Origin: Balanoglossus misakiensis | Lineage: Eukaryota > Animalia > Hemichordata | NCBI GenBank assembly: GCA_040954595.2 | Contig: CM082591.2 | Location: 10,433,309 to 10,497,308 of the forward strand | Reading direction: 5' to 3' | DNA: 64,000 nucleotides | In this document: in pieces, positions 1 to 64,000 of the stretch | Layout of the letters: each line of letters begins with the position of its first letter | Position numbering within the stretch: position 1 is the first letter of the stretch | Notes under the pieces: model-generated | What the model saw: only the letters and a program-made list of their open reading frames with translations | The model's database searches: none | Told to the model about the DNA's origin: nothing | Position numbers and translations under genes: made by a program

Positions 1-1338
1 TCATATGCTTGTAGTTCAGACTGCCACCTTGCTAGTCTTCCTCTTGGTTCTTTTAGTGATTTAAAAAAAAGTCAATGCTTGATGATCTGTCATAATATAG
101 AATTTAGTACCATACAAGTAACTACGAAATTTATCTATTGCCCACACTACTGCATAACATTCACGGTCAGTTGCTGAATAGTTCCTCTGTGATTTATTAG
201 GTGTCATACAAGCAAATGCAATTGGACGAGTTACTCCATTCACTGTTTGCTCCAATACTGCACCAACACCCACTCCACTAGCGTCCGTAATTAAGGTGAA
301 GGGTACTTTAAAATTATAATTAGAAAATGCTAACATAGGTGCAGATGAAAGTTTTGTCTTCAATTCATCAAATGCTTGTTCACAGTATTTGGTCCACATG
401 AATGTTTCTCCTTTGACAGTGAGTTGATGCAATGGAGCTGCTATGGTTGAAAAGTCTCTGATAAATCTTCTATAATATGAGGCTAGTCCCAAAAATCTCT
501 TCACCTCTGTTACCGAGGAAGGCTTAGGAAACTGCTTCACAGCATTTACAATTCTGGCAGTGGGTGAAATTCCATCAGGTGTAATGTGTTGGCCTAAGTA
601 CTCAATTTCTGTCTGAAGAAAGTGACACTTCTTAGGTTGTAACTTTAAACTAGCTTCACGTATCCTCGAAAAGACCAAAGATAAACGTTCTAAATGTTCA
701 TCCACTGTTGACGAAAATATCAATATGTCATCCAGATATATTAGAAGTATATGCCACATTTCTTTACTGAAAATGGAAGTCATTAAACGTTGAAATGTTG
801 CTGGAGCACCTTTAAGCCCAAACGGTATTACTTTGAACTGATGTTAGCCCCGGTGTGTCATAAATGCTGTCTTCTCTTTATAGTCTGCGTCCATACCAAC
901 TTGCCAGTAAACTGATGCACAGTCTAAAACACAGAACCATTTACTCTCTCCCAAGCAGTCAATAGCATCATCCACTCGTGGTAATGGATAAGCATCGTCT
1001 TTTGAGACAGAATTGAGTCGACGAAAATCAACACAACATCTGATTGAACCAACTTTCTTAGGTACTAAAATGACTGGACTGGTGAATGGACTAGTACTTT
1101 CTTCTATAATGTCCTTCTTCAACATATCATCAATTATTGTGTCAAGTTTATGTCTCTCTTGTAACCCAGTTCTACGAAATCTTGATCTCAATGGATAAGC
1201 ATCACCGGTATTAATTTTATGCTGAATCAAATTGGTTCTTCCCAACTCTCCATTCCACGAGAAAATGTCTCTATGACTATCTAGCAGATTGAATACATCC
1301 TGTTTTTGAGATTCGCTGACCTTACTGTCCTCTACCAA
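1..1338 (-). pseudogene. pol: Gypsy pol: reverse transcriptase and RNase H (stops/frameshifts)
   Basis: ORF 844-1338 has SPFTSPVILVPKK, CVDFRRLN, YPLPRVDD and WQV. ORF 61-783 has IYLDDILIF, KRFLGLASYYRRFI, TDASGVGVGAVL, NYSATDRE and TDHQAL. Confidence 0.95.
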
Positions 1339-1594
1339 TGATTCAAGAGTTACTGGTGGTTTCTCTATTTTCTGATGTAATTCTGCATTATGTCTCTTGG
1401 TAATTTGTCCAACAGTCGTAGATTCGTCTGTACAAGTAGTTGGCTCAAATTGTCCAATATGAGACCCCTATACAATTTTATTTTATTTGCATGAGGGTTA
1501 CACAGTCTCACCCATGTTGTTTGATCCTCATTTATGATGTTACAGGATGCAGCACAAACAACTTTCTTACGCTCATAATGTTCTGGGTCACTCT

Positions 1595-2162
1595 CTATAA
1601 TTCCACACTGACCTGAAAAGCTGTAACTGGGACTTTACAAATTTTCTCATGTCTTGGTGGTATGACAGTACTTTTTGCCACAGTAACTCGACAACATTGA
1701 GGAACTTCATTTTCTGTAATTGATGACACATTGCTACCAGGTACTAGTTGTTTCTGCTCCTTAAATGTTATGGTCTTATTGACAAAATCAATTTCCATAC
1801 TACCTAACTGTTCCATTGCATCAGTTCCTAGTAGAAATTCATTACGCATGAATTCTGGTGACATTACATAAACACATGTAGGACACATTCTGTACTGTGA
1901 GATTGACCTGTACTTGACCTTCAAAATGAATAACACTCCCGTTCACAGCTTCTGGCTGAATCAATACAGGACTGAGTTGAATTTTCCGCAAGACAGGCAA
2001 ATCTGCACGGGCGATGGTTATCTGAGAACCAGAATCCACAAACATAGTAGTCTCTTCACCATTCACAGTTCCTATAACACTATATTGGCCTCCACATAGA
2101 TTGGTATTGGTAGTTGTTAACACTTGAGGAAATTTGGAGGCTGACTGTTCTACAGGCGACAA
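1595..2162 (-). pseudogene. Gypsy aspartic protease region (frameshifted)
   Basis: Retropepsin motif FVDSGSQIT in 1842-2162 and LLGTD in the overlapping frame 1595-1936. Confidence 0.85.
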
Positions 2163-2298
2163 TGTCTGAGCTCTAAGGCCCCAGACCGACAGTACCGGGG
2201 TCCCCAGACATTCACACCCATAAAACTTTCATTTTTCTTTCCATTCATGGCCATATCACCTCCTGAGGCCAAGGGTTGGCCACCTCCTAGACCCCTTT

Positions 2299-3497
2299 CT
2301 AGTTTGGGTAAGTACCAGTACATGTAGCTGCTCTATGTCCAAAACGGTGACATTTATAACACTGCATTCTCTGAGGACAATTTCTCCAAAAGTGTCCAAC
2401 TTGATCACACTGGAAACACTGTATATTATTACACTGATTCATTCTTCTATCTGGCTGTCTGGTAGTTCTACCTCTTCTGTAGTTTGTACCTTGGAAAACA
2501 CGGTTAACTTGTGCGTCTACCATAGATGAAATGGTTTCTTCTAACCCTTTAACTGCAGTTTCAACAGCTGTTGTCACAATCTCACTCATATCTGTTTCAA
2601 TATGCGCAACTCTAACACTGTGTTCAGTCTTAGTAGTCGACGGCTTATTTTTATATTTTTGCCAATTAGTTGCAAAGTCTACGACATCCTTTAAACTGGC
2701 TTCAGCGACTTTATACAGTAGTGCTGTCGACAACTGTTCAGTCAATTCAAGGAGTAACCCAGCAATGAACTGTCCCTTAATAATAGAATTAAGACCACTT
2801 CCGACACATTTGGGAAACCCTTCAACCGCTAACTTCTTTAAAGATCCATTAGCAGTTGGTCATTTTCTTATTTTGTTTGGTCTATGTATCAAGTACAGTT
2901 TCTGGTTGGAATCACTGAACTATGATGAAATGCCCGGTATTTTGTTCATTAACATGCCCTATATGAGTACAATCTGCATTGTTATTGTTGAAAGTTTGTA
3001 TTCTAGTCCGGACTAGAATTCCATTGTCAACAATTACAATGATCATTTTACATGTGTATGTTACGTTGACAATCAGAATACTGGACACTTGAGCATTATG
3101 TCCGGGTAAGCATAGGAAACTGGAGTTAGTACACAGGTCACAAGTAATAATAAAAAGTCAAAAGTTACAGCTAATGTCCCTTTAATGAACGAACATATTT
3201 CCCAATATTTTCACCAAATTCTAACTTGCGACTATGAAATTCTCTTTGTGCTGCCAAGTCGTCTTTCTTCTTACCAAAGTTACTTCTCAACTCATCTTTT
3301 ATCTTCGCAATTTCTTTTCTGTCTTCGTCTGACATGGACTGGACCACCATTGCAGCATCCCCTTTCACACACGTGCGAATGATAGCAGCAGCCTTTGCTT
3401 CTTTGCCTTCTGCTTCTATTATTGCGTCGAATCTGTCCAGCCATTGTTCTAGCTCACTTTCCTCCTCCCCGGTGAAATACTCCAACTTCTTAGCCAT
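2299..3497 (-). pseudogene. gag: Gypsy gag with two CCHC zinc knuckles, split by a 340-bp insertion
   Basis: N-terminal FTGEEE..WLDRFD. Knuckles CFQCDQVGHFWRNC and CYKCHRFGHRAATC. Removing 2842-3181 and one TTAA restores the frame YVRSLKKLAVEGFP. Confidence 0.88.
2842..3181. mobile_element. Non-autonomous TTAA-target MITE, Kolobok/T2-like
   Basis: TTAA at 2838-2841 and 3182-3185. Imperfect TIRs AGATCCATTAGC and (reverse complement) AGGGACATTAGC. Excision restores the gag reading frame. Confidence 0.8.
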
Positions 3498-3503
3498 TTT
3501 CTA

Positions 3504-3517
3504 CACCGCTGCCACCA
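3504..3517 (-). promoter_or_regulatory. Primer-binding site, probably tRNA-Leu
   Basis: Minus strand reads TGGTGGCAGCGGTG one base after the LTR end ...GTCTCA. This matches my recollection of the 3' end of metazoan tRNA-Leu(AAG/TAG). Confidence 0.75.
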
Positions 3518-3518
3518 T

Positions 3519-3743
3519 TGAGACGACACAGAAACGGGAACGTACTTTTCACATGTTTATTGACAGACAGCACAATACGACACCACCGTACGGTACAATC
3601 ATACAAGACAATAGAGATGTTTAGTGACACGTAATTACGTCCAATGACTACGCGTAACGTCACTGTCACGTGATAAGTAGGCGTTGCTTACGTCTGGCGC
3701 AGACGTTCAAAACGGCAGGAGACTACTCTACGCGTAGACGTCA
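3519..3743 (-). repeat. Putative Gypsy 5' LTR
   Basis: Ends in CA next to the PBS and contains AATAAA on the minus strand (about 3556-3561). The outer TG edge is a guess because the second LTR is outside the window. Confidence 0.55.
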
Positions 3744-3987
3744 ATACGGGTAAGATTTTTTCTGGTTAGTTGGATTTTTGTAAAAATTTTAGGAAATGTT
3801 TGAGCCAGTTTTGTCAGGAGGTGTCAAATTTAATCAAAACATGAATTTTTCCACCAAAATATTTCAGAAATAATGGAAAATCAGCGAGTTCGTGCGACAG
3901 CCAGGGTATACCCGCTGCGGCCGCTGGCGCTTCCGGGGCCGGCGGAACAACAACAAATGCCGGTAATTTTCGCACAAAAAAAAAATC

Positions 3988-4208
3988 ATGCGATTCTCGG
4001 CATACCATGATATTATGCTGCTTAGGGAAGTTGTGTCACAAAACCCCTTCGCAGTCCCAACCAGAGAATCGGGAAGAGCCTGGGGGCGTGTGGCTGAAGC
4101 CTTGGTGGAGGTGTACGACACTTTCCTTGTCGACAATCGCCGGTGCAGAGAACGAAACCTGCTGCTGCTTGAATACTATAAAAAGAAAGAACTTGGGAGT
4201 TTACGGCG
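3988..4208 (+). pseudogene. Myb/SANT (trihelix)-like DNA-binding exon, Harbinger-accessory type, isolated fragment
   Basis: Pattern F..D..LLREV...NPF......W..VA..L.......RRCRER..LLL..YKK followed by a GTGAG splice donor. No partner transposase is visible. Confidence 0.6.
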
Positions 4209-5315
4209 GTGAGAATTTTTATTTTTGTAAATAATTTATGTAAAATATAACCCATGCCATTACAGGTATCACAATTTAAAACCCAAAAAGGGTCACGAGA
4301 ATTCATGAATGTGAATTATTCAGTATTCTTAACGTGAGAATATCGGAGAATATCGATTTTACATAGTACATTTATTCCTGTGTCTACTAGCTGTAGATTG
4401 GTCGCGATCGTCCCACATGCATGCACGGTACCTACGCGATCGCGAACGTGAAAGCGGTCACGGGGGTGCGGCCCAAGCCGGGGCTGGCCGACATCTGCGC
4501 GCCTGTCGCTGCCGTATTTGCATCGCGTCGGTTTCCAGTCATCATCACTAGTACTTTAGAATTGTAACGATATTCGCAACATTAAAAAGTGTCATTCAGA
4601 CAATCTACCTGATGGATTGATACATATTTGTAATGCAATTTATCGGACAATGATCACATTTTTCTGTCATGGCTCGGATGATGCTCCGACTCGGATGCCA
4701 TTGGGGTGGGATGCCTTCGCGATTTCGTTGAATAAATTTAGTTAAAAAAAATTCGTCAACGGCTTGTTCCTATTAACATGTTGCTCCTGTCAGTAAAAAA
4801 TGCCCTAACTTTGATGCATTATCACTATGTTACCTGTGACTGCGATTTGCCGTACACGAAAGGGAGACTTCATTCACGATTTCATGTGACAAAACAAATA
4901 ATCAACTTTTTAGGGGTTTTCAAATTGTAGTTTTGTCTCCACAGTTGAAAAATCCCCACGTCTTGACTTTGATGACTTTTGTAGCCTGAACAGCTGCGGC
5001 TCAGGCTCAGAGTAGTAGCGGCACTGGTACTTCGATGTAATTCTCCGAACTCGGTGCGGAACAGCAGCTCGATCCACCAGCCTGTTTCACAGGAAAAATC
5101 CTCAGGCTGACAGATATAGGCGTACGTCTCGTACTCTCATATCTCACCCAATTTTAGGATGGTCCTTACTTTTAAGATACATATTTGAAAGGATTTTGAG
5201 CATACCGAACATCATAATATGATTATAGAATCGTTGGTGATCGACTTATTAGCTAAATTAGCTTCCATACACAATACATGTAGTTTAGAAATGCCCCTTC
5301 AATAAGAAGGTGTTG

Positions 5316-5852
5316 GAAGTTTGTTACTTATTCCTTATTCCTTATTCGAATGTGAAGTTTGTGACTTATTCCTTATTCCTTATTCCTTATTCGAATGTGA
5401 AGTTTGTTACTTATTCCTCATTCCTTATTCAAAGCTGAAGTCTGTGACTTATTCCTTATTCAAAGCTGAAGTCTGTGACTTATTCCTTATTCAAAGCTGA
5501 AGTCTGTGACTTATTCCTTATTCGAAAACTGAAGTCTGTGACTTATTCCTTATTCGAAAACTGAAGTCTGTGACTTTTCCTTATTCAAAGCTGAAGTCTG
5601 TGACTTATTCCTTATTCGAAAACTGAAGTCTGTGACTTATTCCTTATTCAAAGCTGAAGTTTGTGACTTATTCCTTATACGAAAACTGAAGTCTGTGACT
5701 TATTCCTTATTCAAAGCTGAAGTCTGTGACTTATTCCTTATTCGAAAACTGAAGTCTGTGACTTATTCCTTCTTCAAAACTGAAGTCTGTGACTTATTCC
5801 TTATTCGAAAACTGAGTCTGTGTCTTATTCGTTATTCAAAGCTGAAGTTTGT
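5316..5852 (+). repeat. Left-arm minisatellite, about 32-bp unit (GAAGTCTGTGACTTATTCCTTATTCAAAGCT-like, with CTTATTC heptamers)
   Basis: Directly visible tandem array. Confidence 0.95.
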
Positions 5853-6570
5853 GTCATCGGTTTTCAAAATCAGGCCGACCCCCCCCCCCTTCACCCAGCA
5901 CCAAAAATATGATGACCCCCCCCCCCCACGCCGAAAACATTCGCCGTCCTCACACCTCAATTATAAATTTCTTAAAAGTAATTGAAGTATATAATAGTAT
6001 ATCGTTGCAATAAAGAAATCTATGAACAAATTAAAATGACAAGTCAATACAATAGTTGCTAGAATTGGTAAAACAAGAAAAGTGGCGGGGGTGAGCGTGA
6101 GAAAGCAAGAGGGGTGTCCCCCTCCAACATTAGAAAATTTTGTAAAATACTGTGCTCAAAGTTGCATTTTAATGAACTCAAAAGCAAATTAACTTAATGT
6201 TAGGCAGGACAAATTTAAATTTTGGCACTCCACTCAAAGTAAGCATCGGGGGTGGGGTGGCAAGAAGTCTTCCCTGGTACACTAGACAAACAAGCAAAAA
6301 ATTAAATGTGGCGAAGAATGGAGGGGGTGGGCTCGGGAGGGGGTGTCCCCCTCCCACATGAGAAAATTTTGTAAAATAAAGGGCGCGAAACTGCAATTTT
6401 GTGGACTCAAAAGTAAAAGTTCGGTGGCAAAAGTATGTGACCCCCCCTAAACGTTTAAAAAAAACAGATGCCCCCCCCCTTTTGGACTTCAAAATTTAAG
6501 TGACCCCCCCTCCCTGGATTTTGCCGCCCGCCCCCTCCCCCCGGCCGTAAAAACTGACCGGTCCCTTAAG
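5853..6570. mobile_element. Probable truncated non-autonomous DNA element (G/C-run rich) inside the foldback spacer
   Basis: Poly-C and poly-G tracts, a duplicated GGGGTGTCCCCTCC..AGAAAATTTTGTAAAATA motif (about 6110 and 6340), and a terminus-like CTGACCGGTCCCTTAA. Only one end is recognisable. Confidence 0.4.
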
Positions 6571-6761
6571 TCATAAAAGGAACACGTCATCTTAATATTT
6601 CTTAAACAAAACATGAACTTAGCGCGCGTGATAGAGTTCTGACATGTATCAATTACACAAGCTTGTTTACTCTGGGTCAAGTACCTATGTCAATACAAGT
6701 GAATGACATCTTACGTAATCATAGAAAGGATCTTATGAGCGTTCAAACTCAGTCGTGACAA

Positions 6762-9215
6762 CAGACTTCAGATTTCGAATAAGGAATAAGCTTTGAATAA
6801 GGAATAAGTCACAGACTTCAGAATCCGAATAAGGAATAAGCTTTGAATAAGGAATAAGTCACAGACTTCAGAATCCGAATAAGGAAAAAGTCACAGACTT
6901 CAGATTTCGAATAAGGAATAAGTCACAGACTTCAGATTTCGAATAAGGAATAAGCTTTGAATAAGGAATAAGTCACAGACTTCAGATTTCGAATAAGGAA
7001 TAAGCTTTGAATAAGGATTAAGTCACAGACTTCAGTATCCGAATAAGGAAAAAGTCACAGACTTCAGATTTCGAATAAGGAATAAGTCACAGACTTCAGA
7101 TTTCGAATAAGGAATAAGCTTTGAATAAGGAATAAGTCACAGACTTCAGATTTCGAATAAGGAATAAGCTTTGAATAAGGATTAAGTCACAGACTTCAGA
7201 TTTCGAATAAGGAATACGCTTTGAATAAGGAATAAGTCACAGACTTCAGATTTCGAATAAGGAATAAGCTTTGAATAAGGAATAAATCACAGACTTCAGA
7301 ATCCGAATAAGGAAAAAGTCACAGACTTCTGATTTCGAATAAGGAATAAGTCACAGACTTCAGATTTCGAATAAGGAATAAGCTTTGAATAAGGAATAAG
7401 TCACAGACTTCAGAATCCGAATAAGGAATAAGCTTTGAATAAGGAATAAGTCACAGACTTCAGAATCCGAATAAGGAAAAAGTCACAGACTTCAGATTTC
7501 GAATAAGGAATAAGTCACAGACTTCAGATTTCGAATAAGGAATAAGCTTTGAATAAGGAATAAGTCACAGACTTCAGATTTCGAATAAGGAATAAGCTTT
7601 GAATAAGGATTAAGTCACAGACTTCAGTATCCGAATAAGGAAAAAGTCACAGACTTCAGATTTCGAATAAGGAATAAGTCACAGACTTCAGATTTCGAAT
7701 AAGGAATAAGCTTTGAATAAGGAATAAGTCACAGACTTCAGATTTCGAATAAGGAATAAGCTTTGAATAAGGATTAAGTCACAGACTTCAGATTTCGAAT
7801 AAGGAATACGCTTTGAATAAGGAATAAGTCACAGACTTCAGATTTCGAATAAGGAATAAGCTTTGAATAAGGAATAAATCACAGACTTCAGAATCCGAAT
7901 AAGGAAAAAGTCACAGACTTCTGATTTCGAATAAGGAATAAGTCACAGACTTCAGATTTCGAATAAGGAATAAGCTTTGAATAAGGAATAAGTCACAGAC
8001 TTCAGATTTCTAATAAGGAATAAGCTTTGAATAAGGAATAAGTCACAGACTTCAGAATCCGAATAAGGAAAAAGTCACAGACTTCAGATTTCGAATAAGG
8101 AATAAGTCACAGACTTCAGATTTCGAATAAGGAATAAGCTTTGAATAAGGAATAAGTCACAGACTTCAGATTTCGAATAAGGAATAAGCTTTGAATAAGG
8201 ATTAAGTCACAGACTTCAGTATCCGAATAAGGAAAAAGTCACAGACTTCAGATTTCGAATAAGGAATAAGTCACAGACTTCAGATTTCGAATAAGGAATA
8301 AGCTTTGAATAAGGAATAAGTCACAGACTTCAGATTTCGAATAAGGAATAAGCTTTGAATAAGGATTAAGTCACAGACTTCAGATTTCGAATAAGGAATA
8401 CGCTTTGAATAAGGAATAAGTCACAGACTTCAGATTTCGAATAAGGAATAAGCTTTGAATAAGGAATAAATCACAGACTTCAGAATCCGAATAAGGAAAA
8501 AGTCACAGACTTCTGATTTCGAATAAGGAATAAGTCACAGACTTCAGATTTCGAATAAGGAATAAGCTTTGAATAAGGAATAAGTCACAGACTTCAGATT
8601 TCTAATAAGGAATAAGCTTTGAATAAGGAATAAGTCACAGACTTCAGTATCCGAATAAGGAAAAAGTCACAGACTTCAGATTTCGAATAAGGAATAAGTC
8701 ACAGACTTCAGATTTCGAATAAGGAATAAGCTTTGAATAAGGAATAAGTCACAGACTTCAGATTTCGAATAAGGAATAAGCTTTGAATAAGGATTAAGTC
8801 ACAGACTTCAGATTTCGAATAAGGAATAAGCTTTGAATAAGGAATAAGTCACAGACTTCAGATTTGGAATAAGGAATAAGCTTTGAATAAGGAATAAATC
8901 ACAGACTTCAGAATCCGAATAAGGAAAAAGTCACATACTTCTGATTTCGAATAAGGAATAAGTCACAGACTTCAGAATCCGAATAAGGAAAAAGTCACAG
9001 ACTTCAGATTTCGAATAAGGAATAAGCTTTGAATAAGGAATAAGTCACAGACTTCAGATTTTGAATAAGGAATAAGGAATAAGTAACAAACTTCACATTC
9101 GAATAAGGAATAAGGAATAAGTAACAAACTTCACATTCGAATAAGGAATAAGGAATAAGGAATAAGTAACAAACTTCACATTCGAATAAGGAATAAGGAA
9201 TAAGTAACAAACTTC
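6762..9215 (-). repeat. Right-arm minisatellite (32- and 48-bp units, GAATAAG heptamers) with a 592-bp higher-order period
   Basis: Reverse-complement relative of the left arm. The GTATCC variant recurs at 7035, 7627 and 8219. Confidence 0.95.
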
Positions 9216-10969
9216 ACGCACCCTCAATAAGACACAATTCCGCACCTAACTCTCGCAGATTCCGACCCTTTTTGACTTTGCGCAAGTCGCGTCGCACAAC
9301 GTTACCGGTCGCAGTGACCTATTTTCGGCACACTGATATCATAGCAATATGAAGAGATGAATAGGACTACTTCTTGAAATATTCTATTTTGGGCAAAAGA
9401 CTGGATATCTCCAAAAAATCACCCAACTTGAAGGAATGGTTGAAGTCAACACTTTGATATGATGGCCCGATGCGGAAATTTCTGACACCATTTTACACTC
9501 TATGAAACTCATCATGAATATTTTCTGTCTCGATCGTTCCACGTCTTTCTACAGCTCTCGTTGATGTGAATAGTTGTTCAGAATCAGAACCCGTTTTTTT
9601 TCTCGCCAGGCTCCCTGGCGACTGAAAAAAACACCTTGAGTGTGGATTCTGGTGCAGTGTGAATATAAGGCCTAAGTTCAAGCGGTTACGTCCATGGTTC
9701 AAGGGAGGCCAACATTAATAAGTTTTTTCCTTGATGTACTTAATTCTTAGTATGGGGACATGATTGTGTGTGACACCAGGAATCTCAGGTCGAATCTCTG
9801 ACAAAGTTCGTTCGTTGTCTTTGAAAGTAACGACTCGATTGTGTACTTGGTTGAAATTTCGAAGCATCTTTGTTGTAGGCCTAGTTCCGGCAGGGATCGT
9901 TTATTTCTAAAAGTCACATTTGAATTTGTGTAAAGATCATTGCAATCGTTTTGTGGTCTGATTTGTTATATTTTCGTCTAACAAGACTTAGTGAAATTAG
10001 TCTTTGAAAGGACGCTTTCAAGGCTGGCCTTAATTTCCACTGTGACAGCTTGGCTTGCATTATAATGAAGCCGTTCACGCTTTTTTATCTTCCATCTCCA
10101 CATTCACTTACTGGTTTACATAACAAAACAAAAAAAACAGATTTGAATGAGAAACTTCTTGCTAATCAAAAGTTAATACAATTTTTTTTTTCATTTTTGT
10201 GCATGTTTCAGAGCGGTTTTGACAGTTTTTTTTTAAAGGGGGCGTGGCATGTTCATCTGTAATCCGAGCCAAGTAATCAGCATCAGCTTCTGGTCATACT
10301 TTATGGAAAGTTTGTTATTTTTAGTTATTTTACAGTTGTTGTAATTGTGTCACGAAAATTCTACTTGAACGTATTCAGAAACGAATTTGTCAAACACATA
10401 GCAACAGCACCTAATACCATTGAATAATGGCAACACCCGCTATTGTTGGATCCTCAAAAATCTTCTGGAACGGCTCGACGATAATAATAATACTTTTCAG
10501 AACAGAAGACGGCTATTAGAACCGAAACCTGACCTTGCAATGAGAGTTTGTCGGGAAAAAAATGTTTGGAGGAACAGAGTGTCTCGGTAGATGTCTACAT
10601 TACAATGCTATGGGTCTTCAGGTACTTCCCCCCAGTCGTCCCACAATGCAACGCGGTTTTCAAGATGGCGGTTAATACAGCTTTGCCCTATATGGACACG
10701 TTGCAAATTTATATAGTCGATGTGGTATTGTGGTGTGAAACAGCATGATGAAATTCGGTGTAATCCGCTGGAAGTCCGCGCACGATGATGACGAGTACAA
10801 AATTTGTTCATTCATTACATCTACATTTGTAATTATCATGACTGCAGTGTGTTTATGGAATTTGTCCTAGCTTTAATAAAATTGTTTTAATCTTTTTCAT
10901 ATACACTCGCCCCGATCGCCAAATATGGAATAATGAGATCGTGAATATTCATATTAAGTTTCGCAGTAT

Positions 10970-11112
10970 TAGCCAATCAGTACATCTGAATTTTGGGGTC
11001 AGGGGTTACGAAGTGGCGGTACTTCTATGCATGATATGTACGTAGAACGCGACCCAGCCAATCAAGTGACCTACGCTCTCATAAATTACATGGTCATACC
11101 AAAGTGGGCGGT
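10970..11112 (+). promoter_or_regulatory. Candidate promoter of the HIRAN gene
   Basis: Two AGCCAATCA CCAAT boxes (about 10971 and 11056) and a GGGCGG box (about 11106) in CpG-rich sequence just inside the left TIR. Confidence 0.4.
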
Positions 11113-11417
11113 CTTATGTCATCAAAGTTTTTCATTGACAACATTTCAACCCAGTTACTCGAAAAATTACTCTGAAATTCACCGATCCTTTCTTACGTAA
11201 GAACAATTTATTTTTGCGTCTTCCGAATAAAATCCTCCCTACGCTGCCCTGTAGTCCCGATCCCATGCCCAGCCGGCCCCTGCCGTGACATGATCGGCGC
11301 GGCGCGAAATTACCTGTCGTCAGAAAAATCTGACACAATGATCTGCCGTCAGCTCAGTCGCTGAGTCACCAGTGTACTACACAGTCACCAGAGAACGCCA
11401 ACGTACGTCAAATCAAA

Positions 11418-11816
11418 ATGCCGAAAGTTATCATTCACGGAGTGAATGCCGTGGGAATGGCTCACTACAGAGGAGATTTGACAGTCGGGGAAATATACTA
11501 TTTGCGCCGCGAGCATGACAATCCTCACGATAGAAATGCCATCGCAATAGTGGATTCGTCGGAGCCCGGGCCGCGGACCCAAATATTTGGCCATTTGAAG
11601 CGTCGCGCCGCACGTTTAATTGCAAGAGTAATCGATGCGGGGCTTGCCTCAAATGGTGTTTATTATTTGAAGCCTAAGGCCCGCGGTTTCTTCTATTCAC
11701 GACGTTGCGGTGTCGTTCAGTGGTGCAACGTAGGGTTTCTTTTGAAGAAAAGTGATGTGGATCGAGCTAGTGAAGTCCTGTTAGGCAACGGATTTAAAGT
11801 TACGTGCTCGGACTAA
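11418..11816 (+). CDS. Stand-alone HIRAN-domain protein (132 aa), intact
   Basis: HIRAN pattern VGMAHY...VGE.YYLRREHDNPHDRNAIAIV...FGHL.R..A..IA.VID. It has an ATG start and TAA stop. Confidence 0.85.
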   Translation: MPKVIIHGVNAVGMAHYRGDLTVGEIYYLRREHDNPHDRNAIAIVDSSEPGPRTQIFGHLKRRAARLIARVIDAGLASNGVYYLKPKARGFFYSRRCGVVQWCNVGFLLKKSDVDRASEVLLGNGFKVTCSD

Positions 11817-12988
11817 TCGTTTTCTTCCATTCAGTTGGAAAACACAACAAAAACGGCCCTTTTAAGGGCCACCAAATCCTCCAGAAAGAGATATGCCGTT
11901 AGGCGTTACACGAGAATCTATTATAATGATTATATTCTTGTCACACGGTCACTCTGTGTGGAGTGACCTGGTTGTCAATGTCATTGTCGTATGTTTTGAT
12001 TGTTTTGTAGATTGCACATAAGGTCGTTGACCTTTGTACCATGCACTCCAGCGTATCAGTTTGAGCACACGAGCAGTTCCTATATTTTTGGTTGCAAATA
12101 CAATTTATCTCACAGTATATTAATTTTAAGGAGCCAATTGTAGAAATCACACTTGTAATATTTCACATATTACATATGATCACCCATTTGTTTTAAATTG
12201 TCATTTAATTGCTAAGTCATTATCATGTTACACATTTCATGTTATTCTCATTCAGTTCTCCAGTGTCACTCACATCTGTTATCAGTCTCACACACAATTA
12301 ATCCATATGAATGCAAGTGTCAACCATGTGTCTTGTCTATTCTGTCAAGTCCACAGTCCTCACCATTGTATTGTACATGTCACAGTGTCATTGTTACTAC
12401 CCCAGTCACATACACCATTTTGTTTGTCCATTTGTAATTTATTGAAGAACAATAATTCAGCCAAAAATTATTTCTAATTAATCATGTTTCACACAATATC
12501 ATTAACAATGTGTTCAATTAAGCTGTATATATTTATAACACTGAGAAGTCTAATGTCATCTTTGTATGGAACTCAATGTTTAATATTAAATAAATATGTA
12601 TTTCTACATTACACTTGTATATATTATCTATTACATTATATATTGGAAATTTCATATTTACACATGACACACATATTTACAATATTTCTGTTAAACTGGA
12701 TTTTGATAATTAAAGGAAATGTAATATTTATGTTTATATATAAATTATTAATATATTAGTATTGTAAATATTACAATATTTCTAACACTAGATTGAATGT
12801 TATTTTCCAAGCTTGAACAGGATTATTATGTATGATATTCATATTTGTCTTTAACCCCTGGGATGTTTAGATTTGTCTATCATGGAATGTGTGCAGAGCT
12901 GACTTTTCTACACTGATAGGGTGTGTAAAATGCCAAAGAACTTATCCAACACTGCAACAGTGGATGATTCTGTAATGTTGTGAAGATT

Positions 12989-15900
12989 CTATTCTATTGT
13001 AGCAATGTACTCCCTTACATCACTTAAAAGTTTAAGTAACCCATCTTTCTTATGTTCTTTTCTTAACTTGATGACAAACTTTTCTTTGTCAAAATTGCTT
13101 GGTACAACAGACAAAAGAGTGTTGATTTCATTTGTAATTTGCAGTTTTGTTTTGTTCTGATCTAATTCAAAGTATTCCCTTTCTGTTGGTGTTACGAAGA
13201 CTGGTAGAGGGGTTGGTCTTTTTGATGGGTATATTCCTGGCAAGAGGTATTCAGTTATCAAATCATGTTGGCGCTGCTTTGCTATGATTGGCAAACTTAA
13301 CAGTTCAAAATCTAATGGTTTGCCACAAACAGACAACAGCTTTCTGCCAAAAGTGGGCTTACAATAACTATTGCGGCGGAGTAGGATACGAAATTCTGTC
13401 AGTTCATTTTTGTATGTTGGGTATGTTCTTTGGCGTTTTTCAACATGGGGAAGTGACAGTGTAGTTGTGACAGCATTCCTCAAAGCCACCAATGTGTCAT
13501 AATTGGCTATAACCCGTTCCCAAGTTTTATAGTTTGGTTCTCCTCCAATCCATTTTTAACTTCTTTGTTATATTCTTCAAGGACAAAATCTGTTCCTTGA
13601 TGAGCTGTCACAGTGGGTGAACCAGACCTTGATATGCTTTCATACCTCTGAAGAATCTGATTAAGGTCATAAGGGTATCTAATCCTGTCAAATTCATCCC
13701 AACATTCGATGACCTGATATTTAGGGTGGTTTCTAGTAAACCATACAGGCATGAATAACCTCCTGCCTGTTCTGATCAAACAGCTGTTGTTACTCCTTAT
13801 ACCTTTCCTGAACAATTTCAACCCTAAACAGTGAGGTATAAGTTGATTCACAATCAACTGAAAGGTGTCATCATTACTGGTGTTAGCAAATGCCCACTCC
13901 AAAAACCTTTGAAATGATATTGACTCAGTATTATCAGTATCTTTGACATAGTTATACACAAGTTCATCAATTATACCATCACAGAATTTAAGGAAATTGT
14001 CAAATGCCTGATGGTGGTCCCCACAGCTTTTGAAGAACATGAGAGATTTCTCTGTCTTGTATCCTTGTGTTTTAGCAAACTCTTCATATAACACATCCCA
14101 ATATAATTCAATCAATGCTTTGAGCATATTCATTTCCTCATGACCCAACCCAGTCCTCAGAAGTACCCAGTCAAATTCCCCTGAACTCTCAGCAATGATT
14201 TTTCTGACCAACCCTGATGGTAATCCATCACAACGAACAATTGTCCACTCCCTTTTACCGTCAGGATTATAATATTTAATCCCTGCATGTCTACCAATTG
14301 ATCTAAGTACTTCCTTAACAGCCTCAATACTACTTGGATTGACAAACACAGGAGCAATCACTTGGATTTGAGGGATATTACATCTCTCTTTTGTGTTTTT
14401 TTCAATGGTGCTGTCACTTTCAAGAGAAGGGAAACTGTTATGGAAAACAAGGCTGCGAGATGTTGATTTTGACTTCTTTTCAACCCTTGTATTTAAGCTA
14501 TCCCCTTTTTCCTGTGCCTTTCTTTCTTTTGCTATCCATGTACCACATTTTTCACATTTTTTCTTTGATTTCAGATTTCTATAATTGCATTGAGGTACAG
14601 GGCAAATTTTATACTCTTCTTGTTCTTTCCTTTTCTCCAATTCATTTTCAATGAAATTAATGTCATCTGTTTTGTTCAATCTTTCAGTTAAATATTTATC
14701 AAATTCTCCATGGTATGCCGATATCATGTCTGTTGTAAGTTCACACAAACTCAAAGCTTCTTCATCACTAGGAACAGGAAAATTACTTGGCTTATAGTTC
14801 TCATCCTCTTGAATAGTTGAAAGGGGATCTAATTGTACACATATTGAATTAGTTAAAATCTCCAATACTTGTTTATTTTGATTACGTGACAGTCTTGTCT
14901 TCATTAATCTTTGCTCATTATCAAAACAATACTCTAACAAACCCTGTGGTGTATTACTCTCTGATTTCACTCCCATTTCTGTTAACATTGAATAAATAGT
15001 ATCATAACTCCCCCCAGGACAAATATGACCAACAATATCAATTACACTCTCACTTTGACAAATTGAATATATAACAGCTTCCACTGCACACACAAAATCA
15101 CTGATATAATTTAGGTTTCTAGCATTATAAATGGACTCAACAGCAAGAAATTTCTTAACTTTTTGTTTTTCGTTTGATTTTTTTGATACTGGCGATTTGT
15201 GGTGAGTAAATCCATTCACAGCAGCCACAACCACAGGATTTCTATTATTAACCAATTCATCTATATTTATATTAATTTGATTTTCAAGACTTCTAGATTG
15301 CTTATTTTGTTGCATCTCCACAGAATGGTCGAAAATAGCCTCACTCTCAAGCTCTGAGATCTTTTTAATTGCATCTATTCTTTTTCTTTGTGTATCAAAC
15401 TTATTTAGATTGGATGTTTTGAGTTCAAGTCTTTCTTTATTTGAACTTTCTATCTCCCTCTTCAGCCTCCTTATTTCCTTATCTTGTTCTTCTATCCTCT
15501 TTATTAAGTCAGCCATTCCACTGCACATGTGTTGAGGTGGATCCTAAGCAAAACACATCAAAGTAACCTTTGGTTAGATCCAAATACAACAGACAGACAG
15601 ACAGACTAGGCCAGATTGACACACAGGCAGAGCAAGAGACGGACAGCAAACATACTGAAAAAAATAGCAACATATTACAGCTACTTATACTATCCCATTT
15701 GATTCTAAATGTTTGCTGAAAGTATAGCTTTTTATAAGTAGAAAATGTGTGTGGGTATAGTAGGTGTGTTTATTTGCTACCGACTGAACAAGATATCAAA
15801 TATTTTTGCACAACACTTTTTACCTGCACATGAATTGCTCTAGTTTACCTGAACACACCTGAGCTATGTGAATGCGACTCACAGGCAGCAATTTACTGGA

Positions 15901-18042
15901 TAACAAAAACCTCTCACTGACTACTGGGTTTGTCCAGCCCAACTTCCTTAGCTTGGCTCAATCCAAAGGGTTACAGTCTAGCAATTGTATGTGAACTAGG
16001 TAATCATTTCAGTGTCAGCATACCTGTAGATTCTGCACTGAAGGTTCATATCCACTACCAGTAACATCAGCAGACTCTTGATGTTCCTATTATATTGAAA
16101 TAAATTCAAAAAGACATTTATACACAAATTATTTCATTTGTGAATTTAAATGGTTAGATTATTAGTTAGATTATTATGTATTCAGATATTTGTACAGATT
16201 TACAATACGTATGTATGTATGTATATATGTATGTATTTTATATGTACATCCTTTGCCATTTAATTATGTATTTCCATATATCGTCCAAGGAAATCATTTA
16301 TGCACTATCCCCACAGTCAGTGTTGGCCTGTAACAGGTGTGTGGAATGACCATGGTTGTAGTGGTGTCAACCTTGTTGGGAAGCCAGGAAAATCAGACCA
16401 TGGTTTTGTCCAACTCTAATTGTTCTCAATTGTTCTCAATGGACCTCTTTACAGGAAAATGGGGTGAAAGTGTTATGAGTTATGTACTTCAATAGGATAT
16501 ATATCTAACCTGTGGCATATTAGCAATCACACATGCTCGGGAAGAGTCTGCACTGCATGTCAATTGATTGCTAGGGGATACATCCACGCTACTGGTAGAA
16601 GGGATACTTCTGATGGACTCATCATTGTCAACACTAGTGCCACCAACTTTCTGTTTCCTTCCAACCTGGGAAAAATAATTGTCAAGTTTAATGTTCGCAT
16701 TACATATACTTCCTATCAAGTTCTCACTAGTCTAGACTAGTCACACGCTACATTGCATCATTGAGAGAGAGAAAACTTCTAACCTCCATCAGTCCACAAC
16801 AAAGTTTTTAAAGCCCCAAACACCTGGCACTTAACCATATTTTTAATCAATAAATTTTTTTAATTTTCTCTTTCATCTGTAGTTGACAAATGACACTATT
16901 TTGACTTTGTGGGGATTTTAATGACCATGTGCACATACCATGATAGTTGTGTACTCTTGCAATGGGCAGTTGAATACACGGGTGCGGCACTTGTTTATTA
17001 TTTAACTTGTACGTATATTCACATGTGCAGCCACAATCAGAAGTTGATTATATGTTTGTGTATACCCACCAGTTAACTCACTTAAATAAACCATTCTAAA
17101 TTTCGAAAATATAATCATGAAATTAATGCAAAAATTTGCAGCTATTGGGGCTTTAAGCACTTAGGGGTGGACTTGGCGCTTTGCTGTAAAATTACCTATG
17201 CATGCTATCACAGGCGTCAGATTCACATTGCTGTGATTGCTTGATTGAACCTGTAAATAAATAAACCTTATTTACAGGTTGAATCAAGCGATCACAGCAG
17301 TGTGACTCCGACGCCTGTGCATGTTATGATAGTGCCAGACAAAGAAGGCGAGAGCGGCTGCTGACAGACTTATTATTTGGCCCGGCCTGAACGAAAATAT
17401 GTGGGACGATTTTAATTGTGTTGTTGGGACGTCGACCTCGGCCGCTCGGTCCCTGGATCTGGAGGGACCGTGTAATTAGGATGTCGGGTGCAGGCGAGAC
17501 TTTCCCTGCTTGTTTCCTACTATCGTAGACCCTTTTTGACAATAACACAGAATGAAAGTTAATGTGTAAGGCAATGAAGGAAACAAACGTACGCAAGATA
17601 AAATCACTGCCTAAGATTGTATCTAGCCATGTTTACATTGTTGACAGGTCATCGGTCAAACACCGAAGGTCAACTTATCGCCCTCACGAGAGAAAAGAAA
17701 CAGTTCTTTTATTTTTCGGATACGTACCTGCACTGTTCGCCCGTGTCCCAGAGTTCCCGCATCACCAAAACGGGTAAATTCCCTCTTCGTCGGGGCTATT
17801 TCGATGCATTTCCTGCAGATTGTTGCGGTGCGGTGTACGCCAAGTCTAGAAAAAATGTTCCGGTACTCCTTTCTTACGTACTTGGCGATTTCTGGTCGTG
17901 TATTTGTCCCCCGGTTCCATTTTTCATGGAACGGGTTTTTACATTGCGGTGTTTTTTGCGTGACAACTAAAATTATTACTGTGATTAAAATAAAAGTGAT
18001 TGCAAACGCTGAAATAAAATAGACAACTTCCCTGGTGTGCAT
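12989..18042 (-). pseudogene. Spliced Academ-like (DUF6589-like) DDE transposase; one frameshift in the large exon, 5' exon disrupted or uncertain
   Basis: Phase-0 GT-AG exons 16665-16510, 16086-16024 and 15543-12989. Motifs FDNEQ, CDGLP, GLGHEEMN, FRKGIRSNN, WFTRNHPKY and GTDFVLEEYNK. One A is missing in a run near 13555 (corrected read EVKKWIGGEP...YDTLVAL). An N-terminal CKNPFH...ICRKC lies in 18042-17656. Confidence 0.78.
17209..17319. mobile_element. 111-bp palindromic MITE with 8-bp TSD
   Basis: About 52-bp inverted arms CACAGGCGTC...TGTAAATAA and TTATTTACA...GACGCCTGTG. Flanks are CATGCTAT and CATGTTAT. Confidence 0.7.
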
Positions 18043-18422
18043 GTTTGCTCAAAGCTAGCTGGTCGAGGGTTCGAAAATCTGTTTGAAAAGTGTCGTCTGC
18101 TCACTGACGATCGGTCGTCAAGGGCGACGTATGACGTCAATCGGGAATGCACAGCGCTGATCGTGAGTTACGTGACAGCTCCAGTATAGTATATTTTACT
18201 TTTGCATTTTCATAATTTTCTGAAGAAGACTGTAATTTTCACAGTTTATTTATTACGATGATGAAAAAATATTGCGAGGCTGCTGTGTTCATCACATGAG
18301 TGCAATGAAATTGCTAATACGATTGGCTCCATTTCTACTGTGTCCATAGAAACGTTCTATAATGAATATTCATTTATTCTAATTAATGTTTCCATATTTG
18401 GCGATCGGGGCGAGTGATATAG

Positions 18423-19919
18423 GTCGCAAGCAGCTTAAGAGAATGCTTGATGGTAACATTACCAAAAAGTTGATCGGTGGTGATACAATTTTGTACAATG
18501 GCAAAGAAGTTGTGGCTGACATAGTTGATCCAATAAAGAATGAAGTCCAGCTAACCACTGGTGAAGTGATTAAGGCTTCTGAGCTTAAATTGAAAGGTAT
18601 GCACTACAAGAAATAATTTGTTTAATTAAATACAATGCAGTCTCATCAGTTGCACATGAGTGAAAAACCTCTGAGGTAATTTTGTAATTACGTAGATATT
18701 ATGTACCTTGGAAAATAGGAGAAAGTTTATTGGAATATTTAAAAAGAATCATGATTGATTTGATTTCGCAATACTATTTCTAGTCAATTACTATGTAGGA
18801 TAATAGTCCACCATATTCTCAGTCATTTCCTAATTCCTGGTGTTTCTTTGACAACTTCAAGCATTGGATGGTGGTTCAGTCTGTTTGTAACTTTTGTAAC
18901 TTTTGAATACTGATAATACATTACCTCCAACATTAATCTTAATGAAGAGACAAACTTTCCTCAATGAGAGAATCAGCAATGGCAAATTATACTTTCTGAA
19001 AATGTAGACTTGCTTAGCAAACTAAGAGCTGTTATCATGTCTCATGTAAGTACATTTGTAATCTTTCCATACAGAAAGCTTAGTGCCTGAAAGTGTGGCT
19101 CAAAAAATGCCCAAGAAACGAAGAAGGCGCCAAGTGTCAACATGTGATGTGAATCAACAATCAAGTCAGGAGGCAAATCACAATTTCCAGGTTCGTTCTG
19201 ATGAGGGATGCATTCCAGTTGACCTACCTTTAGAAGTTTTTATAAATGCCAAAGGTGTGATCATAAGGTGTGGGTGCATTTATGCTGCATATGACATGGT
19301 TGTTGTATGTGTTCAAATGCATACCACTCAAAACGATCCTCAGTGCACATGTTGGCTTATATACAACACAGACATCAAACAGGACTGTATAATCATTTTA
19401 CCTGTTTCATCCCTGTCTAATACTACTTTCACATTAGATCATAGATGTAATTCTAAGAATCTTCTCAGCAAGATTAAATTGTCTGTATCGCAGTCTGTGA
19501 TCAGTGAAAACAGACATCCCTATACAGTGTTGGTAAGGAAACATCAACTTGCTTCCCAGATCCGTGTTGAGGTACAGAGTTGTCTTAGAAGCAAGTCACT
19601 TACAAGGACAGCCAACCTTGGCCTTTGCTTCCAACTTACCGATTTGGCAATCTTGAATCTGAAGGCAGAATGTAACTTTACCAACATTGTCAATTACAAA
19701 AAAAATCCCATCTCGAAATTGGATGATTTGTTAGGCAAATTTTGGGATGTCCTACCACGTGAAAGTTTCTTTAACTATGTGACGAGCCTAACAATTACCA
19801 AGATGGAAAACAACATGATAGCAGTGAAAATAAAGGGGGCAATCTGTCATAACACATACAATCAGGGCAACTACAGAGAGATAACAGCTTTAGATGTTTG
19901 TGGTAGAACTGGGGAATGA
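18423..19919 (+). CDS. 3' exons of a spliced gene of unknown function, disrupted upstream by the CAC-TIR transposon
   Basis: Exon 18423-18596 (GRKQLKRM...KLK, GTATG donor) splices in frame at CCATACAG to 19075-19919 (ESLVPESVAQKMPKKRRRR...). Its acceptor TTTTTCATATAG is rebuilt when the transposon is removed. Confidence 0.6.
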
Positions 19920-21355
19920 AGCTCTTAGAAAGTCGAACTGCTGTGTGTGATAATTGTACATTGTGTATAGCTTTGCTTCTTGCCACCCATAGTTCACTGT
20001 TATGGATTTAGATACCAGAGTAAATTAATTATTAAATTTTATGTTTTGCATGCTAACATGTGCCAAACTGAACTGATAATAGAATATTGAAATTTATCAA
20101 AACAAAAAACAAACAGCATTTCTGCATTGTAGCATGGCCCGGTAGATTCTTCAAGAATATCCTCCATTCCAAGATAAGACTATTAGTAGATTGTGATGTG
20201 ATTATTTGATATACCCACCCATTTTGAAAAAATAATTAAACGCAAAACATACAATTTAATTAAGTTACTCTAGCTTCAGTTGATTTTTATTTTGCCTGAG
20301 TTTTAAGAAGTGTTGCTGTACAAGAAATTAAGTAGATGTGGCCATAGTGATGTATTGCTTAAATGGTAATTTATAATAATTATGTCTAAAATTATTCACC
20401 TGAGAAATGAATGCAATTTTGAAAGTGGGAAATACAGTTGTGCAATTGATGCATTCCTGGAAATTTATGGAATGTTTCAGAAAAGTAAACATTTAAGAGA
20501 ACTAAATTCTGGCTTTCCCAAAGTTCTTAACAAAATGTGTAGGGCACGTCCATCAATATTAAGTAGGGCACAGCTGCGACAGATACGAAAAGAGGTGTGG
20601 GAGTGGCTGGTAGTGCACAGCCCTGTTTCATTTTACCCAATGGGAAGAATTGATGCTAAATGTTTAGAAGCATTCTGTCTATTAAACACACCTCAAAATT
20701 CATCAGTATTGGAATCTAAGTGTTCTGTTTCAATGATCTGTAGTCGCTGCAGATCACCACAAGGGTATGGCTCAAATGTTGGATGTATGAGTTTAACACA
20801 ATCATCAAATGTGAAATGTGGGGGCAACGTACCACAGATTGTTGAGGAAATCTCTAAAGAAAGGGCTGCATGTCTTACTAGAAGAAAATGCAGTTTTTGC
20901 AAAGAAAAATTGCTGTTGGAAAAAGCAGTTGTGGATTTGCCGTCGTTTTACATGTTAGAATTAGGTGTTCTTGATGGCAAAAATCAACAGAAGCCTGCAT
21001 TAAATGTGCCAGAAGAGTGCTCCATTTTTGGCACAAAATATTGTCTGTCAGGAGGAGTACAACTGCGGCCAGGACACTTTTGGGCAATTGTGAACACCAA
21101 GAACAAATTTTATGTTCTTAATGATTTGTGTCCTGTAGTCCAATCATACAACACATTTTCATGGGCAGTTCATGCTGACAAATCTTTGTCTTCTCTGACA
21201 CACACAACTAGTGAACACCATGCTCCTCTACAGGTCTTAGTGTATCAAAAAATCTGTGGCAATGGTAGTGTTGACATCACTTCACAGATAAAAGTGCCAC
21301 CATCGAGAAAATATATTGGTGGTAGTATGGTAGAGAGAAATGTCATATGTGACAT

Positions 21356-22035
21356 TGGAACAATGTCCAATTCTGTTTCTGTCTCAGGTGAGACGTGGGG
21401 CTCTGGAACAATGTCCAATTCTGTTTCTGTCTCAGGTGAGATGTGTGACTTTAGAACAATGTCCAATTCTGTTTCTGTCTCAGGTGAGACGTGTGACTTT
21501 AGAACAATGTCCAATTCTGTTTCTGTCTCAGGTGAGACGTGGGGCTCTGGAACAATGTCCAATTCTGTTTCTGTCTCAGGTGAGACGTGTGACTTTAGAA
21601 CAATGTCCAATTCTGTTTCTGTCTCAGGTGAGACGTGGGGCTCTGGAACAATGTCCAATTCTGTTTCTGTCTCAGGTGAGACGTGTGACTTTAGAACAGG
21701 GTCCAATTCCGTTTCTGTCTCAGGTGAGACGTGGGGCTCTGGAACAATGTCCAATTCTGTTTCTGTCTCAGGTGAGATGTGTGACTTTAGAACAATGTCC
21801 AATTCTGTTTCTGTCTCAGGTGAGATGTGTGACTTTAAAACAATGTCCAATTCTGTTTCTGTCTCAGGTGAGACGTGGGGCTCTGGAACAATGTCCAATT
21901 CTGTTTCTGTCTCAGGTGAGACGTGTGACTTTAGAACAGGGTCCAATTCTGTTTCTGTCTCAGGTGAGACGTGGGGCTCTGGATCAATGTCCAATTCTGT
22001 TTCTGTCTCAGGTGAGACGTGTGACTTGAGAACAG
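21356..22035 (+). repeat. In-frame 48-bp minisatellite, about 14 copies (16-aa unit TMSNSVSVSGE-TWGSG/-TCDFR)
   Basis: Directly visible; two unit variants are interspersed. Confidence 0.95.
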
Positions 22036-22127
22036 GGTCCCATTCTGACACAAATTCAGGGGATGTGGAGGGGGAACTACCAATGAAAAAACAGTGTGAT
22101 AACAATTTCTTCCTAACTAATGGTTAA

Positions 22128-22783
22128 ATAATAACACATGATAGCAAGGGCAATATCACGATTTGAAGCCTGCACGAGGGATGGTGATCTCTGACCATAA
22201 TATTGATGATGCCCGAGCCGCAGGCGAGGGTATCATCAATATTGTGGTCAGAGATCACCAGCCCGAGGGCAGGCTTCAAATCGTGATGTTGCCCTTGCTA
22301 TCATGTGTTATTAATTTTATTACGCCGAACATTTGAACGTACATACAAGGCAGGCATAGAAGAACGTAGACGCGCGTCCATATGTCGTACGTTGCTGAGA
22401 ATGTAAAATGTCTCGATCTCCCAAGAATTATACGATACCTACTTCGAACTTAGATTATTTTGAAAATACTGCACTGTTGGTTGCGATTTTGTTGTATTTA
22501 CTGTCCGTTTGTGGTAAAATATCGTCCAGTTGAACAGGTGTTAAGCCTATGTGTCGCTTTGAAGCCATAGATGCGGGAGTTGACTGATCGTGGAGGAAGC
22601 CATTGAACGACAGTTTGGAACGCGCAGAAGTCGCGCGCAGAACACAAAACAACCCAGCGGGCAATATCAGCGCACGCGACAGGGCTTTATCAACTCTAGC
22701 CATGTTATATCACTTTTTTTTCTATATCACGTGAGCGCGTCTCAGCCAATCACGAATATGGTATAATACGTGAGGTGTAATAA
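22128..22783. mobile_element. Non-autonomous insertion with a terminal hairpin of about 185 bp
   Basis: 22129-22313 folds back on itself (TAATAACACATGATAGCAAGGGCAA...TTGCCCTTGCTATCATGTGTTATTA). TTATTACGCC (about 22317) pairs with GGTGTAATAA (about 22774-22783). It is CpG-rich and interrupts the long ORF. Confidence 0.75.
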
Positions 22784-25700
22784 TATATATTATGAATCCA
22801 CTGGAAACTTCTCATATATCTGCACCTGTGTTTTTGACTTTGTTGGTAGTCATTTTCATATGAAAAAAAAAGGATATACGAAATTTAACCGTTTTCTTGT
22901 AAACTGTGGTATAGATCCCTCTGCTAGCTATAAGGAAGCATCACACAAATGCAGTTGCAAGCGTAAAAAATTAATCAAAACAACAGCAGCAGAGGTAATT
23001 GTATCAACAACCAAAAGTGGTAATACTGTAAAAAAGGCACTGGTTCTGAATGAGTTAAAAAACCTTAACCATTTTAAAGATGCAACCATGGTCACTCCAC
23101 ACCGTGATGCAACTCACCAAATTTTGAAGGCAGGATAAATTCAAATCTTGGGACACACAATCAAATACATTCTTACAGATGATATATATCTGGAGGTGTC
23201 AAGCAGTTTTAGGGTAGCTGGTCTTCTTTCACACTTAAGAAAAGAAGGCTATATATATATAGACAAGTGCCTGCAGACAAATCAGTGCAGTCTGCATGAC
23301 AGCTACACTCAAGATAGAAAATATATAAGATTGCCAGCACTAAATGTCATTCTTACCAAATTTAAGGGGGGTAAAAAGAAAGTAAAACAGTCTTTAAAAA
23401 AGGAACCGGCATCCCTTTTTGAACAAGAAACAATAACTTGTTTGAGTTTCCGGGATAAACTGAATACACCTGTACGCAAAGCAGTTAATGAAGCATCTAA
23501 TGTCACCTTGGAAACTCCATGTACTCTGTCAAACAGAAAAAAAGAACACAAAGGTCAGGCGAAAATTTGGTTTTGTGTTAAATACAAAGCGGAATCTTGC
23601 CAGTCAACTGTCTGATACATTCAGAAAATGTGCTGTACAGCACTTAAACAAGAGCAGAAATAAGTTTGTAAAAGTCTTGTCCCATCTACTGTCCAATCAA
23701 AGAAAGGCAAAGGCCGATACATTTGATGGTTATTTAACGACAGATGATGTTGTGTCATTAATTAGTCAGTCAAGGTTATTGAATCAAAAAGATGTTTTTA
23801 AGCGACTTATTTCAGAACAGGAGTGCACTTCAATTTTTCCTATGTGTGAAGCAGACTGTGTCAACTTGGAGGAAAATTTCTCAGGTGCCAGACTAACAGA
23901 AGAACTAAGAAAATTTATTCCTGGTGTCCTGCCAAGTAGTAGAAAGGTTACTGAATTTAGGGCAAACAGAAAACTAGAATTCCAAGCTGTTTTGTTGCCC
24001 AGACGCACTGCAACAGGATGGTATATTGATCCAGAGCGGTTGTTTCAAGTTCTGCAATTCAAGTATTGTTTCTTGGAACAAGAACAAATTCAGCATTGGA
24101 AAATTTATGGGGATGGGCGAGAGATAGGGGGAGGATGAGTACATTTGTGTCATTAAATTGTTTATCTCATGAGCTTGTATTACACAAATTAAGCTATCAC
24201 AGTACAAAAGAAGTCTGGCCAGTACACATCTTTTATGAGAGTGACTCCAGAGACAATCTGGAAGAGAATCTGGGGTTATCTGGGCCTTTGGATCAATTTG
24301 TTGAGAAAATGACAAGAAAAAACTGTAAGTTTTACTTGTCAGGGGATGAAATGTTCCTGGAAGCTATCCTTGATGACGAAAATTTGAGTCCCACATCCGA
24401 TACAGGGTGGAATATATACGTGGAGGCCAACCGGGAGTCTAAAAAACTCACTTGTCCCAGATCAGGGCTCAGAACTGATCTTTGTCCAGAAATGGCAAGG
24501 TCACATCCTCGGTCTTTGTTGGGGAGTGTGCCTATCGGTAGAGTGGTGCTTTGTACTCTGCATGGTATGGCACGATGTGTGGAGAAATTGCTTCAGTTAG
24601 AAGTAACAAATATTTTGTCTGAGGGTAATAAGGCTGAGCAAAGTGGTGGCAATGCAAACCAATTTGTTCAGGACAAAATAACTGCATTGGAGCAAAGCAT
24701 ATCACTAAGGGGAGTGCGTCATGGAAGTTTTCAGATTTTGTTTAATTCCAAAGGTGAGCCAGAGCCCATCACTTTAAATTGTGACCATGCTCTTGCGATA
24801 ATCAGTCCACCACCAGAAGGAGAAGAGCATTCATTTCCCCATCCTCTTGAAGGTGTTGTCCCTAACAATGTTTATCAGTTATCAATATCACAAACAATTA
24901 AGACATTGTTAGGCCTGGACACTCTATGTACAGAGTTGGAGGTGGTCAAATTGATTTGGTTGAGTTTTTACAACATGACTCAAATAATTAATGAAAACAA
25001 AACACCTGCTCTAAAAACAGGTAGACCAGAAGGCTCCACTAAGTCTGAGGATTATTGTTTTTCTCATACAGCTGATGAAATTTCTAGATATAAGCTCAAT
25101 GCAGAAATATTTTATCAGTTGTTCAAAAGTCGGTATGGCTATCCAGCACTTACTCCATATATGATGATATTGATGTGGTGCCACAATTTATGAAAACCTT
25201 GCCTTTCCCCGTTGGCCGATTTCAGTCCCAGGGAGGGGAACATACCAATTATCAGCATGCCCGTTACTATTTTCAGCATTCGACCAGACATGGGGGAGCA
25301 CAGAAACAAGACCCAATTTTGTCACAGTTATTTCACATGTGGAAGGATCTGAGGTACTACATGAATTCTCTCAAGGAAAAGGGCAATGGGGATGGGAAAA
25401 AGGGAGCAGAGCTGTTTGACAAATTTTGTAGAGAACATTCAGCAGCCATCCTTATTCAAAAAGTATATCGAGGATATTATACTCGAAAGAAATTATCCAC
25501 ACATCCTACTGAAATAGACCCTGTAAAAAATGATAAAAGTGTTAGTAATGGCCTTTTCCATAAGATGACATTTGTGTGTGTTGGTGCTGTGCCAAAATAT
25601 CGCAATAAAAAAATGAGCCAGGAACAAATTAAACAACTTATAGTACATAATGGTGGACGGGTTAGAAAAAACTGCCCTCTGGAAGTACTAAGGGAAGATC

Positions 25701-27314
25701 TACAAAAAAATATATAATATTAGCCCCATGTTCATTAAATCCAAAGGTGAAGGAGGCATCGAGGGCAGTGAAAACTGCAATTAGAAGAAAAGATTATATT
25801 GTTAGGTATGACTTTGTATACGAGTCATTGGATAGTGGTAGATGTCTTCCCCTCAAAAACTATGGAATAACTCTTGAGTATTTGAAAGTAAATTCATATA
25901 AAGTAAATTTGACTGATCAACATTTCAGGAGAGTGCCCAAAATGATGTCTAAAATAAATAAGAAATGGAAGTGCATGCCAGTACCATCAACAAAAAAACA
26001 ACACAAAATTGCCAGAAATGCCGCACATCACTATGCATTCAAAAGAAGAAAGAATATTATGAAGAGAGGAGAGAAAAAATACACCTTCAAAGATACTCAG
26101 GAGTTATTCCAACAGCTGTTTTCAGAATGGAAAGGTCTCTCTACTGAAGAGAAAAACAAACACATCACTGAGTGGGAAAGTGAGAAGTTAAAATTAGGAG
26201 ACAGCAAAGTCTTTGTGCAGGACAATATTAACAAAATGAATATACATAACAGTATTAAATCTCCCATGTACCAGCGTTATGTAAGAGAGCACAATTTACA
26301 CGATTAAATATCTCAGGGGAACTCTTTTAATGCCAATTTTTAGCTTGATATGTTTTTTTGTAAAATCTTTTATTCAGTTTTGTAAAATCTTTAATTTTTA
26401 ATTATTTTATTGCTTTTTGATGTAATTCATTTCTTTAGTAAGGAATTTCGCCATATTTTGTGCTTTATTATTCTTGCTTTGTATACTGTGAAAATGTTTA
26501 CCATATGACAAGTTCAGAAGTTTGAACTTGGTTAGTTCTTGAGACATGTAGATTACATGCTTTCAAAATAAGCTGAACTCTTGAGTGTTGTATGCTTTGT
26601 TGAGGGCCCAACATTTGCCCAAAAGAGTTTCACACTTGTACAAAAGAAAATGCTGTGTTATGTTTTTTTTGTATGAAGTATTGGCATTAAACCAATGTTT
26701 TTAATTCAACACTATTTGAATCCTGTTGATATATTGATGGATGAGGATGAGTTGAATGTGTATGGTAGTGCCAGTGGTCAATATGAAAGAGACTGTTGGC
26801 ATCAACTTGCCCTAGCAATATCAATTTTTCTCTAACCTGTTTTTTACTGACAAGTCCAAGTGCCATCAATTGTATGTCTGCTAGTACATTGTATACATGT
26901 GTGTAAGTAGAGGTGTCTTTGTGTGCAGTGTGCTTGAAAGTCTGGTAAAGATATTGACTATAGTTGTGTGTGCCTGCACAGTTCATATCTTGCAAACATA
27001 TTCCTGCAATAAACTTATCCAGATGGCAGACCATAATCACTACATGTCAAGACAAATGAATCACAATAAAGCATTAGATAGTTGAAGTTTCAACTGCAGT
27101 TGTCATCTTTAGCATCAAAAGTAGTTCCAGGCCTAAAATACTGTGAATATGCTAATTCTAGAAATATTGACTTAAGTGATTTAAATTCAGCTTGGTATCA
27201 GTCAACACCTGATAGGGAAGGGGGTTTATCTTACTTGTGTGTACATTACTTATCTATTTCTGAGATAACAAGGGAGGGTTGGCTGCCTCTACTTTTTAAT
27301 GGAGTGGTAACGTA

Positions 27315-28458
27315 ATGCGAAGAAATCATATAATCAACAACACTGCATCCGTTATGGGAAAAACATGTAAATTCTCCTGGAACATCTTGGTCCTTGCGAC
27401 CATTTATAATATGTACATCAAACGTTTTGCAAAGCATTAATAGAGAGTTACCAAAATTATTTAATATTTTATCTTTAGATTTACGTGGCATGGTAAATTC
27501 GTCACACATGTATGATTCCATTGGCAAGTATTCAGTGGAGTCGTCCACAATAAAGTCATCATTCGATGAGGTCCTTGCATTAAAATCGCCACTTAAAATA
27601 ATATTTACATCTTGATAGTCTGTCAGAATATTTGTAATATATTCTTCTAAGAGGGTTATACCATTTTCATCTGATAAACTACTATATACAGTTGAGTACT
27701 CAGGTGCTATGTAGACGCAACAATATATCACATCCTTAGGGGGTGTGAAATGAAAGAAATCATTATGTAATAACAATACAACAACATCTTGTAATTGACA
27801 ATGCAATTGAGTAATACCAGCAGTAACATTATCACTAGCATAGACAGCAACTCCACCTGCATTCCGTCCTCGTTTACGTATTTTCTTTCTTGGTTTGTTA
27901 AAACAGACATAACCAGGGATACTTGGTGTATCATCAATATCCAACCATGTTTCTACAAAGCCAATAATATTATACGATTTGCATGTAGACAGAAAATCTT
28001 TTAAAGACAGCTTACTTTTGAGGCCTCTTACATTCAGCGTCATTAATTTCAATGCGACTGTTGAGCTGTCACTATTTTTATTCTCTGTATTATAGTAGGT
28101 GTGTACATCAGTGCTATTTCCATCATAATCATCCAGCTTGTTTTCAATATTCGGGCCTTGACCTAACCATTATTTCGACTTATTGACAGGTTTGATATCG
28201 TCATTATTTGCGTCGTATGTATATGCTGTACCTTCAATAATAATTTTATCATAGGAGAGTTTGCAACGTTTATTGTTTTCACGGGCTTGTCTAAGAAATT
28301 TAAATAAGTTCTTTCTGGTATTACGTACACGTGCTGAAAAGTCTTCGGCGATGCGGTACTGTGTCTGTGTTCCCTTCCACTTCGACGTGGTGCGCAGCAC
28401 CTGTTCTTTCTGCTTGAAACTTGCGCACTTGGCTATGATTGGTCGCGGTCTCGATCTG
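27315..28458 (-). mobile_element. Internal fragment of a LINE (CR1/L2-group-like): ORF1 C-terminus plus ORF2 APE endonuclease
   Basis: APE motifs TLNVRGL, VETWL, GGVAVY, GDFNAR, NGR, FT and VVDY (28052-27315). ORF1 tail RPRPIIAK...IAEDFS..VR..RK.L (28458-28170). No RT domain follows. Confidence 0.88.
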
Positions 28459-29058
28459 GAATTTTGTAAACAAACGAGGCTGTGTTTGGAAGCAACCATG
28501 GAAACTTTAGAACTATCCGTCGATCTACAGACTCTAGAGGAAAACTTTCTTATCCTCATAGGCCTATCATGTGTTCTGCGCATCACAACAGAATTTTGTA
28601 AACAAACGAGGCTGTGTTTGGAAGCAACCATGGAAACTTTAGAACTATCCGTCGATCTACAGAGTCTAGTGGAAAACTTTCTTATGCGCATAGACCTATC
28701 ATGTGTTCTGCGCATCACAACAGAATTTTGTAAACAAACGAGGCTGTGTTTGGAAGCATCCATGGAAACTTTAGAACTATCCGTCGATCTACAGAGTCTA
28801 GTGGAAAATTTTCTTATCCTCATAGACCTATCATGTGTTCTGCGCATCACAACAGAATTTTGTAAACAAACGAGGCTGTGTTTGGAAGCAACCATGGAAA
28901 CTTTAGAACTATCCGTCGATCTACAGAGTCTAGTGGAAAACTTTCTTATGCGCATAGACCTATCATGTGTTCTGCGCATCCCAACAGAATTTTGTAAACA
29001 AACGAGGCTGTGTTTGGAAGCAACCATGGAAACTTTAGAACTAACCGTCGATCTACAG
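28459..29058. repeat. 132-bp satellite, about 4.5 monomers left of the BEL insertion
   Basis: Same monomer as 39495-64000, and the register continues across the BEL element. Confidence 0.97.
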
Positions 29059-29307
29059 TGGAGAAAAAAAGAACCACTCCCGTCGCTCTTAATTTGCATT
29101 TTAACTCTTTATTTTGCATGTCAATACTTCATTTGAATATTTGGCAGGCCTAACAGTGTTGTCCCACTGCAGTTAAAGTTTTGGCCCAAGACTTGTAAAT
29201 AGTTTTTGTCTGAATGGGTCTAGGGTTCGCTTTTCGTATTGGTTCGTATCCATGGAATAAACCGTCGGTTACAGAAGACCGTGTCATCCTTGTACTTCTT
29301 CGCAACA
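29059..29307 (+). repeat. BEL/Pao 5' LTR
   Basis: TGGAGAAA...CGCAACA, a direct repeat of 39246-39494, containing AATAAA. Confidence 0.96.
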
Positions 29308-29310
29308 TTT

Positions 29311-29328
29311 TGGTAGCAGAGCATGGTT
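29311..29328 (+). promoter_or_regulatory. Primer-binding site, initiator tRNA-Met-like
   Basis: TGGTAGCAGAGCATGGTT, three bases after the LTR. It differs by one base from the recalled complement of the metazoan tRNA-iMet 3' end. Confidence 0.8.
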
Positions 29329-29338
29329 TGAGGCAAAT

Positions 29339-30546
29339 ATGCACGAAGAACACGGATCCGGTCAGCATTTGGAGGAAGAGGTAAGAGAGGAGCAGCCCGA
29401 AGACATGGAAGCTACCGAAGAGCGAGTTGAAGACCTGAAGCAGAGCAAGTCCAGGGCCAAGGCTGTGTTCACCAGGGTGAGACATCAACTGCTGCGACTA
29501 CTGGAGGAAGAAGACCCGCCCACCAGCTGCCAACAGGTTAGAGACTTTAGTCAAAATTTGGACGCTGCTGTGGAAAACGCGTTGGACATAATGGCCAAGT
29601 TATCTGATGAGTATCAGCGGTTGAAGGATCGACAGAACCGGAGAAAAGTAAGTCAAGAAATGGACAAATTGGAAACTGAGTTTACCGAAGCACAGAACCA
29701 AGTGCAGGACTATATACGAGCTAGTAAGGTGGACTCGTCAAGTACAGGATCAAGAAGTTCCAGCAAGGTGCATATCCGACAGCAAAAGGAAAAGGAAGCC
29801 CGTCAGCAAGTAGAAAAGATCCAAGAAGAGGTCAGACGAAAAGAATCGGAACTCGAGTATATGAAGCAACAAGTGGAAAAAGAGTGCACGTCGCAAAAAG
29901 GAATTGGATGAACAAATGCGTTATGATTATGGGCGTCTTCGAGCAGCTGAACAGGACTTGAAGGAAAGATATCGTGAACTAGAATATGAAATAGACACTG
30001 ACATTGGACTAAAATGTAATCCATCATCGGACATTGAAGCTTGCATCAGCGCGGACATGGGTGAGGTGACTCTTCATGACAATCCACCACAGCAGGAGCC
30101 GAAGGAAAAGTCTTCCCAAAGTAAAGGTATCGTACATTCTACCAATACCACTTCACATCAGGCATCCAATTCGGTTGCAATTTGTCAGGACTTGTGGAAA
30201 CAACTTCAACGTGTATCAATTCCAATATTTTCGGGTGATAAGAGACTTTACGAAAGTTGGAAAGCAGCATTCTATGCATGCATCGACCAAGCCCCTGCAA
30301 CGCCCGAGTACAAGCTCCTTCAACTTCGTCAATATCTGTCTGGGGAAGCTCTCAAGGTGATAGAAAATCTGGGACATTCTGCGACTGCCTACCAAGCTGC
30401 AAAAGATAGGCTAGAACGGAAATATGGTGGGACACGTCGTCAAATCGCGTTATTTTTGGAAGATTTGGACAATGTTAAACCCATACGACCAGGAAATTGT
30501 AAAGACATTGAACGCTTTGCGGACTTGTTGGACATTGCTGTAGTTA
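29339..30546 (+). pseudogene. gag: BEL/Pao gag, 5' part (coiled coil plus DUF1759-like), frameshifted and truncated
   Basis: IPIFSGD...YESWKAAF, KLLQLRQYLSGEA and YQAAKDRLERKYGG. Confidence 0.88.
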
Positions 30547-33500
30547 TAGTCCATGGGCCAGACAGGAATTTGGTATCAGAAAGATGGACAAAGCCTCACA
30601 TGGTTTTTTGGAAAGGCCTATATCTCTAGATTATAAATTGGGGTGATAGCCCTGCCTATCGAGTAGCTTTCTGCATTTTTTCCCTCAAAAACTAATGTAA
30701 GAACCTAAAAATTTCCGACCCAAATTTTGGGGGTAGGGGAACTTTAAATTGCTGTAACTCCAGCAGAACTAAAGCCAGAACAGTCATTTACCACTCAAAT
30801 TGTGTGTTTTTTAGAACTCTACCAAAATAATATATTTTGGTGGTAATTCGTTTTGAATTGAGGTCAATAGAGGTCAAAAGGTCATGAAATTTGGGTCATT
30901 CTGAACATTCGTAGTATGACTATTTCTTGAACGATTTTTTTGAACTTAAGTCTTCAAATGTCATTTACAAGATAAAATACTCTCCCAGAATCTATTTAAA
31001 ACCAATAGAAAACCTTATTATTCATTTATGACCAGAAAAACACAAATAAAGAGAAACGACAGAAAGACATCCAATTTTCCACTCAGATTTAAGGGTAGGG
31101 GAAACTTAAGTTCTTGTAACTCCGGCAAAAATAAACCCAGAACAGTCATCTACCACTCAAATTGTGTGTTTTTAAGAACTCTACCAATATAATATATTTT
31201 GGTGGTAATTCGTTTTGAATTGAGGTCAATAGAGGTCAAAAGGTCATGAAATTTGGGTCATTCTGAACATTTGTAGTATGACTATTTCTTGAACGATTTT
31301 TTTGAACTTATAAGTCTTTAAATGTCATTTAGAAGATAAAATACTCTCCCAGAATCTATTTCAAACCAATAAAAAACCCTATTATTCAATTACGATCAGA
31401 AAAACACAAATACAGAGATACGGAAGAATGGCACAAGACTTCAGACCCTGTTATTGGGGTAGTAGTTGTAACTCCGGCAAAAATAAAGCCAGGAAAGTCA
31501 TCTACCTCTCAAATTGTGTGTTTTTTAGCACTCTAGCGATTGTATATGTATTTGTTGCAATTTTGTTTTGAATTTAGGTCAAAGAGGTCAAAAGATCACA
31601 AGATTTGGGTAATTTCGAAAAATTATGGTACGAACATATCCCGCATTAATTTTTTAAACCCATGTCTTCAAATGTCATTTATGAGATAAAATACTCTACA
31701 CGATTTTTTTTCAGACCAATTGAAGACCTTATTATTCAATTACAATCAGAAAAAAAATTTGTAGAGAAACGGGATAATAACAAACAATTTCCCACGGATT
31801 TTGGGGTAGGTTTGGCCATCTAACAGGTAAGTATACACCCAACTGATCATGCACATATGGTGTTAAGGAGAACGGATGTGCAAATTTGTGAACCTTTGCA
31901 TGCTGCTCATGTGCACTGTACTTGTATGATGATTCCTAACAATACTACGAGAAGGGGCCATTAAGGCATTGTAGCTCTGATTGTGTATTATTGTTGGATA
32001 CCATCCTACAGTGTACAGGCACAGCAGATGACAAGCCAAGCAAAGGTTCAAAAATCTGCTTATTTTTTCCCCTCGACACAATATGAGCATGATCTATTTA
32101 TATTCAGGTCCAGTATAATAAATAAAAAATGGCAAACCCATCTTCTATTCCACACAAGAGGGCTCGACGGGATTGTTTTCTCGACTGTCATGAATCCGAC
32201 CATAAAGCAAGCCTCGTCACTCTACAAGATCACGCCTCCTGGATAACTTTGCTGAATACAGCTAACATACAAAAATACAAACCAATTCAGGACCTCGCCA
32301 TTGGTTTGGGCGAAGGTGAAATTCCTCAGGTGCAGTACCATCGGAAATGCCGAAGTCTCTTTACGATGAAGAAGGCTCTTGAATCTATCCTTTCTAATGA
32401 GTAGTCGTCATCAACTGAGGGAACCAATACACTGGAACGTGAAAAGAGGTCGAGCATACAAGGGTCTCGGTGTATGATCACATTTGCCTATTTTTCTCCA
32501 CCACCAAGTACATGAAGGGAAGTAGGACAAGAGCTCCTTAATAGGGAGTATACAAGGCCTGATATTCAAGCAGGTTCAAGTCATATGGAGGTTGATGAAA
32601 GTCAACATGATCAAGATACTAGTTATGAGGATGTCCTGCAAATTGCTCAAGAAGAGTTATTTTCTTTTATCAGAAATGATTTGTTCACAAACCCTGAGGT
32701 AGTTCCCCTGACTGATCTATCAAACAAGTTAGTTACCAAAATGCTCCAACTTGGTGTTAAACAGGTTAACAATTCCACCAACAAAACTTGCAGCATACGC
32801 TAAATACGGAATTCAAAGGGACAATGATGTAAATGGTAGGGTGCTTGTATATCCGTCTCACTAGATATAGGTACTGTTGACCTGAAGTACAATGCTGTAA
32901 GAAAAGAACTTCTTGCAGCAGAAAAACAATCACATGAAAGTATCATCACCACATCTGCTCTAATCCTGCTTACGCTGGTGAATATCAGGCCTTGTATAGT
33001 CCCTATAACACTTTCTATGATAGTGACCCTCAGCAGCAACCAACTCACGACTGAGAAGTGCACGAATTTTACTGTCATTTTTTCTTGTTGCTGCCTCCCT
33101 TAATGTGTTGTCCGCACGCAATTGCTGACAACGAACTTAGGAGCTCTTGTCCTACTTCCCTTCATGTACTTGGTGGTGGAGCAAAATAGGCAAATATGAT
33201 CGTACACCCGAGACCCTTGTATGCTCGACCTCTTTTCACGTTCCAGTGTATTGGTTCCCTCAGTTGATGACGACTGCTCTTTAGAAAGGATAGATTCAAG
33301 AGCCTTTTTCATCGTAAAGAGACTTCTGCATTTCCGATCGTACTGCACCTGGAATTTCACCTTCGCCTAAACCAATGGCGAGGTCCTGAATTGGTTTGTA
33401 TTTTTGTATGTTAGCTGTATTCAGCAAAGTTATCCAGGAGGCGTGATCTTGTAGAGTGACGAGGCCATTTTTTTATTTATTATACTGGACCTGAATATAA

Positions 33501-35059
33501 AGAGATCATGCTCATATTGTGTTGAGGAAAAAAAATAAGCAGATTTTTGAACCTTTCCTTGGCTTGTCATCTGCTGTGCCTGTACACTGTAGGATGGTAT
33601 CCAACAATAATACACAATCAGAGCTACAATGCTATAATGGCCCCTTCTCGTAGTATTGTTAGGAATCATCATACAAGTACAGTGCACATGAGCAGCATGC
33701 AAAGGTTCACAAATTTGCACATCCGTTCTCCTAAACACCATATGTGCATGATCAGTTGGGTGTATACTTACCTGTTAGATGGCCAAACCTACCCCAAAAT
33801 CCGTGGGAAATTGTTTGTTATTATCCCGTTTCTCTACTAATTTTTTTTCTGATTGTAATTGAATAATAAGGTCTTCAATTGGTCTGAAAAAAAATCGTGT
33901 AGAGTATTTTATCTCATAAATGACATTTGAAGACTTGGGTTTAAAAAATTAATGCGGGAAATGTTCGTACCATAATTTTTCGAAATTACCCAAATCTTGT
34001 GATCTTTTGACCTCTTTGACCTAAATTCAAAACAAAATTGCAACAAATACATATACAATCGCTAGAGTGCTAAAAAACACACAATTTGAGAGGTAGATGA
34101 CTTTTCTGGCTTTATTTTTGCCGGAGTTACAACTACTACCCCAATAACAGGGTCTGAAGTCTTGTGCCATTCTTCCGTATCTCTGTATTTGTGTTTTTCT
34201 GATCGTAATTGAATAATAGGGTTTTTTATTGGTTTGAAATAGATTCTGGGAGAGTATTTTATCTTCTAAATGACATTTAAAGACTTAAGTTAAAAAAAAT
34301 CGTTCAAGAAATAGTCATACTACAAATGTTCAGAATGACCCAAATTTCATGACCTTTTGACCTCTATTGGCCTTAATTCAAAACGAATTACCACCAAAAT
34401 ATATTATATTGGTAGAGTTCTAAAAAACACACAATTTGAGTGGTAGATGACTGTTCTGGGTTTATTTTTGCCGGAGTTACAAGAACTTAAGTTTCCCCTA
34501 CCCTTAAATCTGAGTGGAAAATTGGATGTCTTTCTGTCGTTTCTCTTTATTTGTGTTTTTCTGGTCATAAATGAATAATAAGGTTTTCTATTGGTTTGAA
34601 ATAGATTCTGGGAGAGTATTTTATCTTGTAAATGACATTTAAAGACTTAAGTTCAAAACAATCGTTCAAGAAATAGTCATACTACAAATGTTCAGAATGA
34701 CCCAAATTTCATGACCTTTTGACCTCTATTGACCTCAATTCAAAACGAATTACCACCAAAATATATTATTTTGGTAGAGTTCTAAAAAACACACAATTTG
34801 AGTGGTAAATGACTGTTCTGGCTTTAGTTTTGCTGGAGTTACAGCAATTTAAATTTCCCCTACCCTCAAAATTTGGGTCGGAAATTTTTAGGTTCTTACA
34901 TTAGTTTTTGAGGGAAAAAATGCAGAAAGCTACTCGATAGGCAGGGCTATCACCCCAATTTATAATCTAGAGATATAGGCCTTTCCAAAAATCTATGTGA
35001 GGCTTTTTCCATCTTTCTGATACCAATTTATGAAAAATGGGGTCCTGGCCCATGGACTA
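30547..35059. mobile_element. Palindromic Academ-type DNA transposon derivative (about 2-kb inverted arms)
   Basis: TAGTCCATGGGCCAG...CTGGCCCATGGACTA termini. Arms 30547-32537 and 33137-35059 are near reverse complements, each with subterminal repeats of about 360 bp and a decayed N-terminus (SWITLL...YHRKCRSLFTMKK...CLFC). Confidence 0.82.
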
Positions 35060-38000
35060 ATACCCAACCGATATCTGTCAATGTGCTCAACGGACATCTG
35101 AAAACTTTCCAAACAACTCCAGTAGAAGTTGGACTCGAGAGCATCAATGGAGACGTGGACATGAGCATCTGCGCATTTACAACGGACAGAGTAACAGGTA
35201 ACATGCGTGTGATAGACTGGAGATCTCGAAATGAAAAATGGTCTCATCTGAAAGGAATAGACTTTCCGAAGCTCGGCGCCAGGCCAATCGTTGATATTCT
35301 TATTGGTCTGGATTACGCTGATCTGCATTACTCCTTCAGGGACATCAGAGGGAAACCAGGTGAGCCCATTGCACGACTTACACCATTAGGTTGGACTTGT
35401 ATCGGCAATCCAGACGGTAACCAGGGGCGTCCTCTACAAACGCACTTTGTAAAAACTTACTTTGTTCAAGACCAAAACAAGTTAGAAGACCTAAATTCTA
35501 CTCTGAGGAAATTCTGGGAGATCGATAATCTACCTAGCCCAGCAGAAAGTTTGAATGTGTCTCTGGACGATCGAACTGCACTAGAACTTGCCAACAGATC
35601 ACTAAAACTACAAAATGGCCGATACCAGGTGGGAATCCCATGGAGAGAAGATGCCCGAGAATTGCCTGATAACTATGATATGGCATTACGACGATTAGAG
35701 AACACTGAGAAACGGTTAGTGAAGGATCCGCAAGTTGCCACAGCATATTCAACTACCTTGAATCAATACATCGAGAAGGGCTACATCCGAAAGGTTCCCC
35801 AGAGTGAGAGAAAACCAGAGAACAAGTGGTACCTGCCTCATTTTCCAGTAGTGCGGCCTGATAAAGCAACGACGAAGACACGCATTGTGTTTGATGCATC
35901 TGCAAGATATCAAGGGATCTCTCTGAATGATGTCATCTATCAAGGACCAAAGTTACAACCTGACTTATTCGATGTGTTGCTCCGTTTTCGACGACATCCT
36001 GTGGCCGTGGTGAGTGATATAGCAGAGATGTACCTGAGGATAGAAATTCCGCCTGACGACCGAGTCTTTCATCGATTCCTGTGGAGAGACCTGAATCAAC
36101 AGGAAGTACCAGATGAGTATGAATTTAGCAGAGTTGTTTTTGGAGTGAACTCTTCTCCATTCTTGGCGCAGTTCGTGACACAAACTCATGCAAAGTCGCA
36201 TGCCAATGATCTTCCAATGGCTGCAGAGACTGTATTGAAATCTACATACATGGATGACAGCATGGACTCAGTAAAAAATGAACAGCAAGCTGTCAGACTA
36301 TACAACGAGTTGTCCGAACTTTGGGAGATGGCTGGAATGCATGCACGTAAGTGGTTGTCCAATTCAGCGACTGTGTTAGAGAAAATACCTACCAAAGACA
36401 GAGCATGCGAAGTGGATCTGGATCAAGGTGAGCTACCTTCAATAAAGACTCTTGGTATCTGGTGGATAGCTGAAGAAGATGTATTCACCTTCAGAGCAAA
36501 TCCTCCCAACCATGAGTACGTAATCACAAAGCGCAACTTCCTGAAGAAGATTGCCACGTTATTCGATCCACTGGGCTTTCTGGCACCATTCATTATCCGA
36601 GCAAAAGTACTACTTCAAGACATGTGGGCCGCGGGGCTGGATTGGGACAGTGATCCTGGCAACAACCTCACCACCAGAGCTCGAAAATGGTTCAATGAAT
36701 TGACGGATCTGGAGAACATAAAAGTTCCAAGATGTTTACAAGCGCCAAATGAGCTAGCGTCAATGACCTTGCATGTATTTGTAGATGCCTCCCAGGATGC
36801 CTATGGTGCCGTCGTCTATGCAAGAAATGAATATGAAGACGCCACAGTTTCTCATCATATGATAGCAGCAAAAACTCGAGTGGCACCCCTGACAAGCATC
36901 AGTATTCCTCGCCTTGAACTAATGGGAGCCATTCTTGGACTACGATTATCCGAATCGATTGCAGAAGCACTTGGTATTAGTCTGACTGAGGTCGTATTTT
37001 GGTCAGACAGCATGAATGTCCTGTGGTGGATCAGAAGTCGGAGCCGGAAGTTCAAGCCCTTTGTTGCAAACAGAGTTGGAGAAATCCAAGGATCTACAAA
37101 CCCTGACCAATGGAGGTACGTGTCCACAAAAGAAAACCCAGCTGACTTGGTTACTAGAGGGATAACGGCGATAGATCTAGCTCATGAAGATCTCTGGTGG
37201 AAAGGACCAGAATTCCTTGCGAAATCTCCATCAGATTGGCCATAAAACCCTGTGACAAAAGCAGCCGAGTCGGAAGACGCCGAGATGAAGAAAACTTATC
37301 AGCCAACAACCCTTGTTGTGAATCAACCCCAAAGTAACAACCACTGTGACCAGTCAAAAGCCAAACCTGAGCAACACGCAAAAGATGTGCCAGCGGCTGT
37401 GGGTGAACTTGACACTGTACTACTGAGGCCGAACCAGTTTTGTTGGACAAAACTGACGAGAACTCAAGCATGGATCTATCGGTTTCTGCATAACTGTAGA
37501 CATCCCAAAGAAGAACGAAGAAAAGGAGAATTACATGTACTTCCAGACGAAATAGAAGAAGCAGAAATAGTGATCATCAGGCGTACGAAAGCCGAATCAT
37601 TTCCTGAAGAGTATTCGTCACTCGTCCATAACAAGGAACTCCCAAAGAAGAGCAAGATACTCAGCCTTCGACCACGAATTGATGAAGATGGCTTGATGAG
37701 ATGCGATGGCCGGTTAAGGTATGCGGACTACTTACCATATGATGTTCGTTATCCTGTCATTCTCCCCAGAAGAAACTGGGTTACCAAACTGATAGTAAAG
37801 CACTACCACGAACTTGGAGAACATACTGCTGGGACAAACCACACTCTATCAGCCTTATCGGCAAGATTTTGGATCATCGCTGGACGTGAAGAAATCCGTC
37901 AGTGGGAGCATGAATGTGCGGAATGTCGACGACGCAAAGCCAAGGCAGCAAGTCAAGTTATGGCGCCACTACCTAGAATTCGACTGAATATGCCTCTACG

Positions 38001-38898
38001 TGCATTTGCTGATGTAGCAGTGGATTATGCTGGTCCATTTATTACAATCCAGGGGCGTGGTAAACAAAGAACCAAACGTTACTTGTGCTTATTTACCTGC
38101 TTGGCTACTAGAGCTGTTCATCTAGAAGTCGCCTATGGACTCGATACTGATTCATTTCTGAATGCCTTCTATAGGATGGTCAACCGTAGAGGACTTCCAA
38201 AGTGTGTGCTCTCTGATAATGGCACTAATTTCGTGGCTGCTGACAAGGAACTGAGAGAATTGATCCAGCAACTGGATAAAGACCAAGTCAGCAGATCAAC
38301 AGCAAACCAAGGTATAAAGTGGAGCTTCAATCCTCCCTTAGCACCTCACTTTGGTGGCGTCCATGAGACCATGATCAAGGCAGCGAAGAGAGCAATCTAT
38401 GCCATACTGAAGAATGCTGACATAACAGATGAGGAACTTTTAACGGCCGTGACAGGGGCGGAAGCACTCATCAATTCAAGACCAATCACCTATCAATCTG
38501 CCAATCCAGATGACATTACACCTCTGACGCCAAACCACGTCCTACATGGTCAAGTTGGGGGACAGTTCGCTCCCGACTCCGTCGATACTACCGACTACAC
38601 TCCCAGGAAAAGATGGCGAAGACTCCAAGAGCTGATGAAACACTTTTGGAAGAGGTGGATGCAGGAATGGTTGCCTTCACTAAATGTGCGTAAGAAGTGG
38701 TTCACCACCAAAAGGGACCTCCAAGTTGGTGATATTGTCCTTGTCATATCACCGGGTACTCAACGTGGACACTGGCCCCTTGGACTTATATCGGACGTTC
38801 ACCCCGGTCGCAATGGACATGTACGCGTGGTAACCGTGAAGACCGGAGAAACTACATTTCGGCGACCAATCTCGAAAGTGTGCCCTCTGGAATTTTGA
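35060..38898 (+). pseudogene. pol: BEL/Pao pol (end of protease, RT, RNase H, integrase) with an in-frame stop at 37243-37245
   Basis: WYLPHFPV, TTKTRIVFDAS, FGVNSSPF, YMDD, FDPLG, FVDASQDAYG, IPRLEL, ENPAD; integrase H..H..CAEC, VDYAGP, SDNGTNF, HFGGVHE; C-terminal RPISKVCPL. Confidence 0.95.
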
Positions 38899-39234
38899 GT
38901 AAATACAGTTTTACAGACTTTCATGATAAGGACACTGAACTCTTTTTGGGGTAAAACAAAAGAAACACTGCTATTTTAAGATAGAAAAAATTAGAGAAAT
39001 TACGTATTCGTTTGTTTTACTTTGGACCAATGAAAAATACTTGGTAACTTATGAAAATGTATTAACTGAACATTTGAAAACGTATGACATATTGAAAATG
39101 AAATTTGACAGTTTTTGATTTAGATATCAGTAATAGTAAAAAAAAAAAGTTAAAAAAGAAATAATCAGTCAAAAAAAGTATAAAATAGTAAAATTCTCGA
39201 ATGTTTTGAGGAATCAATATTTTCAACATTGATT

Positions 39235-39245
39235 GAGGGGGAGAA
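39235..39245 (+). promoter_or_regulatory. Polypurine tract
   Basis: GAGGGGGAGAA immediately before the 3' LTR. Confidence 0.85.
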
Positions 39246-39494
39246 TGGAGAAAAGAAGAACCACTCCCGTCGCTCTTAATTTGCATTTTAACTCTTTATT
39301 TTGCATGTCAATACTTTATTTGAATATTTGGCAGGCCTAACAGTGTTGTCCCACTGTAGTTAAAGTTTTGGCCCAAGACTTGTAAATAGTTTTTGTCTGA
39401 ATGGGTCTAGGGTTCGCTTTTCGTATTGGTTCGTATCCATGGAATAAACCGTCGGTTACAGAAGACCGTGTCATCATTGTACTTCTTCGCAACA
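39246..39494 (+). repeat. BEL/Pao 3' LTR
   Basis: Direct repeat of 29059-29307. Confidence 0.96.
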
Positions 39495-42400
39495 TACATA
39501 GTCTAGTGGAAAACTTTCATATGCGCATAGACCTATCATGTGTTCTGCGCATCACAACAGAATTTTGTAAACAAACGAGGCTGTGTTTGGAAGCAACCAT
39601 TGAAACTTTAGAACTAACCGTCGATCTACAGAGTCTAGTGGAAAACTTTCTTATGCGCATAGACCTATCATGTGTTCTGCGCATCACAACAGAATTGTGT
39701 AAACAAACGAGGCTGTGTTTGGAATCAACCATGGAAACTTTAGAACTATCCGTCGATCTACAGAGTCTAGTGGAAAACTTTCTTATCCTCATAGGCCTAT
39801 CATGTGTTCTGCGCATCACAACAGAATTTTGTAAACGAACGAGGCTGTGTTTGGAAGCAACCATGGAAACTTTAGAACTATCCGTCGATCTACAGAGTCT
39901 AGTGGAAAACTTTCTTATCCTCATAGACCTATCATGTGTTCTGCGCATCACAACAGAATTTTGTAAACAAACGAGGCTGTCTTTGGAAGCAACCATGGAA
40001 ACTTTAGAACTATCCGTCGATCTACAGAGTCTAGTGGAAAACTTTCTTATGCGCATAGACCTATCATGTGTTCTGCGCATCACAACAGAATTTTGCAAAC
40101 AAACGAGGCTGTGTTTGGAAGCAAACATGGAAACTTTAGAACTATCCGTCGATCTACAGAGTCTAGTGGAAAACTTTCTTATCCTCATAGGCCTATCATG
40201 TGTTCTGCGCATCACAACAGAATTTTGTAAACGAACGAGGCTGTGTTTGGAAGCAACCATGGAAAGTTTAGAACTATCCGTCGATCTACAGAGTCTAGTG
40301 GAAAACTTTCTTATGCGCATAGACCTATCATGTGTTCTGCGCATCACAACAGAATTTTGTAAACAAACGAGGCTGTGTTTGGAAGCAACCATGGAAACTT
40401 TAGAACTATCCGTCGATCTACAGAGTCTAGTGGAAAACTTTCTTATCCTCATAGACCTATCATGTGTTCTGCGCATCACAACAGAATTTTGTAAACAAAC
40501 GAGGCTGTCTTTGGAAGCAACCATGGAAACTTTAGAACTATCCGTCGATCTACAGAGTCTAGTGGAAAACTTTCTTATGCGCATAGACCTGTCATGTGTT
40601 CTGCGCATCACAACAGAATTTTGTAAACAAACGAGGCTGTGTTTGGAAGCAACCATGGAAAGTTTAGAACTATCCGTCGATCTACAGAGTCTAGTGGAAA
40701 ACTTTCTTATGCGCATAGACCTATCATGTGTTCTGCGCATCACAACAGAATTTTTTAAACAAACGAGGCTGTGTTTGGAAGCAACCATGGAAACTTTAGA
40801 ACTATCCGTCGATCTACAAAGTCTAGTGGAAAACTTTCTTATCCTCATAGACCTATCATGTGTTCTGCGCATCACAACAGAATTTTGTAAACAAACGAGG
40901 CTGTCTTTGGAAGCAACCATGGAAACTTTAGAACTATCCGTCGATCTACAGAGTCTAGTGGAAAACTTTCTTATGCGCATAGACATATCATGTGTTCTGC
41001 GCATCACAACAGAATTTTGTAAACAAACGAGGCTGTGTTTGGAAGCAACCATGGAAACTTTAGAACTATCCGTCGATCTACAGAGTCTAGAGGAAAACTT
41101 TCTTATGCGCATAGACCTATCATGTGTTCTGCGCATCACAACAGAATTTTGTAAACAAACAAGGCTGTGTTTGGAAGCAACCATGGAAACTTTAGAACTG
41201 TCCGTCGATCTACAGAGTCTAGAGGAAAACTTTCTTATGCGCATAGACCTATCATGTGTTCTGCGCATCACAACAGAATTTTGTAAACAAACAAGGCTGT
41301 GTTTGGAAGCAACCATGGAAACTTTAGAACTATCCGTCGATCTACAGAGTCTAGAGGAAAACTTTCTTATGCGCATAGACCTATCATGTGTTCTGCGCAT
41401 CACAACAGAATTTTGTAAACAAACGAGGCTGTGTTTGGAAGCAACCATAAAAACTTTTGAACTATCCGTCGATCTACAGAGTCTAGAGGAAAACTTTCTT
41501 ATCCTCATAGGCCTATCATGTGTTCTGCGCATCACAACAGAATTTTGTAAACAAACGAGGCTGTGTTTGGAAGCAACCATGGAAACTTTAGAACTATCCG
41601 TCGATCTACAGAGTCTAGAGGAAAACTTTCTTATCCTCATAGGCCTATCATGTGTTCTGCGCATCACAACAGAATTTTGTAAACAAACAAGGCTGTGTTT
41701 GGAAGCAACCATGGAAACTTTAGAACTATCCGTCGATCTACAGAGTCTAGTGGAAAACTTTCTTATGCGCATAGACCTATCATGTGTTCTGCGCATCACA
41801 AGAGAATTTTGCAAACAAACGAGGCTGTGTTTGGAAGCAAACATGGAAACTTTAGAACTATCCGTCGATCTACAGAGTCTAGTGAAAAACTTTCTTATCC
41901 TCATAGGCCTATCATGTGTTCTGCGCATCACAACAGAATTTTGTAAACGAACGAGGCTGTGTTTGGAAGCAACCATGGAAAGTTTAGAACTATCCGTCGA
42001 TCTACAGAGTCTAGTGGAAAACTTTCTTATGCGCATAGACCTATCATGTGTTCTGCGCATCACAACAGAATTTTGTAAACAAACGAGGCTGTGTTTGGAA
42101 GTAACCATGGAAACTTTAGAACTATCCGTCGATCTACAGAGTCTAGTGGAAAACTTTCTTATCCTCATAGACCTATCATGTGTTCTGCGCATCACAACAG
42201 AATTTTGTAAACGAACGAGGCTGTGTTTGGAAGCAACCATGGAAACTTTAGAACTATCCGTCGATCTACAGAGTCTAGTGGAAAACTTTCTTATCCTCAT
42301 AGACCTATCATGTGTTCTGCGCATCACAACAGAATTTTGTAAACAAACGAGGCTGTCTTTGGAAGCAACCATGGAAACTTTAGAACTATCCGTCGATCTA

Positions 42401-45400
42401 CAGAGTCTAGTGGAAAACTTTCTTATGCGCATAGACCTATCATGTGTTCTGCGCATCACAACAGAATTTTGTAAACAAACGAGGCTGTGTTTGGAAGCAA
42501 CCATGGAAACTTTAGAACTATCCGTCGATCTACAGAGTCTAGTGGAAAACTTTCTTATGCGCATAGACCTATCATGTGTTCTGCGCATCACAACAGAATT
42601 TTGCAAACAAACGAGGCTGTGTTTGGAAGCAAACATGGAAACTTTAGAACTATCCGTCGATCTACAGAGTCTAGTGGAAAACTTTCTTATCCTCATAGGC
42701 CTATCATGTGTTCTGCGCATCACAACAGAATTTTGTAAACGAACGAGGCTGTGTTTGGAAGCAACCATGGAAAGTTTAGAACTATCCGTCGATCTACAGA
42801 GTCTAGTGGAAAACTTTCTTATGCGCATAGACCTATCATGTGTTCTGCGCATCACAACAGAATTTTGTAAACAAACGAGGCTGTGTTTGGAAGCAACCAT
42901 GGAAACTTTAGAACTATCCGTCGATCTACAGAGTCTAGTGGAAAACTTTCTTATCCTCATAGACCTATCATGTGTTCTGCGCATCACAACAGAATTTTGT
43001 AAACAAACGAGGCTGTCTTTGGAAGCAACCATGGAAACTTTAGAACTATCCGTCGATCTACAGAGTCTAGTGGAAAACTTTCTTATGCGCATAGACCTGT
43101 CATGTGTTCTGCGCATCACAACAGAATTTTGTAAACAAACGAGGCTGTGTTTGGAAGCAACCATGGAAAGTTTAGAACTATCCGTCGATCTACAGAGTCT
43201 AGTGGAAAACTTTCTAATGCGCATAGACCTATCATGTGTTCTGCGCATCACAACAGAATTTTTTAAACAAACGAGGCTGTGTTTGGAAGCAACCATGGAA
43301 ACTTTAGAACTATCCGTCGATCTACAAAGTCTAGTGGAAAACTTTCTTATCCTCATAGACCTATCATGTGTTCTGCGCATCACAACAGAATTTTGTAAAC
43401 AAACGAGGCTGTCTTTGGAAGCAACCATGGAAACTTTAGAACTATCCGTCGATCTACAGAGTCTAGTGGAAAACTTTCTTATGCGCATAGACATATCATG
43501 TGTTCTGCGCATCACAACAGAATTTTGTAAACAAACGAGGCTGTGTTTGGAAGCAACCATGGAAACTTTAGAACTATCCGTCGATCTACAGAGTCTAGAG
43601 GAAAACTTTCTTATGCGCATAGACCTATCATGTGTTCTGCGCATCACAACAGAATTTTGTAAACAAACAAGGCTGTGTTTGGAAGCAACCATGGAAACTT
43701 TAGAACTGTCCGTCGATCTACAGAGTCTAGAGGAAAACTTTCTTATGCGCATAGACCTATCATGTGTTCTGCGCATCACAACAGAATTTTGTAAACAAAC
43801 AAGGCTGTGTTTGGAAGCAACCATGGAAACTTTAGAACTATCCGTCGATCTACAGAGTCTAGAGGAAAACTTTCTTATGCGCATAGACCTATCATGTGTT
43901 CTGCGCATCACAACAGAATTTTGTAAACAAACGAGGCTGTGTTTGGAAGCATCAATGGAAACTTTTGAACTATCCGTCGATCTACAGAGTCTAGAGGAAA
44001 ACTTTCTTATCCTCATAGACCTATCATGTGTTCTGCGCATCACAACAGAATTTTGCAAACAAACGAGGCTGTGTTTGGAAGCAAACATGGAAACTTTAGA
44101 ACTATCCGTCGATCTACAGAGTCTAGTGGAAAACTTTCTTATCCTCATAGGCCTATCATGTGTTCTGCGCATCACAACAGAATTTTGTAAACGAACGAGG
44201 CTGTGTTTGGAAGCAACCATGGAAAGTTTAGAACTATCCGTCGATCTACAGAGTCTAGTGGAAAACTTTCTTATGCGCATAGACCTATCATGTGTTCTGC
44301 GCATCACAACAGAATTTTGTAAACAAACGAGGCTGTGTTTGGAAGCAACCATGGAAACTTTAGAACTATCCGTCGATCTACAGAGTCTAGTGGAAAACTT
44401 TCTTATCCTCATAGACCTATCATGTGTTCTGCGCATCACAACAGAATTTTGTAAACGAACGAGGCTGTGTTTGGAAGCAACCATGGAAACTTTAGAACTG
44501 TCCGTCGATCTACAGAGTCTAGAGGAAAACTTTCTTATGCGCATAGACCTATCATGTGTTCTGCGCATCACAACAGAATTTTGTAAACAAACAAGGCTGT
44601 GTTTGGAAGCAACCATGGAAACTTTAGAACTATCCGTCGATCTACAGAGTCTAGAGGAAAACTTTCTTATGCGCATAGACCTATCATGTGTTCTGCGCAT
44701 CACAACAGAATTTTGTAAACAAACGAGGCTGTGTTTGGAAGCATCAATGGAAACTTTTGAACTATCCGTCGATCTACAGAGTCTAGAGGAAAACTTTCTT
44801 ATCCTCATAGACCTATCATGTGTTCTGCGCATCACAACAGAATTTTGCAAACAAACGAGGCTGTGTTTGGAAGCAAACATGGAAACTTTAGAACTATCCG
44901 TCGATCTACAGAGTCTAGTGGAAAACTTTCTTATCCTCATAGGCCTATCATGTGTTCTGCGCATCACAACAGAATTTTGTAAACGAACGAGGCTGTGTTT
45001 GGAAGCAACCATGGAAAGTTTAGAACTATCCGTCGATCTACAGAGTCTAGTGGAAAACTTTCTTATGCGCATAGACCTATCATGTGTTCTGCGCATCACA
45101 ACAGAATTTTGTAAACAAACGAGGCTGTGTTTGGAAGCAACCATGGAAACTTTAGAACTATCCGTCGATCTACAGAGTCTAGTGGAAAACTTTCTTATCC
45201 TCATAGACCTATCATGTGTTCTGCGCATCACAACAGAATTTTGTAAACGAACGAGGCTGTGTTTGGAAGCAACCATGGAAACTTTAGAACTATCCGTCGA
45301 TCTACAGAGTCTAGTGGAAAACTTTCTTATGCGCATAGACCTGTCATGTGTTCTGCGCATCACAACAGAATTTTGTAAACAAACGAGGCTGTGTTTGGAA

Positions 45401-48400
45401 GCAACCATGGAAAGTTTAGAACTATCCGTCGATCTACAGAGTCTAGTGGAAAACTTTCTAATGCGCATAGACCTATCATGTGTTCTGCGCATCACAACAG
45501 AATTTTTTAAACAAACGAGGCTGTGTTTGGAAGCAACCATGGAAACTTTAGAACTATCCGTCGATCTACAAAGTCTAGTGGAAAACTTTCTTATCCTCAT
45601 AGACCTATCATGTGTTCTGCGCATCACAACAGAATTTTGTAAACAAACGAGGCTGTCTTTGGAAGCAACCATGGAAACTTTAGAACTATCCGTCGATCTA
45701 CAGAGTCTAGTGGAAAACTTTCTTATGCGCATAGACATATCATGTGTTCTGCGCATCACAACAGAATTTTGTAAACAAACGAGGCTGTGTTTGGAAGCAA
45801 CCATGGAAACTTTAGAACTATCCGTCGATCTACAGAGTCTAGAGGAAAACTTTCTTATGCGCATAGACCTATCATGTGTTCTGCGCATCACAACAGAATT
45901 TTGTAAACAAACAAGGCTGTGTTTGGAAGCAACCATGGAAACTTTAGAACTGTCCGTCGATCTACAGAGTCTAGAGGAAAACTTTCTTATGCGCATAGAC
46001 CTATCATGTGTTCTGCGCATCACAACAGAATTTTGTAAACAAACAAGGCTGTGTTTGGAAGCAACCATGGAAACTTTAGAACTATCCGTCGATCTACAGA
46101 GTCTAGAGGAAAACTTTCTTATGCGCATAGACCTATCATGTGTTCTGCGCATCACAACAGAATTTTGTAAACAAACGAGGCTGTGTTTGGAAGCATCAAT
46201 GGAAACTTTTGAACTATCCGTCGATCTACAGAGTCTAGAGGAAAACTTTCTTATCCTCATAGACCTATCATGTGTTCTGCGCATCACAACAGAATTTTGC
46301 AAACAAACGAGGCTGTGTTTGGAAGCAAACATGGAAACTTTAGAACTATCCGTCGATCTACAGAGTCTAGTGGAAAACTTTCTTATCCTCATAGGCCTAT
46401 CATGTGTTCTGCGCATCACAACAGAATTTTGTAAACGAACGAGGCTGTGTTTGGAAGCAACCATGGAAAGTTTAGAACTATCCGTCGATCTACAGAGTCT
46501 AGTGGAAAACTTTCTTATGCGCATAGACCTATCATGTGTTCTGCGCATCACAACAGAATTTTGTAAACAAACGAGGCTGTGTTTGGAAGCAACCATGGAA
46601 ACTTTAGAACTATCCGTCGATCTACAGAGTCTAGTGGAAAACTTTCTTATCCTCATAGACCTATCATGTGTTCTGCGCATCACAACAGAATTTTGTAAAC
46701 GAACGAGGCTGTGTTTGGAAGCAACCATGGAAACTTTAGAACTATCCGTCGATCTACAGAGTCTAGTGGAAAACTTTCTTATCCTCATAGACCTATCATG
46801 TGTTCTGCGCATCACAACAGAATTTTGTAAACAAACGAGGCTGTCTTTGGAAGCAACCATGGAAACTTTAGAACTATCCGTCGATCTACAGAGTCTAGTG
46901 GAAAACTTTCTTATGCGCATAGACCTATCATGTGTTCTGCGCATCACAACAGAATTTTGTAAACAAACGAGGCTGTGTTTGGAAGCAACCATGGAAACTT
47001 TAGAACTATCCGTCGATCTACAGAGTCTAGTGGAAAACTTTCTTATGCGCATAGACCTATCATGTGTTCTGCGCATCACAACAGAATTTTGCAAACAAAC
47101 GAGGCTGTGTTTGGAAGCAAACATGGAAACTTTAGAACTATCCGTCGATCTACAGAGTCTAGTGGAAAACTTTCTTATCCTCATAGGCCTATCATGTGTT
47201 CTGCGCATCACAACAGAATTTTGTAAACGAACGAGGCTGTGTTTGGAAGCAACCATGGAAAGTTTAGAACTATCCGTCGATCTACAGAGTCTAGTGGAAA
47301 ACTTTCTTATGCGCATAGACCTATCATGTGTTCTGCGCATCACAACAGAATTTTGTAAACAAACGAGGCTGTGTTTGGAAGCAACCATGGAAACTTTAGA
47401 ACTATCCGTCGATCTACAGAGTCTAGTGGAAAACTTTCTTATGCGCATAGACCTATCATGTGTTCTGCGCATCACAACAGAATTTTGTAAACAAACGAGG
47501 CTGTGTTTGGAAGCAACCATGGAAACTTTAGAACTATCCGTCGATCTACAGAGTCTAGTGGAAAACTTTCTTATCCTCATAGACCTATCATGTGTTCTGC
47601 GCATCACAACAGAATTTTGTAAACAAACGAGGCTGTCTTTGGAAGCAACCATGGAAACTTTAGAACTATCCGTCGATCTATAGAGTCTAGTGGAAAACTT
47701 TCTTATGCGCATAGACCTGTCATGTGTTCTGCGCATCACAACAGAATTTTGTAAACAAACGAGGCTGTGTTTGGAAGCAACCATGGAAAGTTTAGAACTA
47801 TCCGTCGATCTACAGAGTCTAGTGGAAAACTTTCTTATGCGCATAGACCTATCATGTGTTCTGCGCATCACAACAGAATTTTTTAAACAAACGAGGCTGT
47901 GTTTGGAAGCAACCATGGAAACTTTAGAACTATCCGTCGATCTACAAAGTCTAGTGGAAAACTTTCTTATCCTCATAGACCTATCATGTGTTCTGCGCAT
48001 CACAACAGAATTTTGTAAACAAACGAGGCTGTCTTTGGAAGCAACCATGGAAACTTTAGAACTATGCGTCGATCAACAGAGTCTAGTGGAAAACTTTATT
48101 ATGCGCATAGACATATCATGTGTTCTGCGCATCACAACAGAATTTTGTAAACAAACGAGGCTGTCTTTGGAAGCAACCATGGAAACTTTAGAACTATCCG
48201 TCGATCTACAGAGTCTAGTGGAAAACTTTCTTATGCGCATAGACCTGTCATGTGTTCTGCGCATCACAACAGAATTTTGTAAACAAACGAGGCTGTGTTT
48301 GGAAGCAACCATGGAAAGTTTAGAACTATCCGTCGATCTACAGAGTCTAGTGGAAAACTTTCTTATGCGCATAGACCTATCATGTGTTCTGCGCATCACA

Positions 48401-51400
48401 ACAGAATTTTTTAAACAAACGAGGCTGTGTTTGGAAGCAACCATGGAAACTTTAGAACTATCCGTCGATCTACAAAGTCTAGTGGAAAACTTTCTTATCC
48501 TCATAGACCTATCATGTGTTCTGCGCATCACAACAGAATTTTGTAAACAAACGAGGCTGTCTTTGGAAGCAACCATGGAAACTTTAGAACTATCCGTCGA
48601 TCTACAGAGTCTAGTGGAAAACTTTCTTATGCGCATAGACATATCATGTGTTCTGCGCATCACAACAGAATTTTGTAAACAAACGAGGCTGTGTTTGGAA
48701 GCAACCATGGAAACTTTAGAACTATCCGTCGATCTACAGAGTCTAGAGGAAAACTTTCTTATGCGCATAGACCTATCATGTGTTCTGCGCATCACAACAG
48801 AATTTTGTAAACAAACAAGGCTGTGTTTGGAAGCAACCATGGAAACTTTAGAACTGTCCGTCGATCTACAGAGTCTAGAGGAAAACTTTCTTATGCGCAT
48901 AGACCTATCATGTGTTCTGCGCATCACAACAGAATTTTGTAAACAAACAAGGCTGTGTTTGGAAGCAACCATGGAAACTTTAGAACTATCCGTCGATCTA
49001 CAGAGTCTAGAGGAAAACTTTCTTATGCGCATAGACCTATCATGTGTTCTGCGCATCACAACAGAATTTTGTAAACAAACGAGGCTGTGTTTGGAAGCAT
49101 CAATGGAAACTTTTGAACTATCCGTCGATCTACAGAGTCTAGAGGAAAACTTTCTTATCCTCATAGGCCTATCATGTGTTCTGCGCATCACAACAGAATT
49201 TTGTAAACAAACGAGGCTGTGTTTGGAAGCAACCATGGAAACTTTAGAACTATCCGTCGATCTACAGAGTCTAGAGGAAAACTTTCTTATCCTCATAGGC
49301 CTATCATGTGTTCTGCGCATCACAACAGAATTTTGTAAACAAACAAGGCTGTGTTTGGAAGCAACCATGGAAACTTTAGAACTATCCGTCGATCTACAGA
49401 GTCTAGTGGAAAACTTTCTTATGCGCATAGACCTATCATGTGTTCTGCGCATCACAACAGAATTTTGCAAACAAACGAGGCTGTGTTTGGAAGCAAACAT
49501 GGAAACTTTAGAACTATCCGTCGATCTACAGAGTCTAGTGGAAAACTTTCTTATCCTCATAGGCCTATCATGTGTTCTGCGCATCACAACAGAATTTTGT
49601 AAACGAACGAGGCTGTGTTTGGAAGCAACCATGGAAAGTTTAGAACTATCCGTCGATCTACAGAGTCTAGTGGAAAACTTTCTTATGCGCATAGACCTAT
49701 CATGTGTTCTGCGCATCACAACAGAATTTTGTAAACAAACGAGGCTGTGTTTGGAAGCAACCATGGAAACTTTAGAACTATCCGTCGATCTACAGAGTCT
49801 AGTGGAAAACTTTCTTATCCTCATAGACCTATCATGTGTTCTGCGCATCACAACAGAATTTTGTAAACGAACGAGGCTGTGTTTGGAAGCAACCATGGAA
49901 ACTTTAGAACTATCCGTCGATCTACAGAGTCTAGTGGAAAACTTTCTTATCCTCATAGACCTATCATGTGTTCTGCGCATCACAACAGAATTTTGTAAAC
50001 AAACGAGGCTGTCTTTGGAAGCAACCATGGAAACTTTAGAACTATCCGTCGATCTACAGAGTCTAGTGGAAAACTTTCTTATGCGCATAGACCTATCATG
50101 TGTTCTGCGCATCACAACAGAATTTTGTAAACAAACGAGGCTGTGTTTGGAAGCAACCATGGAAACTTTAGAACTATCCGTCGATCTACAGAGTCTAGTG
50201 GAAAACTTTCTTATGCGCATAGACCTATCATGTGTTCTGCGCATCACAACAGAATTTTGCAAACAAACGAGGCTGTGTTTGGAAGCAAACATGGAAACTT
50301 TAGAACTATCCGTCGATCTACAGAGTCTAGTGGAAAACTTTCTTATCCTCATAGGCCTATCATGTGTTCTGCGCATCACAACAGAATTTTGTAAACGAAC
50401 GAGGCTGTGTTTGGAAGCAACCATGGAAAGTTTAGAACTATCCGTCGATCTACAGAGTCTAGTGGAAAACTTTCTTATGCGCATAGACCTATCATGTGTT
50501 CTGCGCATCACAACAGAATTTTGTAAACAAACGAGGCTGTGTTTGGAAGCAACCATGGAAACTTTAGAACTATCCGTCGATCTACAGAGTCTAGTGGAAA
50601 ACTTTCTTATGCGCATAGACCTATCATGTGTTCTGCGCATCACAACAGAATTTTGTAAACAAACGAGGCTGTGTTTGGAAGCAACCATGGAAACTTTAGA
50701 ACTATCCGTCGATCTACAGAGTCTAGTGGAAAACTTTCTTATCCTCATAGACCTATCATGTGTTCTGCGCATCACAACAGAATTTTGTAAACAAACGAGG
50801 CTGTCTTTGGAAGCAACCATGGAAACTTTAGAACTATCCGTCGATCTATAGAGTCTAGTGGAAAACTTTCTTATGCGCATAGACCTGTCATGTGTTCTGC
50901 GCATCACAACAGAATTTTGTAAACAAACGAGGCTGTGTTTGGAAGCAACCATGGAAAGTTTAGAACTATCCGTCGATCTACAGAGTCTAGTGGAAAACTT
51001 TCTTATGCGCATAGACCTATCATGTGTTCTGCGCATCACAACAGAATTTTTTAAACAAACGAGGCTGTGTTTGGAAGCAACCATGGAAACTTTAGAACTA
51101 TCCGTCGATCTACAAAGTCTAGTGGAAAACTTTCTTATCCTCATAGACCTATCATGTGTTCTGCGCATCACAACAGAATTTTGTAAACAAACGAGGCTGT
51201 CTTTGGAAGCAACCATGGAAACTTTAGAACTATGCGTCGATCAACAGAGTCTAGTGGAAAACTTTATTATGCGCATAGACATATCATGTGTTCTGCGCAT
51301 CACAACAGAATTTTGTAAACAAACGAGGCTGTGTTTGGAAGCAACCATGGAAACTTTAGAACTATCCGTCGATCTACAGAGTCTAGAGGAAAACTTTCTT

Positions 51401-54400
51401 ATGCGCATAGACCTATCATGTGTTCTGCGCATCACAACAGAATTTTGTAAACAAACAAGGCTGTGTTTGGAAGCAACCATGGAAACTTTAGAACTGTCCG
51501 TCGATCTACAGAGTCTTGAGGAAAACTTTCTTATGCGCATAGACCTATCATGTGTTCTGCGCATCACAACAGAATTTTGTAAACAAACAAGGCTGTGTTT
51601 GGAAGCAACCATGGAAACTTTAGAACTATCCGTCGATCTACAGAGTCTAGAGGAAAACTTTCTTATGCGCATAGACCTATCATGTGTTCTGCGCATCACA
51701 ACAGAATTTTGTAAACAAACGAGGCTGTGTTTGGAAGCAACCATAAAAACTTTTGATCTATCCGTCGATCTACAGAGTCTAGAGGAAAACTTTCTTATCC
51801 TCATAGGCCTATCATGTGTTCTGCGCATCACAACAGAATTTTGTAAACAAACGAGGCTGTGTTTGGAAGCAACCATGGAAACTTTAGAACTATCCGTCGA
51901 TCTACAGAGTCTAGAGGAAAACTTTCTTATCCTCATAGGCCTATCATGTGTTCTGCGCATCACAACAGAATTTTGTAAACAAACAAGGCTGTGTTTGGAA
52001 GCAACCATGGAAACTTTAGAACTATCCGTCGATCTACAGAGTCTAGTGGAAAACTTTCTTATGCGCATAGACCTATCATGTGTTCTGCGCATCACAACAG
52101 AATTTTGCAAACAAACGAGGCTGTGTTTGGAAGCAAACATGGAAACTTTAGAACTATCCGTCGATCTACAGAGTCTAGTGGAAAACTTTCTTATCCTCAT
52201 AGGCCTATCATGTGTTCTGCGCATCACAACAGAATTTTGTAAACGAACGAGGCTGTGTTTGGAAGCAACCATGGAAAGTTTAGAACTATCCGTCGATCTA
52301 CAGAGTCTAGTGGAAAACTTTCTTATGCGCATAGACCTATCATGTGTTCTGCGCATCACAACAGAATTTTGTAAACAAACGAGGCTGTGTTTGGAAGCAA
52401 CCATGGAAACTTTAGAACTATCCGTCGATCTACAGAGTCTAGTGGAAAACTTTCTTATCCTCATAGACCTATCATGTGTTCTGCGCATCACAACAGAATT
52501 TTGTAAACGAACGAGGCTGTGTTTGGAAGCAACCATGGAAAGTTTAGAACTATCCGTCGATCTACAGAGTCTAGTGGAAAACTTTCTTATGCGCATAGAC
52601 CTATCATGTGTTCTGCGCATCACAACAGAATTTTGTAAACAAACGAGGCTGTGTTTGGAAGCAACCATGGAAACTTTAGAACTATCCGTCGATCTACAGA
52701 GTCTAGTGTAAAACTTTCTTATCCTCATAGGCCTATCATGTGTTCTGCGCATCACAACAGAATTTTGTAAACGAACGAGGCTGTGTTTGGAAGCAACCAT
52801 GGAAAGTTTAGAACTATCCGTCGATCTACAGAGTCTAGTGGAAAACTTTCTTATGCGCATAGACCTATCATGTGTTCTGCGCATCACAACAGAATTTTGT
52901 AAACAAACGAGGCTGTGTTTGGAAGCAACCATGGAAACTTTAGAACTATCCGTCGATCTACAGAGTCTAGTGGAAAACTTTCTTATCCTCATAGACCTAT
53001 CATGTGTTCTGCGCATCACAACAGAATTTTGTAAACGAACGAGGCTGTGTTTGGAAGCAACCATGGAAAGTTTAGAACTATCCGTCGATCTACAGAGTCT
53101 AGTGGAAAACTTTCTTATGCGCATAGACCTATCATGTGTTCTGCGCATCACAACAGAATTTTGTAAACAAACGAGGCTGTGTTTGGAAGCAACCATGGAA
53201 ACTTTAGAACTATCCGTCGATCTACAGAGTCTAGTGGAAAACTTTCTTATCCTCATAGACCTATCATGTGTTCTGCGCATCACAACAGAATTTTGTAAAC
53301 AAACGAGGCTGTCTTTGGAAGCAACCATGGAAACTTTAGAACTATCCGTCGATCTACAGAGTCTAGTGGAAAACTTTCTTATGCGCATAGACCTGTCATG
53401 TGTTCTGCGCATCACAACAGAATTTTGTAAACAAACGAGGCTGTGTTTGGAAGCAACCATGGAAAGTTTAGAACTATCCGTCGATCTACAGAGTCTAGTG
53501 GAAAACTTTCTTATGCGCATAGACCTATCATGTGTTCTGCGCATCACAAGAGAATTTTTTAAACAAACGAGGCTGTGTTTGGAAGCAACCATGGAAACTT
53601 TAGAACTATCCGTCGATCTACAAAGTCTAGTGGAAAACTTTCTTATCCTCATAGACCTATCATGTGTTCTGCGCATCACAACAGAATTTTGTAAACAAAC
53701 GAGGCTGTCTTTGGAAGCAACCATGGAAACTTTAGAACTATCCGTCGATCTACAGAGTCTAGTGGAAAACTTTCTTATGCGCATAGACATATCATGTGTT
53801 CTGCGCATCACAACAGAATTTTGTAAACAAACGAGGCTGTGTTTGGAAGCAACCATGGAAACTTTAGAACTATCCGTCGATCTACAGAGTCTAGAGGAAA
53901 ACTTTCTTATGCGCATAGACCTATCATGTGTTCTGCGCATCACAACAGAATTTTGTAAACAAACAAGGCTGTGTTTGGAAGCAACCATGGAAACTTTAGA
54001 ACTGTCCGTCGATCTACAGAGTCTAGAGGAAAACTTTCTTATGCGCATAGACCTATCATGTGTTCTGCGCATCACAACAGAATTTTGTAAACAAACAAGG
54101 CTGTGTTTGGAAGCAACCATGGAAACTTTAGAACTATCCGTCGATCTACAGAGTCTAGAGGAAAACTTTCTTATGCGCATAGACCTATCATGTGTTCTGC
54201 GCATCACAACAGAATTTTGTAAACAAACGAGGCTGTGTTTGGAAGCAACCATAAAAACTTTTGAACTATCCGTCGATCTACAGAGTCTAGAGGAAAACTT
54301 TCTTATCCTCATAGGCCTATCATGTGTTCTGCGCATCACAACAGAATTTTGTAAACAAACGAGGCTGTGTTTGGAAGCAACCATGGAAACTTTAGAACTA

Positions 54401-57400
54401 TCCGTCGATCTACAGAGTCTAGAGGAAAACTTTCTTATCCTCATAGGCCTATCATGTGTTCTGCGCATCACAACAGAATTTTGTAAACAAACAAGGCTGT
54501 GTTTGGAAGCAACCATGGAAACTTTAGAACTATCCGTCGATCTACAGAGTCTAGTGGAAAACTTTCTTATGCGCATAGACCTATCATGTGTTCTGCGCAT
54601 CACAACAGAATTTTGCAAACAAACGAGGCTGTGTTTGGAAGCAAACATGGAAACTTTAGAACTATCCGTCGATCTACAGAGTCTAGTGGAAAACTTTCTT
54701 ATCCTCATAGGCCTATCATGTGTTCTGCGCATCACAACAGAATTTTGTAAACGAACGAGGCTGTGTTTGGAAGCAACCATGGAAAGTTTAGAACTATCCG
54801 TCGATCTACAGAGTCTAGTGGAAAACTTTCTTATGCGCATAGACCTATCATGTGTTCTGCGCATCACAACAGAATTTTGTAAACAAACGAGGCTGTGTTT
54901 GGAAGCAACCATGGAAACTTTAGAACTATCCGTCGATCTACAGAGTCTAGTGGAAAACTTTCTTATCCTCATAGACCTATCATGTGTTCTGCGCATCACA
55001 ACAGAATTTTGTAAACAAACGAGGCTGTCTTTGGAAGCAACCATGGAAACTTTAGAACTATCCGTCGATCTACAGAGTCTAGTGGAAAACTTTCTTATGC
55101 GCATAGACCTGTCATGTGTTCTGCGCATCACAACAGAATTTTGTAAACAAACGAGGCTGTGTTTGGAAGCAACCATGGAAAGTTTAGAACTATCCGTCGA
55201 TCTACAGAGTCTAGTGGAAAACTTTCTTATGCGCATAGACCTATCATGTGTTCTGCGCATCACAACAGAATTTTTTAAACAAACGAGGCTGTGTTTGGAA
55301 GCAACCATGGAAACTTTAGAACTATCCGTCGATCTACAAAGTCTAGTGGAAAACTTTCTTATCCTCATAGACCTATCATGTGTTCTGCGCATCACAACAG
55401 AATTTTGTAAACAAACGAGGCTGTCTTTGGAAGCAACCATGGAAACTTTAGAACTATCCGTCGATCTACAGAGTCTAGTGGAAAACTTTCTTATGCGCAT
55501 AGACATATCATGTGTTCTGCGCATCACAACAGAATTTTGTAAACAAACGAGGCTGTGTTTGGAAGCAACCATGGAAACTTTAGAACTATCCGTCGATCTG
55601 CAGAGTCTAGAGGAAAACTTTCTTATGCGCATAGACCTATCATGTGTTCTGCGCATCACAACAGAATTTTGTGAACAAACAAGGCTGTGTTTGGAAGCAA
55701 CCATGGAAACTTTAGAACTGTCCGTCGATCTACAGAGTCTAGAGGAAAACTTTCTTATGCGCATAGACCTATCATGTGTTCTGCGCATCACAACAGAATT
55801 TTGTAAACAAACAAGGCTGTGTTTGGAAGCAACCATGGAAACTTTAGAACTATCCGTCGATCTACAGAGTCTAGAGGAAAACTTTCTTATGCGCATAGAC
55901 CTATCATGTGTTCTGCGCATCACAACAGAATTTTGTAAACAAACGAGGCTGTGTTTGGAAGCAACCATAAAAACTTTTGAACTATCCGTCGATCTACAGA
56001 GTCTAGAGGAAAACTTTCTTATCCTCATAGGCCTATCATGTGTTCTGCGCATCACAACAGAATTTTGTAAACAAACGAGGCTGTGTTTGGAAGCAACCAT
56101 GGAAACTTTAGAACTATCCGTCGATCTACAGAGTCTAGAGGAAAACTTTCTTATCCTCATAGGCCTATCATGTGTTCTGCGCATCACAACAGAATTTTGT
56201 AAACAAACAAGGCTGTGTTTGGAAGCAACCATGGAAACTTAAGAACTATCCGTCGATCTACAGAGTCTAGAGGAAAACTTTCTTATGCGTATAGACCTAT
56301 CATGTGTTCTGCGCATCACAACAGAATTTTGTAAACAAACGAAGCTGTGTTTGGAAGCAACCATGGAAACTTTAGAACTATCCGTCGATCTACAGAGTCT
56401 AGAGGAAAACTTTCTTATGCGCATAGACCTATCTTGTGTTCTGCGCATCACAACAGAATTTTGTAAACAAACGAGGCTGTGTTTGGAAGCAACCATGAAA
56501 ACTTTAGAACTATCCGTCGATCTACAGAGTCTAGAGGAAAACTTTCTTATGCGCATAGACCTATCATGTGTTCTGCGCATCACAACAGAATTTTGTAAAC
56601 AAACGAGGCTGTGTTTGGAAGCAACCATGGAAACTTTAGAACTATCCGTCGATCTACAGAGTCAAGTGGAAAACTTTCTTATGCGCATAGGCCTATCATT
56701 TGTTCTGCGCATCACAACAGAATTTTGTAAACAAACGAGGCTGTGTTTGGAAGCAACCATGGAAACTTTAGAACTATCCGTCGATCTACAGAGTCTAGAG
56801 GAAAACTTTCTTATGCGCATAGGCCTATCATGTGTTCTGCGCATCACAACAGAATTTTGTAAACAAACGAGGCTGTGTTTGGAAGCAACCATGGAAACTT
56901 TAGAACTATCCGTCGATCTACAGAGTCAAGTGGAAAACTTTCTTATGCGCATAGGCCTATCATTTGTTCTGCGCATCACAACAGAATTTTGTAAACAAAC
57001 GAGGCTGTGTTTGGAAGCAACCATGGAAACTTTAGAACTATCCGTCGATCTACAGAGTCAAGTGGAAAACTTTCTTATGCGCATAGGCCTATCATTTGTT
57101 CTGCGCATCACAACAGAATTTTGTAAACAAACGAGGCTGTGTTTGGAAGCAACCATGGAAACTTTAGAACTATCCGTCGATCTACAGAGTCTAGAGGAAA
57201 ACTTTCTTATGCGCATAGACCTATCATGTGTTCTGCGTATCACAACAGAATTTTGTAAACAAACGAGGCTGTGTTTGGAAGCAACCATGGAAACTTTAGA
57301 ACTATCCGTCGATCTACAGAGTCTAGAGGAAAACTTTCTTATGCGCATAGACCTATCATGTGTTCTGCGCATCACAACAGAATTTTGTAAACAAACGAGG

Positions 57401-60400
57401 CTGTCTTTGGAAGCAACCATGGAAACTTTAGAACTATCCGTCGATCTACAGAGTCTAGAGGAAAACTTTCTTATGCGCATAGACCTATCATGTGTTCTGC
57501 GCATCACAACAGAATTTTGTAAACAAACGAGGCTGTGTTTGGAAGCAACCATGGAAACTTTAGAACTATCCGTCGATCTACAGAGTCAAGTGGAAAACTT
57601 TCTTATGCGCATAGGCCTATCATTTGTTCTGCGCATCACAACAGAATTTTGTAAACAAACGAGGCTGTGTTTGGAAGCAACCATGGAAACTTTAGAACTA
57701 TCCGTCGATCTACAGAGTCTAGAGGAAAACTTTCTTATGCGCATAGACCTATCATGTGTTCTGCGCATCACAACAGAATTTTGTAAACAAACGAGGCTGT
57801 GTTTGGAAGCAACCATGGAAACTTTAGAACTATCCGTCGATCTACAGAGTCTAGAGGAAAACTTTCTTATGCGCATAGACCTATCATGTGTTCTGCGCAT
57901 CACAACAGAATTTTGTAAACAAACGAGGCTGTGTTTGGAAGCAACCATGGAAACTTTAGAACTATCCGTCGATCTACAGAGTCTAGAGGAAAACTTTCTT
58001 ATGCGCATAGACCTATCATGTGTTCTGCGCATCACAACAGAATCTTGTAAACAAACGAGGCTGTGTTTGGAAGCAACCATGGAAACTTTAGAACTATCCG
58101 TCGATCTACAGAGTCAAGTGGAAAACTTTCTTATGCGCATAGGCCTATCATTTGTTCTGCGCATCACACCAGAATTTTGTAAACAAACGAGGCTGTGTTT
58201 GGAAGCAACCATGGAAACTTTAGAACTATCCGTCGATCTACAGAGTCTAGTGGAAAACTTTCTTATCCTCATAGACCTATCATGTGTTCTGCGCATCACA
58301 ACAGAATTTTGTAAACAAACGAGGCTGTCTTTGGAAGCAACCATGGAAACTTTAGAACTATCCGTCGATCTACAGAGTCTAGTGGAAAACTTTCTTATGC
58401 GCATAGACCTATCATGTGTTCTGCGCATCACAACAGAATTTTGTAAACAAACGAGGCTGTGTTTGGAAGCAACCATGGAAACTTTAGAACTATCCGTCGA
58501 TCTACAGAGTCTAGTGGAAAACTTTCTTATGCGCATAGACCTATCATGTGTTCTGCGCATCACAACAGAATTTTGCAAACAAACGAGGCTGTGTTTGGAA
58601 GCAAACATGGAAACTTTAGAACTATCCGTCGATCTACAGAGTCTAGTGGAAAACTTTCTTATCCTCATAGGCCTATCATGTGTTCTGCGCATCACAACAG
58701 AATTTTGTAAACGAACGAGGCTGTGTTTGGAAGCAACCATGGAAAGTTTAGAACTATCCGTCGATCTACAGAGTCTAGTGGAAAACTTTCTTATGCGCAT
58801 AGACCTATCATGTGTTCTGCGCATCACAACAGAATTTTGTAAACAAACGAGGCTGTGTTTGGAAGCAACCATGGAAACTTTAGAACTATCCGTCGATCTA
58901 CAGAGTCTAGTGGAAAACTTTCTTATGCGCATAGACCTATCATGTGTTCTGCGCATCACAACAGAATTTTGTAAACAAACGAGGCTGTGTTTGGAAGCAA
59001 CCATGGAAACTTTAGAACTATCCGTCGATCTACAGAGTCTAGTGGAAAACTTTCTTATCCTCATAGACCTATCATGTGTTCTGCGCATCACAACAGAATT
59101 TTGTAAACAAACGAGGCTGTCTTTGGAAGCAACCATGGAAACTTTAGAACTATCCGTCGATCTATAGAGTCTAGTGGAAAACTTTCTTATGCGCATAGAC
59201 CTGTCATGTGTTCTGCGCATCACAACAGAATTTTGTAAACAAACGAGGCTGTGTTTGGAAGCAACCATGGAAAGTTTAGAACTATCCGTCGATCTACAGA
59301 GTCTAGTGGAAAACTTTCTTATGCGCATAGACCTATCATGTGTTCTGCGCATCACAACAGAATTTTTTAAACAAACGAGGCTGTGTTTGGAAGCAACCAT
59401 GGAAACTTTAGAACTATCCGTCGATCTACAAAGTCTAGTGGAAAACTTTCTTATCCTCATAGACCTATCATGTGTTCTGCGCATCACAACAGAATTTTGT
59501 AAACAAACGAGGCTGTCTTTGGAAGCAACCATGGAAACTTTAGAACTATGCGTCGATCAACAGAGTCTAGTGGAAAACTTTATTATGCGCATAGACATAT
59601 CATGTGTTCTGCGCATCACAACAGAATTTTGTAAACAAACGAGGCTGTGTTTGGAAGCAACCATGGAAACTTTAGAACTATCCGTCGATCTACAGAGTCT
59701 AGAGGAAAACTTTCTTATGCGCATAGACCTATCATGTGTTCTGCGCATCACAACAGAATTTTGTAAACAAACAAGGCTGTGTTTGGAAGCAACCATGGAA
59801 ACTTTAGAACTGTCCGTCGATCTACAGAGTCTTGAGGAAAACTTTCTTATGCGCATAGACCTATCATGTGTTCTGCGCATCACAACAGAATTTTGTAAAC
59901 AAACAAGGCTGTGTTTGGAAGCAACCATGGAAACTTTAGAACTATCCGTCGATCTACAGAGTCTAGAGGAAAACTTTCTTATGCGCATAGACCTATCATG
60001 TGTTCTGCGCATCACAACAGAATTTTGTAAACAAACGAGGCTGTGTTTGGAAGCAACCATAAAAACTTTTGATCTATCCGTCGATCTACAGAGTCTAGAG
60101 GAAAACTTTCTTATCCTCATAGGCCTATCATGTGTTCTGCGCATCACAACAGAATTTTGTAAACAAACGAGGCTGTGTTTGGAAGCAACCATGGAAACTT
60201 TAGAACTATCCGTCGATCTACAGAGTCTAGAGGAAAACTTTCTTATCCTCATAGGCCTATCATGTGTTCTGCGCATCACAACAGAATTTTGTAAACAAAC
60301 AAGGCTGTGTTTGGAAGCAACCATGGAAACTTTAGAACTATCCGTCGATCTACAGAGTCTAGTGGAAAACTTTCTTATGCGCATAGACCTATCATGTGTT

Positions 60401-63400
60401 CTGCGCATCACAACAGAATTTTGCAAACAAACGAGGCTGTGTTTGGAAGCAAACATGGAAACTTTAGAACTATCCGTCGATCTACAGAGTCTAGTGGAAA
60501 ACTTTCTTATCCTCATAGGCCTATCATGTGTTCTGCGCATCACAACAGAATTTTGTAAACGAACGAGGCTGTGTTTGGAAGCAACCATGGAAAGTTTAGA
60601 ACTATCCGTCGATCTACAGAGTCTAGTGGAAAACTTTCTTATGCGCATAGACCTATCATGTGTTCTGCGCATCACAACAGAATTTTGTAAACAAACGAGG
60701 CTGTGTTTGGAAGCAACCATGGAAACTTTAGAACTATCCGTCGATCTACAGAGTCTAGTGGAAAACTTTCTTATCCTCATAGACCTATCATGTGTTCTGC
60801 GCATCACAACAGAATTTTGTAAACGAACGAGGCTGTGTTTGGAAGCAACCATGGAAAGTTTAGAACTATCCGTCGATCTACAGAGTCTAGTGGAAAACTT
60901 TCTTATGCGCATAGACCTATCATGTGTTCTGCGCATCACAACAGAATTTTGTAAACAAACGAGGCTGTGTTTGGAAGCAACCATGGAAACTTTAGAACTA
61001 TCCGTCGATCTACAGAGTCTAGTGTAAAACTTTCTTATCCTCATAGGCCTATCATGTGTTCTGCGCATCACAACAGAATTTTGTAAACGAACGAGGCTGT
61101 GTTTGGAAGCAACCATGGAAAGTTTAGAACTATCCGTCGATCTACAGAGTCTAGTGGAAAACTTTCTTATGCGCATAGACCTATCATGTGTTCTGCGCAT
61201 CACAACAGAATTTTGTAAACAAACGAGGCTGTGTTTGGAAGCAACCATGGAAACTTTAGAACTATCCGTCGATCTACAGAGTCTAGTGGAAAACTTTCTT
61301 ATCCTCATAGACCTATCATGTGTTCTGCGCATCACAACAGAATTTTGTAAACGAACGAGGCTGTGTTTGGAAGCAACCATGGAAAGTTTAGAACTATCCG
61401 TCGATCTACAGAGTCTAGTGGAAAACTTTCTTATGCGCATAGACCTATCATGTGTTCTGCGCATCACAACAGAATTTTGTAAACAAACGAGGCTGTGTTT
61501 GGAAGCAACCATGGAAACTTTAGAACTATCCGTCGATCTACAGAGTCTAGTGGAAAACTTTCTTATCCTCATAGACCTATCATGTGTTCTGCGCATCACA
61601 ACAGAATTTTGTAAACAAACGAGGCTGTCTTTGGAAGCAACCATGGAAACTTTAGAACTATCCGTCGATCTACAGAGTCTAGTGGAAAACTTTCTTATGC
61701 GCATAGACCTGTCATGTGTTCTGCGCATCACAACAGAATTTTGTAAACAAACGAGGCTGTGTTTGGAAGCAACCATGGAAAGTTTAGAACTATCCGTCGA
61801 TCTACAGAGTCTAGTGGAAAACTTTCTTATGCGCATAGACCTATCATGTGTTCTGCGCATCACAAGAGAATTTTTTAAACAAACGAGGCTGTGTTTGGAA
61901 GCAACCATGGAAACTTTAGAACTATCCGTCGATCTACAAAGTCTAGTGGAAAACTTTCTTATCCTCATAGACCTATCATGTGTTCTGCGCATCACAACAG
62001 AATTTTGTAAACAAACGAGGCTGTCTTTGGAAGCAACCATGGAAACTTTAGAACTATCCGTCGATCTACAGAGTCTAGTGGAAAACTTTCTTATGCGCAT
62101 AGACATATCATGTGTTCTGCGCATCACAACAGAATTTTGTAAACAAACGAGGCTGTGTTTGGAAGCAACCATGGAAACTTTAGAACTATCCGTCGATCTA
62201 CAGAGTCTAGTGGAAAACATTCTTATGCGCATAGACCTATCATGTGTTCTGCGCATCACACCAGAATTTTGTAAACAAACGAGGCTGTGTTTGGAAGCAA
62301 CCATGGAACTATCCGTCGATCTACAGAGTCTAGTGGAAAACTTTCTTATCCTCATAGACCTTTCATGTGTTCTGCGCATCACAACATAATTTTGTAAACA
62401 AACGAGGCTGTGTTTGGAAGCAACCATGGAAAGTTTAGAACTATCCGTCGATCTACAGAGTCTAGTGGAAAACTTTCTTATCCTCATAGGCCTATCATGT
62501 GTTCTGCGCATCACAACAGAATTTTGTAAACAAACGAGGCTGTGTTTGGAAGCAACAATGGAAACTTTAGAACTATCCGTCGATCTACAGAGTCTAGTGG
62601 AAAACTTTCTTATCCTCATAGACCTATCATGTGTTCTGCGCATCACAACAGAATTTTGTAAACAAACGAGGCTGTGTTTGGAAGCAACCATGGAAAGTTT
62701 AGAACTATCCGTCGATCTACAGAGTCTAGTGGAAAACTTTCTTATGCGCATAGACCTATCATGTGTTCTGCGCATCACAACAGAATTTTGTAAACAAACG
62801 AGGCTGTGTTTGGAAGCCACCATGGAAACTTTAGAACTATCCGTCGATCTACAGAGTCTAGTGGAAATCTTTCTTATCCTCATAGACCTATCATGTGTTC
62901 TGCGCATCACAACAGAATTTTGTAAACAAACGAGGCTGTCTTTGGAAGCAACCATGGAAAGTTTAGAACTATCCGTCGATCTACAGAGTCTAGTGGAAAA
63001 CTTTCTTATGCGCATAGACCTATCATGTGTTCTGCGCATCACACCAGAATTTTGTAAACAAACGAGGCTGTGTTTGGAAGCAACCATGGAACTATCCGTC
63101 GATCTACAGAGTCTAGTGGAAAACTTTCTTATCCTCATAGACCTTTCATGTGTTCTGCGCATCACAACATAATTTTGTAAACAAACGAGGCTGTGTTTGG
63201 AAGCAACCATGGAAAGTTTAGAACTATCCGTCGATCTACAGAGTCTAGTGGAAAACTTTCTTATCCTCATAGGCCTATCATGTGTTCTGCGCATCACAAC
63301 AGAATTTTGTAAACAAACGAGGCTGTGTTTGGAAGCAACAATGGAAACTTTAGAACTATCCGTCGATCTACAGAGTCTAGTGGAAAACTTTCTTATCCTC

Positions 63401-64000
63401 ATAGACCTATCATGTGTTCTGCGCATCACAACAGAATTTTGTAAACAAACGAGGCTGTGTTTGGAAGCAACCATGGAAAGTTTAGAACTATCCGTCGATC
63501 TACAGAGTCTAGTGGAAAACTTTCTTATGCGCATAGACCTATCATGTGTTCTGCGCATCACAACAGAATTTTGTAAACAAACGAGGCTGTGTTTGGAAGC
63601 CACCATGGAAACTTTAGAACTATCCGTCGATCTACAGAGTCTAGTGGAAATCTTTCTTATCCTCATAGACCTATCATGTGTTCTGCGCATCACAACAGAA
63701 TTTTGTAAACAAACGAGGCTGTCTTTGGAAGCAACCATGGAAAGTTTAGAACTATCCGTCGATCTACAGAGTCTAGTGGAAAACTTTCTTATGCGCATAG
63801 ACCTATCATGTGTTCTGCGCATCACAACAGAATTTTGTAAACAAACGAGGCTGTGTTTGGAAGCAACAATGGAAACTTTAGAACTATCCGTCGATCTACA
63901 GAGTCTAGAGGAAAACTTTCTTATCCTCATAGACCTATCATGTGTTCTGCGCATCACAACAGAATTTTGTAAACAAACAAGGCTGTGTTTGGAAGCAACC
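39495..64000. repeat. 132-bp satellite array, about 185 monomers, highly homogeneous, runs off the window end
   Basis: Monomer GAATTTTGTAAACAAACGAGGCTGTGTTTGGAAGCAACCATGGAAACTTTAGAACTATCCGTCGATCTACAGAGTCTAGTGGAAAACTTTCTTATGCGCATAGACCTATCATGTGTTCTGCGCATCACAACA. Confidence 0.99.

Follow-up and report, generated by a model that had tools for sequence, protein, structure and literature searches.

The window analysed here, by which we mean the whole stretch of 64,000 nt from the hemichordate Balanoglossus misakiensis, is repeat-rich, animal-like DNA. Between positions 20382 and 26307 of its + strand lie the pieces of a single decayed gene, broken by at least four frameshifts, one in-frame stop and one high-copy insertion. 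The + strand frames concerned (20370-22127, 22767-23138, 23139-23615, 23464-24138, 24030-25193, 25094-25717 and 25666-26307) follow in order along one family profile and along single intact proteins, and consecutive frames take consecutive parts of that profile, with E-values of 6e-22 to 1e-156 in profile searches, so that their joining into one gene is far beyond chance. A sequence-only reading had proposed that these pieces join through frameshifts and one insertion, and both the profile and the intact homologues agree with it. The stop lies at 23136-23138; the reading frame shifts somewhere from about 23410 to 23590 and again around 24130, 25167 and 25680. The insertion is an unstranded palindromic repeat of ~650 bp at 22126..22785 (boundaries approximate), with AATAATA at both ends, AT-rich ends and inverted arms at 22126-22219 and 22223-22316 (94-nt arms, 3-nt loop); its depth, summed over contigs of run X1, reached 25,000, against ~51 on both flanks.

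The breaks are real for the sample from which runs X1 and X2 both derive, a single sample that is possibly the window's own source, so that the two runs together count as one sample. Contigs assembled from X1 were identical to the window over 22757-23370 and 23397-27353 (0 differences, 0 gaps), and those from X2 differed at one position without a gap over 22914-24031 and at none over 24477-25349. Because these contigs match the window base for base over the regions with frameshifts, the breaks are not artefacts of the window assembly alone.

Other elements surround this copy. A foldback-like element at 5306-9225 shows an apparent TCAATAAGA duplication and has tandem arrays inside it and inverted arms of 156 nt. 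A second, distinct element of 7.5 kb, at 10904-18416, is bounded by CACTCGCCCC... terminal inverted repeats (TIRs) and a 3-bp ATA duplication. This second element encodes a HIRAN-domain protein (11418-11813, +; E 3e-13) and, with a weak match (E 4e-4), a DUF6589-like protein (12989-15543, -); its contig depth is about three times that of the element described here, and a one-base insertion at 13552 in the run contigs suggests that other copies exist without the frameshift. Its two genes were considered as cargo of the element described here and rejected, since the nested element that carries them is separate and has TIRs of its own, and since neither gene matched any of the 22 loci of the metagenome scan introduced below. 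Downstream, a LINE with an endonuclease and an ORF1-like frame occupies 27318-29108 and 39495-64000; a 132-bp repeat in the ORF1-like frame is expanded to ~186 copies, and both strands have long open frames there. The LINE is interrupted by a BEL/Pao-like retroelement (29059-39495; class judged by translation) with 250-bp direct repeats, which itself holds a long inverted-repeat insertion at 30567-35029.

Read along the + strand, the decayed gene begins with a predicted USP-fold cysteine protease domain (20382..21290), in which the putative catalytic set comprises C at 20439, H at 21075 and an acidic residue at 21123, with four zinc-ribbon cysteines in addition. It is followed by an in-frame linker of 14.6 copies of a 48-bp tandem repeat (21348..22047), at the place of which homologues carry unrelated repeats, and, beyond the insertion, by two copies of an alpha/beta module of ~100 aa (22815..23405; family profile E 8e-6 and 2e-15) with the in-frame stop between them. 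This repeated module matched nothing in Pfam, PHROG or the PDB (12 copies searched), and a resemblance to Bro-N/KilA-N is only putative. The RAG1-fold DDE core, devoid of CxxC, spans three frames at 23464..25357, with its catalytic residues where they had been read from the letters: D at 24112 (YGDG), D at 24345 (GDEMF), the CxLH motif, CTLH, from 24552, and E at 25238 (GGEH). Behind it come an IQ-like motif on a long helix (25412..25495), a BRCT domain split by the frameshift near 25680 (25553..25875) and, with moderate support from the family profile against PDB sequences, an HMG-box-like C-terminal domain with the stop codon (25990..26307). Among the window's own pieces Pfam recognised IQ above its cut-off (E 2e-4) and, below it, BRCT_2 (0.0085) and HMG_box_2 (0.71), but neither the protease nor the core, so that the last two assignments rest on homologues and folds.

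Homologues confirm that these modules form one chain. A search with the core yielded 45 proteins of 612-2,000 aa, and phmmer with the core found 190 representatives at E up to 0.001; the named sources include Holothuria leucospilota, with eight divergent proteins, and Desmophyllum pertusum, and source annotations call the proteins only hypothetical or BRCT-containing. Intact members of 1,400-2,000 aa have their modules arranged as in the window and show 40-48% core identity. Among the 31 proteins of at least 1,200 aa, the core was present in 30, BRCT in 24, IQ in 21, HMG in 20 and a match to the USP profile in 25; USP, core, BRCT and HMG stood together in the window's order in 15/31, P0018 having been dropped from 16 listed, since what matched the USP profile there was a repeat of that protein. 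As the alignment from which the module profiles were taken comprised 18 family members, this last count is partly circular, yet it is independent of the window. Pfam confirmed BRCT and IQ in the homologues, BRCT_2 with E-values down to 3e-9. Could the long protein nonetheless be an artefact of unrelated neighbouring genes or of assembly errors, given that the window copy is in pieces, most of them weak in Pfam when taken singly? The many independent, intact, single-chain homologues, together with single open frames of 1,200-2,100 codons at L001-L004 and L010 of the metagenome scan (22 loci, designated by L-numbers; L013 and L014 are near-identical), refute this. The protease-like, IQ, BRCT-like and HMG-box-like modules of the sequence-only reading thus belong to one protein, not to separate genes.

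The architecture is not uniform. In the coral-type copies L013:2035-7300 and L017:3358-8200 there are introns, no USP match was obtained and the protein appears to start at the repeated module, which makes the protease optional. The family tree, drawn with no outgroup, has two well-supported branches. For one pair of loci, L003 and L004, a dN/dS proxy gave 0.08 for the core and ~0.2 for the flanking modules, at a dS near saturation. Relatives were found neither in viral contigs (87 candidate stretches) nor in prokaryotic genomes (12 candidates), nor among viral structures at E 0.001.

The AlphaFold model of the first 303 residues of the window protein (pLDDT 90.6) matched USP18 (E 6e-12) and USPL1 (6e-11) in Foldseek, with USP46 and USP12 also among the matches, and gave Z 18.4 in VIA (254 aligned, rmsd 4.8). 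In alignment A3 the USP catalytic residues are conserved as C in 22/24, H in 24/24 and D in 23/24 rows; the window row has N in place of the catalytic D, followed by D. These data point to a predicted USP-type (C19-like) protease fold with a Cys-His-Asp/Asn set. In one relative, P0058, residues 164-238 form a ubiquitin domain (E 8e-9) immediately ahead of the USP-like domain, a possible self-processing arrangement. For the C-terminal modules, residues 659-770 of the model of homologue P0002 (pLDDT 88.8) matched BRCT domains with Z 11.9 (rmsd 2.5), and the HMG region of the family profile matched TFAM (E 1e-4), Nhp6A (4e-4) and HMGB1 (5e-4) among PDB sequences, with modest scores.

The core itself had been read as a RAG1/Transib-superfamily relative, and the fold and the D-D-E series of that proposal stand. 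Residues 71-588 of the P0002 model aligned with RAG1 at Z 21.3 (424 aligned, rmsd 3.6, ~11% identity), with HzTransib at Z 20.3 (405 aligned, ~12% identity), with BbeRAG1L at 19.2 and with the P element at 12.0; Foldseek agreed with the RAG1-type match (structural identity 9-14%), and the nearest named clusters in the ESM Atlas were RAG1_RNase_H (0.91-0.94). Because none of the solved structures in the fold lists is a transposase of the CACTA, Chapaev, Mirage or Plavaka type, the top match to RAG1 denotes the fold only and not the nearest superfamily. The catalytic residues are conserved across the family: the first D in 80/83 sequences, the second D in 115/119, the H of CxxH in 113/118 and the E in 81/82. 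From the order of the motifs we take them to correspond to RAG1 D600, D708, H795 and E962.

The zinc motif, sequence similarity and CAC termini expected of a Transib/RAG1L member were not found. In the part from the second D to CxxH, none of 96 sequences had CxxC, which occurred in only 1/59 whole D-to-E stretches; H(3-4)H was found just before the E in 1/83 sequences and anywhere in the D-to-E stretch in 19/59. Several other histidines are conserved in the core, so a different metal site is possible. By sequence, the RAG1 and HzTransib chains in the PDB gave no match, even when a profile of 55 sequences was run with E allowed to reach 10, and no sequence named RAG1 or Transib appeared among the best 150 of the 190 phmmer matches (from a library without names) or in the profile search; a profile search aimed at bridging to RAG1 and Transib returned 8 matches, all of them family members.

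Upstream of the transposase, the C-terminal two thirds of a second gene lie at 19062..19919 (+), recognised by tblastn to L001, L013 and L014 (E 1e-11), L002 (3e-6) and L009 (4e-5). The nested 7.5-kb element is directly upstream of this partner. A possible earlier exon at 18419..18616 (+) resembles an L001 segment without significance (35% over 43 aa, E 2.3) and scores below zero against the Tudor profile, and no Tudor exon or other 5' part of the partner was recognisable in the window. In relatives the whole protein has ~400 aa, with an N-terminal Tudor/Agenet-like domain, a second Tudor-like module and unknown domains (alignment A4), and database searches gave 41 homologues. The Agenet/Tudor match of the N-terminal domain is weak (E 0.002-0.005), as is its resemblance to PHF20L1 (E ~0.005), and for the C-terminal part the ESM Atlas gave only BAH/Agenet leads at 0.79, under its reliable range.

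The partner adjoins the transposase at 5/22 loci (L001, L002, L009, L013 and L014), four of them independent. At the other 17 it was not found; most of these are short, but L004 with 4 kb downstream and L017 with 3.4 kb upstream also have no partner. Its place varies, being upstream in the window, L001 and L002, downstream in L009 and convergent in L013/L014. This variation, and the absence of kelch matches in Pfam and PDB searches, would suit a gene that rides along as a passenger, or as anti-silencing cargo, without ever contacting the transposase, making any parallel with RAG1-RAG2 superficial. Against such a role, the partner is kept across both main branches of the tree (L009, which is P0083, in one and the window in the other), which suggests that it is needed. 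We regard a passenger role as nearly an even chance; it concerns the partner alone and is compatible with the reading of the element that we favour.

Elements of this family are ~9-13 kb long. Six ends share CATTAC, a 9-12-base spacer and an A-rich block, so that the element reads CATTAC...GTAATG; the pattern gave 6 matches against 0.7 in shuffles, having been written after the sequences were seen. In L013 a TIR pair at 791 and 10069 encloses both genes, L014 has the same right end with a different flank, and in L017 the left end interrupts a helicase frame. The right TIR of the window lies at 27290..27317 (-), with CATTAC inward and an inner CATTAAAAA block, and its end at 27317 falls exactly where the LINE endonuclease frame breaks. 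As the base outside the ends is constant, C at 3/3 right and A at 2/2 left ends, the position of the terminus carries an uncertainty of one base. No secure left TIR was seen in the window, where candidates at 4258, 9295, 10598 and 16698 were examined, the best of which (9295) agreed at 10/12 bases, about chance level; inverted-repeat and CAC/GTG searches of 9000-20400 against 26300-29300 likewise gave no TIR pair. The check on TIRs and target-site duplications proposed by the sequence-only reading thus gave terminal repeats in relatives and a right end in the window; no duplication of 2-10 bp was seen at L013, the sole locus with both ends and possibly a collapsed contig. At L001:6369-6409 two element ends meet head to tail, together lacking a single base, on a contig whose ends overlap by 69 bases, which fits either an excised circle, resembling a signal joint, or a tandem array.

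These ends bear on whether the gene is instead a domesticated host gene, an invertebrate RAG-like recombinase that is no longer mobile. Purifying selection, the introns of the coral copies and the combination of chromatin-type modules with a reader partner, as in RAG1-RAG2, would all be expected of such a gene. However, decay has broken the window copy, which is nested among other elements, eight divergent named copies come from Holothuria leucospilota alone, and the family has terminal repeats and, at one end, different flanks, and we therefore hold domestication to be very improbable.

Our favoured reading, to which we assign a probability of roughly four in five, is that the window holds a frameshifted copy of a likely cut-and-paste transposon, encoding a giant protein with a core of predicted RAG1/Transib fold without CxxC and with predicted fused USP, BRCT, IQ and HMG modules, beside a second gene that in relatives starts with a Tudor-like domain. 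The one-chain architecture, the conservation of the catalytic residues, the terminal repeats, the linkage of the two genes and the decay of this copy were observed; the folds are predictions. The lineage is real and probably undescribed, and we infer that it works like Transib and RAG yet lacks features that mark membership of either. Judging from fold and conservation, a transposase dimer would bind the symmetric two-part ends (CATTAC, 9-12-bp spacer, A-rich block), and its own HMG box may bend the end DNA, as HMGB1/2, the host proteins on which RAG depends, does in trans (PMC6941560, available part). The D-D-E site would then cut as in RAG and Transib, leaving hairpins on the flanks and free element ends that could insert elsewhere or join head to tail. 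By domain type, the USP domain might remove ubiquitin or SUMO carried by the transposase or by chromatin at the break, the BRCT domain might engage break-repair proteins and the partner might read methylated histones and so steer or shield the element.

A bolder proposal, which we regard as possible though on balance doubtful, is that the family is a superfamily-level branch of RAG1-fold transposons in which a RAG-like machine was built independently, with a zinc-free core, its own HMG bender, a BRCT link to repair, a deubiquitinase, a Tudor reader partner with RAG2-like targeting and signal-joint-like ends. If true, the RAG design would have been reached a second time, by convergence, and nature would offer a test of why zinc, HMGB1 and RAG2 are needed by RAG. 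A family this widespread makes testable, with natural proteins, the contribution of the zinc site and HMGB1, the recruitment of a second subunit and whether a transposase can remove ubiquitin marks at its own breaks, all of them long-standing questions. It is also a large family of elements that appears to have gone unannotated in the genomes of echinoderms and corals.

To our knowledge RAG1 has few relatives, and the zinc site is common to all described ones. In the literature searched, largely the main texts of open publications with Repbase aside, we found no description of this architecture, in keeping with the earlier remark that no described transposase is known to have this domain combination. 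With Transib (subgroups I and II; Tao 2022, PMC9435367) the family shares the core fold, the D-D-E order, the D/C-x-x-H motif, TIRs in two parts of which the inner is an A-rich block, and CA...TG ends. It differs in having no CxxC, ends in CAT rather than CAC, no 5-bp duplication seen in L013, a protein of 1,400-2,000 aa against ~700, an element of ~9-13 kb against 3-4 kb, and the fused USP, IQ, BRCT and HMG modules with a second gene; the 5-bp duplication and the 3-4 kb length of Transib are those given in the available part of Kapitonov and Jurka (PMC1131882).

RAG1 is the best structural match, and as in RAG-like transposons (ProtoRAG, RAGL and AanRAGL, the last treated by Tao 2022) two genes lie between the TIRs, some copies having them convergent and others in tandem, and the second gene encodes a predicted chromatin reader. 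Unlike RAGL, however, the partner is Tudor-based, with no match to kelch or PHD families in Pfam and PDB searches, the HMG box is in cis and the spacers are symmetric; no RING or N-terminal zinc fingers of RAG1 were matched, and a deubiquitinase is predicted where RAG1 has its E3 ligase region.

Many members of the CMCT group (EnSpm/CACTA, Mirage, Chapaev, Plavaka, ESTA and Lanisha), such as EnSpm, have a second gene. The group has 5'-CA...TG-3' termini, like the family described here, and ESTA also resembles RAG1 by profile comparison (PMC12730594, available part). The element might accordingly be a highly diverged member of one of these lineages or of Transib, perhaps already in Repbase, with the zinc motif secondarily lost: the fold is shared, PlavakaB begins CATCA (same source), and TIR and TSD are labile within Transib according to the accessible part of a preprint on Nozomi (bioRxiv 2026.08.26.747230). 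Yet C(2)C and H(3-4)H, placed after the second D and ahead of the E, are described, in the available part of PMC12730594, as common to all CMCT lineages and Transib, which sets the family apart as far as those published descriptions go (CxxC 1/59, positional H(3-4)H 1/83), and the sequence searches described above brought up neither RAG1 nor Transib by name. We therefore think membership of a named lineage rather unlikely.

In Zisupton and other protease-bearing DNA transposons the transposase comes with a cysteine protease that belongs to the ubiquitin/SUMO system, in some with an HMG box, but these elements use Ulp1/C48 or OTU proteases and a different core. The protease of the present family has instead a predicted USP fold, C48 and OTU being the accessory domains named in the available part of PMC5751038, and it is joined to a core of the RAG1 type.
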